DNA from: Yuukianura sp. NJ FZ-2021
Taxonomy: Eukaryota
Direction: 5' to 3'
DNA: 64,000 nucleotides
Assembly: GCA_046563655.1 (NCBI GenBank)
Contig: CM102285.1
Coordinates: forward strand, 2,976,001-3,040,000
The notes under the pieces: model-generated
The model's database searches: none
What the model was told of the DNA's origin: nothing
Seen by the model: only the letters and a program-made list of their open reading frames with translations
Part shown: positions 1-64,000 of the stretch, piece by piece
Position numbering within the stretch: position 1 is the first letter of the stretch
How the letters are laid out: every line of letters starts with the position of its first letter
Made by a program: the position numbers and the translations under genes

Positions 1-943
1 AAGTACAGCGATGTTAAACTCAGCCCAAGCCTTGACTATTGTAACCGACAAAGAGATGGTAATAAAAGTGTTTGCGTAGTAAGCAAACTGCATTCCAAAC
101 CACAAAAATTCCGAGGTAAATATGTGGAATACCTGAACTTTTCGGTAGAATTTTTCAAGTTTTTCGCGCCAAACTGCATCTCCAATCGTCTGCTTCTCTG
201 CTACAAATAGAAGGCATTGGGCAGTGCAGTAAATTTGTACAAACAAAGGAAGTAGACTGAAGCCTGCCCAGTACGTGTTGAATTCAGCGATAACAACAAG
301 CACAAATGATGCACCCATGTTTGCAAGAAGGCTGTTTTCCACGAACATTTTAAAAAATGAGGTCCAGAAGTCAACCAAAAAGTTGTTTGAAAATATCGCC
401 AAAATGATCATAATGGCAACTTCCAGTAGGATTGTTTCGAACAATACATTAAAGGCTTTGAGGAACAAATGGAGCCGTTTATTATTTCGTGCCATAGACT
501 CCGAAAATAAATCCCCTTGTGATTAAAAAAAAAACACAAAATTTAGTGAACTAAAGTTAACGTTTTCTTAATTTTTTTCTGTTTTACATACGTGCTTCTT
601 GGTCTACTTCCAAGAATTTGTTGATGTAGTTAATGACAGCTTGTAGATCCGTATCCCACAAATACTCTGTCTGCATTCCGTACGCCACAAGTGTGGCATA
701 CGCTACGTTCATGATGAAATGGAAAGGTTGGCTTTTTGTGTCATACATCTGACCAAAGAGCATTAGGAGTTGCACAGTATTCAGCAAACGGAATACCATT
801 TTAAGTCGAGCTGCAATTTTTGAGGTTCGTTGGACCAAAACGTCCATTTTCCATTTGCGTTCTGCGTATGTCAGTTTGTAAGGGCAAATCTTAAAAAACC
901 TGCCAATACGTAGGTAGTTGTCGTAGTATACATAGTAAGACAT
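1..943 (-). CDS. Divergent insect-chemoreceptor-superfamily (gustatory-receptor-like) multi-TM protein; 3' end runs off the window
   Basis: Exon 1 943-592 (MSYYVYYDNYLRIGRFFKICPYKL...) ends at donor GTATGT in phase 1. Exon 2 starts at 515 after ...atcacaAG and stays open to base 1 with several hydrophobic helices (ETILLEVAIMIILAIF; GASFVLVVIAEF; YRKVQVFHIFTSEFLWFGMQF). The N-terminus resembles those of the two GR genes at 37-43 kb. The diagnostic C-terminal TY/QF motif lies outside the window. Confidence 0.65.
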
Positions 944-1862
944 TTTGATTTGAAAGTGCTTTAAAGAAGCAAAAACTAAAATAAAGGTAAAGTTTTTCGA
1001 CGAATTTTTTCAGTAAAACAAAAGTTGGAAATGATTTTTGCTTGATATTCTCCTGCCTTGCAAACGACCAATAACCAGCGGTATACTTGTGGATCATACG
1101 ACTCGGTATCCAACCTTGAAATGGCTATAAGAAATTCATAAGCCAATTTCAGCAGGCTTCTTTTTTCAACCGGAAAAATATATAATGAACTGTAAATAAT
1201 TACTGTACAAAGTTTGGGACGAAATTCTCAACAGTAAAGGATCTAACTCTGTCAAATACTAAATACTTGATGATTGAAGCATGTATTTCCTTGGAAAAGA
1301 AATGTGCTTTGAATATTGTATCAAGATATCCTACTCATTAGTGAACTCCGCATTGGTTCTTCTTTTATGCTATCCTTAGATTAGGCACAATAGCTTGTAT
1401 AAGGTTCTACCACGTTCGCGTTGATGAATTAAAAACTAAGGAAGATAAGGGAAAAGTGAAATTTTGGCCCAAAGTCCAACAAAAAAGTTGCGCTGTTGCT
1501 AAATGCAAATGTTTTTAAAATCAATTACACGTTACTTGACAACGACATGTAATTAGTTTACTTTCGATACAATCAGAAAGTTAAACAAGCAGTTAAGCTA
1601 TTATATGTAAAGTACATCTTATGTTTGTTCGCTTTAAAAAAAAACACTCTAATTTATTGTAAAGATAAACATAAAAAGCAGCCACAAAAATTCTAAAAGT
1701 GCCGGAAATTTTAATACAAGACACTCTGCCTAATAATGCGGTAAACAAAAAAACTGAATTCCATTTCCTAATGAAGATAGAGAAAACACTTAAGCCCCTG
1801 CAAGCAAAAAATAAAGGCTACCGTAGGTCGCTTACGGGACAGGGTAGACGCGTACGGAGCAA

Positions 1863-1927
1863 TGCGCAGTTTGTGCGCAGTTTATGCGCAGTTTGTGCGC
1901 AGTTTGTGCTCAGTTTATGCGCAGTTT
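1863..1927. repeat. 11-bp tandem minisatellite (TGCGCAGTTTR), about 6 copies
   Basis: Read directly: tgcgcagtttg tgcgcagttta tgcgcagtttg tgcgcagtttg tgctcagttta tgcgcagttt. Confidence 0.9.
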
Positions 1928-2299
1928 AAAATTTATTTTTACTTTGACATTCGACAGGGTAGGTTCGAGCTACCCGTAGGGACTACCATCCCCCAAATTA
2001 TCATTCGCATCGGAAAAATTAGGTGGAAACGCAAATTGTCGATTTCACAAAGAGTTACTATATAGTGAGTTGTAGCGACATAAGTGACGACGTAAGTAAA
2101 CTACATGGTGACATCAAGTAGCGTCAAGTTTAAAACCACGGCTAGTGTCCTAGGAACTACGCGATCTTTCGTCTCAATTTTGCCAATCAGCGAGTTTTTC
2201 ATCCTATATTCTAGATTTCATAATCGAAATATAAAACTTTTCTGTATTTCTCATAATGGCAAAATATAGAATATGGAGCGTTCCATATTCTATATTCTA

Positions 2300-2608
2300 T
2301 ATCCATACTCTTTAAACTCCATAAAGTGAGTTGCAATTACTCTCTAATATTATCATTTTTTCAGTTTATTATGAGTAGTATTTATTTTGTATTATTCTTA
2401 TACTGATTTTTAGTTGTACTGAAAACTGTTTAAAACTAGTACTCGGAATCGCATGCGTTGTAAATTCAACAACGCGTTGCGATTTAAAAAGAATTCCGCT
2501 ATTTAGTGACTAAAAGTGACTTGAACGAGAGAGGGGTGCTTTGTGAGCTTTTTTAGAAGTAGAAATGAATTCACTTTTCGGCAAGAATTGTTCGAAAGAG
2601 TATGGATG
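2300..2608. mobile_element. Possible old Tc1/mariner-type MITE remnant
   Basis: 13-bp inverted match (atccatactcttt at 2301-2313, aaagagtatggat at 2595-2607), with TA on both outer sides (2298-2299, 2609-2610). The match is short, so the call is tentative. Confidence 0.3.
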
Positions 2609-5265
2609 TACGGTTAGTTTTGATTGGTCATGGCGGGAGAGCAAGTAAGGCACGCGTCGTCAGTCGTTGAACGCAATTGAACAAGAATGACATGAACAAG
2701 CAGCCGCTCTAACGTTGTCACTCGTGTGAGCAAATTGGTTTCGGTAGCATAGCAAATTGAAGTTAGCCGGTCGCTACGATTCTAAATTTACCGAATTTCG
2801 AAAAAACCTAAATCTAAATTTCAAAATTTTGGAAATTTTACATTTTTGTAAAAACCTTTAGTGTTGCTGCGGGGTCGGCTTAAGCATATGTGATACGTTG
2901 GGGTCACGGTTCTTTCACATATTGTTATGTGCACTGGGGATCAGTTAGGTAAGAATTAAATGAATCCATTTGATTCTCTTTACACTGCATAACAATGAGC
3001 ATGTGTTTAAGGGCCATATGGTACGTACTTTCCCCTGCTTTCACTTTAGCTACTGCTCTCCAGAACAGAGGGGCTATGTTGTGTGGTTGCCGTTCCTCAA
3101 GGGACCTGCAGAATAAATTGGACCAGGAAAGAATGAGCTTTTCATTGGACTTAAACGAGGAGTCCTTTTTGAATCTCCAACTGTTCCGAAGTCCCCTGCG
3201 CCCTTCAATTGTCTTCTCATTGTTCTGGAAGCCTAACCTAACCTTTGCCAAGGTCTGGCAAGTGCCATACGGACTCTGTTTGAGTTCAAAGGGCTCCTGG
3301 ACGGGTCCTTCACATATGGTCAAGGGCACACAGGAACAAAGTCACACAATCACACCCGGTTTCAATCTAGCAAAGAAAATAGATCAAAGAAGTGATTTAA
3401 TTGGGCAGGCTCCGTTGAATGCTGGCAGCATTTGAAGTAGTTCGGGCGGGTAATGTTGAGCTGGGTGAATCTCGATATGTTATGGACAGGAACGTAGCGT
3501 TTCATCGGGAAACTAAATTATTGTATATCTTATTATAAATATTTAAATAGTATAAATACTTTACATAATAAATATTTACTTCACATATTTGAAAAATACA
3601 AAAATTCTTTATCAATAAACACGATTTTATATTAGTACGCTTTTTATCCAATAATATTTCAGCAGAATATTTTTTGGGTTTTTGTGTGAGTGTCAACGTA
3701 GATTAATTATTTTACTCTTACATTTAAATGTTTTGGCGCGAAATTGAAACTTCCATATTTTTTATTAGAACTTTGTTATGTCAGAGTTTTTCAAAGTTTA
3801 TCATTTTCTGACAGCGATAAAGTTACAGCCCTCAAGGTTTAATAGTAATTCTTGAAGAGAAAGTACGCGGAAGAAGTTTGCTACAATAGTTTTCTAAGGA
3901 TAGGCTACCCTAACTTTCTCTAAGCACCTAAACTTTTAGGATGTCCTACTACAAACAGAGCAAAGTGGTGGTAAAATTTGAAAAGTTTTGAAATTTTGAG
4001 AAAGTGTTTTCTTAGGAGAAACTCCTCGGAAATGGAGCAGAGAAAGTTGGTTGGACAGAGAATAGAGTAGGAATTGAATTAGATTTGAGCCAAGTTGAGG
4101 TTGAAATTTAATTAAAGGAAAGAAGGGAGCTGGAGTTTATGAGCCCTAAGGAAGCTTATCATCTTAACCTAACCGAAAATGCCCGCGGAATACAAATTAA
4201 CAAGCTCATCTTCACGACACTTCCAGCCACTAACAAAGGAAGTCACAATGGATTCACATTACACGAAGAAACTGCGGTAAAACTTTCCCTTTTGAGCATA
4301 AGATTTTAGGGAAAATGAACTTTTCAAAACATGATTTTGAAATTCTCTCCACATAGACTCTAAATTGTTTTTGAAAAAACAAATGGAAAAGTTTTTAAAA
4401 AGTCAAGTCATTTGATTTAATGTTGCTTGCTAAAAAGTAAAACGATTTTTTTCGAACGTTGACGCAGGAGTTCAAAAAATCTAGAGCTTTTGTCTACTAA
4501 AAGAAGCCGACTTTTTTTTCAGAAATAATTTTTTTTTGAAAGAGAAAGTTTTCTTTGGAGAAAGTTTATTGCGTCACTGGGAAAGTAGATGAGCAGCTTC
4601 GAGAAAGTTCTTGTCAGAAAGTGACACACGTTAACCTTAAGGCGGCCTGCAATAAATCCTCCTGCTCGTAATTGGTTGGTTCTGGGTTCAGGAAACCCAT
4701 CCCCTTTTCAAATCTCCCGGATTTATGCCCTTCCACTCCGAAGAAAACCCGGTTGTTGCGCCTTTGACTCTAATACCCTCCTCCTCCTTCCAAGGCTCAA
4801 AATCCAGGAAAAGGTTCCACTTGTGCCCTTTCACGTTCCTCCTTTCACTATCTCACTTTCTCCTCTACTTCGAACGAATCCAGATCAGACTCTTAAACAT
4901 AAACCTTAGGTTAGGTTAACATAACCTTACGCTTGCATTACTTTCTCTACTTATTTCAAAGTGCTCACAATCGACAGCAACCTATAGAAGAGGTAATTGA
5001 TCTCTGGTGGACAAAACATCGCCAAAGTGAAAGTCAAAAGTGAAAGTTCGAAACTCAAATCATAATTTATCGCACATTTTTGGAGTGAAAAGCAAACGTA
5101 AAAAAAAACCAAAAGCACCGCGGCAAAAACTGAAGCAGGGAAAACATCGTTTTCAATTGGTTAAATTTTTGTTGAAGTGGGAATGAACGACATTTTGTGA
5201 AAAAATTTTCAAAATTTGTGAAAACAAAATCCGCTGCATAACTTTTTTAAATTGTGTTTTTGAAA

Positions 5266-6459
5266 ATGGAAGCGTTCCCGCCCTTGCAGTACGGGCAGCC
5301 ATCGCTGATGACGATCAGTGATCTAATCAACCATCGGCATCACCTTGTCGCTTCCGAAAGTCACTCACCAGGGCACTCACCACCAGAAGTTAAATCTACT
5401 CCAAGTCCACATGACCTTCGACACGTCAGCGCAGTACTCCACTCACGTGACTTTCACCTACCAATCACAAACGCCCATTTGCCACCACTGGGTCACTTGA
5501 GGTCACGGAAGCAAGAGTCCGACAGCCACGTCTACCAACTACACCACCCCACCCCCGCACCCCTTCCCTTCCCCAGTGCCACTGGAATGTTTCCTTCCAG
5601 ATTTCATCCTTATGGATTAGGATTCAGTAGCGGTAGATTTGCAAATGCAGCGATGAATTCACCCCCTGCGGCAATCCACGTCATCAAGGACGATCAACAT
5701 CCATCACGCTCGGTTTCTGACGACGACTGTGATTCCGAAGACACAAAACTTGACGTCGGACGGGAAAGATCGTCTTCCGTCAACACGATTTCTTCAAGTA
5801 GCGATTCAGACGGATTTAGTCAAACGATGGCCCGATGTCAAGAGTTGACGTCCTCATATCTCTCCAATCCTGGGGGAAAAGTAATTGGTCCGGGAGATGA
5901 AAATAATCAACCTGCTGCAATAGAAGTAGCTATGGAGGGAATTTCAAAAGGACGAAAAAGTCAAAAAGCCAATCCAACTTCCAAGAAAAGTCGCCAGGGG
6001 AAACACGTTCGACTTAATATCAACGCTAGAGAGAGGCGGAGAATGCATGATTTGAACGACGCACTGGACGAATTACGCGGCGTGATTCCCTATGCTCACT
6101 CGCCGTCAGTTCGAAAATTGTCAAAAATTGCAACACTCTTACTGGCAAAAAATTTCATTTTGATGCAAAGCAATGCCCTGGAAGAATTGCGAAGAATTAT
6201 TGGGCATATGAACACTACAGCGGGAATTCCGATTCCGACGCCAGCAATTATGGCGGCAGCATTTGAATCAAATTCAAACTCTCCCGCGAATTCAATTCCA
6301 CCACATCACCTGCATCATCAACTTCAAAATTCAAGTTCAGAAGGAGGGTCATCGTCGTTGTCTCCGCAGCATCAGCGACATTCACCCTCTCCGTCTCTTT
6401 TGGTGGGAGACAAAGGGAGGATACGATCTCCTCTGGGAATTTCTTCTTACTCGTCTTAA
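5266..6459 (+). CDS. Oli: Olig/Beta3-family bHLH transcription factor (Drosophila Oli; BHLHE22/23-like), single exon, 397 aa
   Basis: b[56 protein letters not shown] is the Oli/BHLHE22 signature. The first ATG is at 5266; the ORF track started upstream at a GTG. Confidence 0.93.
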
Positions 6460-8101
6460 AATTTTGTCCCTCTTCTGCCAAAAGTCGACGCGCCAAATTT
6501 CAATTTTTGTTTCAAAATTTTGCCCAGTTTGAAGTATTCGACTCAAAAGATTCCAAAAAAGTTCTGAAGTTGACGTTCGGTTCTAAAGTGTGAATGTTTT
6601 GATTTTTTTTTCTGTTTTGAAAAATCAAAAGCAATAAATTCAAAGTTGTGTCTAGAATAAAAAAAACTTTAATCGTCCATGAACCAAAGTTAGCCAGCAT
6701 TTTCTTTTCAAAATGAATAAGTTATGCAATTATTCCAATGCGATGTGTAGTTAGAATTACGTATATAGGCTTTGCAAAAGCTAAAGTTCAATCACCAGCT
6801 TTTAGTGTTGAAAGGTGCATTTCCAGTGACATTTTTTTTATTCGTAGTATACACAGAATACATTGAAACTGATTTGTCAAAGAAAAATATATATTCAAGC
6901 ACAAATTCTATTTGAAAGGAAACTGGACGATGGAAAATTCGAGGCGTTGGATCATCCGTAAATTGAATTTGGAAAATGAGTAGCCAGAATGTGATGATTC
7001 CTTTTTGAAATCAGTCCGAACTTTTACTTTTCCAGACGAGTAGAAAACGAGATTTAGTCTGAAAGTGAAAACAGTTTGTCCAGAAGCATATAGCTGTAAA
7101 GTGAACACGAAAAAGAATCAGAGAATTCCCTACGGCACTGAAATTGTTTTTGAAAAAAATGGAGAGTGGACACTCTGATGTTGTGATCTTATAAACTCCT
7201 TTCAGCGAAGATATCATTTTTAAACTAAATTTTACACTTCAAATTGCTTCTAGACTTTTACAATTTTCCATTTACAAAGAAATAAAAGCATTTTATCGTC
7301 AAACACTTGTGTATACTATAAATAACATAAAAAAAATAATAGAAATAATAAACCTATGACATTTTACTTGGAAATTTTTATTCACTTAGATGACATTTTT
7401 TTTAAAGAAAAAAATGGCATTTGACTGAAAACTAAATCAAACAATTTCTTGTAGTAGACTTACAACGCACTGACATTATTTTGCATTTTCTGCAAATTGG
7501 AATTAATCACTCAAGTACGTAACGCTCAAGTGCCGGTTTGACATTTTTTTGCGAAAAAAAAATGAAGAGGAGACGATGCTCTGCCGTGGTACAAAAACCC
7601 TTTGAGTTTCACACTTATGAGGATTTGAAATTTCTTATTCTAACAAATCTCCCAGTTTGTGTTGTAGTATTCCCCTTTCCAGTAGTGGGGATTAGCAAAG
7701 TACAGATGAAGAAGATGCTAATATATGTTTAGAACTACACTACCCCATGTGCATACATCCAAGTAGTAAGCTCTATTAGTAGTTACGAAATAGCCAAAAT
7801 CCACAAGTGAAACAGCGCTCTTACTCACAATGTGAGTCAGACGACTTTTTTCTTTGACAAGTCCCACTCCCAACGTGTTTTTTTATTTTTGGTTAACTTC
7901 TTTTTCCTAACTTGCTAAAAGTTTGAAAATATAGAAAAACAATACTAATGGCACACTATAGCCACAGAAACCCAACCCATGAAAGAAATAACAGACAAGG
8001 TTTAGTACAACTGTTGGTTAGGTTTAAGATTAAAGTTAAAGTTGGTTGTGTTACACAGTTAGTACCTTCAGTTTAATTGTAGTTTGCATTTAACTTCATC
8101 A

Positions 8102-11100
8102 ATGACAATGAGTCAATCAGTAATTCGCACCAATACGATAGTAGCGCTGTTTTCAGTTGGGCTAATTGCTGCTGTAGCTGCTGAATCCGGAAATGTGGTA
8201 AGTAATTTTTGAGTTTTCAAAACTTTTGTCAAACTTGCGTAACCTAGTAACCTTTCCGCTACTGAATTTGAATTTTGCAATATCCTATGCAAAAACATAA
8301 ATACAAAGTCAAACTGAAATATTTGAATTTATTGACGGAAAAGGCGACGTTGTTTTGAAACTCTCGACATGTCACAAATATGTAGAATGCAAAAAAAAAA
8401 TGTGTAAAAAGAAATCATTCGCCTTTTTTTTGTGAGGTTACTCAGTATGTCTTGGAGGGAAATGCAAGTCACCTAGAAACGTTTCCATCGGATGGTCGCG
8501 TTGGAGCATGCGCATTGAGCACAGTCAAAGTGTCATTTGCCAAAGTACGTCGCTCGGACATCATCGCATTTCTGCGAAACTGCAACGATCTCACCAGTAT
8601 CTATCTTATGGACATCATTTGGGAATGGGACGAAAAGTCAATTGATAGAATTCCCCTAGCACGACTGAGCGATTTCAAATTCCGATTGATTCCTACAGAG
8701 AACTCTCATTGGACATCTTCTGGTCACCTGGAGTCCATTATATTTTTCTACGTAAATGTCAGACCAACTGACGGACTCACTGAACTTCTCTCTTCTAGCC
8801 TCGAATTTTCAATTGAAGGAAGAACAAACGAAGGGAACTTGACGATGATCAGGTTGAGCATGGCTCATCAAAATTTAATTCGTACAACCAAGATCAGAGA
8901 CCAAGAAGTATGGAAACTTCTCTACGACATTTTACATTCATTTAAAACATTTTCTGCCACTTCATGTGTTCTGAACACCGAAAAAGTTGTGCTGCAGTCT
9001 GCCAAGGAAATTTCGCTGGACAAGAATGATCTTCTGGGACCAGTTGCCACCATAATTTTTAATGCCAAGAAAGTTCAAGTTCTCAAGGTCAAAGTTTTGG
9101 TAGACGAAGCAGTTGACGTTGCGTTACTTTCGAGTACAGTGAGGTACGTCAGTACCGAAAGTATCAGTTTCCGTTACAGTTCAGCGTCTAAACCAATTGA
9201 ATTCTTGAATTTGGCGTACCTGGAAATGACCGACGGAGACGTGAATCTCAAGCTCTTCAAAGGAAAGACGGAATTGAAGTTATTGCTGTTTGAAATGCTG
9301 CTATGGGACAGTACTGCGGAAGATATCTACGGCATGGAAAACCTATCAACACTGTTACTATGGTGTCAGTATGTACAAGGTTGCCCACAAGTGACGCTGG
9401 AACTTCTTCCGACTTCGACTCAAGAAATAGTCCTTTTCAATGTGGACGTGAGAGCAGGAAATGTCAGTGAACGTCTGAAACCAAAGTCGCTGTTTTTATA
9501 TTGGTGCAGAGTTGACCAAGATGTGCTGGATAATCTAACTAATGTGTATCCTAATCTAAAGTCTCTTGGTTTGTCAATTGATGACGTCATTAAACCAGAA
9601 ATTTTTCAAAAAGTGGTCTACACTTCGTCGCTGAAAAATTTAGGAGTTGGAATTCCAGCACAAACGCCCACAACAACTTTGACCAAATTTGAGGAATTGG
9701 CGCAGACGTACTTGAATTTGACAGTGAAACTGGAGAATTACAACTCAGCTAAGGATGTTAAATTAGTCAAAAATGGTGAGAACATATGGGAGTGCAGTGT
9801 TACTAGTCTGGGATCTTACGATGACATTCGGCGTGCCAAAATTTTGAAACTTTTTGGCGGGTCCAAAAATATTGTAAACACTACGGAGGCAGTAGAAGCG
9901 TTGAACTGGAGACATACCGTGTACCCAACAGTGTTATACATATTCATCGGTCTTGCACTTTTCGTCAACGTTTTTGTTATTATTGTGTTCATAGTTGAAA
10001 AAAGTCGCGGCAACGCACCATGGGCTCAACTTTTGCTCCATTTGACGGGATACTTTGTTTACTTCGTTACGACTGTTGTTCTAATGCACAAATTCACAAG
10101 CATATTTTACTCTGGAATTCCAAGTTTTGATGCACTACTGCCCTATGCTTTGCAGAGAACAGGTTAATTCATCCAACACTTTTGTGCACTGCCACGGCCT
10201 AATCAAAACACTGCCTAATCGCAATGTTTTGAAAAAAAAATTATTTATGTTTCCGCTCCCTTTTAATTTTCCATGGTAAATTCAAGCTCTTATGGTAGCA
10301 CGCCATTGTATCAATTGAATTGTATCAACTGGCATTGCATCAACTGAATTGTGTCAACTAGAATTGTATCAACTGGTCAATTGTATCAACGACTAATTGT
10401 GTCAACGAGTGTAATGCTTAATTTAGCCTAGGTTAGGTTAGGTTACGTTGGTTGATACAAGTAGCCGTTGACACAATTGAGCGTTGATACAATTCAAATT
10501 GACACAATTCAGTTGATGCAATGGTAGTTGATACAATTCAATTGACACAATGGCATGGAACCGCTCTTAGAGGCATGTCCACACATTCATGCAGAGTACG
10601 AATTAAAACGCGAGTTCAAATTTTGTTCAAATTCTTTATTGCAATATTGCAAACCCAACAAAAACGCAAGCACATTCAACTCATGTTGTTAAAAAAAATA
10701 CAAAAATGGTTTTTAAAAAGTTTTTTTCTTTTTTTTGGTTCTATTTTAGCATTTAGTTTGGTGGTGTTCCTGATAACTCTTTCTGCGTTCGAAGAAATCG
10801 TGCACACGTCCTACCTAAACAATCACGCAAACTTATTTTCTGTTAGGAAGAAGAAAATCTACATTTCAGCAACTATAGCATTAGCAATCTTCATTAACAT
10901 TCCGAGGTGGATGGAATGCCTTGTAGAGTGGAACTACGCAGCCGATTCAGCGCAATGGAGTTCCTACAATCCTGTACAACAACACAAATTTGCGGCTTAC
11001 CGGATAGCGTATGAGGAGGTGATTTGTTTCATTTTCGTTTACTTCATACCACTCCTGCTCATCATTATTGCCAATGCCTGCCACTGGAAGCAGGTAAGAA

Positions 11101-11594
11101 TTGTCATAATTATTCTAAAATCGTTTCAAATAATTTTGTTATTTATTATTTGTAAAAAAAATGTTATTGAATTTTCCATTTTATGTTTACGATTTTTATA
11201 GACAAGAGAAAATTCGCCGCCGTCCAGCAAAAGTGTTACGTTTGGTGGTAAACTACTTGAGTTTTTCAAAAACTACAAATTTAGGATGTGGTACTTCTTT
11301 GTTTGCCTTGTGGCATGTGCCTCAATAGAACTGGATCTGTTGCTAAGGAATTGGAATCCAGAAGTTATAGTAGTTTTCTCCAGTTTTCCGTTGGTTCTTT
11401 ACTACGCAACACAGTCTCCGTTTTGCTACTGTTTTAACACAGAATACAGAAAGGATGCTCACTCTATAAAGGAAGTAGAATTTAAAAGGAAGAAAAACAC
11501 TGAAAATACAGTCACGGAGACAGCCAACGGAAATGCGGGTGAAAATATTGAACTGTTGGAACAGAGAGGACCAACTACAGATTCAGAAATTTGA
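8102..11594 (+). CDS. Atypical class A GPCR (FMRFamide/peptide-receptor-like 7TM) with signal peptide and a ~480-aa LRR-like ectodomain; about 850 aa, 4 exons
   Basis: Exons 8102-8197 (signal peptide, donor GTAAGT), 8446 (or 8437)-10162, 10750-11093 and 11202-11594; all phases are compatible. Seven hydrophobic segments are present, including TM4 AIFINIPRWME, TM5 FIFVYFIPLLLIIIAN and TM7/helix 8 QSPFCYCFNTEYRK. The ectodomain carries LxxLxL repeats (CNDLTSIYL, ENLSTLLL, YPNLKSLGL, SSLKNLGV). Confidence 0.72.
10294..10562. mobile_element. MITE with GG...CC ends, 8-bp TSD and subterminal 15-bp repeats (Merlin- or MULE-like), in GPCR intron 2
   Basis: Left arm is tandem aattgtRtcaact units; right arm is their reverse complement. 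Flanks are gctcttat (10286-10293) and gctcttag (10563-10570), a 7/8 match. A TTAGG tract sits in the centre. Confidence 0.8.
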
Positions 11595-12776
11595 GAAAAG
11601 ACAACAACAAACATAAGGGTTAAATGCGTAAGCTGGGAAGTCTTTCGTGTTTTAGCAATATCCATCAACAAGTGCAACAGGGCTTGACGATTATTAACTT
11701 AAAAGCTTCCAAAACTATTGACTGTGTTAAATTTTATGTTAAGTTACAAAATGATCTACAAGTTTAATATTCCACATATACACTGAAGAGTCCACTTAAT
11801 ACACTTCACACTTAAACTGACTATTTCCTATTGCTTCTTGCAAAAAGCCTTAGTATTTATATTTTATGTTAACGTGCTGTACAACACGTTGTACTTACAA
11901 AATTTTAATTGGTTTATCTTATTTGTGTGTTACTTATGCAATCCAAGACACTTAAGTTTCATACTCATTTTACCATTTTATGAAAAGACGCAAGTGACAA
12001 AAGTACTACTGCCTGCATAATTTTTTTTTGAAATTTTTTTTTTGAAAATGGAAAGAAATATGCTCAGATATGTTAGACGAATCTTAATATTGTGATAAAG
12101 GTGTTAAAACTATTACGTTTTCGCAGCGCCATGCAATGGCCATACCATGTGTATGTGTATATGTTTGTATTAACTGAAGTTATGTAAAGTCATACCCTAT
12201 GTACCAAAGTTTCCAAAACATCACCATTAAAAATTTCAAATATTACAATTTTGTACTGAAATGTGAATTCTAAAGCTTGCATTTTTTTGTTTCTGAATTT
12301 TTGAAAGGTGAGGGGAAAAGTTAAAGTTAAAAAACGACAGCGGAAATAATTCACCCCACTTCAATCCAATTCATTTTTCTTATCGTGTAATATGGAATTG
12401 GATTCTGGAAAGAACTGAGAGCGCTCTTTTTCCATTTGCCACCAACAGAAGAGAAAAAAAAACGTTTATTCTTTTAGGAATATCACACTTTCTCCCCTCT
12501 CCAATTTTTATCTTCCACAAACGAAAAAGGTTGAGTTCGGAAGAAAACCGAAAAAAAAACAGAAGAAAGTGGAGAAAGTGAGGATGAGTAAATTTTTCTT
12601 CTGCAAGAAGACAGCGCTTCACTAAGTTGCGGTACGCTATGATGAAAGTAGAAAAAAGCGATTGAGTCTGACACTTTCTCCTCGCTGTTTCTAGTAACCA
12701 AGAATTCTCAGACACATGCGGACGGAAACTTAGGTACGAATTTGATTTTGAGTGAAGTTTCTCGACCGACGGTGTA

Positions 12777-12963
12777 CAGAGGCTTTCAGAAGTACTGTCC
12801 TATTGTCGTAACGAGTTGAGAGGCGCTTTCCTCTTTTTCCCTCAACTTTTGTTGCACTCCAAGCACTAAACCTTATGACGGGGTTAGAGAAAAGTTGAGA
12901 GAAAAAGCGAAAAGCGCCTCTCGAGTCCTTACGACAATAGGACAGTACTTCTGAAACGCTCTG
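12777..12963. mobile_element. Tc1/mariner-type MITE, 187 bp
   Basis: TIR cagaggctttcagaagtactgtcctattgtcgtaa pairs with ttacgacaataggacagtacttctgaaacgctctg and continues imperfectly to about 80 bp. TA TSD at 12775-12776 and 12964-12965. Confidence 0.88.
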
Positions 12964-15900
12964 TATGTACGTACGTGCATAACGTCAAAAGTCTATTGGC
13001 AAGTGGTCATACTATAATTAAGTGTAACTATAATGAACAGACTCGTACGTAAATTTCCGTTCATAAATGTCCAGTTACGGTAACAAAGTTATTCAAAGGA
13101 GAAAGGAAGGGTGATAGATTAAAAGTCTTTCTGTTCTTTTTCTTTTGCCAGCTCAACTCTGGTGTCCATCCAAGTAGATAATTTTTGGAGCGAGAATTCA
13201 AAAGTATACGGGGACGTGGAGATGATCATAAATTGAATTTAAGTACTATGCACACTGCATGCTCTGCTTTTTGGCTCAGAAATTTAGACGATGTGAAGAC
13301 TTACTTGTGATGATAAAATAAATCCCTAGTTGGATTTATTTCAAATTTTTAGTCCTTGGGAGATTGCCAGATGATATCTGGATTTCAGTAATGAAAAAAG
13401 CATAAAAACGTAAAAATTTGAATAAAAATTAAAGTAGAGGCGCTATAGTGCAAGTGAACGCTTCAAAAAGGTTAAAAATAGGTATGAACTGAAATCAGTT
13501 TCGAAAATTTGACAAAACTATTTAAACACAACAGAACTGAAATAACTTACACCTGCCAGAGGCAGGTTGAGGTAATTAAAAAGTACAATAATTAAAGCAT
13601 GAAGATTTCAAAAAGTTCTTTTCCGACAAAACTTATTTTAAAAAAATTGAAAGCAAATTAAAAATTTGTTTTGTTGGCAAATGGAAGCTATGGGACGCGC
13701 GTTTTGATTTTTTTCTCAATCCTAGTTTTTCGTGCCATTTTCATTCAATACATCAACATGTCCTATTGGTATTTAGGATCATTTTCTCGAAAGTTGGAGA
13801 AGCTAACCCAAGTGTGCACTAAAAGTTATTGTGAGGAATTTCAGTTCCAAAATTTTTGTTATGAATTTTCTTTTTCTTTTTTTTTTCGATTTTTTTTTGT
13901 GAATTGCTCCGTTGTTGGTGTGTTGTGTCATTTTGTGCTCAAGTGAAAGTGTAATTGGGAGTGATGTTGTTGCTAACCGCAGAAGGAAATGTCGTTGGAA
14001 GAAGGAGATTATGTCAAATGAGGCAGAATTGAGTTCTTGTCACCCACAAAAACTGTTTAGTTTTCTTCGTAAACCTTAACAAAAGGGAAACATGGGAGTT
14101 GAAGTGTCTTGACACAAAGTGAAAGTTCGCTGGAGGCCCCTTTCTCCGCCTCTACTTCACACTCCCACTCCATTTTATTACTTTCTTCCTCCTCCTCCAC
14201 CCTCCACATTTCAATTCTGCCGCCTATCACACAAAATTACTCATTTGAATACTCACTGAACTGAAAAAAAAAACGATTTATTTAAGAAAAACTTACGAGA
14301 CGAGCTGAAAATCTTTCCATGAAACTTTTGAGGTTAAGTTTTTCTTATTTTTTGTACCAAAGTTTGACACAAGCCGATTGCGTGGAGCGACAACAACCAT
14401 TCAGGAATAAAACGCTGGAGTTTACAATACCTCAGCATTTTAAATTGGTTCTCCATTTTGAAATTCTACTCCAGAGTCATGTGCAGCATTTTTCTTGTAT
14501 TTATCGGTAGAACTGTTCAACTTTGGGATCTAAAAAAAGGTTTTAAAATTTCAGAATTTAGAATTTAAACATTTTAAAATAGAGGTATTTGCAGGAATTC
14601 TCAATTTTTTTACCCAAAAGAAATATTTTCAGAATAGAGAAAATTTTATAAAATCCTACATTGTGTTTGAATAAAAAGATATTTTAGCATTTTTTTGAGA
14701 AAGTTCTTGCGGGAACTTAGAAATTACAAAAAAGCTTTGTAGTGGTAAGGATATTTACTATGTAAATGCGGAAGTAATCGGTTCCCCTTTTGTTCCTTCT
14801 GAGGGGATGAAACAGGAATACGGGCATCCTACGGAATACGCGGAACAGACTTGGGGTAGTATGAGGGTGAGTAGGGTGTAGGTTTACTAGGGTAGAACTC
14901 TTGTGGAAATAAGTTAATCATGATATGCAGTTAGGGAATCGTCGTCATCACTCATTCTTTCCACACACGACACGCACAAATTCTGAAAACAGTTTGGACT
15001 ATGATCAAAACCCTGGGATTGAACCGATTTCGGCTTCCGCGGGCATGAGAGGGACTATAGGAAGGGCGCTTCAGAGATTTTTTTGCTAACAAGCCGAAAC
15101 GGACTCGCCAGACAGCCCTGTCATCAATGAATAACAAATTAGGCATGGGAATGCTACGCTCCAAAATTCAAACATGACTCAAAGTCCATGCTCCACTGCG
15201 CCCGTAATTCAATTGAGACGTTCCATGAAGCACTGAAGTGCGGACGCTGGAAACGAGCCGAGGAGAAATCCAAAAAAAAAAAAACATAAAAATTTTAAAA
15301 AAAAAACCTAATACGCTCACAATAAAAAGTTCACTTTATGTTCAAAAATGTACCAGTTTTGACCAACACTTACTAAAATTCTAAAACACAAAATTTCACT
15401 TATTTTTGAAATTGTTTAACCTTTTTACATAATGCTGTACGTAAACACAAAAGGAGTTTAAAACTTTAGCACCTTCAAGCATAAGTTTCAAAATGCACTG
15501 CTAACTTTGTGTTTACCATTGGACACAACTTAAACCTTTAAAAAAGTTACATACAAAAAAAAACATAAAATTTGAGCATCAGTGGTTGCTCATTTTTTTT
15601 TCTCTGGTTGAAGCGGGAAGCGTTTCTATTTGATAAGGTCATCAGCGTGATGCTTCCAGATTTGTGTGGATATAAAACGGAGGAATCGGTGCTCGTGACT
15701 GGAGTCGCCCTCATTTTGTGACTGTCGTCGTAAAGATGATGAATAGGAGCCGAGTGGCTTGGGGAGGGTGCATAATAAACCCATTTGGGCAGCTTCTTCT
15801 GTGGTTTACAGCAAGCACTTTCTCCTAAGATCACTTGGAATCCTACCAAAGGAGAAAGTTCAAATGCAGATCACAAGAGAAAGAGCGGGAATAACGAAAT

Positions 15901-18900
15901 CCCTTGACTCCAATTTCTTTTCTCTAAATACACTTCAGCCTCCAACAATAAAAATTAAAAATTCTACTTGAAAACCACGTTTCAGGAAGTCTTTTCACTC
16001 AGTTTCAAAGGAAGCCCTAAAATTCATAAGTTAGCTTCCGTAGCCATTGTTGCCATTTTACTTTATATTTTACTTGAAATACATTTATAATTGTGCATGT
16101 TAAACATTCAAACAAAATTTGTTTGGCAAAATTTGTTTTATCTTTATAAACAAAACTTTTCATTTAACAAGCACGCACTTTGCGCAACAAAAAATTTTCA
16201 TTCTCGGAAATCAAGTGAAAGCGTTTTGTTTTGAAAATTTTGACGGAAATTCTCACTTCGGAACTAAAAGTATACTAAAATTGAAATAGGTTTCCACATA
16301 GTAGATAGCGCCATATTTTGAAAAGTAGTCTAATGTTAATACGAAGTATGAATGTAGTATGCATGTAGCATAGTGTATTGGTTTGGGTGAAAGTAAAAGT
16401 TGAAGTAAAAGTGAAAACTTTTGGAACACGCTGCACATTACTTTGTATAAATTGACTTTTAGGAACCTTGTGGATCAGTGCTCGTTAGAAGCATTCTCCA
16501 CAGTTCCAGAGTGTAAATGGTGAGCATAAATCATGAATTATTCTACGAAGCGGAACTGAAACTGATTCGTTCATTGTTTGAGTCAGGGACTGGAGATTTG
16601 GTTGAGTGACTTGTCTCTCCAAATAATGCTAACTCAATCAACTTAAATGCTTTGCAAGATGAATTTAGAAGTTAAGGGAAGAACAACATTTGGAACTACA
16701 GAAAACTTAGTTCTGTGCTCCCAATGTTAAATGAAATGGGAATTAGCGTAGGCCCATTAATCTATTATCTTAATAGGCAGCAGAGGAAGAACAAGAACTT
16801 AAAGACCACACATAAATCATCAACTAAAACTGGCCTTATCGCAACCAAAAAGACAACAGAACTGGAACTCCGCAGCTCTGTTGCATTTTGGAGCCATCAG
16901 AAATTAAATATTCTCAAACCAACAAAAAAGTTGAACTTTTTAAAATACATTAAAATACATCCAAACTGCGAGTAAGACACCAAAACTAGCTAAGAGCGTA
17001 GCGTGTAAGGCGAAAAACACAAAATTTTAAAATTCTGTATCCAACCTGTATCCAGATTAGAAGATTTTTTTTTGAGAATTTTGAGGTTTTTTTAAAGTTT
17101 CAAACAGATCTTACTGGATTGGCACTTTGGAACTTTTTTTGCCGTTTCAGCTAATCCGAAACTCAATTACTTTCCATTTAAGCAGAAAACATGTCGATGA
17201 AGGGACGACAGATGGTGGGCCTTGAAGGGCAAGTCAACCGCATTGCTCTCCAGAATATTTCAAATTCGAGATGTGCAGTGCAGTTCAAAATTTTGGTTTT
17301 TTCAATTTCCAGCATAACTACAGAAAATCATAAAAACGAAACTAACATTGTATTTTAGTGATAGGCGGAGAAGAGAGACCCTGGACAAAATCAGAATTGA
17401 CAAGAGAGCCCTTATCCGTCCTTCATTCAAATTTGATTGGATTACCCGCCGAGAACTCTGGACAGAAGAGAGAAAGCGGGAATAAAATTTAAATCCTTTT
17501 ATTCCCGCCAACTCTGAACTCAAAGAAGGCGGATTTTGTTCATACGAATGAGCCTATGATATGAGATTACTTTTTAGATCGAGAATAAAACAAGTACATA
17601 TGTGTTGTTTGACCATAGAGACGATGAAAGTGTCCATATGCTTCAAGTACAGTTCAAAATTTCACCACTTCAACATCTGTTGAAATATAATGTTCAAAAC
17701 CTTAAGTTTACGTACACTGCATGACTCCCTAATTTCATTTTTCAAAATGAAAATGGAATTCAAAAATTTCAATTCAAATTTTATGTCTTATCAAAGTCAA
17801 GAACGAAACTTCAACAAAATGTAACATGTACCATGTCAGGGTGTTTCAAAAATTTCGAAAGTTTTTAATTCAAAATTTAAATCTTGAGACGTTATCCAGA
17901 CTTGAAGAAAATACAAATCATGAGTCTCGAAATTTTGAAGTTGCTTTTCACTGTGAAGAGATGAGAATGACAATTGGAATTCCCTTCCCACGAACCAAAA
18001 CACCGTAAATTTTCCTACAACCGCACTGGCGTGTACAACACTTTTCAATTTAATATAATTAACTACTGATATATAATATTACATATAAAAATATTATATA
18101 AACCAGTATAGTGGTTATGCATACATCACGAGCATTTATTATAACGTTAAATATGTAAGTTATCCAGTATGTAAACAGTGCAGATGCATAGGGGTTTACG
18201 TTATGTTACGCATTAGTTAAAACATATGAGCTTATGTAATAACCACGCACATTGCCTGAGGCCGTATTTCTAAGTACATACATGATTTATGTAATTCCGG
18301 TAATGTAATGACGTCGTACTTGCATATCGATACTTGTGATGTATTATACTTATATACCGATTGGAAAAAAAAATTTAGCGCCTTGTAATTTTTTCTTTTA
18401 CCGTTTTGTCATTTCGGCTTTGTCTGTTCAGGAATTATCGAAAAAATAATTTAGGTAGTTACAGGTTTAAATTGAACAATTTTTGTAGCGCGGTGCTTGG
18501 TTGGAAATTTACGGTAACTATGAAAATGAATAAGAACTACTTCTTGGAATGATTTCAAGTTTTGTAAAGTGAAGTGACATGGAGACTTTGAGGTGGAACT
18601 ATCCCCAGTGGGTGGGCTCACGCAACGGTTTTCAAACAGTTTCTCCATGGTTGCTATTGTTGAGTCTCAAATGATTTATGGTTGAGGTCAAACTTTGTCA
18701 TTTTTTCTGTTCCAACTGGAAAGTTTTGGTGAGACGCCGTCATGACGATGACAAGTGGTTAAGTATGCGCCAAGTTGAGGCTGAAAAAGTTTTTGGGCTT
18801 GGTTCTACACTTTCCCATTTTTCGCGCGACATGCTAAAAGCATTACAAAAATGAAGTTGTTTAAATGTGGTAAGTGCCATAGAATAAATCAATGTCAATT

Positions 18901-18987
18901 TAAAGGCTCGCCGATGTAAATGACCATGGCTCCAAATTTTGCCAGTGAGAAAACCCATTTACAATTACAAGTAAATCACTTTTTAAA

Positions 18988-19059
18988 ATCAACTTTTCAA
19001 AGTTGTGCATTTTGTGCTTGAATCAACTTTAAAGTTGTGCAGTTTGTACTTGAATCAAC
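18988..19059. repeat. Short tandem duplication, ~33-bp unit, 2 copies
   Basis: aatcaacttttcaaagttgtgcattttgtgcttg is followed by aatcaactttaaagttgtgcagtttgtacttg and then aatcaac. Confidence 0.7.
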
Positions 19060-19729
19060 AATTTCTCTTAGCCCTGTCACTTTGCACAATCTAAAACAAT
19101 AGATTAAAAAATCAAATGACATTTCTCAATGTCCAATTGTCTACAACCGGCTTTTTTTTGATGAATTTTAACGACATTTTTTGAAAATTCTTCAGTGAAA
19201 TTATCTTTGTCGGCTTTCTACTTTGGCATACGGCTTAGCTGATTCGTATCGGCTTGAACCGGCTCCTAATTATTCACTTGTCGCGACAAAGATCATACAG
19301 TTATTTTTAGCCCGTATTGTGGACAGACAAATTCTATTTCAAATTTCAATGTCTCACATGTTAGCATTTAATACAAAGGGAACCAGGTTTTTTTTAGTAT
19401 CTCAAAAAATTGTTTTTAGAAAAGAGTGGCGCTTCGAAACCCATTTTTTGAAAATGCTCAAAAGGTTTTATGACACTGCATTTCCCCCGGTTTTATATGC
19501 TCTGTCGCCTCGTCTCCAACGTTTATGACTCTTGCATGAGTGTTAAATGTTAAAGGAGGTGACCTGGATTTTTGCTGCAAACCACGCCCTATACATTTCC
19601 AACTTCAAAATTTTAACCTTAGAATTCTTTTCAAAGGAAAAGAAAAAAATTAGTGAAGTTTTTAGAGTTAATTTTTCCTGAATTTTGTTTTAATACCTTA
19701 TAAAATTTCAAGGAAAGCGAAATTACAAG

Positions 19730-20322
19730 CAGGCCATTTTCGATTACAGGGGGTTCGATTACACGATTACACAGAATACGATTACAGATTACTAATCTGT
19801 AATCTGTAATCGAAAGGGGTACTGTAATCGTAATCGACAGTGTAATCGATTACAAAATTTTCGACTGAGTAATGGTAATCGTAATCGAACTCTTCATCAA
19901 AATATTTCGATTACTACCATTTTTCCAAAATAAGCCCAACCCTGGATATTGTTCCATGAAAACCCCCATTTGTCCATTCCTTGCTTACATTCCATTAATA
20001 CGAGAGCCAGACAGACAACAAGCATTAGTTTCTGCCGACAATGTCAGATCCAGAAACTCAACAAAATGGTGCAAGAGTACTAATGTTAAGTTTAAATTCT
20101 AATTTTGGCTTAGGAAGTAAGGAAAATTTGAGTTTGTTTGTAATCGAAAAATGTAATCGAATTACCTGTAAGATTACGATTACAGATTACAGATTACTAA
20201 TTTTCGAATACGATTACAGCCTTAAGTAATCGTATTCGAAGACAGTAATCGATTACATAATTTCAAATGTAATCAAGTAATCTGTAATCGATTACTTTTT
20301 TTGTGTAATCGAACATGGCCTG
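19730..20322. mobile_element. hAT-type MITE, 593 bp, with dense GTAATC/GATTAC subterminal repeats
   Basis: TIR caggccattttcgattaca / tgtaatcgaacatggcctg. Perfect 8-bp TSD attacaag at 19722-19729 and 20323-20330. CAG termini with an 8-bp TSD are hAT hallmarks. Confidence 0.92.
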
Positions 20323-23300
20323 ATTACAAGACGTAAAGCATGCAATTTAGGTCTAAATTTCAGCTAAATACGTAGAAAATTGTTTACAGACTTCGCACTT
20401 TTCAGAAATTGGAAAATTTGCACTTTTCAGGACTATATTTTTTGTAGTGTTAAACCGAAGGCATTGGAGGAGCCCTTGGAAGGGACGAAGGCACATGCCA
20501 TGCTTTAGGGGCCCTTTTTCTACTCACATCCCTTTGGTATTTCTTTTGTAAGTTTTTTCAACTGATCATCCCTCCTTACCTGCCAGGACTTTCCTCCATG
20601 TCATCGTCATTCTACGAACATATCCTCTTCCCTGGACATTCTATGGAACCAATCATCCCAACCAGCTTAAAGTATATACCTAAGGTGGTTTTACCTCTGC
20701 AACAATGGGTTACACAACAAGAATTGCCCACGGTCTATTCGGTCCAAGAATGACAAAAGAGTTCCACCTTGGATTCTTCAAGTCTCTCAGTTCTGATCTT
20801 GCCTCCAAGCACAACGCTCCTCAGCATCTTAATTTTTTACAGCAATTGTTATTCTCTACGTTCATACAAAGTTGCTACACAAACAATTTCGACTGGAAAA
20901 ACTTGTGTTGGAACTGAAACGTCGATAGAAATTTTGTTTCCCGGCAAATAAACTACATCTGATTTTGCTGCAAAGCTACATCGTCTCAGTTTTCCGGTAA
21001 GCAATTGCATAAGCAACATAATTTGAAACAAAATATTAAAACGTTATGGTAATTTTTCATTTATTTGCTCAACAAATTTTCCCGTTTCATCATATAAAGT
21101 GAGTTAAGCATGAGTTGAGTAAATATACCTGCAAAAATGTTTCGGTAAATTTGTAAAGTAAGTTGGTATGCAACATAGCGGTAAAGTCTGCATATATACA
21201 GTTTAAATTGACCTTGTATTAGGACAGACTGGTTGAAGTACCACTTTTAAAAATTGCGCAGTTTGCGCATATGCGAGAAAAGTATTCTTTAGACAAGCAT
21301 GTTCTGCTGTTATCTTAAGTTTATCTTTTGAATTAAGATGCACCGAGTGATACGTCAATGTTTACTATCCAGAAGGTAACAGAGATTTAGCCCATCTTCA
21401 TCGAAGCGTGGAAACTGGCTATAAAATTTAATGTAACGACTTTTGGCTTGTCGCTGTTGAGCACTGCTAGCTGTTTTTCGTTATCACCGAAACGCATACG
21501 GACAGAAAGAAACTTTTTTTCAAAAAGTGAAAGAGCGGGAAAAATTGATTTGATCTTTGGATTATTTCAAAGTTTTTATTACCCAAAACTCTTCTCCAAT
21601 TTACAATCAGACATGCACCGTACCAAAACCAAAATTGAGCCATTTGAGTCCAAAAATGCTTTAGTTTTCGAGGGAACGTTTGAATAAACCATGATGAATC
21701 TCTGAGCGCGGTAAAGTTACAAATTACTGAGGAGGGAGCGGAACGATTACTTTATTGGCTACCGTTTGATTACTACTCACTTTGGTTTAGGCGGGAAGAG
21801 GGATAATTTTAAGAGCTTTTCCTAGGCCACAAAAACTAATTGTTTTGGTTCTTATAGTATCAGTTGAGATTCCATTTCATTTTGAGAGAAGATGAAGAGC
21901 CTTAAGGCTAATACCACGGATTGAATCAAAGTGTCCTTCTCTTACATGTACACCATGTACCGAAATATACACTATGATCTATATACTTCATCCAAGAAAT
22001 GACAATCATTTCTGTGGACAAGGACATTGTTAGATGAAAAAAGGCGGGTAGATTTGTCAGAGGGAGAAACTATGTGATGGTGCGGTGGTGATGTACTTAC
22101 ACCGATTGCTTTCCCCCCTTGTTGCCCGTAAGCTCTGGGACGACCGGGATGAAGATGATGATGAGAGGGGTGATAAAGATGATCTAAAAGTGCATTCAAC
22201 ATTCCTCTTCCTAACAACACTTTACGGTCCCCCCTTTTTCAATCTAGTTGAAACACTTTTTCGGTTCTGAAGCGCAAAAAGAAAAACTTTTTCAAACACA
22301 TTTTGCTGTTTCAGGCGTCGAGAAATATGGCGGGTGTAACACATTTTTGAATTCAAGTGTAGTAAGTGCATTAAAAGCCCGGCTCAAAAATTTTCAAAAA
22401 CGTCCTTGAAATTTAGCGTTGTTCGCACAACGTTTAATCAGTTTTTAGTCCTTCCTTTTTGAAATTCGCGTTTTTAAATCTCGCTAAACTCTTTGGTTGT
22501 AAATTTAATTTTGGCGCGAATGCTAGTGACTTGTAAATTTTAAAAACGTGAAACCACGCTGTCCTTCACACTAAAGTTCGCAGCGTCAAAAATTTTTGCA
22601 GCCACTTTTGTATTCGTATAAACGCAATTTTGGATTCTCCCGCCTCGTCAATCGAACAATGGAAAGTGATGATGAGAAGACTCTAAGGCGCTAATTACTT
22701 CGTTGCAGGGTGCTATGCATACGTTTAATTTATTTGCGTTTGTGGTTACGTTGTGGAAGAGTTTAAGACACAATGAGCAAATATTTGTAGGTTTGGCGCG
22801 TGTAAAACGAGAGACACGTGACCTTTGACAAACAATCTACAGAGAGCACACGCTAAGGTTTTAGAGTGCAGCTGAAAGTGGCGGGATTGTTGTAAATTGA
22901 AATTCCTGAGAAGGCATTAACACCGTCGGAGTTTAATTAAGAGTAGAATCATCCCTCCGGTCGTGGTGGTAAAATTCAAAAACCTTTCGTACCACCTTCT
23001 TCAAATAGTTTTTTGAAAAATACGGCCCAGCCTTAACTATTTATGATTATTGTCCCATTATTGTGGTTTTCCAACAACAGAAATCCTAACGACCTAAAAC
23101 GAGCCCTTCGGTAAGCAGCCTCTCCTTGTAACATTATTTCGTAACTCGCATTTTACTCAAAAAGAATAAGGGAGAAAGACCAAATTGCTTTAAAGTTGTA
23201 AAAACACCACAATTTCAAAAAGTATCATTTCAAATTTTCCTGCTCTGAGTCACTTTAACAAAGAAAATACTAGGAAATATCTTTCCGGACTGAACTTTTG

Positions 23301-26300
23301 AAAATAAAAGTTATGACGAGGGAAATATAAAAGTGTAGGAAAAGTTATAACCTCGAGCGCGGGCAATTTGAAACTTGTAGAGACATTCCTTTATCCCTCC
23401 GTTAACGAAGTGTCCAAGCTTCATCAATCTGATACTTGTGCCTGGGGCATTGTGAGATTCTGGAATCTCTCTTTGGTCCAAGGGCGGGTCCTTCAAAACA
23501 ATTCAAATATCATTCCCCATTCTGAGCATGAATTTTTCTATACCACTCGAACATGTTTGAGTTTGCCAAACTGTTTTCAGAAACAAGTGCACAGAATTTC
23601 AAACGCAAAGTTTATCGCCCTAAATTTTCTTTGTGTTCAAAATTTCAAAAAATTTAACAATTCAGTTCTCGAAAAGCTTTGGTTTAAAATTTTCGGGCAT
23701 TTCTAATAAAAATTCTAAGACGTTTTCAAATTAAACTTTCAATATAAAGTCTTAATTTTACCCCAATTCCTGGCGTATACCACGCTTCAATTTTTTTTAC
23801 TTGAAAAATTTGTCAAAATATATTAAACGTTTGTTTAGTTGTATTTTGAAAGAATTTTTTTGAAAACGACAAATTGAGGAACGAAAATTTTCAAATTGTG
23901 TTATTTCTTGTAGACAGAAGGAATGAGGTTGCGTTTAAAGATTGATGTGATTCTTGTGCCCTTTGTTGAAAAGATGAAGATGCCAGGAGGGAAATAAGTT
24001 TCCTTTTGAATTTCTCCGGGTGTCGGGAAGAGGCGTGTAACACACTTCACTGGCTGTAGCCCTTCAGAGTACGTTCTGGAACATAACCTTAGTGTATAGT
24101 TTATTGTGGTTGTGGTGTAGGAGATTGAAGGGTAGTTTTGGAGGATGTCCAGGAAAAACAAGACAAGAGAGGGAAGTTTGAATTCCACTTCATTAGAACG
24201 TTTTGTGATGTATCATCTTGTCAAGTGGAGGTTCAAATCATTCATTCTGAAGGGTGGCATTGTCTCCCTTCAGTCAATCTTCTCATTGTTGTCCATCTTC
24301 CAGGAATTATGGATATCCGATTCCTCTGGATAGCAGCAATACATGACAAAAAAATCGAATTCAAGCAAAACTTTTACTCGATTAAAATCACTACGTTTCT
24401 ACAAGGTATGACATTCATACCATGAATAGCCACCAAAAGTAGTAAGGCCGCGAAAAAATTTTTTGTGATGTTGTATTTTTGTTCATTCATTAAATTCATT
24501 TCAAACTAAGCAGGAGTAAAGCTGTGTGAAGGAAATCGAATAGAAGACGCTAAAAATCAAAATAGTCGTAAAATTGCTTTAAAATCATCAGTGCATAAGC
24601 AATGCATGACACTACAAATGTGTCGTCATTTCTCCACGTATGAATTTCGCGTGTCATTCATGCGTTAATTTCATATTACCCCAGTCCATTTGCTTAACAA
24701 AGTGATTTTGTATACAGAAACAGATTGTACTTATTGCTTTCAGCTTTCATTTTCAAAGTCGCTAAGACATTCCCCGATGTCCAAAAATTTTTAAACTAAA
24801 CGGCTCCATTGTCCACATTAGTCGCTTTTTCTGAAACATAAAAGCTGAGGCGTCTGTCGACTTTTGTTGCATTGTTTTCTGCTGTCTCCCCAAAGATTAT
24901 TGTCTTGGATAAGAACACAAGGAACAATGGCATTGCAAATACAATTGTGCTTTACACAGGAGGTAAGGGGATGAAGTTAATCCTATTTTCAAAGAAAAGA
25001 GTCTCGACTAGGAGACAAAGGACTTAAGGGTACAGTGGCACTTTGGATTTGAGGACTTCAGACACAAGTCAATGTCACACCGCAGTCGGAAGTCTCATCC
25101 CTTAGTTCTAGGAATGTTCGGAGGGTTATGGCTGAAACCCTGCTGGAAACAGGCCCACCTTTGGCATCTTCTGGTTTAGTTGGCAATGGATTGTTGTATA
25201 AGATATGCATCTCTTTACAATTTGATCTGTAGATAAAGAATTTATGGAAAGGGGTCCCTTCAAGGGCCCAATGACAAAGGGCCTGCGGGATGCCACTGGA
25301 AGTTTGGAATATCTTTTGGTTTTAAATTATTTTGATGAGGGCCCTTCGACTTTATGAAAATATTGTTCTGACGTGCCTTTGTCTAAAAGTCAAGTGATCT
25401 CCAACCGTGCGTCTTCGTCACAGCATAGGGTCAGATAAGGTCAAAGGGGTCACAGTGTTATGGTAGGGTTAGCTTTTAGTCACAAATGACATTCCATTGG
25501 CATATGTTAGATTTAAGTTTTGACTCCGAGAAAGTAAAGTTTACCAGTGGTAAAAAAAAGTTGTCCCAAGGTTCGTAGGCAAACTAATCGTTTATTCTGC
25601 ACCAGGTTGCCCAGTAACCCGACGTTTTTAATTTTCTCAAATTATTTGCAAAACTTGCGTCGCCGTGCCTTTCTATGGTAATGATTTGTATGGAATTTAA
25701 TAGGAATTGGAGGAATATTGGTTGGAAAATTGTTTGTAGGAAGATTTTTGCAAACCCCGAGTTATTGGACAACCTGTTGTAGGAAATACAATTTGTTCTA
25801 TTTCGATTGTCAAGGCACCTTGAGTTGTCCAAAGCAATCGCAGTTTCAAAAAAATCAGCATGGTCTCCGGGCCCTTAAAAAAATTCCATTCATTGTTGCA
25901 GTGTGTCTTAATTGTAATTAGTTCCAGGAAGGGAACCCCTTTTGGAGAGCCCTTAAGTGACCTTGACAGACTTGGAAAGTGTAAATTAGAAATTGTGTAT
26001 GTGCGGGGTGTAAAATTAAGGAATTTGAAAGTCCCTCCCTCTTCGAAGTACCCTAGAAAGGGCTCTAGGGCCCTTCAGAAAGTAAACAAAGAGTCCCCGG
26101 GAAGTAACAAGGGAAAGGGGCCCTTAAAATCCTCTCGCAGCTTGCAAGCTGATTTCTCAAGAAATGCACTTGTGATCATTACGTTTTTGGTTAAACTTTA
26201 TGTTCCTAAAAAAATTTACGCTCGAAAAAATTTTATGTTCAAAAACTTTTTTTTAGAGTTGAACTTTTAGATCAGAAAGATCATTAGTCAAGAGACTACG

Positions 26301-27216
26301 CTTTTTGAAGCTGTTTACTTGTGAATTTGTTCCACCTTCCTTGTACCCTGTCATCATCGTTACTCAATTCATTTTCAGACGAAACGGTGCTAATCACTTG
26401 GAAGGTTTTGAAGACATGCGCATGCGGGCTTCAGCGGTGTTGAAAAAGTACCCTTAACATCCTCTGCGTGTCGTAATTCCTCTTTTTTCAAAATTTAGTT
26501 GTACCTAAAACTGAAAAAAAGTTAGAAAAACCCAAAGAACTCGAATTTTTATTTCGTTTTTTAATTTGCAGAATTTGAGTCGTTTGAATTTTGAAGTTTT
26601 GAATTTGGCGCCAAGACGTTGCAGGTTCATTCGTCTTTGTCCTAATCCTTACGAAGTTGTAAAACGAGTATCTCAAGGGCTATGTCAATATTATGCAAAG
26701 TGTGATTCATTTAAGTGTCACTTTTTCTGTGTGGCATGACACTTAAAACTTTGATATTTTGTACTAGATTTGCTGAGAACTTTTTCATTCTTGTCAAATG
26801 AGATACTAAACCTGTATTTAATGAGAAGTGGTTTCTTGAATCAACTCAACTTGACAAAAAAATTTAATCTCTAATAGTTTTATGAGATTTAATAAAAATT
26901 TTACACAAAAATTCAAAATGTCTCTTGAAAAGCGACAATTCTAATAGTGAAAGTTTAAAAACTCAAATATTTAGATGCTCCAATTCATCAAAAGTCAGTC
27001 AATTTGAAACAAGATTTTGAGTTTTGAAAAAGGCAACTTAATTTAAGCATGGTTCATATTTTTGTTGCAGATGAAGGAGAGTTTTAGTCTCATCATGCTC
27101 AATGATTTATCGGATGTCATGGAATAAGTACTCAAAATTCCAGTTTTTGCTGCATCTTTTGTTGAAAAAAGTATAAGAAATCCTCGTAGGGATTTTGAAA
27201 TTGTTTGAACAAAGAA

Positions 27217-30200
27217 ATGGGATCAGAAGATGTGGAGATTTCAATTCATCGTGAGTCCTTCGTGCCTTCAGGGCGGAGTTCTCGAATCCAGCATCTGTCA
27301 GCTGCTACTGGGCTTATTCTTACGTACTTAATTGAAATCGGAGTACAGGTAAAAAATCAAACATTTCAAGTTTCCTTCAATGCTTTTCCGTACAATGCCA
27401 ATTGCATTCCATTTCAACTTTTTCATCTTTTTCATCTTTCTTTTCATAATATAACGCATATAAACCTGCACCGAATCACAAATCAAAAGTGTTAAAAAAA
27501 ATTCTAAGAAATTTTCTTCTGTTCAGCAGTTTCACATTTGACATCTTTTTTTTTTCTTCAGTAGAGATGAAATAAAATTTTTAAAAAATTGGCAATTTTT
27601 TTTCGTTGTTTAAATATTTAGATTTTCCTGACGATTCAATTTTGGCGCTCAGTGAATCCGCTACCGCTGGGCGTTGATTGGTTGTGGACGGTTGCCCTGA
27701 GTCTCGTCATTTCGTCGCTGGTTGTGTCTTCTGTGAGTCTGATTTGGGTGTGTCACTCGTTGGATTTTGCCGGAAGACTCTGTGGTCGCCTCCTCTGTTA
27801 TGTCATGCACGTCTTCCTTCTGGGTAAGCCTAATTTATGGATCCAAGGTGCGCAAAGGGAGGTGCGCACAAGGACTTTAGGCACCATGCAGATGACCTTT
27901 AACCGCAAAGTTACTGGCAGCAGTTCCACATAAACCCATAAGTCTTAAGCCCCACACACAAAAACAAGTCGACATTCCTCTGATGTCATCTTAAAACTAA
28001 TCCCTACTCAAAAAGCAGGATTTTCTTTAACGTTATCCTGCAGGAACTCCACTAAACTAAACTTTTCTCTTGGGAATTAGTCTTGGAGATCAGATAAAAC
28101 CACATCTCCGTCAGGAATTAAAATCTGAGCACGGAACAATCGGCATTTCAAACTGTTGAAATGCGCAACAGAACATAAAACAACGCCCATGGTTTAGGTG
28201 TCAACCAAGCACAAAAGTTTATATATATCATTTTTGTAATTTTGAAATTGCACTAACACTAACTCATTGTTATCCAGAACTTTTTGTCCAAAAATTGCCG
28301 AATTTCAAAATTTCAAACTTTTAGCTGAATTGGATTCAAGTTAAAAGTTCCGCTTCAGTAGTACCCAACGGCGCTAACATGCGTAGTACTACGCATTTAA
28401 AAAAAATGCGGCTTGGAAAACGTGGATTTTTATTGAAATTTTGATTTTGAAAAAGGAAAAGTTGTAATTCAGGTTGATGAATAATTGGAAAGGGAAACGA
28501 GGCACGACACTCAGTAGGGGAAATAATGTTTCAAAATTTCGAAAAAAAAAAAAAAAGGTAGAGAATTCACAGGACTTTGAAAAACCTGTTGGGCAACGTG
28601 ATTAACGTATATAGCCCAAAGTCACTCAACTTTTTAGCTCCCTTCAAAAGCAAACTATTAAATCCAAACGAAAATCCAGCTGATGAACAATATTGTTCAA
28701 GTGGCAATTGCAATAAATTCAATTAATTGACATTGTTTTGAAATGACAATTTTTTCAAGTTGGAAGTACAAGGCTCTTAAATTGCATAAATTGCACCTTA
28801 GACAATCAAGATAATAAGAGTTTATTAGAAAAACGAGTGTCATCAAGTTCGTAAAACGGCATTAAAAATTTTCTCCATTTTATGGAGGTGTTGTTGCTGA
28901 AACTTGATTTTGAACATGACGAAACATTTAACATTTTATTAAAAAAATGCCTGGTAAATAAATTTCTTTGAAAATTGTTTGAAAATGTGTTTCAAAATGC
29001 TGTTTGAACAGGAATTCCCTGGCGATACTTGAAACTAGCTTTTGCGTATGACCCTGCCGATGTACAAGAGTTCATTGCCCTTCGGATCTTCCAGACCTAC
29101 GTTCAGTCCTTGCCACTCGCCTCCATCCACTTGGCAGCTCTACTCACGTTTCAACAGGTAATTTAGTAAGATGAGCAACAACAAAAAATTATGTTGTCAA
29201 CTTTTTAAGTAATTAAAAAGGCGCACACATTCAAAAACATATCTGTTGAATAATCATGATCCATCAACTTATAATCTCGTGAACCATCGAGTATAGCAAT
29301 AACAAAGTTGCGAAGTTGTTTAGTTTACTACCTGCGCATGTCCACTCTTTTTTAACACAGCATGAAAAGCAACAATGAACTCATTATGTTTTATGTACGC
29401 ATTTAAGAAACATTATTTGCACATTTAAAGAACTTTTTTTTTGTAAATTTTGCAACATACAAATGAAATAGGAGAAATGACGCCTAATTTCAAGTTTTGC
29501 AAAACGCTAATTACCGCAAAAATTGTTTCTTTTTTAGAATTGGACTAGTGTGGGCGTATGGCTCGTCGGTGCTGAATCCGTGAGCATCGTAGTTGCTCTA
29601 ATCGTCGCATCTTACTGCCGGCCACTTCCAGTTCAAGGTCACTCAAGTACATCTTCATCAGTTTTTAGTGAAAAAGTGTCAAAAAGGACTAAAACTACAC
29701 GCTGTGTTCAAGAAAATTTGAAATGTTCGACGTCGTCTACTTCCAGTGGCGACGAAAGCGTCCTCTGGTGTCGTGTACTCAAAATTGAGCTAAATATTCT
29801 CAGTCGTGCTCTTCTTCTAATCTGTCGTGTAGTGACCATTGCTCTACTTTTGTTCATGTTCAAGTTCTGGACAGGAATGTTCATAGTAGGCCACATTTTT
29901 TTGACTCTTTTGTGGATTCATCTACCCTCAAAAAGTGAATCCTGGACACTTTCCCGCTCCCTGGAGTCTTCCTACGTCATTTTCTGGGACATCACGTCCA
30001 CTTTATACGGTGAACTGAAGTTGATCACATGGGCTGGTCCAAGTGTCTTGGTACTGTTAGAAAATGGACTGGTTTTGACATGGGCCCACTGCAAATTTAT
30101 TGAAACTGAATGGATTGTTGCAGCAACTTTTGTGGGTTTGGTGGTAGGGTTTGTTCTATTTGGCCTTTTGAATCTGTCCCGCCTAACTCCCTGGAGAACG

Positions 30201-31751
30201 CTGTTCGCTGGAACCAGAGCCCAGAAAATTAATGTGCCAAGTTCAAATACTCAATCTTCGATAAAGGACCAAGGAGGAGAGAAAGTTGCAAGTGTTTCAA
30301 ACAAAACCGAAAACCAAGAATTTTACACAATCAATAAAAAACGCGACTGCGGCAAACTCGTATGTCAAGACGCTTGCGAAAAAGTTAATGAAAAGGTAGA
30401 AAAAAACAATCGCGGCAACAAATTTCGTTAAAGAAAATATTTAAAGATTTCCACCTTCATCACTTTATGTTAAATTTTTTTTAAAAAAATTTCGACCGAA
30501 TTTGTGTTACACATGCAAAACAAAATCAAAGGACAAAACAAATCTAAAAAAAAAGAGAGAAACGAAAATTTTGTTAAACAAAAATAGCAAAATACTAAAT
30601 TAGAAATTTTTAATTTACAGGAACTCGTTAAACGTCACGATGCAGCCACTGATGATCAAGTCACTTGCACAAATGAAGTTTACCGCAAAAACATCCAAAC
30701 ATATACTTCAATGAGCATGAAACATTCAAAACCAAATTTGGGGCAAGTTGAGACATTTGTGGCCGATACGTGCTGCGTCGACAGCAACGCTTCTTCAAAC
30801 AGTCGTAACACCAATACACTTATGGAGCCTACTACATTGGAAGAAGCAGAGGAAGACGATCTGGAAGAAACGCTGGAGTCTTTTGTATTTTGTTTCCCGC
30901 CTGGAGCAGATCGAAACACAATTCCCACAGGGCCGGAGGCGGAACTCAAGGCGCCAGAAATCAAAACTGCCTCTCGCGTGATCATGAACATTCCAAAGCA
31001 CATGGATCGAAATAAGCGGCGGAGCAGGTGCCCTTGTCACTGCCAGAAAAATCCAATGTCGCCGGCGGAGCAAAGTTTAATTGAAGCCGGGTCTTATGGG
31101 ATTCTGTTCTGTGAAGAAGCGTTGTCGACTCCCGGGAGATTTCAAGAGAAAATTAAAAGTCAAAGTTCGACATACCCTGCTCAACGACACAATCGACTTC
31201 GAGTCCTATGTGCCAAATGTCTCCAGAACCATGACCCACTACTCACGGACTGTCAAGACGATAATGACAAATTGAGGCTTGAGCAGTTACAACAACCCGG
31301 GATATCCAGAAGACGCATCCCATCAATCACACTCCCTTCGGAGACTACTGACTATCCATCGGAAACTGAAATGACCTGGACAGGAGCAGTGGACGAAGAG
31401 GCTGAATCTGAAGTGACTTCACTTCGTTCCAGTCCGTCTGCTTCTGCTGGAGGTTGGACTCAGCGGCCAATGTGGTCAGCCATGTTGACTCAGTCGTCGA
31501 AGCAGTTCACTAGTAAGGAGTACGTACGAACGTGGCTTCTGTCGAGTCAAACGCTGCAGAGACATCGGAGGCATCAGCAGAAATTTGTTCAGAGCGTAAC
31601 AAAAGTGAGGTCACTGCCATATCCCTTGCACCGTTATGGACACAAGCGTACTGTGATAACGTCGCCATCTTTTGACTCGAGAGAAAGGAAGACTGTAGAT
31701 AATTATTTGCAGCAACAACTTTGTTATAAAGACTTAGAAATAATTGTTTAA
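27217..31751 (+). CDS. XK-related (Xkr) membrane protein, putative phospholipid scramblase family, with long C-terminal tail; about 820 aa, 5 exons
   Basis: Exons 27217-27348, 27622-27823, 29012-29157, 29538-30395 and 30621-31751 are all GT-AG and in phase. Segments match the XK pattern: TYLIEIGVQ; SSLVVSSVSLIW; MHVFLLGIPWRY; DVQEFIALRIFQTYVQSLP (cf. D..MLRLLEAFLESAP); IVASY; CRVVTIALLLF...GH. Confidence 0.8.
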
Positions 31752-32354
31752 AAAAACGTGAAATTTGAAAGTATAAATTTTTAAGTTTAAGTAGCGTAAG
31801 ATAGTTAGTTATTTATAGACCTTGAAAAATACGTTGTAAATAATTTATTGAATCTAATTCCTATTTGAACGTACTGACTTTAACTTCTCAAATTACAAAA
31901 ATAAAATAAAAAATTGAAACTAACGTTATTGACTCACGAATTTGACAATGGCAGCATGCAGCTTTTAATTAATTTTAAATCAGGTTAAAGTTTATTAAAG
32001 TTCCTTTCATAAATTGTTAAAGAAGCTTGTGACGACGGTTATTCCAATTTCAAATACATTGAGTGGTACTGGGTACATTAAAAAAAAACAATTCTGTGAA
32101 TTTTAGAGCATCCGAATTTCCGTGCGGCGGCTCTGTTTAAAAAAAAACACCCAAAAGTAGGAAAAATCCGCGAAATCGAAGAATTAGTGTAGCCCACACG
32201 TGGATACAATAGGGACGATTTTGTCTCAACCAATGTTTTGATCGTGGAAATATATTCTAAAAACTGTACTTTTAATTTTTATGGTTGTTTGTTGTTCGTA
32301 ACGTCAATTCAATTGTTTCAACTATAGTAAGTCTCGGCGTCCTTTTATTTCAAA

Positions 32355-33017
32355 ATGGAATCAGTGGAGACTCAGTCGGAAATTGGAGGAACCCAGGCAC
32401 CACCGTTGAACACATTGGCGAATTCGATGTTTCAGAAATGTGCTGATTACCTGCAAGGGGAACTTTTGCTTATGATGGTAAGAATCACAATATGTTATCA
32501 TAACCGTACGATAACTTTAGCTGGTAATAATATGATACTTAAACTTAAGTTGACAACAATGAGGAGATAATTTAGTTTCCTAATGTATTAAATGAAATAA
32601 ATTAAATACGGTGATGCGTTATCTTCTTTGGTTCGGTTTACAGGATGACTATAAACTATTGGAGAATCTGAATCGAGCAACGTCAGCCAAGTATTCGGAT
32701 ATGCGACAAATTTCCTCGAATGTTGCAAAGAATCTAAATGACCTTAACCAGAAATGTAAGCTTACTTATACTTTTTTATACTGCAGTCCGAAGTTCAGAA
32801 ACAAACGTCTCTTCCACGACGCTGAGCAGTGTCGTGCAAGTGCCGCTAAAGCATTCATTTTAATATTTGACTATTAGATCAATCCTTGGAACCATTACTA
32901 CGACAAATTGACCACATCGAAGACAGTGTCAACAAGCTGGAACAAGCTGCCTATAAACTTGATAGTTACTCGAAACGACTGGAGGCCAAATTTAAGTTAC
33001 TAGAGAAGAAGCAATAA
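32355..33017 (+). CDS. BLOC1S2: Biogenesis of lysosome-related organelles complex 1 subunit 2 (BLOS2), 3 exons
   Basis: Exons 32355-32477, 32644-32755 and 32878-33017 give ...[33 protein letters not shown]...[50 protein letters not shown], the conserved BLOS2 sequence. Confidence 0.95.
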
Positions 33018-33343
33018 TTTAATCAGTTCTATAATTACCGATAAATATCCATTCAATTTAAATTATCATGCACTACATTTTTAACATTTATTGTGATGAA
33101 AATTTACGAAACTGTTCAGAATATGTACTAGTATAATTATTAGATAAATGTAATATGTACCAAGTACCGTAAAATAATAAGTGTCATGCAGCTTTACCTA
33201 AATCGAGATTCGTATTGGCTGGTTATTATATATCCTACATATATGCAATGCCTTTAGTTTAGATCACTTTAAAGTTTCATTTAAATAGGTATGCTCGCTC
33301 ATGATTTGAGCAAATGTGGAAAACACAAAATTAGCAATTGACG

Positions 33344-33673
33344 TCATTGGGAGTAGTACTGTAGGTCGTCATCATCATCCGTTGGTTCTGGCTCCTGTTC
33401 AGAGGTGGATGAAGAAGGTATCTTTGCGTTGTTAGTGGTATATTTTATTTGTCGTCGTAACAGAAGGAGTCGTCTCCATCTTCGATAGAACTGACGACGA
33501 CGAGTTCGCTGCTGCTCAAGTCTTCGACGACGATGAACTAACCACCAAGTGACACCAATTACAAGAGCCAGCCTAGGATCCGTATTCGGTAATTTGGATA
33601 CATGATCGATTATATTGGAATAGATTTTTGCTTCATCTTCTGTCAACGACAGAGCTGCGGCTGCTGCTTCCAT
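33344..33673 (-). CDS. Orphan 109-aa protein (hydrophobic segment, Arg-rich block, acidic tail)
   Basis: ATG-initiated ORF, GC-richer than its flanks, with a candidate 3' splice site (tttgttttAG) about 40 nt upstream. No family recognised. Confidence 0.45.
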   Translation of the reverse strand: MEAAAAALSLTEDEAKIYSNIIDHVSKLPNTDPRLALVIGVTWWLVHRRRRLEQQRTRRRQFYRRWRRLLLLRRQIKYTTNNAKIPSSSTSEQEPEPTDDDDDLQYYSQ

Positions 33674-33834
33674 ACTGCCCCAAACGCCGTATTTCCTTCA
33701 CGTTTACTTGAATTCTAAAACAAATTACACTCATTACAAAAGAGTTTATTATTGTATATTAATCCTTAACTTAAGCGTGACGCCTTGCACAGTGCAAGTT
33801 GCACTCACATTTCCAATAAAAGGAAACTACTCTT

Positions 33835-34716
33835 GAGTAAGTCTTTCTGAAACCGGTAAATCCGGAAAAAAAAGTGACCCACGATAATTTTGATTTTTCT
33901 GAAACTTGGCATGATTGAAGGTACTACAAAGAGAGAATTTTTGGCTATTTTGGTTTTGACCTTTGACCTTCAAGATGGCGGCCAGGGTATGTCAAAGTTG
34001 CAAAAAGTGACTTTTTGGTACACCGATAACTCATGAACGAAGGCACGTAGCGAGCTGGAATCAACGGCAAATTGAAGCCCTTAAAATTCCCCAGATCCAT
34101 TTTTCTTGCGGTGTCCCTAGGTGCCCTTGACCTTAGAGGTCAAGGGTCAGCCCTTATGACAACCCTTGTCAAGTAATACCTCGTTGGAAAGCCCTCATCA
34201 AGCTGATTCAGAATATATATACATATTGATGTTTTCAAACTACCCCTTGACCTGGAGAGGTCATACTATCCGTTCGAGGACCAAAAGATCGCTGCTTGAC
34301 CTCTGTAGGTCCAGGGCTAACTCGAAAGTAACAACATCTATATATATTCTGAATCAGCTTGATGAGGGCTTTCGAACGAGGTATTACTTGACAAGGGTTG
34401 TCATAAGGGGTGACCCTTGACCTCTAAGGTCAAGGGCACTTAGGGACACCGCAAGAAAAATGGATCTGGGGAATTCTAAGGGCTTCAATTTGCCGTTGAT
34501 TCCAGCTCGCTACGTGACTTCGTTCATGAGTTATCGGTGTACCAAAAAGTCACTTTTTCCAACTTTGACCTACCCTGGCCGCCATCTTGAAGGTCAAAGG
34601 TCAAAATCAAGATAGCCAAAAATTCTCTCTTGGTAGTACCTTCAATCGTGCCAAGTTTCATCGAGATTGAAAAATATGCGGTTTTTGGCATTTACCGGTT
34701 TCAGAAAGACTTACTC
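33835..34716. mobile_element. Non-autonomous fold-back DNA transposon, 882 bp, Sola2/Sola3-like (GAG...CTC ends, 4-bp TSD)
   Basis: Perfect terminal IR gagtaagtctttctgaaaccggtaaat. Internal arms ~33900-34221 and ~34342-34660 are near-perfect reverse complements. TSD tctt at 33831-33834 and 34717-34720. Confidence 0.9.
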
Positions 34717-35952
34717 TCTTAACAAATGACGAAGACGAACAATTCACCAATGCAGAATAGAAAGAAGTGTCGGTATAACTCACGCTAAACCCACACGGAC
34801 ATATCGAAGTAAATAAATTAACTACTAGAACAAAAAACAAATCAATCGATGTGTCCGTTAGTAAACAATCACCTGCCACTAATCCATTAACACTCATTCA
34901 GTTTGTCTCTTCTCTCTTGTTTGTCCACTGTATTGATGCCCTTAGTTTTAAAATTTATAGGGAACGTAAGGATTAACGCTTCACCTTGTAACTACACAAT
35001 GTAGCTTATACCGCCAGCCTTAGTGGCTACAACAGGAGGCTACTCTTCAGTTGCAAAACTTGTGGTAACGCCAGCCCAACCAAACTTTACTTAAAGTGGC
35101 AACACAAGTTAACCAGTGTGGCTACCTGTTGTAGGCGGAAAATGACCACTATATTGCATGTATTGCATGGCTGCGTGCACTGACAACAATGGAACATTAT
35201 TCCAACCAGATTCGCTTCTCTCCTCTCAGGTTGACAAAACCAAAGACATACTCAGTTGTACTCATAAAATGTGAAAAATACTAAACAGATATAATTTTAA
35301 TGTGACATGCACCCGCATAACGTTTACTTTTGGTGAGTTGGAAGTGAAATTAACGGTTGCTATAGTTGCATGGTAATGCTAGTTCATTTGATGAGTGGTT
35401 GTATGATTTAACCTTTACTAAAGAGTCAGTTGGGTTACAGTGATGAGGGTGTTTGTTTACTGCAACTACGTGCCGCCTAAAAGCCTGACTATGGCATCGC
35501 GTTTGGTTGGCGTCGGCTACGTACAATTCCCGCAAAAGACTAATCGACGATAAGTTTCGCCGTCGCTAGAATCCTTATTTGACGTCGTAAAACTTAAAGC
35601 GCGTGGGGACAAATTAAACATAAGGCAAAAAGTGAAAATATGTTTTTGCAAAAGCGCATTTAGAAAAACTTCAAACGACAAAGTTTCTGGAAAAAACGAC
35701 TAGTTTTGTTTTTTGGTCATGGGTCGATGGAAAAACTGGATAATTTTTAATGAGTTAGACACAGACGAAGTCTAACCTAGTATACAATGAGTGGTAAATG
35801 AGAATAAATCATGAATAATAATTCGAAACCAAAGTCCGTGGAATTGAATTTTTAATTTTTCGTATTTTTTTTTTGAAAACTGTTGCCCGCTAGTATGTTA
35901 TCCGTTCGAAAATTGGAATGATCCAGCTGAGCTTAAGAAGGCCGTATTCAAT

Positions 35953-36763
35953 TTAGCACTTGTCTTTGTGGTATTCCAGGGTTTTCAAAACGAGTGGTCC
36001 ATCTTTCTCGACCAATTTTGGATTTTCGAATCCAATGTCTTTAAAGTGTTTCAACATCTTCTTCTTCAATTTCTTGTCACCTGACATATCCTCGACAGTT
36101 GCAACCCAGAAGAATTGGTCCTCCCCAAATATACAAGTAGTTCCAGCCATGTACGTCTTGTTATCCGTCTTCGTCAAAACCATGTCACCCGCAACTAGAA
36201 GTATACAGAATTCGTTTTTAGGCGTTCATGAGGTTGGGGTGGTAGCAACAACAATGTAGTAATAGGTAATAATACAAGTATAAATACCAATTTCGTACAT
36301 GGTTTGTTGTGTGATTTTCCTGGAAGGAGTATACATCCTCCCTTTCCAGCCGCTGAGTAAGTACATTCGAAGTCAGCAGAAAACGGCTTTTTGTCCATGT
36401 CACCACTTAGCTGGTAGCACAAACTCTTTGGAGCCGTTCGACCCTCAAATGGTCTCCACTTTGGATCGCCTTTCTCGCAGTTTGTACAGTCTGAATGAAA
36501 TGGAATGTAGAATTTCCCTTGTCTAAGCTATAGAAAAAATAGTGGAAATCAGAAATTTTATTATATACATATTCTTTTAAAACTTTGGCGAAGACTGCTT
36601 TACGATTAAGATATGTATAAGGATTCTAAAGTAAAGAAAATTGCAACTTTCTTACAAACTCTTCCGAGATTGAAATGTGTTTTTTCATTGGAATACAATC
36701 CTTCAGTCCGTTGCTCCATGGCAATACGACGGCCAAAAGGCCTAGCGCTAGTGCAGATTTCAT
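35953..36763 (-). CDS. Secreted lipocalin-like protein, 192 aa, 3 coding exons
   Basis: Exons 36763-36656 (signal peptide MKSALALGLLAVVLPWSNG), 36527-36299 and 36194-35953 are in phase. Motifs are GKFY (cf. SCR1 GxWY) and VLTKTDNKTYMAGTTC...FFWVAT (cf. VLxTDYxxY...C...WIL), with a terminal Cys. Confidence 0.7.
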
Positions 36764-37345
36764 TGTGCAAATGGTTCGCTTCCGGATCCAGGTCGTTGCT
36801 TACGAAGAGAGGAACAAGACTGATGCTGAACTACAAATTGGAGAAGTTTCACAAAGCTCCGTTCAAACAACAGAACAATGGAGAAGCGGAATTAGACAAA
36901 GCTAAAATTTTCCAATGACTTAGAAAACCTTCGATAAGGCAGTAATTAAAATAACAAGCAATAAACTAACGGGATTAAGTTTTTCTACAAAAACAAAACG
37001 AAATCAAGGTTTTTGCATTGTTTGAAGTCTTGGCGTTTCATGATTGAAAATTGCCGTAATTGTTCTTTTTAAATGTTACCGACGAATTTGAATACGTAAC
37101 CTGAATACTTCACATCTAAATTTTATGATTCTCTATGAAGGTTGTATACCAAAATGTTCAGCGTTAATGGAATACAAAGAGAATGTGTGTGCGATTTTTA
37201 TTATCAGGTTGCAGCGCTTTTAAAATATTAGTAGTTACTTGATGTAGAGGCTTCTTTGATCTTTTTTAACATTTGTAGCATACTATTCGTTTTTTGAAGA
37301 AACGACTAAAACTTAAACCACGGTAGCAAAGAAGTTGCAGTGATT

Positions 37346-39052
37346 TTAATTTGGCATTTGGAATTGGATTAGAATGACGGAAAACGTAAGCAGCAGTTGG
37401 ATCATCTGAAATCAAAAAAATTATAATATTTTTTAGGCTAGTTCAAAATAATTTCTTGTGAAATAATCATAAGCGAAGAAAATTGTGTCAAATTCTAAAA
37501 ATCAAAAAATTCTAGTCCAATTCTCGAAAAAATGAATTGGCATGTTTTTTGAATGTAAAAGTGTAAGTCTAGATTGATTTGTATGCAACATCTATCGGCT
37601 AAGTAAAAACTAGGAGTTTGAGAAATTTCTACCCCTCCGACGAATCCTGGCGAGATGTTGCAAAATCCTGCACAACTGAATTCAACAAAGTGAGAACTGA
37701 TGTCGTGGAGTATAGAATTTGTTTGAAAAAGTGAAAGCTTGGACAGGTCTTTCATATGAATAAATCGATCCATTATCAAGTTTGCCTGAACACAACCAAA
37801 AAAGAACATGAAAATGTTAAGAAACCTTATTATTGCTTTTCAGATTTTTGTCGATTTGGCCCACCTTGCGTCCGATGTTAGCTGCAAATCCGAGAAACCA
37901 ATAAACAATTGAAAATTCGATAATGTTGATTGTAAAATCCCACGCGTTGTCGGGGTTGACAAAACTTGCGAATGTCACTACGAAGTAGGGCAGTAGACCA
38001 AAAACGATTCCAAAAATAAGTGGACCCAACGCTCTGTTGAGGAGTGTCATGATTTTCTTCAACGAAACAAATTCTTTGTATGTCTAAACCACATATGAAA
38101 AAATTAAAATTCCAAAATTTTTAAACAAAAGTTGTGAGAAGAAACTTACTTCCAAACCATCAACTTCTTTGTTGCGAACAACGCACATGAAGTGATTCAA
38201 ACAGTCGTTCACTACGAAACAAGAGGTTAACAGAAGCAGTTCACCACATGCCATGTAAAAGTAGTAAGAAAGTATGGAAAGGAAGCGTAAAACTGCAAAA
38301 AATGGCGTTAGGATTTCCGATGGTTGAATAATTTTTGACAGAAATACTTGTTGGATTCCATGGTTTCCTAATAGGGTCACTCCAGCATCAAAGTCCCACG
38401 ATGTTGCTGAAAAGTATACTAAAACCATTGGCACTGACATGCTGATGAGCAGTACAAAAAGTGTTGGAATCCATAAAATCTGAAAAACATGACAGAATTA
38501 AAACTCCGAAATTCACAAACTTTTAAGTTTCAAAACTTTGAAAATTGTCAATTTTCTTTGAAAATTTTCTTACTTTGAATTGATTTTTGTGTGGATTGTC
38601 GTAACTTTTGGATTCATGTAAAGTGTTAATGACTTTGAGAAACTTGTCAGCTCCCGTAATTTGTGAGAAAAAAATTATCATAAAAAGAAAACCGTCTGTA
38701 AGAAGGTTGACACGGCGGAAATAGAGGTCACCAGGGGTAGTGTTGATTTCCCGGCGTCTTTGAAGATCATATTCTTCTACGGCGTATTTCACACCACTGG
38801 AGGTAGTAAGAATGCAAACGAGTAGCCATATTGCCTAAAATTTACAAAAAATATATATATATATATATTTTGAGAAATTCTAACAAACAATTTTTAGATT
38901 AATCTTCTTATTCATTGACTGACCGTTTGGAAACGACTTCTGACAATGACGAATTTACAGGTCTCTGGACAAAGTTGAAAACGGAAGGGGAAGATGCATA
39001 AGTAATACGACAAGTTAAAGTAAAGACGAAGAAACTGCGCGGGATTTGCCAT
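37346..39052 (-). CDS. Gustatory-receptor-family 7TM chemoreceptor, 6 exons
   Basis: Starts MANPAQFLRLYFNLSYYLCIFPFRF at 39052. The short last exon MIQLLLTFSVILIQFQMPN* carries the GR TM7 signature T(Y/F)xxxxxQF, preceded by SCAGFCNISPGFVG. GT-AG introns. Confidence 0.88.
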
Positions 39053-41062
39053 AAGTTAACTACGAAGTTTTGCCACACTAAACACAATCCATTTATAATT
39101 TCTCGAAAACTCTCAAAGTGTCAAATTCTAGAAATTTTGTATTAACTTTCACTGAGCTACTCGCAGAAGTTTCAACAGAACTATAGTTTTAAAGGCTGCA
39201 AAAAATTATCGTATTGTGCAAAAATGTCAGACATTTTTAAAACGTTGATCTCCGTGAATGACTTTCAGGAAACTAGTTCATTCTAAAGTAAAACCGAAAC
39301 TTTTTTTTCTGTCACGACTCTGGCTGCTGACGGGTAATTGTCTGTAAGGTCTAAAAATAAAACAGATCTGATGTTCTGTTCGCAATAGCTTCAGTTTATG
39401 GGGAGAAGCGCCATGATATATTGGAATGAGAAGCATTTTAGAGTTATGGATTTTGTGTAACATAAAATGGCAAAACTGAAGTGTTTGTCAATTTATTTTT
39501 CATCGATTTGGGTTCCTGTAGCAAGGTTTAACTGCCTAAAATCAATCAACTGCGTTCCTAATTTTTTATGTAGTAATAAAATGTAATTTTTAAGATCAAA
39601 TCTTGGCTTTTGGTTTTTTATAAATAAACACTTGTGCTTTTTTTTACTTCTGTTTTTAATTCAAAGGTTGAAACTATTGGGAATTTAGTAGCGGTAAAGT
39701 CCATCATTTTGGTGTTTAGGATACTTTGAAAGTGGTAAACAAAATGGAAATGAACTTAAAGTCAACAAATTGCATTTAGATTAACACTCACACAAAGTTT
39801 ATGGTTAAGGGGACAAAAATAATTGTAAGAATTGCCCATACTGATTAATTATACGAACTAATTGTAAATATTTGAATATTAATATTGAAATTAAAACTAA
39901 CCATGCATACATAATCAGTTAAAGGTTTCGTGACTTACATTAGTAAGGTTACCATGTATTGGCATGGGTATAAAGAAGAACTCTAATCTCATACAACGGC
40001 AAAAACATAAAGTTTTCCTTCGATACTTACTACACGCTTATGCTGCAAGCCAGTGAGGGTAAATAAAACTTAACAAAACAATGTCAAATCCCAAAACTCT
40101 GTAAGGTATCGAGCAACATCATTCACTTATCTATCCTGCAGAATCAACGTATACAAAGTTATAGCATATATTATTAACTTATAGCATATACAAAGCCCTT
40201 TTCCAAAAACTCGTTAATGTTTGCCAACCGTTCTAAAAACTTCGTAGGGTGGATGGTGGACTTCTTATTATTTTTGAAGTTTCCATGCGGTAAAAAAAAG
40301 TTAATGCGTTTGTAGTCACCTTCGCGCCTCATAAAAGTATCATCAACGTGACCGCCTTTTGTTCAGCAAGAATCACATTAGCGATATCCCTAAACTCCGG
40401 CTGGGTATTTGGAATTACAAAAGATGTTGTACCAATGCGGATTTTATACTGTACAGTGATATAAATTGACGCTTTAATTAGACAAATGAACTGAAATGCT
40501 GTAAGTTTGTTGGCTTTAACGTCAGCTACAACTAAAATAAAACGAACGTTAAAAACCCACAATTCTAAACCCACCTTTGAAATTTTAAAAAAGAAAAGTT
40601 TTAAAAAACTCAGTCAGCTCTTAGCTTTTTTTATTGTTTTTTTTTATTCGTTTGAGTTCTGAAATTCAAAGCGTTAACAACCAAGGACCGGAAACATTAA
40701 AAGAAATGGTAAACACCAGTTCCTTACACATGTACTGAAGCAAATTTAAAATTACTAGTTTTTAAAAATAGCATACAATACGCTGAAGTTTGCATGGTAA
40801 AACTTAGCAATGTAGTTATTAGCATTTCACACACGACTAGATTGTTCATTTAAGAGAAACTTAACCTCCGACATACTTTGACTTAAGCTCCTTTGGCATT
40901 AGATGCATTTTCGTTGGAGTTATGTTTTCCTAAAACTACGTTTAAGGAATTCCCTGTGCAGTACCAGTACAACAGCAGCCGTAGAGTAAAAAGTTTCATT
41001 TGGTTTTCATAAGACAATTGTTTTCCATTGTGATTAGGGTCGTAATGGTTGTATTTCACTCA

Positions 41063-43136
41063 TCACGTGACAGCAGGAATGACAAAGTTTGAATTTTCAA
41101 ACTGAATGATGATGATGGAAAATGTGAGGAGTAGACTGATGATCTGAAAAATTTAAAAAGAGAACTTAAGGACCTGCCGTAATCAATCATTCACAAAAAT
41201 CCTCCTCCCGCATATTCCCAAAAGACAAACAAAAATTGAAAGGAAGATAAGTTTTTACTTACAGTTCCAACAAAACCGGGAGAAACCATAAAGAATCCTG
41301 ATCCGTTGAAACCAATGTTGTGACTTGCCAAATCATGCAGAAAAATACTGAGCTGATTCGGAGACAAGTCGCTGAAATCCTTCTCTGTCAACAACCGTTC
41401 CTCAAGCATATGGGCCTACAAAATTTAAAAAAAAAAACACTTTTTAATGGTTTCCATTATCTTAAGCGTCAAAAAGAAAGAAAAATCACATTCTTGGAAG
41501 CACTTAAATAAGAAATGAAATTCAAGTCTCACGCGCATGCCTTTATGAAAACGTCTAAGAAAAAATTTTCTGAAAATAATTTTTGGTCACGCGCCCTAAA
41601 TAAAACTAATCCCCAAAAATACTAAGTCCCGCTTATGCAAGTTATATTCTTCAAATTTTGCATTTTCAAAACATCAGAAACAGAACAAAGTTCTAAAACT
41701 CAAAATTGAAACAGACCTTTTTGTTAATCTGAGCTGCCATAATCAAAAAACCAAATGAGTTTGTGAAGAACATCATATGCCGGAAGAATGTAGCAACGTT
41801 TGCTGGGTTGATGAATTCGAGCAGATTTGCAATGTAGTACGGAAGGCAGGCAATTGTGAGGCCAAAGGTCAACGACCCAATTGTCTTGTTTAACTTTCTG
41901 GACAAGCTTCTTAGAAGGTCGTACTCTTTGAGAATCTGTTTAGGCAACAAAGTTTCGAAAACTACAATTTTATGTACAGTTCAAGTTAACTTAATCAATT
42001 TTGTGAAAAAATTATACAAAACTATCCTTTTTTTCTGTTGAACCCACCTCACCACTGGAATATTCCTTTGCATTTTTGACAATGACGCTGAAATCTGCAA
42101 TTGAATCTGACATCATCATGGCAGCGGTGATTGCCAGCATTTCCATAGATGTTGTCACTTGTGTGTAGGCCAGAAGAAATATGTTTCGGAAAATCGCCAG
42201 CAAAAGTTGAACGGCGTATGGATAATTCTTATAGTTGTTTTCTCCAAAAAATATTTTTGAGGTGTTTTTTCCCCAAAATGAGAAAATTTCGTCCCACGTC
42301 CAGCTCCAGTTTCGAATAAAAAATCCAGAAATGAATGTAACTGGGTAAACTACGAACGGAAGCAGAGAAATAACAAACCAGATTTGGGCCTACAAAGAAA
42401 TTTAAAAAAAAAATACAGAATTTTTGTCAATTGTGAGCTACCCTCACTGAAACTAATTCAAATGTAAAACTTTTTCACACCGAAGATTTAAAAGCTGCAA
42501 TACGACAAGAAATGGAAGGTTTAATCTAAGAGAAAATTTTCATGCAGAAAGGAAGCTACTTTCCATTATGCAAAATGTTTTAAATACGTACCTTGACATT
42601 AGCGTTGCGACGAGCGTTTCGGATTGCTGATTGCTCTTCTTGTTCATGTAAGTGTTGAAAGAGTACCAGGAAACGATGTGATTTACACCAGATTGTTCGA
42701 AAGACGGTTGCGTAGTAAACAAAATTTGAAGCAACGCTGAACATTTCAAAATAAATTATTGGATCTAGTCTGTTCTTAGCTTCGGGATTCCGGATGTCAT
42801 CTACTGAATCTCGAAAACTAATTGCTTCTTCACAGACGCAAAGAATCATCACTAATACAGCAAAAGCCTAAAGATATCTTTCCTATTAAAATCTTTTAAT
42901 ATTATTGCCAAAATTTCACAAAATTTGCGTAAAGTGCCTGCCTTAATAAAACAAAACAAATAAAGCAGCGTTTTTTAACTTACCTTTTGACATCTATTCG
43001 TTCTCAACTGATATGTATTGGATTCCGGATCAAACGCAATTCGAAATGGTAGAATTGCAGCATAATAACAAAAATTAACATAAATTCGTAAATAGTGGAG
43101 CGGATTACCCCTGGTCACGCTCCGAAATTTCGGCAT
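41063..43136 (-). CDS. Gustatory-receptor-family 7TM chemoreceptor, tandem paralogue, 6 exons
   Basis: Starts MPKFRSVTRGNPLHYLRIYVNFCYYAAILPFRI at 43136. Ends ...LHDLASHNIGFNGSGFFMVSPGFVGT / IISLLLTFSIIIIQFENSNFVIPAVT*. Same exon layout as the neighbouring GR. Confidence 0.88.
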
Positions 43137-43676
43137 CACTTTTAACTCCAGTTTAAATGGATTCTCAATCGATATTTGTCTACAATGTGAACTAGTTAGT
43201 AGTCTCCAAACATTTGCGACAATATTTTTCGGTTTATGTTAATGCAGCAGATTTCAGCCGGATGCTCACCCGGTTACAACTGAAACCAGAAGTTGTAAAA
43301 AACTTTTTACAGATTTTACATGAAAGTGAGAAGAAAAGAAAGTGATTCGGTTAGAAACAAGCCAAGATTTGTGTCAATTGAAAAAAGTGAGCAGTAGCTG
43401 AAAATTAGAAGGGGTCTTTCTTGGCAAAAACCCATGAAATCTTGGAAATGACATTTGAAATGTAGCCAAAAAGAAAATATGAGGCTTCAAGAAAGATGAA
43501 ATTTAATACCAATTGACTCATTTCACTATTTTTCACTATAACACAAATGAAAATTGCTGTGAATTTGAAAATTATATTGGCATCAATTACGACGATAAAA
43601 ATGTAATTTTGTTGTAATTGTAGGTAGCGTCGTCAAACGCATGTCAGCATTGGCAACAAGCGTTACTTCAGGCGTG

Positions 43677-44992
43677 TTAGTCTGCCTTCGTTGAGCTTTT
43701 GAAATACGTATTTCGAAAAAACTGGGCAAAGAGAACGAAGTAGGAAGCAGACACGAATGTAGAAGCCAATGCAAAAGTCCAATTCGTTTCGCAATGTTGA
43801 CCTGACAACTTTGTCGCCACGGTAAATAGACTCGCTCCAAGAATCAAAACCATTTGTATGATTTGCATACAAGTAATTGCTTGAGATATCACTGGAGCCA
43901 CCCGAATGTTCAGCGCCTATAATGCAAAAATGAATCATACTTTTGCCAATCAATTGTTAACTTTCAAATACAAAGTCGCAGTAATATAACGATTAAGCTA
44001 GATTTCAGACATTGAACAGGAGAACGGCATTCCAGTCACTCCTGCCCAACTGAAAAACCCAAGGTTGCTATAGCAACCAATTGTATTGCTACAAGTAGCA
44101 ATCAACAATGTGCTTGTTTACCCACCTTGGAAAAACCTGAACTGGATTGATGATTGAAAAGTTGTTAAATACTTGTTCATGTCTTAATATGGTCATGATT
44201 AAGGAATATTTCGACAACATTAACTGACACATTCCAGAATATTGTTAAATTTACCTTGGCAGCGTAATAGGAGTACATAACGGAGTGTACGGTGTAATTG
44301 AGAGAACAAACCCATGCAGAAATTGGGCCATACGTATGATAAAACATCCAACAAATCCAGAAAATGCTCATGTGGTGATACCTACAGTTGTAATGGGGAA
44401 TCAGATATCATGATGATTTAATAGGATTAATATAAAAGTTATATTTTGTTACCAGTGCAAAAAAATAAGCGGACGTTTTCGAAGTACAATGAACACAGTA
44501 TCGCCGAATTCCAAAGCCTTACTCAAAACAAACATCAACGCCCAGTATCTGAAAGATGTTGACCAGTGATCACTGTAAGAAAATACCAAAATATGTCCTA
44601 AGTACATCGTTGTAACAAAATTAATAATTCCATACAAGAATTTTTCGTAATAATGTATAAATCCAAATGTGTTTTGATTGCATTAACGTATTGTCGTTAA
44701 CTTATTACTTGCGACATATCGAAGTGTACAAGGGATTGCTAGTTTGAAACAGTCCAGCGATTTCCGGCAGAGTGTTTACAGCTCCAAACAAACTGAATAT
44801 TGCCAAAAATGCGTTCCAGAGGAACAGAGGTGTTTTGAGCTCATAGGCTCTACGATTTCGCAATTTACGTTGGCCCAAGGATATCCCAGTGAGATACACA
44901 CAAATGAGTGGGTACACGAAAGCCATTCGGTTGTACGAAAACCACTCCCGCCATCTACGTTCAGATGCAGCCTCTAGTCTCCACAAATCCAT
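43677..44992 (-). CDS. ELOVL6: Very-long-chain fatty acid elongase, ELOVL6/3 subfamily, copy a; 4 exons, intact
   Basis: Spliced frame gives [42 protein letters not shown] (His box split by an intron), [13 protein letters not shown] and ITCMQIIQM. The symbol is at subfamily level; orthology is untested. Confidence 0.93.
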
Positions 44993-46586
44993 GCTTTGTT
45001 TACTGCAACAAAACTGATTACAGATTTGTCACAAATGTTCACCGGGAAAAGAATAGAATCGAATAAAATTCAATTCAAGCAATGTGAAAAATTAACCGAT
45101 TTTTCCAAGATTTGTCTTTTTCTTTACAACGTCTACCGAAGAAAAATTTGCTGAGAGGAGAAATCCGCCGTTTAAATGTACGTAGACGCTTTATATAACT
45201 CCGTACATTGCTGGATTCCCTACACTAGAGTTAACTGGGTTTCATATCATCTTGCAAGATTGAACATCGAATGTTGTCGGCGTTGCGAAAATTTCCCACG
45301 ACTTTAGAATAAATATTTTCCAAATTTATGTTTGTATTAATATATCAGTGTTTCGTATCCAGTTCTTCAAAGTTATCATGGAATCACCGGAACGCCATTA
45401 GTTTTTCTCACGGATCAACCCCTTCAAAGCTTTCAAAGCTTGTGTCCTCACTGTATAATGAAATATATATAAGGTAATATTCAATTTAGACTCATATAGG
45501 TCGTAGGTAGATTTGCTGAATATGATTAAATGAAAGTGAAAACAATAATTGCCAAGTTCCCTGGCAGCATGTTTATCTGCTTGCATAGTTACGGAATAAC
45601 GAATACGTCATTCGATAGACGGAGTAGGCATTAATGCATGAGAAAATATGAAATTGTGACGTTTGAGTTCCGAGTTCTCTCCACTTAGAAGCTTATTAGT
45701 TGTTTACAGAGTTGGATTATTATGTAGACAAGTTTTGCTTAACCTCCAAAAATATACAAACGTAAATAGTGAATTGGAGGAACAATAAAGTGGTCTTCGT
45801 CATTGCATACGTCTCTGTGGAAACATAGAAAGGCCTTATAAGCTTCGCGTACGAAAAATGAAACAAAATGGCTTGGTAAAACTCTTTTGCAGAAAAAGCG
45901 GAAAAGATTCGCGGGTTCACTTAAGTCTTACGAATACCTTGGAAACTAGGGGGGTCAAAATTGGGCTGTAACTCACGAATTGAATGGTGATGTGGCTCAG
46001 CATAGGAATGTCGTACAGTGACGTACAATATATCAAACCTAAAACACTTTATTTAGTATCATTCAAGAAAAAAATACAATATGTTATTTGTAACTATTAA
46101 AAAAAATCAATCCAAATGAAATGAAACGTGCGATAAAATTTATAATAATCGACATTTTAGTTCGAAACAAACAGCGTCTGATTAATAATCGAGTAAAAGT
46201 GTGGGGAAAACACTATAACAAAATATTTCAAAATGTATTTGCCAATGTTGTAACTCTTAAATAAGCGAAGCACTTTTACATAAAAGCGATTACAAACTGC
46301 ATCTATTTCCAAGTTAAATAGAATAATAGGGAAGGTCTTATCCAGATTGTTTTTCAAAACTAGTTGCTACGGGAATTTTATCACTCCCCGTGACGCCGTG
46401 TACAGTGCTGGCAAACATCATCATATTAATTATATTATATTTCATCATATTAACCTTCAAACGTTCGACGCTAATTTAAAAATAGCTTAAAACTCATAGA
46501 GTTGTCAGGGGGATTTTTGGTTTCTTTCTCTTTACCTAGAGTGGACATCGATGAATTTTTTAAACAAAATGTTTGAGATAATTTAG

Positions 46587-47798
46587 TTAGTTTGCTTTCG
46601 TTGTGTTTTTCAAATACGTATTTCGAAAAAACTGGGTAAAGAGAACGAAGTAGGAAGCAGACACGAACGTAGAAGCCAATGTAAAACTCCAACCCGTTTC
46701 GCAATGTTGACCTAATAATTTTGTCACTACGGCAAATAGACTCGTTCCAAGACCCAATACCATTTGTATGATTTGCATAGACGTAATTCCTTGAGATATC
46801 ACTGGAGCCACCCGAATGTTGAGCGCCTATAATACAAATACGAATAATAGTTTTACAACTCTACGGTTAACTTAAATAATAGACACTTAGGCGAGGAGGT
46901 CTTGTTAGAGTTGGATGTTATGCTAATGAATTGGGAATCAAGCTTGAACCGTTGCTTGGGTCCACCACAGGTAGGTTAACTTGAACGTTGTTAAATATGG
47001 GTTGATGTCTAAATATTGGTGACATCAGACAAATTCTTCAACAACTGACACGTTTTGCAAAAATGTTAAATTTACCCTGACAGCGTAGTAGGAGTACATT
47101 ACGGAGTGGACGGTGTAATTGAGGGCACAAAACCATGCAGAAATAGAGCCATAAGTATGATAAAATATCCAACACGTCCAGAAAATGCTGATGTGGTGAT
47201 ACCTACAGTGTAATGGCAAATCGAGCAAATTATATTTAATCATGCTCATTAACTATAATTAACCCTAAAGTTATAATAGTTTACCAGTGCAAAAAAATAA
47301 GCGGCCGTTTTCGAAGTACAATAAACACAGTGTCGCCGAATTCCAATGCTTTAGTCAAAACAAACAGCAAGCGCCAGTATCTGAAAGATGTTGACCAGTG
47401 GTCACTGTAACAAAATATCAAAATATTTCTTAGTCCGTCGTAACAACGTTACTAATTCCGTACTGAAATTTTTTCCAAAAATGTACAAAAATAAAATACG
47501 TATTGACAACTTGCTTGTGGCATGCGGAAGTGTACATGGCATTGTTAAATTTAAACAGTCCAACCATTTCTGGCAGGATGTTGACAGCTCCAAATATACT
47601 GAATACAGCTAAAAATGAGTTCCAGAGAAACAGAGGTGTTTTGAGGTCATAGGCTTTACGATTGCGCATTTGACGTTGCGCCAAGTAAATCCCAGTGAGA
47701 TACACACAAATGAGTGGGTACACGACAGCATTTCGGTTGTACGAAAACCACTCCTGCCATCGACGTTCAGCTGCAGCGTCAAATGTCCACAAATTCAT
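46587..47798 (-). CDS. ELOVL6: ELOVL6/3-subfamily elongase, copy b; 4 exons, intron 1 needs a GC donor
   Basis: Same motifs ([38 protein letters not shown]). Exon 1 47798-47515 is 284 nt, as in copies a and c, but is followed by GCAAGT. Confidence 0.88.
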
Positions 47799-48824
47799 AC
47801 TTTCTTTACCGCAAGAAAACTGATTATCGATTTGTCGAAAATTTTTACCGGCCAAAACCACAAAAGCAAATTAACGTGAAATCCAAAAACGTGGAAAATT
47901 ACTTTAGCTAAACTTTAGCCAAACAAAAATTAAAACTTTTAGCCAAAACGAAAGATGAGGACTAGACACATTCATAGATTATTACTAGTTTAATTAGACT
48001 AAGACCACATTCGTGGGTTCTAATTAAGGTTTGGTAAAAACAAATTGTACATGCTCGCGTATAAATGATAAATAAATTTCAGATTTCAACTTCCACATAA
48101 TTAATTGAGCAATATTGCAGCATCGAGCGTCATGTCGACGTTGAGGAAATTTCACACCACTATAAAATAGCAAAGTTCCAAGTTTATAATTGCATCAAGA
48201 TTCGCGTATGTTTTACTATATTCGTCAGAGAACATAGAAAAACCAACAGTTTTCTCAAGAATCAAGGCCTTCAATGAAAACTCTCTTTAATTTAAACTCA
48301 CACATTACGTAGATTATTTGCTGGATAAAATTAAACTAGTATAATCAAGCACAATAATGCCCAGCATAATAGCTTCTCATCTCATGACGACATACCTATG
48401 ACGATATATGGCTTGCGTAAGCAATTCGTCGCACGTAATCGGAAAATAATGCATGAGACAACATTAAATATTATAAAATACTTTGACGTGAACTTATACC
48501 TTTGACGTGTTTCCAATTAAAACCTTATTTAGTAATTAAAAAGTTGAGTGATGATTTTAATTGAGTTTTATCCAGAGTCCAAAAAATTTCAACGTAAATA
48601 ATGAATTTTAATGCACAAAACAACAAAACTTCCGTCATTGTTTGCGTCTCTGCGGAAACATAGTTGATTTATAGAATTTATTGCAAGGTAAAATCGCCTT
48701 TTATACGATTAGTTGATAATTTGATTTTGACTTGATTATAAGATTGCAATCAAAGGCAAAAACCAAAAACAAACTAACGAAAAACTAAAGTTGTTTAACA
48801 TAATATTTTGTCTAATTCGGTCAT

Positions 48825-50209
48825 CTACGACGAGAGTACGATAGATATAGAGTGATAACGTAAGCCGCTGTGAGACCAAAACATGTATGTTAATATTTGC
48901 CCATCACAAATGTCTTTGCATGCTGTGATGAATGCTTCTACACTTCCCTCGTCTGGAAACGCTTGATGCAATTTTTCAATAACAAGATTCATGTCAGCAA
49001 TTGTGCTTAACAGACGACGGTAAGTTTTATCAAAACTCTGATGAACTGGAATCATTTTTCGCACAACTCTGCGCAAAATTTCATTTTTCTCTGCTTCGTT
49101 TCCTACAGTGTCACCATGTAATCCAACAATATCGTTCAAGTAGACACCAAACTCCGTGACACACTTTACCAATGTTTGGAAAAGTAATGTTTTTCGGATT
49201 TTGTGAACATTAATCTTCTGCATTTCCACGTAGAATTCAAGATAAACTTCAGCGCCAATGTCGTGTCTTCGAAAGTGCTTCAACGTTTCTTCTCCAAACG
49301 TTACACTCTTGTCTGCTTTAGACATCAACACCGCTCCTTCCAAGGCATGCGTAAGCGCTGTTACTGTGTGTTTCCAACATGGTTCCGATAATTCTGCGTT
49401 GACCTTCTTCCAAGTCTGCGCAAGGACAGAAAACTTTTCCTCTGCTGGCGGATAAACTGAACTGATGCGTTTTCCAAGGTTGCTAAACTTCTCGTCGTTG
49501 CTTAATGGCCCCTCCAAATCACTTTTCTTGACCTCTGCCCATGCGCGTCGATATAGGTGCCAACATCGTCAAAAACCTTGTTTTCCTCAAAGGCGTCATC
49601 CGTATGGTACCCTGATACAATGGCGTCTAGACCTATTTCAAAAATGGTTGACTTTGCATCAAAACGTGGAAAACCAAGAGCAACGCAGACAATAAGTGCG
49701 TTCAGCGTTTTCGACAGCTCTTCTTCATCCAGTTCCTGTAAGAATGAGCGCAGTCGTTTGGTTGTAACACTTAATAGGTGATCTTGTTCTGCTTTTGTGA
49801 GGTCAAAGTAGTTCGAAATTGGGTAAGACCTTATGAAAAAAATAAAATTAATAAAATAAATCATAATAAACTTCATTGCGACTAAAATAAGTAGTAATTT
49901 TGAAAATATTTGAATAAAAATAAGAAAATATAAGTTCAAATTCCAACGATGCAATTCAAATATTTGGACTTTGAAGGATTTTTTTTGTTAACTAGAAAAA
50001 TGTAATATTTTAGATGCATGAATTTTAGAAATAGGTTCTACGTTTTACTTCCGAGAATGGAAAAGTTCGATTTCACCACCCAAATTTTCTGCAATTCCAA
50101 ACTGGGGGTGATCAATGGTTTCCAAATTGAACTTAACTTTCACTTTGTCCGATGCAATTGAACAAGGAAATTTAAAACGAAATGCTCCATCGTCTCCATT
50201 AGAAACCAT
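48825..50209 (-). CDS. Microbial-type class I terpene synthase (Terpene_syn_C_2/isoprenoid-synthase fold), about 390 aa; one intron and one frameshift (pseudogene or assembly error)
   Basis: Exon 1 50209-50049, a GT-AG intron of 219 nt, then exon 2 from 49829. Motifs fall in canonical order: GFPR, HTDDAFEE (DDxxD/E), FRRHDIG (pyrophosphate-sensor Arg), YLNDIVGLHGD (NSE/DTE-like), EKNEI and WSHSGLRY (WxxxxxRY). The frame changes between 49568 and 49505. Confidence 0.82.
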
Positions 50210-51050
50210 ATTTAACGTAGTAGTTTTAACGTCCTTAGGAACTATTTGCACTCTAAAGTGATACACTTTGCGTGGTGGGATTTTTCTAGCAATACTACAT
50301 AAAATCAAAAATTCTACAGACGAAGCAAGTTGTTATCCAATGCCATCCTCGGAAGGACATGCAAATATTTTTTTGTAACTACTATTGGGTAATCGCGCTC
50401 ACACAGACTCAATGATGTCAGTCTTTAATACTCTTGTTTTTTGGTTGATTTAAAGAAAACAAAACATGCAGTTTTTATATTTACTGGGGAATACCTGGTT
50501 GGAAAACTGATATAACGTGTTTCAGTCGGACACTCCAAGAATGCCGAAGGACCACAAGTTTTAGCACATTATTGAAGGAACAACACCAAAAAAGTGGTCA
50601 CTAACCATTTATTGGCTCAAATGCAGCTTATAAATTTGTAATACGGAGTAGAAATATTTCATATTCCGTAGTATATATAACTACTATAGTAAATTTAATT
50701 ATTGATTTTTGTAACTCTTTTTTTAATAATGTGTTCTTCTGTTTTTGTAATAATTTTCATAATCGAGAAAATCTATCATGCCCGCCCGTCGTGCATAACT
50801 TTTACTAAACTTAAGTTTACTTTCAGCAAAAAATATTTCAAAAACCATTGTTTTTTTTATTGGAAGGAATAATGTTCGCAAAATACGGGTTTGGCAATGT
50901 TGATGCTGGATTTACCAAGGCAATTTCGTGTGGGGTCGAAGAAAAATTCAAGGTGAACAACAAATTGAACTTCTTTTGAGATTTCCAGTAACTGAATATT
51001 AGTTGTACTAAAGTGAAAACACACTAAAAACTTATTTCAGTTCATAAAAA

Positions 51051-52016
51051 ATGGTGCAAACTTTGAAATTTGTAATTTTGCTCCTTACTGTTGGATTGTG
51101 TAATGGTAATCCTATGGACCAAAGCAATGGAGGCCAATCACAGTTGTCTGGAACTGAGCTCCTTGAAAAGTTTGAATAAACTTTATTTAAACATTTTTCT
51201 ACAAACCTCTTATAGCTTTTTGTTTTGCTCGAATTTCATGCTTGGCTCACATAACGTATAGTAACTATGTGATTATAGTTACATTATTTCACTTTTATTT
51301 ATTGTGCGTTGCTGTTTTTGGTAGGATGAGGGAGTGCGTGAAGTCAAGCTTCAATAGTCGATTTCACAATGAAACGCAACAGTGCTACGAAATTGGTTCA
51401 GCAGGACCGTGTGGAAATAATACCAACATGATTTTTCTTACGGAAGACAGTGAGGAAGACCACGGCCATTACGGGTCATGTCAATGCAAACAAGCGCGGA
51501 GAATAACCGCCTATTACTCGGCACATGGAAGGTGTTATTCCGTTTACGACCAGGTAACATGTGGTAAAGCGTTAGCAAAAATGGTCACATACTTTTTCCA
51601 TTTGGCACTACTATTTTATTTAATTTGCGCGAGTAGTCATATTTCCAACTGGTTGTTTCAAATTTTAGGGTTATTGCCCTGAAGGATATTTTTTGAGCCC
51701 TGCGCATGAGGATTCTGCTGAAATCGGATGCCAGGAGAATACATGTTTCCAGCCAGGGGTTCCGGACTTGATTCCATTTGAAGGAGACTGTGTCGAAATC
51801 GGATCACGTTGTGATACAGAAAGCGCAGAAGACGAATATGACACTTACAGACGGAAGAGAATTCAAATTGGGGATGATGGATATACGCTGTTTTGTGGGT
51901 ATCCAAACTATTCTGCGTTTTCAATTGCAGGAATCGTTGCAACTTGTCCAAGGGGCACGTACACAACACGGTACCTGACTTGCAGACGCGTCATTTTCAA
52001 TGCCGACGATTGGTAA
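51051..52016 (+). CDS. Secreted Cys-rich DUF4789-like protein, 3 exons
   Basis: Exons 51051-51169 (signal peptide), 51325-51553 and 51669-52016. Repeats CYEIGSAGPC and GRCYSVYDQGYCPEG match the arthropod DUF4789 CY...QGPC pattern. The first donor (GTTTGA) is weak. Confidence 0.75.
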
Positions 52017-52667
52017 ATGCTGGAACAAATGAACGCGAATTTGAGAGAGGATTCAATATACAAAAAATTCGTATTCGTTAAGAATAAAGCCTACACTGAA
52101 AATGTTAATTCTATTTTCGGTCGCAATTTTTAAACATACTCCTCGTGCCGGTTATTTTTGCAACGAAAGCAGTGAAGTCTCAAGCTTTGGTACAAGAACA
52201 AATGCTGATCTAATCTACTTTTCCCTAAAGTGTTGCATCACATGGTATAACTTTCGCGTCACATATGACCCTCAATTGCAAATTCTGGTTTGACAGTTTG
52301 TTTACATATGAGAGAGATCCTCCAAAATTTAAGGCTTTACGGTATCCCGCGCTGGAGGGGGGTGGGGAATATGGCTGTAACTTACGAATTGAAAAGCTGC
52401 ATCTGTTTCAATGGTAAGTAGAATTTTAATAGGTAAGGTCTTTAACGGATTGTTTTTCCAAACCTGGTTGCTATACGGGAATTTTACCACTCCCCTTGGC
52501 GCCATGTAGCGCTGCTAGACGTTTTCCTCATTTTAGCTACCAAACTTTTGCCGGTAATATAAAAATAGCTTAAAAACTCATAAAACTGTGAAGGTGATTT
52601 TTGCTTTTTTTTTCGTTTTAAATAGAGTGGACATCTATGCATTTTATAAACAAAATTTTTGAAACAA

Positions 52668-53847
52668 TTAGTTAGTCTGTTTCGTTGTGTTTTTCAAATA
52701 CGTATTTCGAAAAAACTGGGTAAAGAGAACGAAGTAGGAAACAGACACGAACGTAGAAGCCAATGCAAAAGTCCAATCCGTTTCGCAATGTTGACCAGAT
52801 AATTTTGTCACCGCGGCAAATAGACTCGTTCCAAAACCCAAAACCATTTGTATGATTTGCATAGACGTAATTCCTTGAGATATCACTGGAGCCACCCGAA
52901 TGTTGAGAGCCTATAATACAAAAACGAATAATAGTTTCACAACTTAACTTAAATAATAGAGGCTTAGTCGAGGAGGTGTTGTTAGCTTTAGGCACGAGGA
53001 GAAACGGAGTACGGAATCTAGCTTAAACCGTTCCTTGGTTCCACCAAAGGTAGGTTAACTTGCGCTTTGTTAAATATTTTTTCTTAATTACTAAACATTC
53101 ATTTAACTGACACGTTTTGCAAAATTGTTAAAATTTACCCGGACAGCGTAGTATGAGTACATTACGGAGTGGACGGTGTAATTGAGAGCACAAAACCATG
53201 CAGAAATGGAGCCGTATGAATGATGAAACATCCAACACATCCAGAAAACGCTCGTGTGGTGATACCTGCATTGTAAAATGGTAAATGAGGCAAATTATAT
53301 GTAGAATTAACCTTACAGTTATAATTTTTACCAGTGCAAAAAAATAAGCGGACGTTTTCGAAGAACAATGAAAACAGTGTCGCCGAATTCCAAAGCTTTA
53401 CTCAAAGCAAACAGCAAGCGCCAATATCTGAAAGATGCTGACCAATGGTCACTGTAACAAAATACCAAAAGATGACTTAGTTTGTCGTAACAACATTACT
53501 AATTCCATACTAAATATTTTTTGCAAGAATGTACAAAAACAAAATGCATTTTCATTAACTTACTTGAGGCATACGGAAGTGTACAAGGGATTGCTAGTTT
53601 GAAACAGTCCAGCGATTTCCGGCAGAGTGTTTACTGCTCCAAACATACTGAATACTGCTAAAAATGCATTCCAGAGGAACAGAGTTGCTTTTAGGTCATA
53701 GGCTTTACGATGTCGCATTCGACGTTGCGCCAAGTAAATCCCAGTCAGGTACACACCAATGAGTGAGTACACGACAGCATTTCGGTTGGAGGAAAACCAC
53801 TCCCGCCATCTATGTTCTACTGCATGGTCAAATGTCCATAAATCCAT
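52668..53847 (-). CDS. ELOVL6: ELOVL6/3-subfamily elongase, copy c; 4 exons
   Basis: Exon 1 53847-53564 (284 nt). [38 protein letters not shown] and ITSMQIIQM are recovered after GT-AG splicing. Confidence 0.92.
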
Positions 53848-54407
53848 ACTTTCTTTACCGCAACAAAACTGATTAACGATTTGTTACTTTTCACTGGCCT
53901 AAACCACAAAACCATGTGAAATCCAAAAACGTGCAAAATTAAAGCATAAAAAGCTTTTAAATCATGTTTTTGGGAAAAAATTTGAGGAGAAGAGAACTTC
54001 TGGTGTTGGTGTTATAACGGCGTTGAATTCCCTACACTAAAATAAACTTTAGTACACAAATTCGATAATTTTTACAAACCTGTCAAAGAATCGCGTAGTT
54101 ACTCGACTAGGTTAGCTAGTATAATGTTAGCCATGCTAAGTATAAATTAAGTAGAGTAGGATTAAGTTATAGTAATAATATGATATGAGTACCTTTTATT
54201 CTAAATCGGTGATATTTTGGAATAGGTTAGATAATTGTTTAAATAGAAACTTTTACTCAATTTCAAAATGAACTCAAAAAAACACTTTTTGAAAACCAAC
54301 TAAAACTTTAGCCAAAACGAAAAATGAAGACTAGCAACATACATAGATTATTACTAGCTTAATTAGACTAAGACCACATTCGTGGGTTCTAATTAAGATT
54401 TGGTAAG

Positions 54408-54751
54408 AACTTGTCCAACGGGAACGTACAGAACAACGTATCTAACTTGCAGACGCGTCACTTTTAACGCCGACGATAGGTAAATGCTGAAACAAATGAC
54501 CGCGAATTTGAGAAAGGATTCAATATACAAGAAATTCGTATTAGTCAAGAATAAAGCATAAATTGAAATTGTAATGTTTAATTCTAATTTCGCTAGTAAT
54601 TTTAACATGCGCCTCGTGAATAGGTTATTTCTAGAACAAAATCAGTGAAGCCTGAAGTCACAAGTTTTGGTGCATACATAGACTCTGATCTAATCTACTT
54701 TTCCATAAAGGTTTGCATCACATGATGGAAATTTCTCAATTTGGAATTCTG
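54408..54751 (+). pseudogene. Truncated duplicate of the 3' end and 3' flank of the DUF4789-like gene
   Basis: 54409-54483 reads TCPTGTYRTTYLTCRRVTFNADDR*, against TCPRGTYTTRYLTCRRVIFNADDW* at 51942-52016. Nucleotide similarity continues to about 54751 versus 52288. No upstream exons are present. Confidence 0.85.
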
Positions 54752-55216
54752 AACCCTGAAAACTGAAACTTAGTTGAACATTTAACTTTTAAAAACAACA
54801 CACTGATTAAATTTATCACAACTACTCCGTGTTCCAGAATATTCTATATATTCTACAAGCAGGAGTTTAGTCGTAAATGCCTAGAAGTCTTGAGTGTTCT
54901 AACGGAACAATTGAAGTTGATAAAGAGCAAACACTTGTTGAACGACAAGATAATTACCAGTGCAGTGTGAGATAGCTTTCATGTATAAATCTCTTGTCCA
55001 AGTGTTGTTTCAGTTTCTTTGGTTTCCAGTGGCCAGATATTTTAAACCATATGAAAACATTCCTGAACAATTACTAAATAGGAATTTTTACAAGTTCAAT
55101 AGGCTATTAAGTAAGAAAAAAAAAGTCGCCACATTTTTGAACTCTTGCACTTATTCCATATTGGAACAAAAAATCAAACGCTTCCCAATTAGAAATAGTT
55201 CTTTTAGTTTTGTAAA

Positions 55217-56497
55217 ATGGAAAAGTCAAGGGTAGAAGAAGTGATTGGTGAGTCTGTGACAGAGTTCGAAGTATCTCCAGGATGCAAAAACGGAGACGGA
55301 ATGGCGGGAAAACTAACTTCAATTTACGCCAAAACAACTTCAGGAAAAGAACTTCGGTTGGTTCTAAAAGAAGTGGATAAAAGTTCACCAATGGGCGGTG
55401 AGCAGGCAGAGGGCGGATCATTCAAAACTGAAAACATGGTTTACTCCAAGCTCATTCCAAAGTTGACCGAATTTGCAAAAAGTCGCGGCGTTGAAGTTCA
55501 AATTCCAGTTCCAAAGATTCAATCAACATACCAAGGAACGGAAACATTAGACGATTACATTTGCATGGAAGATGTTCGATATCAAGACTACAAGATGACG
55601 GACAAGTATGCCGGACTCAGCCTGGACGAAATGCTGATTGTCATGACCGAACTGGCAAGATTTCATGCTCTTGGGCATGCGCTGATCAGATGGGAAGGAG
55701 AAAAGATCTTCACAGAGTCACTTGCTACACTAGTTGAGTTCTTCAGTGTAGATACTTTTGCTGAAGAAATTCACCATCCAAAATTTGAAAGTTTTTACAG
55801 CATTCTACAAGGAGGTTTGCAAATTGCTGTAGAAGTTTTGGAAGGTCGAAATCCAAAGTTACATGAAAAATTGAAAAAACATGTCGAAAAAATTTCTGGA
55901 CCGAAAATAAATCGGGACGAACTTTACGGAATTTCAACTGGAACGGATTTCAAATACTTTCCAGTCATTGTGCATGGAGATGCTTGGCAAAATAACTTTA
56001 TGTTCAAGTACGACAAAAATGGAGTTCCGACTTCCGTCAAATTTCTTGATTTTCAATTCACCCGCCGTGGAAATTTGTATGAAGATTTGTTGTACACTGT
56101 ACACACATCTACTACACCAGAATTTAGACGTCTTCATCTTCCCACCATTCTGCAAAAATACTACGATTCGTTCACTTCGTTGCTCAAACAACTCAAAATT
56201 CATCGTCCAATTGGATTTACATTTGGATCATTTTTGGACACGTTTCGTGAAAATACTATCTTTTGTTATCGGTACATGACATTTGCAATTCCACTTCAAC
56301 TGGGAACTTCAATTCCAGATGTAATGGCCATGATGATGCAACAGAATCCAGGCATGCCTCCTCCAGCAGATCCAACTCCAGAAGAAAAGATGCAAATGTT
56401 TATGGGAATCATGCGCGTCCAGATCAACACTAGCCCAAGGGCTATAGATCGTCTTGAAGCATTGACACAGGAAATGGTAGATTTAAGTATCTTGTAA
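55217..56497 (+). CDS. Ecdysteroid kinase-like (EcKL/DUF227, choline-kinase-like) small-molecule kinase, single exon, 426 aa
   Basis: Motifs GDGMAG, LVLK, FKTENMVYSKLIP, YICMED, ELARFHA, Brenner motif VIVHGDAWQNNFMF, VKFLDFQ and DLLY. Confidence 0.92.
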   Translation: MEKSRVEEVIGESVTEFEVSPGCKNGDGMAGKLTSIYAKTTSGKELRLVLKEVDKSSPMGGEQAEGGSFKTENMVYSKLIPKLTEFAKSRGVEVQIPVPKIQSTYQGTETLDDYICMEDVRYQDYKMTDKYAGLSLDEMLIVMTELARFHALGHALIRWEGEKIFTESLATLVEFFSVDTFAEEIHHPKFESFYSILQGGLQIAVEVLEGRNPKLHEKLKKHVEKISGPKINRDELYGISTGTDFKYFPVIVHGDAWQNNFMFKYDKNGVPTSVKFLDFQFTRRGNLYEDLLYTVHTSTTPEFRRLHLPTILQKYYDSFTSLLKQLKIHRPIGFTFGSFLDTFRENTIFCYRYMTFAIPLQLGTSIPDVMAMMMQQNPGMPPPADPTPEEKMQMFMGIMRVQINTSPRAIDRLEALTQEMVDLSIL

Positions 56498-57784
56498 CCT
56501 TAGTAATTCTAATTAGGTTAATGGTAACATCTTAACATGTTAAGATAAATAAATGTTTCGATGTTTGACAAAGTTTCCATGGGTTAATGACGTTGTCCAA
56601 ATTCATTTCGGCAGTGATAATTTCAAAAAAAAAGCGGGAAAACATTTGCTTAGTAGCGTCTAGCACATTTGCTGATTCCAACATTTTTAAATTTTTGCTC
56701 CAAAATATTTATCTAGGGCGATTTTTCAACACGATTTTGAATCTATTGATTTTCTAGGAACAAATTTTTTTGTTGCTAGAACGAATGAGCTCCCCTTGCT
56801 TCTGAAGAACGACACTTGTTAGGTAGAAGTTTTTTATGTATTGGCATGCTTCGACATTAGCTCACGTCAATTTAAATCTTCGCGCTTGCTCTTCAATAGA
56901 ATTAGATGAAGATTGAGACAGTAATCAGGAAGTTTCTAAAAATAGTGCTCACAGTGATAACGGCAACTTCCGCCAGTACTTGAGGCTTGATGTGGCAGGA
57001 AGTTGCCTCTACTTTCAGGAAGAAGAAAACTGCCTCAACTTGTAACTTGCAGAAAACTGCTTGCTGCTTCTCAATGTGAAGGGACACTTGAATTTGAATG
57101 TGAATTCACACAGTAATTCTCTACTATAAATGTAAATCTTCACAATCGTTGTAGTACCCTATGTGAATGTAAATTCTGCAAAAGTTCTAATATTTTCCGC
57201 GTTTTCAGACTTCTGAAATAAGATTAATTTTTTCTTTTTAATTTTCAAAGTGAAGTCGAAGCTTATCTCCGGCTCTTGTTTATGACTGTTCCTGATTGGC
57301 TGTTGATTTTGAAAACGACTCAAGCAGAATTTGCAAAAATTATTATCGATAAAAGTACTAACGAAACAGTGGAGAAGATGGAGAAACTTATTAGGAAGGC
57401 AAAATAAGTTTTATTCCGATTTATCATTCCCATTGTTAATTTTCTGGGGCTCTTTAACATTTAAGTTCGAATTCTTTTTCTTTGCTACAACTCGCTGGGA
57501 TTAAATTCTAAATCTAGTTTAAGTGAAGGGTGTAATAAATTTATTTTTAAGTTCTTTTGTTCAGAATCCGACATCCACACAGCTCTTGAACTAATGTTCT
57601 TTTGTTTTTATAATCTTTTCAAATTAGGAGGCGTTCTACATACTACTTTGATGTTCTCTGATTTTCGCAAGGTCGATTACTTATCGACTTTACTTAACGC
57701 ATTAGAACTCGAGCCTTTTTAGTTTTCCGTGAAGCTACAAGTTTTAGCTTACTTAGTAGGTACCTACAGTTGTGAATTTACAAG

Positions 57785-58449
57785 ATGGGTTGGAAACAAC
57801 TAGTTGTATTTCTGTTGTTGCTAATTTTGGGAGTTGTGCAGTTTGGATTTGCATATACGCTCGATGTTGTCCCTATAGAAGTACTGGAAGCGGACTTAGG
57901 TGACGATATTACGGTGAACAAATTTCGAAATTACTTTTTAGGAAAAAAAAAATTCATGAAATTGGTATTTTAAATTTTCTGACTGAACGTTTGCATGAGA
58001 AGGTAGGGGGTGTAAAACCTTCATCATGGTTGACGACATCCAACTCAGAATCCCAACAAACGACACCACCAGCATCAGCTTCAACAAAATCGGAGAGTCG
58101 ATCCGTCGGAGCTGCTGAACCTGAAAAAAGGAAAACAAGTGGCAAATTTGACGGGTTTCCTGTATCTTTGACTGCGGACTTAAGTTCGACTCATTTGGTT
58201 AACAAACTTTGAATTATGTTAGTACATAACAAAATTCAAGAAATTTTTATTTTGACTGAGCGTTTTTATGAGTAGGTAGGGGGTGGCGCATCTGTATCAT
58301 GGTTGACGACATCCATCCTTCCATCGGAATTCGAACAAACAGCACCAGAAACAACTTCAAGAAGATCGGCCGCTCGATTTGTCGGAGCTGCTGAACCCGA
58401 AAGAAAGAAAAAAGTCGGCGGAGTTGGCGGGTTTGATCAACCGAACTGA
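57785..58449 (+). CDS. Orphan secreted Ser/Thr-rich protein, about 165 aa, with a duplicated exon
   Basis: Exon 1 57785-57913 encodes a signal peptide (MGWKQLVVFLLLLILGVVQFGFA). Exons 58003-58197 and 58276-58449 are phase-0 paralogous copies (VGG..SWLTTS...VGAAEPE[KR][RK]K) with synonymous changes in this frame. Confidence 0.6.
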
Positions 58450-59117
58450 TGTTAAATCGAAAGCAACCAGTGTGTCCTCAAGTTCTATAAGTTTATCCTG
58501 CAGAAATGCTTAAAGTTATGCATTTCTAGTTTAGATGTAAATCATATTCCAACTTGCTAGCAACACTAACCTATTTATTGTATACTAGAACTGTAAAAAG
58601 AACTAGGTTGCAGCGTTTTTTTTTCTTCCACCGAATCGGTTTTAAGCAACGACGAGCATCAAGGCACTCTATACGCTCTCGTGTTTTTAATTTTAACATT
58701 GTGCCAACAAATTTTCCTTATGCCTGAACCACGTTGCTTCCTGAGGCAAATTAGCCAATTGTAGTCATACCTATTGTTGCTTCAAGCGATTGAATATCAA
58801 CATGTTGTATTTTATGAAGAAAACTAACTTAATTGTCCCGAATTCACATTTTTATTTTCAGATCCGAGAAAAAATTTACTATCATTGATAACTCCGATTT
58901 TCTAATTTTTTACAGATATCGATCCTATGCCGCCTCAGTTTAAAGGTATATACTTTTTTGACAAACTACCAATAATTCCGAACTTTCACAAAACTTTGAA
59001 AATGGGAAATATGAGAGAACAAGAGACTCTTTAAAAAAATTAAGGAATGGTTGCGTCTTTATTTTTTCTCTAGTATATTGTTTAATTCGGTTAAGTACGT
59101 CGTGTTTTCAATACCTT

Positions 59118-60638
59118 TCAGCCAAGAAGTTCATCCATTGGGCAAGTGTCTGCCATGTGCCGGAGGAACATCGCTTTTGCACCGAGTGCAACTGACGTCA
59201 AGTGGATTAAGCACGACTCCTCCCCAAAGCCTCCACGACTCCCAATATACGGCACTTTAATGGCTATGTCCGTTGTACGCGTAGTTCCATAAAGATCAGG
59301 AATACAGCCGACTTGGTTGTCGGATTCCCAGGACATTATTTCATGAAACCAATCACGACGCATGAAGTCGTTAAATCCCGCCATTCCACAGAAAGCCACT
59401 TAAGTAAAAATAACACAAGATTTATATAAAAAAAAATTAAGTATCGAGTTGAAATGGACAACAAAATTTGAACAGCGTAAATATTTACAGATCTTTGTAA
59501 ATATTGAAATGGGTTACCCTGCTCGGCAAACAAATCTCGATAACGAACCGGAAAAGAGTGGCTCGCGATATACTCTGCTTCCAAATACGCTTTTCCACAC
59601 AGCTTCCTTACAAAATCTTCTCGGTTTTTTAAAAGCGGGTTGCTGCTTGTGCAAGACTTCTGCAAATTGCAAGTTCAAGAGTTCAAAGTATTTGCATTTG
59701 AACACTAGGAACTGTATAAGGTAAATTTAAAAATATAACAACTGTAGTTGAATGTTACTTGATTTGCAAAATGCAGCAGCAGAATCTGATGGAGGAGCAT
59801 GTACTGGGAGTACGGTTGCTCCAAGTACATTTTCTCACATACAAATGGAACTCGACATTCCTTTACCATTGCAACAAGGCATTGAAAATCAAGGAACGGA
59901 TAAATGACTTCTTTTTCGTTTCCGATTTCCAAAAATTGTTTTCGTAAAGCGCTTAGATCCTGAATTGACGTCCATTTTTTGAAGTCGGTGTGAAGTACAT
60001 CAGAGTTGTTAAGAAATACTTCGATACCTGTTGAATAATGATAATAAAATGGTTAATGAAAATGGTAACCACGCGCTGGCATATATTCATGCATTTAGAA
60101 AGTCTATGAATACCGTGTACAATCGCTGGGTTCTTTTCAGCGTCTTTTGCCAACTCTAAGATTGTTCTTGCTACTTCTTTTAACGGTTTTTTGGATGACT
60201 TTAAAATTTCACTGATAGATCGCTTCATCAATTTTGACTTGCTGTACTTTTTGAGGTGTTTCAATTGCCCTAATTCGTATATTTTGGAAATTAATGACCT
60301 ATCATTATTCATTAATGATTAATGGAAATTAATTTCCAAATTGGAAATTAGGAAACTCAATTTGCACTTTTTTGGATTTTAATCATACCTATGAGGATAT
60401 CCAAGCCAAATCCGCCATCTTGTCTCCGCTTTAACTGATGAGTGTTTGTACTGTAGAAATTTACGGTCCTTTTTACCGAAGTTAGCAGTTGTTGGACATC
60501 CGCTTTGGTGTACAGACAGTGCTCATAGTCTTCATATTTTCGCAGAGGAGGCTGAAACCACAGTGGAGAACGTTTTTCCCGTCCTGGAAACATATTTCTT
60601 TGTTCCTCCATAGCTGTATCGTCACGTGGAGCATCCAT
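59118..60638 (-). CDS. C16orf89: UPF0764 / C16orf89-like (DUF4735) protein, at least 5 exons; 5' end uncertain
   Basis: Spliced segments LLTSVKRTVNFY...DGGFGLDILIGQL, YSQYMLLHQILL, LCGKAYLEAEYIA...RDLFAEQVAFCGMAGFNDFMRRDWFHEIMSW...GC and CLIHLTSVALGA match the family pattern. The true start may lie upstream in another frame (see findings). Confidence 0.8.
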
Positions 60639-61454
60639 AGGATCGTCACCGTCACATAAAAGAAGACATAAAGCGCAATTTGAGAAGCCCCCTTCAACCT
60701 ACAAATAATTTTACCTTGAAATTCTTTGAACCCAAAGCATTTTGTTTCCATGCAAAACATGATTGAATTAATATTTGAATTACCCGCTGAAGAGGTCCGT
60801 TCTCCCAAGATAGTATCAGGGCGACAACGATTAACATCGACTTCATCATGGTAATGCAATCGCACCTTTGCTAACACCGACTGTTATGTTACTAAATTCC
60901 TTTTTTGATTCCTTCCAAAAATCAATCAGTACTTTGCAACGTTACTCTTTCCTTGGACTATGCTTCAGTCACAAAGTCTTTGAAATTGCCCGCCAATTGT
61001 GTTATTCTTAACTGTAAATGTTTTCATTTTTCCTTGAACAAATTGAATTGTCTTTATTCTTTCGACGATTATCCTTCACATTGAGTTCCGTCCTTGAAGG
61101 TGTCGTATTTCGACTAATGAAATACACTGATCTTATAACAAAATTCGACTGTATCAAACGCAATTCCATTTCCATGATTTAACAGAATTTGGCCATCCGA
61201 AAGCACTGCTTCAACTTTGATCAACTTCGTTTATTTTTAGTTCACTGGTGAAACTGAATACTAGAGGACATGTAGGCAGTATATGACTAAATAAATATTC
61301 GCTGAATTGAAATTTGAATACCTTGAATTGAGTTTTGTTGTTGTACTGCTCTTAGTGTAGTTCTATGATTAGCAATTCACGGTAGAGTGTATATAGTAGT
61401 CTGTTATATTCTAGGTTGAAGATAGAGTTAATTCAATTTTTGACGGCATGTCAA

Positions 61455-64000
61455 CTACACTTTTCGGAAAAACTGGTAGGCAGTGAAAAGAATTGATAGA
61501 AAAGTAGCTGGGGCAAATGATGTGTTGAAGCTGTGAGCTCCATTACACCTCATGCCATAATGTGTCCAGGTAATCTTCACTTCGTCTGGAGTGCTGCAAC
61601 CATCAACTGAAATTGTCATCAAAAATAAAATTTACAGTGCATTGAACTCGTTTCAGATTTTATAACTTTTGAAAAGTGAAAAATGTTCTCCTTTACTTGA
61701 GTTGTCTAGTCCCAGACCTCCAGAAGCTACAGGAACTTCAGTTGCTGTAATTGAAAGGTAAATTGGAATACATCCTTCAGCTTTCTTTTCCGGACACGGT
61801 TTGGTCCACACAAATTCAACATCCTTTATCTTAGATGACGGTTCTGCATAGTTGCCAGAAGTTTCACGACATTCGATTCCACGGTTATAATTTTCTTGAT
61901 CGCTGATGTGAACTGGGTACTGCTCATCGTTGTCTCTGGACATGCAAATTCGGACTTTTCCATTTTTGCTTGTAAACTGAAAAATATTGACAAAATATAA
62001 ATGCATTATTTAAAATAACAAATTACTTATTTAAATTTCCAAAACGTTAAAAAATTACGCGAAGACGGAGGTCGACAGACGTATAGAATTGAGACGGATC
62101 AATTTTGTAGTACTGAATGTTGAGTGTTGGCATAAGGCAAATGTCGTCAGCTACGAGCAGTTCATTACTCTGGTCTGGATATTGATATTCGTTGCATTTT
62201 CCATAAGTTAAACTGCCATGTTGTCCTAAAATGTAATACTTTGTTTTTATACCTTATCATAATTTTTTTAGTTAACAAAAAATTAAGTTTTTTGTTTTTA
62301 AGAAGAATCTCAAAATTTTCATTCGTACTTTTAGTGAATTCCTTTATGAACGTGCCAGTACTGTCAGATAAGTTACCAGACACCGTAGGTTGAATTGGTA
62401 TAAAATTTGCGTCACTCGTGTCCAACATGAACCTTTCAAAGTCCTGTTTTGCAAACTTGCTTGAAGTATATGTAACTTGCACATCTAAAAATTTAATGGA
62501 ACTTTTTCCTTAAAAAGTTAACCGTTGAGCGCAAATTTTGTTTCTTCTTACCGCCCAGGTCTCGTTTATATTCCCGTAGTAGATTCAAAATGTTTTCTCG
62601 TTGCGACTCTTCCAGTTTCTTGGCTTGCACAAATATCAACACTGTGATTCTACTTCCAACTGCCCGCATTTCTCCGCGTCGTATCTTCTCATCTTGAACC
62701 CGCACCAGTTCATTTTTCAGTGTCCTGAGAACTTGTGGCAAGTTCATGGGTTGAAGTCCTGTTCAAATTAATTCTGTATTAGTTCTGCCATAAATTTTAA
62801 GAATGTAATAAAAACATACCTTGTGGTTGTCGAAGCATTCGGCAGGCTAGGATTGGTGCATTGTCTGTCCAATTGGGTGAAATTAGAACTTGCCCGTTAC
62901 GACCATCTACCATGCCAACACGCGATCCAGAAGGCGACACATCAAATTCAAAAGCAAGTTTTCTGAAATGAAAAGTAAAGTCATGAATTCCAATTAAAAT
63001 TTAAAAAATCCTAAAAAATTGATTCATTCATTCATTTTTCATTTTGACAATTTATGCGATGGTGCGAAAATGCTGTATCGATAAAAATTGAGGTAACGTT
63101 GAACAATTTAGCTTACGCAATAAAACGTTGTTGTGCAACCAATTCCTCCCACGTAGTTCCGTGGTCAGGAATTGGATACAGTGTTGTAATTATTTCAGCT
63201 TCCTTTTCTTGATCTGACATAACATAACCGGTAGATGGAGGGCGTCTTGTACACTGCGGATCCGACGCAATTGTGGCTAAAAATATTGTAATGATTTTTT
63301 ATTCCTATATGTTTTAGTAGCAAAAAAATTGTTAGGCCTTTTTAAAGTTAAGTATACTCCAATTATAAGTACTTACATTGAAAACTTTGCATTCTGGAAT
63401 AAGATTGATCAACGAGGTTGACAAAAGCGTTACGCGTTTCCTGAACGACGGGTACTTTCTGAAGTTTCGTGTTGTATAAATAGGCAAACGTTTTTGCCTG
63501 CTCCTTAACAATGTTTTGGTCAATAAGTCCAGGGAAAACGGATGTACGGTCACAGGACCTTGCTGTGTTGTCGCCATAGATACCATCATCGCTGTAGTAC
63601 ATTTCAAGCACTTGGCTTAGAGTAAATCCTCTAGCAAACAAGTCTTGTGCTTTCGTACCAAGAATGATACCTAAAGGAAATTTCGTTGTACATTTAATAG
63701 TTTGAAATTACTTCTAGAATTTATAATTCTATTTTTTTTTGAAATTTTGAGTTTTGCAATTTTGCACATACCGTCCATTCCTCCTCGGATTTCAGCTCCA
63801 GTCATGTAAGACCACGAGTCATGTTCATGTAAGTATGAACTGGTTGGATCTTGCAAAGCATCCAAAATGTACTCACGTGGACAAATGGTATCATTCCAAG
63901 CACCGACCGGCGGCAGAAGATGGCCAATGCGTTGATAGTACTGTCCATTTATAATCGCAGCCTGACCAACATCCCCTACAAATTTTTGTTGTGCAAGAGT
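61455..64000 (-). CDS. Multi-exon extracellular protein: PGLYRP2-N-terminal-like domain, vWA-like domain, Cys-containing region and GPI-type tail; 5' end outside the window
   Basis: In-phase exons give GDVGQAA...GAWNDTICPREYIL...MTGAEIRGGMDGIILG...LSQVLEMYY, then FIAKLAFEFDVSPSGSRVGMVDG...ITVLIFV (vWA-like), and end CNGAHSFNTSFAPATFLSILFTAYQFFRKV* with the stop at 61457-61455. Confidence 0.72.

Follow-up and report, generated by a model that had tools for sequence, protein, structure and literature searches.

Genes of the block

The window analyzed here is a 64,000-nucleotide stretch of contig CM102285.1 of Yuukianura sp. NJ FZ-2021. Positions 35953–56497 carry, in this order, genes for a lipocalin, two gustatory receptors (GR), two ELOVLs, a terpene synthase (TPS), a DUF4789 protein, a third ELOVL and an EcKL kinase. 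Inspection of open frames and exons confirmed the coordinates and order of these nine genes as given in a preliminary description of the region. Its statement that no housekeeping gene lies within the block was also borne out, as no additional gene was seen among the nine. The features are as follows.

35953..36763, minus strand: lipocalin; GT..AG model with 3 exons, open 192-aa frame, signal-peptide-like start
36764..37104, minus strand: region preceding the lipocalin start, inferred to be its promoter and 5' leader; also present in sense orientation ahead of a TPS subclade elsewhere in the genome
37265..39052, minus strand: GR-like gene A; open frames with limits set by eye, no spliced model
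41063..43136, minus strand: GR-like gene B; open frames with limits set by eye
43677..44992, minus strand: ELOVL 1; PF01151, four open exons, HWYHH histidine box interrupted by intron 2
46587..47798, minus strand: ELOVL 2; PF01151, intron 1 with a GC donor; opens the duplicated block
48825..50209, minus strand: predicted microbial-type class I TPS; 2 exons, CDS 1166 nt, PF19086 E 0.001
51051..52016, plus strand: DUF4789 Cys-rich protein; PF16033, 3 exons, signal-peptide-like start
52668..53847, minus strand: ELOVL 3; within 52394–54735, a duplicate of 46294–52255
54298..54735, no strand: junction of the duplicate block; ELOVL upstream sequence fused to the 3' end of DUF4789
55217..56497, plus strand: EcKL kinase; PF02958 E 2e-51, one exon, 426 aa, HGD and DFQ motifs

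The family assignments proposed previously held to differing degrees. The ELO and EcKL genes score above the Pfam cut-offs: an exon-by-exon check found the PF01151 profile, the histidine box and open frames in the ELOVLs, and the EcKL gene matches its profile and has the kinase motifs. The DUF4789 assignment is marginal, with a Pfam score of 27.6 against a cut-off of 27 bits. Neither GR gene yielded a Pfam match when single exons were searched. The exons of GR-A are 35–44% identical to those of GR-B, making the two genes paralogues, and Atlas features relate a GR-B exon (0.92) to clusters in which 11–17% of the members contain 7tm_7. Gustatory receptors of the 7tm_7 family carry a C-terminal TYxxxxxQF-like motif; TFSxxxIQF was seen by eye in the GRs. 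Contigs of data set X3 span parts of ELOVL 2, TPS, DUF4789 and EcKL (55116–56392). One of them stops at 47515, the end of an ELOVL 2 exon, and both DUF4789 introns are present as GT..AG joints. X3 was classed as RNA-like solely by its spliced joints, and its contig depths are unusable for ranking genes. X1, X2 and X3 all come from one sample; X5 is an independent run.

The lipocalin was assigned by fold and profile. It is one of eight close paralogues located on four contigs, 65–87% identical, and no Pfam match was obtained for this divergent, cysteine-rich family. Foldseek yielded nothing with an E value of 0.001 or lower, and none of the 29 candidates from a word-based protein search with a lipocalin exon was a relative. 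With the exon-3 profile, 9 of 11 PDB matches are lipocalins (E 0.01–0.6). The exon-3 model, which comprises the C-terminal 79 residues only (pLDDT 74), aligns best with the Blc fragment 6ukl_D (Z score of 6.0, RMSD of 2.7, 59 aligned) and with many lipocalins at Z scores of 3.3–4.4, values that are modest. The modeled beta-barrel strands and C-terminal helix, together with an SCR2-like segment, fit the lipocalin fold. An Atlas value of 0.92 was obtained for a lipocalin paralogue, and the single-sequence fold of a paralogue has a pLDDT of 34. Caspase-6, ranked first by an eight-sequence lipocalin profile, was dismissed as a chance match. Counting against the TPS tie described below, the nearest paralogue of the window lipocalin neighbors a PKS, and the copy at C3:6879 kb is frameshifted. 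One metagenome relative of the lipocalin lies on a 3.3 kb contig that has no TPS and is too short to judge linkage.

The frameshifted terpene synthase and the duplicated block

The TPS exon scores 19.3 against the PF19086 (Terpene_syn_C_2) cut-off of 23.7, whereas its nearest paralogues exceed that cut-off. The profile of the TPS clade matches four PDB terpene synthases (E 0.0009–0.005), which places the predicted protein among microbial-type class I terpene synthases. An HMMER search identified 420 relatives, of which the ten checked were unnamed or 'hypothetical'; a word-based protein search with the TPS exon returned 230 candidates, none of them a relative. Judged by the motif list in the available text of PMC13638087 (DDxxD/E, Arg sensor, NSE triad, RY), the window TPS has DDAFE, the Arg sensor and RY, and its NSE-like motif NDxxGxxGD lacks the Lys of the clade. 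The protein is 42–51% identical to a trio at C3:3529–3536 kb. A search of the assembly revealed no second copy of the window TPS at the DNA level.

A 1-nt frameshift near position 49560, just after the DDAFE (DDxxE) motif, limits the as-is reading to 162 of ~388 aa. The assembled allele has no single open frame with both metal-binding motifs and cannot yield a full enzyme. Broken copies occur among other TPSs as well (e.g. C4:9015 kb, C2:1623 kb and C7:7245 kb). The same frameshift occurs, with no gaps, in a spliced X3 contig over 48640–49827. Assembly error was rejected as its source because the break lies outside a homopolymer and the X3 contig, from the same sample, agrees. Removal of a 44-nt GT..AG intron, which would restore the frame, was rejected for the X3 transcript since there are no gaps there. 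A second allele, present in X1, X2 and X5, has three extra bases at 49199 that supply a residue conserved in the paralogues. Therefore, an intact allele may exist.

The DUF4789 and TPS genes are head to head, their start codons 841 nt apart. ELOVL 3 lies in a block with 82% DNA identity across 1624 nt, and dS between ELOVL 3 and ELOVL 2 is 0.23; for the ELOVL trio, dS is 0.23–0.28 and dN/dS 0.36–0.43. At the junction, 54298–54410 matches 47928–48041, and 54408–54735 matches 51941–52255. The latter segment is a DUF4789 remnant and tags a duplicated block without a TPS; this block is missing the 3.9 kb that carries the TPS in its first counterpart. Local duplication gave rise to the three ELOVLs, which are tandem copies, and to the two GRs, and the ELOVL-(TPS)-DUF4789 block was duplicated with a second copy that has no TPS. 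The preliminary description mentions neither the TPS frameshift nor the tandem nature of the ELOVLs nor the DUF4789 remnant. Comparison of the upstream regions of the nine genes revealed sequence in common only among the ELOVLs, besides the trivial TPS/DUF4789 overlap.

Neighbors of terpene synthases across the genome

The genome contains at least 53 TPS matches. The adjacency test covers contigs C1–C8 (93.0 of 98.7 Mb), with family lists that are lower bounds, a TPS distance threshold of 15 kb (additionally 25 kb for EcKL) and the window excluded from the tests quoted unless indicated. Enrichment of other TPS paralogues beside ELOVL or EcKL genes, whose absence the preliminary description named among its refuting conditions, was tested with a largely negative outcome. 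An ELOVL lies near a TPS at 1 of 15 loci (p 0.18–0.20, no enrichment); counting the window gives 2 of 16 (p 0.017–0.024). Of 11 other EcKL loci, none has a TPS within 15 kb; extending the distance to 25 kb gives 2 (p 0.02 when permuted over the chromosome, 0.11 when permuted locally). DUF4789 (0/6) and GR genes (1/12) are not enriched at 15 kb. The earlier caveat that adjacency may be due to chance stands, without the window, for ELOVL, EcKL (15 kb), DUF4789 and GR.

At the 25 TPS loci for which 6 kb or more of flanking sequence was retrieved, partners are lipocalin (4 loci), P450 (4), ELOVL (2), EcKL (1) and DUF4789 (1), and the combination seen in the window occurs at this locus only. The P450 candidates scored (92 of 544) are too few to judge TPS-P450 enrichment. 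Neighbors at other TPS loci include an FMO, a carotenoid oxygenase, a UGT, a peroxidase and an FAD oxidase. An unrelated locus at C4:3430–3457 kb comprises P450, GR-like, TPS, TPS, GR-like and ELOVL genes, with 2.6 kb between TPS and ELOVL.

These data bear on the original proposal, in which one locus produces a cuticular or signal compound, modifies and transports it, and also detects it. Such a locus would join a TPS product and long acyl chains, phosphorylated by the EcKL, carried by the lipocalin and read by the GRs; the TPS gene would then be polymorphic and the frameshifted allele, which the proposal does not mention, a null. Consistent with it are the absence of unrelated genes among the nine, the TPS-GR-ELOVL locus on C4, the less damaged TPS allele and the terpene and fatty-acid-derived lipid classes that springtail cuticles contain according to the available part of PMC11321324. 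However, the assembled TPS allele is broken and the duplicate block has no TPS, there is no 15 kb enrichment outside the window, common upstream sequence is confined to the ELOVLs, and the C4 ELOVL has another exon layout and is unmatched by the window ELOVL exons. As a single pathway the proposal is unsupported, and both the locus and its detailed chemistry are considered quite improbable. The only part independently backed is a pairing of synthesis with carriage, TPS with lipocalin, through recurrent adjacency and upstream sequence common at other loci.

Outside the window, 2 of the 6 loci of the close lipocalin family have a TPS no farther than 15 kb away, where ~0.1 is expected. The permutation p value is 0.001–0.005 (local p 0.001), rising to a borderline 0.03–0.08 against other families and to 0.09 if TPS density is fourfold above the count. 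Two lipocalins at C2:1724 kb were omitted because they were discovered by looking beside a TPS. Lipocalin-TPS proximity thus probably exceeds chance, and the chance caveat probably fails for this family. TPSs adjoining lipocalins occupy at least three distinct places in the TPS tree. In the window the two genes are 12.6 kb apart, and the tie there is one of proximity alone; the lipocalin upstream region is absent from the window TPS.

The window might instead represent a decayed TPS-lipocalin unit, descended from an ancestral pair common with C2:1722 kb and later expanded by the GR and ELOVL arrays. The window and C2:1722 kb TPSs belong to one clade (98/93), with lipocalins near both; however, the two lipocalins are of different subfamilies and no lipocalin accompanies the nested trio at C3:3529 kb. 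This history is considered very improbable.

The ~340 bases 5' of the window lipocalin start codon recur, in sense orientation, upstream of a young TPS subclade with four long open frames (C7:4037, C7:1553, C7:1583 and C1:2959; 325–378 codons) and two broken copies. The region has spread along with the TPS copies at 95–96% identity, and its use as a probe recovered two intact TPSs overlooked by protein and family searches. From sequence, this arrangement looks like promoter capture. A purely fortuitous origin was also considered, in which mobile copies settle in the same permissive islands and a single local inverted duplication incidentally produced the shared upstream sequence, without selection for co-expression. 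The weaker p values against control families and at fourfold TPS density agree with it, as do the two promoter copies at C7:7244 kb, which are inverted neighbors. In addition, of the 4 lipocalin-TPS loci, 2 have one broken partner, and C7:7230–7250 kb also carries additional TPS and lipocalin copies that are broken. Against it, the captured region precedes four TPS copies whose frames stay open, the region traveled with them, and the local permutation gives p 0.001. Chance is considered an unlikely explanation.

Interpretation and comparison with known systems

The reading we favor, with some reserve, sees the block as a patchwork, an island of chemical-ecology gene families with fast turnover, and not as a single pathway. 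Weighing against this reading are the TPS-GR-ELOVL locus on C4, ELOVL adjacency when the window is counted, the EcKL count at 25 kb, the second TPS allele and the X3 contigs over ELOVL 2, TPS, DUF4789 and EcKL. Each intact gene would act independently in the manner typical of its family: ELOVLs would extend acyl-CoA, the EcKL would phosphorylate hydroxylated small molecules and the GRs would sense contact chemicals. We know of no chemistry common to prenyl-diphosphate cyclization, acyl-CoA elongation and EcKL phosphorylation. The exception to the patchwork would be the genome-wide lipocalin-TPS tie, the two families occurring together at several unrelated loci. The young TPS subclade may have acquired its promoter and leader, as a non-coding first exon, from the lipocalin, and the captured promoter would activate these TPSs in lipocalin-secreting cells. 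A broader make-and-carry terpene module is put forward tentatively, as a possibility that we consider somewhat doubtful: microbial-type TPSs wired into a secretory cell program via the captured promoter and leader, a lipocalin as putative carrier, the families repeatedly united, and the window a decaying or polymorphic instance. The nine-gene pathway can be dropped or given low priority. The TPS subclade with the lipocalin upstream region points to a cell type and a candidate carrier, and the region itself is a practical probe for TPSs. To our knowledge, tissue control of microbial-type synthases in animals and terpene transport to a cuticle or gland outlet have been little studied.

The available parts of PMC13638087 and PMC11665903 describe springtail microbial-type TPSs that, like the window TPS, are intron-bearing class I members of an expanded lineage-specific family, with the Asp-rich motif, Arg sensor, NSE-like motif and RY. 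The window TPS differs in its frameshift and in having NDxxGxxGD where the paralogues have NDxxGxxKD. Lipocalin, P450, synteny or neighbor are not mentioned in the main text of PMC13638087, a study covering 26 springtail genomes, as far as available. The window lipocalin shares the fold, the TD-x-x-x-Y segment and the signal-peptide-like start with arthropod lipocalins (Per a 4, bilin-binding protein) and differs from them in its divergent cysteine-rich family. Lipocalins have been proposed, as a hypothesis, to carry the terpenoid cantharidin, and the available part of that source describes no linkage to a synthase (PMC8576976).

As in the sponge oro biosynthetic gene bundle, ordinary animal enzyme families lie in one region; according to the available text, conservation among the producer species is what defines such bundles in animals (PMC12833800). 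Octocoral terpene cyclase clusters likewise place an animal TPS beside specialized-metabolism genes, and in the accessible parts of these reports the cyclases occur with P450 or other oxidative enzymes, are biochemically tested and are conserved across species (PMC11784711, PMC12685057). In contrast, the nine-gene block has no tailoring oxidase, its TPS is broken and it is known from sequence alone. The locus at C7:7230–7256 kb, with a TPS, five P450s and a lipocalin, resembles the octocoral cluster type more than the block does.

Gene order and the state of the TPS

The nine-gene order reported in the preliminary description (lipocalin, GR, GR, ELOVL, ELOVL, TPS, DUF4789, ELOVL and EcKL) is correct. 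The ELO, EcKL and DUF4789 genes passed the Pfam cut-offs. The lipocalin had no match in the Pfam search; lipocalins provided 9 of the 11 PDB matches to its exon-3 profile, and its exon-3 model best matched a Blc lipocalin fragment (Z 6.0, rmsd 2.7, 59 aligned). The Atlas features of one GR-like exon matched arthropod clusters at 0.92, with 7tm_7 in 11–17% of cluster members. These features, together with a C-terminal motif typical of GRs, indicate that both genes are likely gustatory receptors. Three genes lie upstream of the block:

window 5251-6456, bHLH gene
window 27622-31748, XK-related gene (weak match)
window 32331-33014 (32.3-33.0 kb), BLOC1S2 gene

A fold-back element of 880 nt with 364-nt, 94% complementary arms (window 33835-34716) adjoins the outer side of the lipocalin, and further palindromes occur at 10299-10557 and 12775-12965; all are probably non-autonomous DNA transposons. 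Unlike most of the genome's EcKL matches, which consist of several exons, the EcKL at 55217-56497 is intronless and may be a retrocopy.

The assembled allele carries a broken TPS. Its two exons total 1166 nt, one nucleotide short of a full frame, and the frame shifts near 49560, directly 3' of DDAFE, leading to a stop after 162 of ~388 residues; the paralogues cross this point in a single frame. The break is real and transcribed, since a contig from run X3, which is RNA-like by the GT..AG joints of both DUF4789 introns, covers 48640-49827 with one mismatch and no gaps, although X3 shares its sample with runs X1 and X2. X5 is an independent run. A second allele, present in X1 and X2 and in X5, carries three extra bases at 49199, a site other than 49560; these supply a residue conserved in the paralogues. 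This allele counts against a fixed pseudogene, and an intact TPS allele may exist. Over window 43200-56700, X1 and X2 differ from the assembly by many letters and indels, a pattern that a second, highly divergent haplotype would give.

Duplication in the block and neighbors of other TPSs

The number of ELOVLs in the block is the result of duplication. The DNA at 52394-53941 is a copy of 46294-47901, and at 54408 ELOVL upstream sequence is fused directly to the DUF4789 3' end. The 3.9 kb carrying the TPS in the first block has no counterpart in the second; either the TPS was deleted there or it arrived in the first block later, and in both cases ELOVL 3 is retained without a TPS. The three ELOVLs are 79–84% identical over 251 codons, and dN/dS of 0.36–0.43 at dS of 0.23–0.28 indicates intact genes under purifying selection. 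Intron 1 of ELOVL 2 begins with GC (47514) versus GT in the paralogues, and an X3 contig stops exactly at the exon end.

The window spans C3:2976001-3040000 of the assembly searched (98.7 Mb, 22 contigs), which contains at least 46 TPS matches, or at least 53 with those found in the DNA stretches examined, at least 20 ELOVL genes in at least 16 loci and at least 12 EcKL loci. The expansion of this intron-bearing, microbial-type TPS family suggests that the animal is a springtail. Adjacency was tested on contigs C1-C8, with the window excluded, by moving every partner locus to random positions, either anywhere on its own contig or no more than 1 Mb away. Enrichment of TPS paralogues beside ELOVL or EcKL did not appear at 15 kb outside the window, where 1/15 ELOVL loci (p 0.18–0.20) and 0/11 EcKL loci were close to a TPS. 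At this distance the counts were 0/6 loci for DUF4789, 1/12 loci for Pfam-detectable GRs and 2/63 for the best-scored P450 candidates. At 25 kb, 2/11 EcKL loci were close (p 0.02 by contig, 0.11 locally), and inclusion of the window raised ELOVL at 15 kb to 2/16 loci (p about 0.02). The other ELOVL-TPS locus reads P450-GR-TPS-TPS-GR-ELOVL (C4:3430-3457 kb). Flanks of 6 kb or more were available on either side of 25 TPS loci, six others having too little; among these 25 the window's gene combination is unique. TPS neighbors in the genome are many and varied, the other loci adjoining P450s, FMO, carotenoid oxygenases, UGTs, peroxidase or FAD oxidase. The proposal that all nine genes make, modify, carry and sense one compound is improbable, given the frameshifted TPS and the absence of ELOVL or EcKL enrichment at 15 kb outside the window, although the gene order it builds on is correct.

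The TPSs at C4:1440-1449, C2:2488-2492, C7:6118-6129 and C6:6399-6410 kb have carotenoid oxygenases, a flavin monooxygenase or P450s as neighbors. At C2:1579-1627 kb, four EcKLs surround a large PKS-like gene, followed by four ionotropic-receptor-like genes (by eye) and two TPSs, one broken.

Association of lipocalins with TPSs

The lipocalin is the exception among the partner families in that its adjacency to TPSs is probably above chance. It has seven close paralogues (65–87% identical) in six other loci, two of which, C3:6879 kb (1.4 kb away) and C7:7243 kb, lie within 15 kb of a TPS (expected ~0.1, p 0.001–0.005 by permutation). With four distant relatives added the count is 2/10 (p 0.011–0.015). 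Two divergent lipocalins after the TPS at C2:1722 kb were left out, having been found by inspecting that locus. The excess is weaker when compared with all other families pooled (4/107; p 0.03–0.08), and it comes from one of seven family sets that were each examined at two distances. Pure chance as the source of the adjacencies, though unlikely, retains an appreciable probability. Also against a tie, the C3:6879 kb lipocalin has a frameshift and the sister of the window lipocalin (87%) adjoins a PKS. On a 40-row tree the five lipocalin-adjacent TPSs require four label changes, at least three of them forced, so the pairing was not inherited as a single unit. That the window, with its broken TPS, is a decayed ancestral pair is very improbable. 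We regard the link between TPSs and lipocalins as a modest lead that can be tested.

Close lipocalin paralogues also occur by a PKS and hydrolase, FAD-linked oxidases, an SDR and a berberine-bridge-like enzyme (C7:2440-2470, C6:4985-5025, C4:14170-14183 and C3:6865-6882 kb), and the family may go with specialized metabolism in general. The locus at C7:7230-7256 kb comprises a TPS, three P450s, a GPCR, a lipocalin, a truncated TPS, two more P450s and a lipocalin remnant.

About 340 bases 5' of the window lipocalin ATG have sense-strand counterparts upstream of the TPSs at C7:4038, C7:1582 and C7:7245 kb. In the TPS copies the alignment stops at the position of the lipocalin ATG, which is altered; a GT donor-like site comes next, and the coding exon lies ~0.1–0.6 kb beyond. 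From these alignments we infer that a non-coding first exon of these TPSs was formed from the promoter and leader of the lipocalin. The lipocalin is taken as the donor because all eight close lipocalins carry the region at least partly and the sister TPS at C7:6118 kb, which matches in coding DNA only, is without it. Searched against the genome, the region matched 15 places, 14 of them at intact or remnant 5' ends of lipocalins or TPSs and one a 111-base piece with neither explanation. Two of the matches are new full copies, each with a TPS frame downstream (378 and 369 codons) that had escaped the protein searches. The region-bearing subclade is young and comprises four long open frames and two broken copies; the copies at C1:2958-2961, C7:1553-1555, C7:1582-1584 and C7:4037-4039 kb are 90–95% alike in DNA, each behind the lipocalin-derived region. 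This putative promoter may drive transcription of the subclade; sequence comparison did not find it at the window's own TPS.

The explanation that we consider most likely, and on balance probable, is a patchwork island of separately acting intact genes around a TPS being lost, with a loose TPS-lipocalin tie. Each intact gene would act separately in the role known for its family, the window TPS would be in the process of being lost, and the tie would be real, regulatory at other loci and positional in the window.

Comparison with known systems

Published work assigns EcKLs to hormone metabolism and detoxification (PMC10859841), proposes lipocalins as cantharidin carriers (PMC8576976) and describes springtail TPSs (PMC11665903), with 277 genes in 21 of 26 genomes and four active enzymes (PMC13638087). 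A search of mainly open-access texts did not find a description of TPS-lipocalin linkage or promoter sharing. The single metagenome relative of the lipocalin lies on a 3.3 kb contig, too short for synteny. In animals, gene bundles are known from sponges (PMC12833800) and TPS-P450 clusters from corals (PMC11784711, PMC12685057). The locus at C7:7230-7256 kb, with TPS, P450s and lipocalin, fits a coral-type terpene cluster better than the window block does.

Follow-up and report, generated by a model that had tools for sequence, protein, structure and literature searches.

The window, by which we mean the whole stretch of 64,000 nucleotides that was analysed, holds on its minus strand a gene resembling the terpene synthases of microbes, surrounded by genes of animal type. 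Two questions follow from this arrangement: whether the gene truly belongs to the animal genome, and whether the copy that was assembled could give a working enzyme. Weighing the evidence set out below, we consider it quite likely that the locus is a class I terpene synthase gene of an animal clade, that it was recently inactivated by the deletion of one nucleotide, and that a version which keeps the reading frame exists beside it.

Gene structure and the frameshift in exon 2

Read on the minus strand, the gene begins with the ATG at 50209-50207. Its first exon (50049..50209; 53 codons plus 2 bases), recognised as an open reading frame, encodes a conserved N-terminal segment that includes DHPQFG (50096-50113), and is followed by a predicted phase-2 GT-AG intron of 219 nt (49830..50048) with the donor GTAAAA and the acceptor ...TTTTTTCATAAG; the ends of the intron read GTAAAA...CATAAG. 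The 5' part of exon 2 (49560..49829) continues the frame of exon 1 and carries SYPISNYFDLTKAEQD and the Asp-rich motif DDAFEE (49583-49600). The 3' part (48828..49559) is read in a shifted frame of 244 stop-free codons, in which the Arg sensor RRHDIG (49254-49271), the second metal motif NDIVGLHGD (49110-49136) and the RY pair within WSHSGLRY (48855-48878) succeed one another before the TAG that ends the full-length reading (48825..48827). An AATAAA at 48677..48682, 145 nt past this stop on the same strand, is a candidate polyadenylation signal as a match to the consensus only. In the 388-aa numbering that reads through the break, 155 aa separate the DD from the N of the second metal motif, 44-45 aa lie between the Arg sensor and that N, and 92 aa between the N and the RY pair, an order and spacing which, as the first-pass annotation had proposed, match those of bacterial and fungal class I cyclases; the four motifs, the 219-nt intron and the flanking ELOVL exons are all found at the positions it gave. 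The 5' part of exon 2 has colinear tblastn matches to residues 1-100 of the relatives P0001-P0007, and for each of the eight relatives tested by tblastn the terpene synthase locus was the sole match in the window at E ≤ 1e-5. On this predicted gene model, two exons encode an alpha-domain-only class I terpene synthase of ~388 aa if read through. Two other models were set aside: an intronless one starting from an ATG inside the intron (MKFIM...), since the relatives conserve exon 1 and have no such start, and one with the alternative donor GTTTGG (a 273-nt intron), which would delete conserved residues of exon 1. Contigs of runs X1, X3 and X4 skip 160 nt inside the 219-nt intron, and no second copy of these 160 nt or of the whole locus was found within the 64-kb window.

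The two halves of exon 2 lie in different frames (ORFs 49502-49987 and 48825-49568) and join between ...FDDVG and HLYRRAW at 49559/49560, where one base is missing compared with the reading of the relatives and with a second version present in the reads, so that one extra base is needed to restore the frame. The first-pass annotation had hinted at such a break in calling the protein 'frame-corrected', and the frameshift is indeed real: the break is a 1-nt deletion. It falls 10 codons past the Asp-rich motif, and the frame of exon 1 runs into a premature stop at 49502..49504, so that the product of the assembled copy has 162 aa and stops short of the Arg sensor, the second metal motif and the RY pair. 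A short intron spanning the break was also considered and rejected, the relatives aligning gap-free at the site.

One might suppose instead that the gene is intact and working and that the missing base is an error of assembly or sequencing in the window. The rest of the gene is intact, its motifs are conserved, the 244-codon downstream frame was open by chance in 0 of 20000 shuffles, and a version with the extra base is present in the same sample, all of which such an error would accommodate. However, a 391-nt contig of run X4 (record 20) covers 49389-49779 with 0 differences from the window at a word depth of 104, the runs that confirm the deletion being from one sample, perhaps that behind the assembly, and hence not independent of it. 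In run X3, 112.8 of the depth of 253.5 at 49554 is without the variant letter, and the break site is not a homopolymer. Moreover, the version with the extra base differs from the window also at 49554, at 49559 and in the flanks, which makes it another haplotype or copy rather than a corrected read. We therefore consider an error in the window quite unlikely and continue with a genuine deletion.

What, then, is the second version? At the break, the variant longer by one base appears in runs X1, X3 and X5. Record 4 of X1 shows 49554 T>A, 49559 G>A and 1 gap against the window, and a loose end in X5 has, before 49560, 17 letters against the 16 of the window, giving ...DDVGYLYRR in frame. This version, which occurs in a related organism as well as in the same sample, is 3-10% divergent and keeps the frame at the site; its one listed indel in the coding region is of +3 (AAA behind 49199), in all four runs compared. 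It is known only as contigs of 160-790 nt. Among the 25 listed coding differences between the two versions, beyond which there are 151 further differences, 11 are synonymous and 14 are not, and this synonymous share, above that of random change, hints at some constraint. The second version, which could be either an allele or a paralogue of the window copy, is a candidate for the working enzyme, as far as its preserved frame indicates. The earlier suggestion of an uncharacterised enzyme with unusual chemistry does not hold for the assembled copy, which is frameshifted, and would apply at best to this second version with its short contigs.

As for the assembled copy itself, the deletion shifts the frame and ends the chain at 162 aa, and because this product is without three of the four motifs, we most probably have before us a null allele or a young pseudogene. 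Its inactivation is recent, judging by the 244 downstream codons, which are still open and recognisably conserved. At the same time, the end branch of the window gene in the tree is 1.21, against 0.38-0.76 for its clade mates, and it keeps 22 of 28 highly conserved columns, whereas P0001-P0007 keep 93-100%. Loosened constraint in the window copy is signalled by this long branch, by the 22 of 28 columns and by two motif changes, an E for D as fifth residue of the Asp-rich motif and, in the second metal motif, a G at the K/R position, although the long branch could alternatively reflect divergence of the host and not decay. A broken copy might still keep a role, either as the 162-aa N-terminal protein or through a product begun downstream of the break, and the open downstream frame with some synonymous excess (the 11 of 25 listed differences) would be in keeping with this. 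However, in a class I synthase the two metal motifs must be present on a single chain, which the 162-aa product, missing three of four motifs, does not offer; nothing speaks in favour of a downstream start, and 6 of the 28 conserved columns have been departed from. A residual role thus appears to us very unlikely, and we prefer to regard the assembled copy as a null allele or young pseudogene.

Related loci and the genomic setting

Five related loci were compared. In four of them exon 1 is present, and a phase-2 intron interrupts the gene at the corresponding position (452 nt in L001, 59 in L002, 73 in L005 and 108 in L004); the fifth has only 500 nt upstream. Exon 1 of the window gene aligns with the first exons of these four, with M, K24, H34, P35 and G38 invariant, and gives tblastn matches within the related loci at E 6e-6 to 4e-3; its homology extends to more distant relatives, whose N-termini are contiguous. 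Judged by this conservation, exon 1 and the intron of the window gene are real. The ~55-aa N-terminal segment had been annotated as an extension on an exon of its own; the separate exon is borne out, but the segment is no add-on, given the homologous first exon in four of the five related loci. The contigs of the related loci are animal-like, with poly-C2H2 zinc-finger, BTB, Band 3/HCO3-transporter and ABC exons. In a tree of the window gene and 23 unnamed library proteins, from which 3 of the 26 matches (<240 aa) were left out, the window gene falls in a clade of five rows with support of 100/99. The best explanation of these sequence comparisons is probably that the gene belongs to a clade resident in animal genomes. 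That exon 1 and the phase-2 intron are common to five loci of one clade favours spread or descent among animals over repeated transfers from microbes.

The neighbourhood of the gene points in the same direction. Downstream of it lies an ELOVL (ELO family) exon at 47433..47870 on the minus strand (PF01151, E 5.8e-12), one of three tandem copies whose DNA is 78-90% alike; the exon at 53563..53883, upstream and also on the minus strand (PF01151, E 3.9e-11), is another ELOVL exon, and a third ELO-family exon stands at 44708-45028 on the same strand. An intronless gene of the EcKL (ecdysteroid kinase-like) family occupies 55208..56494 on the plus strand (PF02958, E 2.2e-51), and its atlas clusters are 100% Eukaryota with Arthropoda the commonest. 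According to the part of the preprint available (bioRxiv 10.1101/2023.06.29.546846), the EcKL family is limited to Hexapoda and Crustacea; because such a gene adjoins, the host would be a hexapod or crustacean and not a mite. The ELO, DUF4789 and EcKL genes all lie within 6 kb of the terpene synthase gene; the literature on DUF4789 yielded nothing relevant. Pfam searches of 20 further ORFs of the window gave no match above the cut-off, and the window returned 0 Rfam matches and 0 genes in a tRNA scan.

Could the gene nevertheless be foreign DNA, from a microbe or another arthropod, misjoined into the assembly? Few animals have terpene synthases of this kind, and the relatives nearest to the gene come from metagenome records. 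However, the GC of the locus is the same as that of its surroundings (0.419 for the coding sequence of the terpene synthase gene and 0.401 for that of the EcKL gene), and the position of its spliceosomal-type intron is common to the relatives. The distance to the ELOVL exons on one side is ~950 nt and that to a DUF4789 exon on the other ~980 nt, and contigs from the runs join the coding sequence to its flanks at both ends (for example record 17 of X4 at 48633-49166 and record 7 of X1 at 50183-50500). A scan of prokaryote genomes with ND[IVL][LF]GLxKD[VIM], a narrow pattern which says little about distant bacterial kin, gave 26 matches with no relative among them. We thus regard a misjoin as highly improbable, and the earlier view that the gene is resident in an animal genome and not contamination stands on its ELOVL and EcKL neighbours, its host-like GC and the intron whose position it shares with its relatives.

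Family identity and predicted mechanism

With the C-terminal piece of the window gene as a single-sequence query, phmmer found 26 proteins at E ≤ 1e-3 in a library of 1.84 billion, the best at E 1.7e-24 with 38% identity. Nine of the ten top relatives match PF19086 (Terpene_syn_C_2) at E ≤ 0.01, seven of them above the curated cut-off, and the atlas matches are PF19086 clusters with a score of 0.96. The profile check proposed by the first-pass annotation gave a divided answer: the C-terminal piece alone remains below the cut-off (19.3 bits against 23.7, E 0.0011), whereas seven of its ten closest relatives pass; the N-terminal piece and exon 1 have no PF19086 match, and the break bars scoring of the whole protein. 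A profile of the family against the PDB had the terpene synthase 7ofl_A as its sole match (E 0.004). A word-indexed protein search returned no near relative, and the profile of alignment A2 found P0014 only. The C-terminal 247 aa, which follow the break, were modelled with AF2 (pLDDT 76.9, pTM 0.72) and the model was compared with the PDB by Foldseek, also proposed earlier; the matches listed are class I terpene synthases or N-prenyltransferases of the terpene synthase fold (E 1.9e-4 to 3.7e-3; best 9c7k_B, E 1.9e-4, TMq 0.62), with no globin or trans-IDS among them. No match to the polyprenyl synthase family of Pfam was obtained for the pieces of the window gene or for the ten relatives. It is thus supported that the window gene is a homologue of microbial-type class I terpene synthases and is not IDS-derived, as had been claimed from its motifs, now with relatives at E 1.7e-24, PF19086 in nine of the ten top relatives and the predicted folds behind it.

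The motifs themselves tell us where the window gene follows its family and where it departs from it. In alignment A1, DDAFE stands opposite a DDxxD in each of the 16 relatives; its last residue, E in the window gene, is D in 16 of 16. The second metal motif NDIVGLHGD keeps its N and D and has G for S/T and D for E. Because the same changes are present in 15 and 14 of the 16 aligned relatives, respectively, NDxxGxxxD is the clade's own form of the motif and no peculiarity of the window gene, contrary to what had been thought; particular to the window gene is the G at the K/R position, seen in 0 of 16 relatives. In alignment A2, R100, N145, D146, G149, D153, R237 and Y238 vary little or not at all, R100 being nearly invariant and R237 and Y238 strictly so; for the roles of the diphosphate-sensing Arg and the RY pair we follow the motif names in the available portion of PMC13638087. 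In a model of the distant relative P0013, the N-terminal segment and a C-terminal strand form a small beta-sheet.

Inferring from the family, an intact member would hold a Mg2+ cluster on its Asp-rich and NDxxGxxKD motifs and bind a prenyl diphosphate by means of it, the Arg sensor and the C-terminal RY pair would grip the diphosphate, and the substrate would be ionised to start carbocation chemistry. Characteristic of the clade are, besides, the conserved N-terminal segment encoded by a separate exon and the phase-2 intron behind it. That the gene is no terpene synthase, its motifs being chance occurrences in a globin-like or other all-helical protein, is extremely improbable, although phmmer of the C-terminal piece against the PDB gave only globins in the 60 listed of 68 matches at E ≤ 10 (best a myoglobin at E 0.0033, the others listed being myoglobins and two plant hemoglobins) and its PF19086 score is below the cut-off, for Pfam Globin gave no match at E ≤ 1, the listed fold matches are free of globins, relatives at E 1e-24 carry PF19086 and the motif residues stand in invariant columns of the family. 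We take the myoglobin match as chance, overruled by the PF19086 relatives and the terpene synthase folds.

Significance and comparison with known systems

That arthropods have canonical terpene synthases was discovered only recently, and the origin of these enzymes is unsettled; genes of this type have already been published for mites, springtails and Sciaridae, as the available parts of PMC11665903 and PMC13638087 describe. The locus brings no new enzyme type, and the window copy is not expressible as it stands. What it adds is modest: another host, hexapod or crustacean and possibly a gnat or springtail, the gene structure shared within the clade, and a frameshifted version that may segregate beside a frame-keeping one, a possible natural knock-out which could tie the enzyme to a terpene phenotype. 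As of August 2026, fungus gnats were, besides springtails, the only hexapods known to have canonical terpene synthases according to the accessible text of PMC13638087. The literature gave us no later report of such synthases in another insect group. That the host is a hexapod or crustacean outside Sciaridae and Collembola, which would extend canonical terpene synthases to one more lineage of animals, is a possibility we consider doubtful. If it were true, the shared intron and exon would imply that the gene moved between animals as DNA of a spliced gene or has a deep arthropod ancestry, and did not arrive directly from a microbe.

Compared with the bacterial and fungal sesquiterpene synthases, the window gene has the same order and spacing of motifs at a sequence identity of only 10-18%. 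Pentalenene synthase, BcBOT2, epi-isozizaene synthase and aristolochene synthase are fold matches with TM-scores of 0.56-0.66 for the C-terminal piece and 0.61-0.74 (normalised to the target) for P0013. Against these enzymes, the clade of the window gene adds the N-terminal beta segment, the G for S/T, the D for E and the intron, and those of its close relatives that could be located are, unlike them, on animal-like contigs. The IDS-derived terpene synthases of insects presumably do the same job; the window gene differs from them in having no polyprenyl synthase match and no trans-IDS among the listed folds.

Springtails carry 277 microbial-type terpene synthase genes in 21 of 26 genomes, 55% of them with introns (Wang et al., Angew Chem 2026, PMC13638087, in its available part). 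They are hexapods that also have EcKL genes, as found beside the window gene, and the host of the window gene could be a springtail; the five springtail enzymes studied there are described as having the standard NDXXSXXXE triad, in contrast to the NDxxGxxKD of the clade of the window gene. The canonical synthases of Sciaridae and acariform mites are alpha-domain-only class I enzymes encoded in arthropod genomes, and the members tested make mono-, sesqui- or diterpenes (Chen et al., PNAS 2024, PMC11665903, as far as its accessible sections tell). Like the window gene, they have introns and host genes as neighbours, with ~24-43% identity between lineages in the same sections of that report; unlike them, the window copy is frameshifted. 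The mite-to-gnat story told in the available part of PMC11665903 would accommodate a host that is not a mite and whose gene has its nearest relatives on other contigs of animal type.

Gene model and family of the synthase locus

The synthase locus reads as a two-exon gene on the minus strand (50209-48825), in which exon 1 (50049-50209, 161 nt) opens with the ATG at 50209 and is followed by a 219-nt intron (49830-50048, GTAAAA...TTTTTTCATAAG, phase 2) and by exon 2, running from 49829 to the TAG at 48825-48827. The four motifs named in the first-pass annotation are all found on this strand in the order claimed: DDAFEE at 49583-49600, RRHDIG at 49254-49271, NDIVGLHGD at 49110-49136 and WSHSGLRY at 48855-48878. 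Exon 2 is split over two frames; the part up to ...ENKVFDDVG follows the exon-1 frame, the part from HLYRRAW lies in the other, and joining the halves takes one extra base at 49559/49560. In the assembled copy the exon-1 frame meets a stop at 49502-49504, giving a product of 162 aa.

In Pfam, the 247-aa piece downstream of the frameshift matched PF19086 below threshold (E 0.0011, 19.3 bits versus a cut-off of 23.7) and the other two gene pieces gave nothing meaningful; word-indexed protein searches returned no matches. An exhaustive HMMER scan covering 1.84 billion representatives yielded 26 proteins at E ≤ 1e-3, seven of them at ≤ 1e-10 and the top one at 1.7e-24 with 38% identity. PF19086 is matched at E ≤ 0.01 by nine of the ten top relatives, with seven passing the curated cut-off and one, P0008, scoring 92.9 bits. 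When eight relatives were searched against the window by tblastn, the synthase locus was the sole match, with both halves colinear (E 3.7e-44 for P0002). The family profile had a single match in the PDB, terpene synthase 7ofl_A (E 0.004), in an alignment spanning both metal motifs, and a protein-language-model atlas pointed to PF19086 clusters (score 0.96). The AlphaFold model of the downstream piece, with a pLDDT of 76.9, has structure matches at TM 0.56-0.66 to enzymes such as pentalenene synthase, BcBOT2, cineole synthase and epi-isozizaene synthase; neither a globin nor a trans-prenyltransferase is among those listed. The claim of a microbial-type terpene synthase is thus borne out by the relatives, by PF19086 and by the class I fold matches of the model. 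The two points that could have told against it, lack of an isoprenoid-synthase fold and grouping with IDS enzymes, both turned out to support it. We consider membership in this family settled on the strength of sequence relatives and predicted fold.

A globin identity, suggested by a PDB chain sequence search with globins only among the 60 matches listed (myoglobin on top, E 0.0033), is overruled by the HMMER relatives, PF19086 and the fold matches, and the myoglobin match is therefore one of chance between helical proteins. The myoglobin alignment to 48828-49568 (minus strand, 114 residues) is plausible-looking; weak matches between helical proteins can mislead.

The deletion, the second version and the state of the window copy

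Contigs from four public sequencing runs were compared over 48600-50500. In X4 a 391-nt contig with a word depth of 104 is identical to the window over the break site, in X1 a contig differs by 49554 T>A, 49559 G>A and a single gap, and X3 holds both the window-like and the variant type. In X5, a low-depth run from another organism, the match ends at 49560, the loose end having 17 letters versus 16 in the window and reading ...DDVGYLYRR... on the minus strand, in frame on both sides. Since the deletion is found in run contigs, it is real in the reads and not an assembler slip; X1, X3 and X4 come from one sample (S1) and may be the assembly's source, so that the deletion is confirmed in those reads, not in other individuals.

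The second version present in the run contigs keeps the frame at the break site. It differs from the window copy by ~3% in this coding stretch and by ~9-11% in the flanks and the exon 1/intron region, its sole listed coding indel being a 3-nt insertion at 49199. In three same-sample runs its intron is 160 nt shorter (joint 49831 to 49992), and such a skip would shorten the intron to 59 nt, similar to the introns in two related metagenome loci, L002 and L005. The window intron may hold a 160-nt insertion, which has no second copy in the window. In X1 the depths of the two versions are near equal (18.8 versus 22.7 and 22.8 versus 23.1), as would fit two haplotypes in a single animal or a pair of fixed paralogues. 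Several contigs match just short parts near the start of exon 2 before departing into dissimilar sequence (with loose ends at 49784, 49821, 49895 and 49932), a hint of further diverged copies or fragments elsewhere in the genome.

No stop interrupts the downstream frame over its 244 codons, a result that none of 20,000 shuffles achieved, and, because this frame is open and still scores 1e-24, the deletion is young. A maximum-likelihood tree built from the window and 23 of the 26 library proteins (three under 240 aa omitted) places the window in a five-row clade with P0001-P0004 (support 100/99), adjoining P0002 (81/86). Its end branch of 1.21 is the longest in the clade, the mates having 0.38-0.76, and it keeps 22 of 28 highly conserved columns, P0001-P0007 keeping 93-100%; examples of the departures are a D>E change within the Asp-rich motif, S>G within FSEE and G>H following RY. 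The long branch and lost columns are signs of loosened constraint, or of divergence. Among 25 listed coding differences from the second version 11 are synonymous, a higher share than expected from random change; with 151 further differences beyond the list, this evidence is weak. We conclude that the window copy is a new member, disabled in the recent past, of an enzyme kind already known. The first-pass annotation was sound in its observation, family and setting; it went astray in what it held to be unusual, and it gave the frameshift too little weight.

Exon structure and metal motif shared with relatives

Five metagenome loci encoding relatives (L001-L005) came from a pattern scan; four share one metagenome project and may represent few organisms. 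L003 carries an ORF of 524 aa with poly-C2H2 zinc fingers, together with a BTB exon and one for an EamA-type transporter (the last below the Pfam cut-off), L005 has Band 3/HCO3-transporter exons and L001 an ABC-transporter exon, and the neighbour ORFs of all three are fragmented in exon fashion. By gene content these loci are animal-like. Across 185,579 prokaryote species genomes, the same motif pattern, a narrow one, gave 26 matching stretches, none of which encodes a relative.

Library proteins of the window's clade begin about where window exon 2 does, because a prokaryote-style gene caller chose an internal Met. The public calls L001 1300-2466, L003 502-1593 and L005 4206-5234 start at an internal Met or in the intron, without exon 1, and the database lengths of those relatives (318-346 aa) are ~50 residues short of the real proteins. 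L001, L002, L004 and L005 each have an upstream exon-1 homologue of 51-56 aa from the Met, in which K, HP and G of a ...DHPxYG... core are invariant; L003 has just 500 nt upstream. In the window and these four loci a GT-AG phase-2 intron joins exon 1 to [S/A][Y/F/L]P/T-[I/V]-[S/P]-N-[Y/F], with lengths of 452, 59, 108 and 73 nt, respectively, in the loci. The intron first predicted from the window alone is thus corroborated by comparison of loci.

In the more distant relatives P0008, P0013, P0017 and P0018 the N-terminal segment is contiguous. The AlphaFold model of P0013 (pLDDT 83.9, pTM 0.86) forms this segment as four short strands (pLDDT 92-95) and the extreme C-terminus as a further strand (window tail equivalent 48828-48860), the rest matching class I synthases at TM 0.61-0.74. 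From the list of secondary structure, we read the N-terminal strands and the C-terminal strand as probably paired. Bacterial and fungal structures, spanning ~325 of 373 columns, leave this small beta module of the otherwise helical synthase unaligned. By homology across the loci and distant relatives, exon 1 is an old conserved part of the family and not an extension gained in the window gene; the ~55-aa segment does sit on its own exon as annotated, but "extension" misnames it.

The second metal motif had been singled out as non-standard NDxxGxxxD. In 16 aligned relatives it is NDxxGxxKD or near, with G for S/T in 15 and D for E in 14, which makes this the family form. The eighth place is K or R in 15 of the 16, and the sole private change in the window motif NDIVGLHGD, which has the clade's G and D, is the G at that place. 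The basic residue there in epi-isozizaene synthase and like bacterial enzymes presumably helps hold the diphosphate.

Genomic setting, host and published arthropod synthases

ELO-family exons at 44708-45028, 47433-47870 and 53563-53883, all on the minus strand as is the synthase, come from three tandem gene copies whose DNA is 78-90% alike. These ELOVL copies extend over 43400-45300, 46200-48100 and 52400-54200 (minus), with the synthase and a DUF4789 gene (exon 51191-51679) between the second and third. An intronless EcKL gene (E 2.2e-51) follows at 55208-56494. GC is even over the whole window and alike in the synthase coding sequence (0.419) and the EcKL gene (0.401). The synthase gene is part of the animal genome, and the argument against contamination from its placement among animal ELOVL genes holds. 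Farther away on the plus strand, a 402-aa ORF with a bHLH domain (5251-6459, E 1.4e-15) looks like an Olig-family transcription factor, and a 593-aa ORF at 8386-10167, followed by hydrophobic-rich frames at 10503-11594, has no Pfam match and may encode a large membrane protein.

Within arthropods the EcKL family is reported to be confined to hexapods and crustaceans (bioRxiv 10.1101/2023.06.29.546846), and therefore the host is not a mite. Laterally transferred terpene synthases of trombidid mites were reported in 2018 (PMC6275457). Chen et al., 2024 (PMC11665903) report canonical synthases in five of five Sciaridae among 361 insect genomes, two of three springtails and 12 of the 15 acariform mites, with introns, host neighbours and measured activities, and argue for mite-to-gnat transfer. 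Wang et al., 2026 (PMC13638087) give 277 genes, 55% of them intron-bearing, in 21 of 26 springtails and state that besides fungus gnats and the study's springtails no hexapod was then known to carry them; literature searches yielded no later report extending canonical synthases to other insects. The window's clade may be that of the mites and gnats or that of the springtails. The clade's common intron, its N-terminal segment or the G-for-S motif may already figure in the published supplements on intron positions and motif alignments. The main residual interest lies in the identity of the host and the exon-intron structure shared by the clade. Set beside the synthases of mites, gnats and springtails (PMC11665903, PMC13638087), the window locus fits as a further member.
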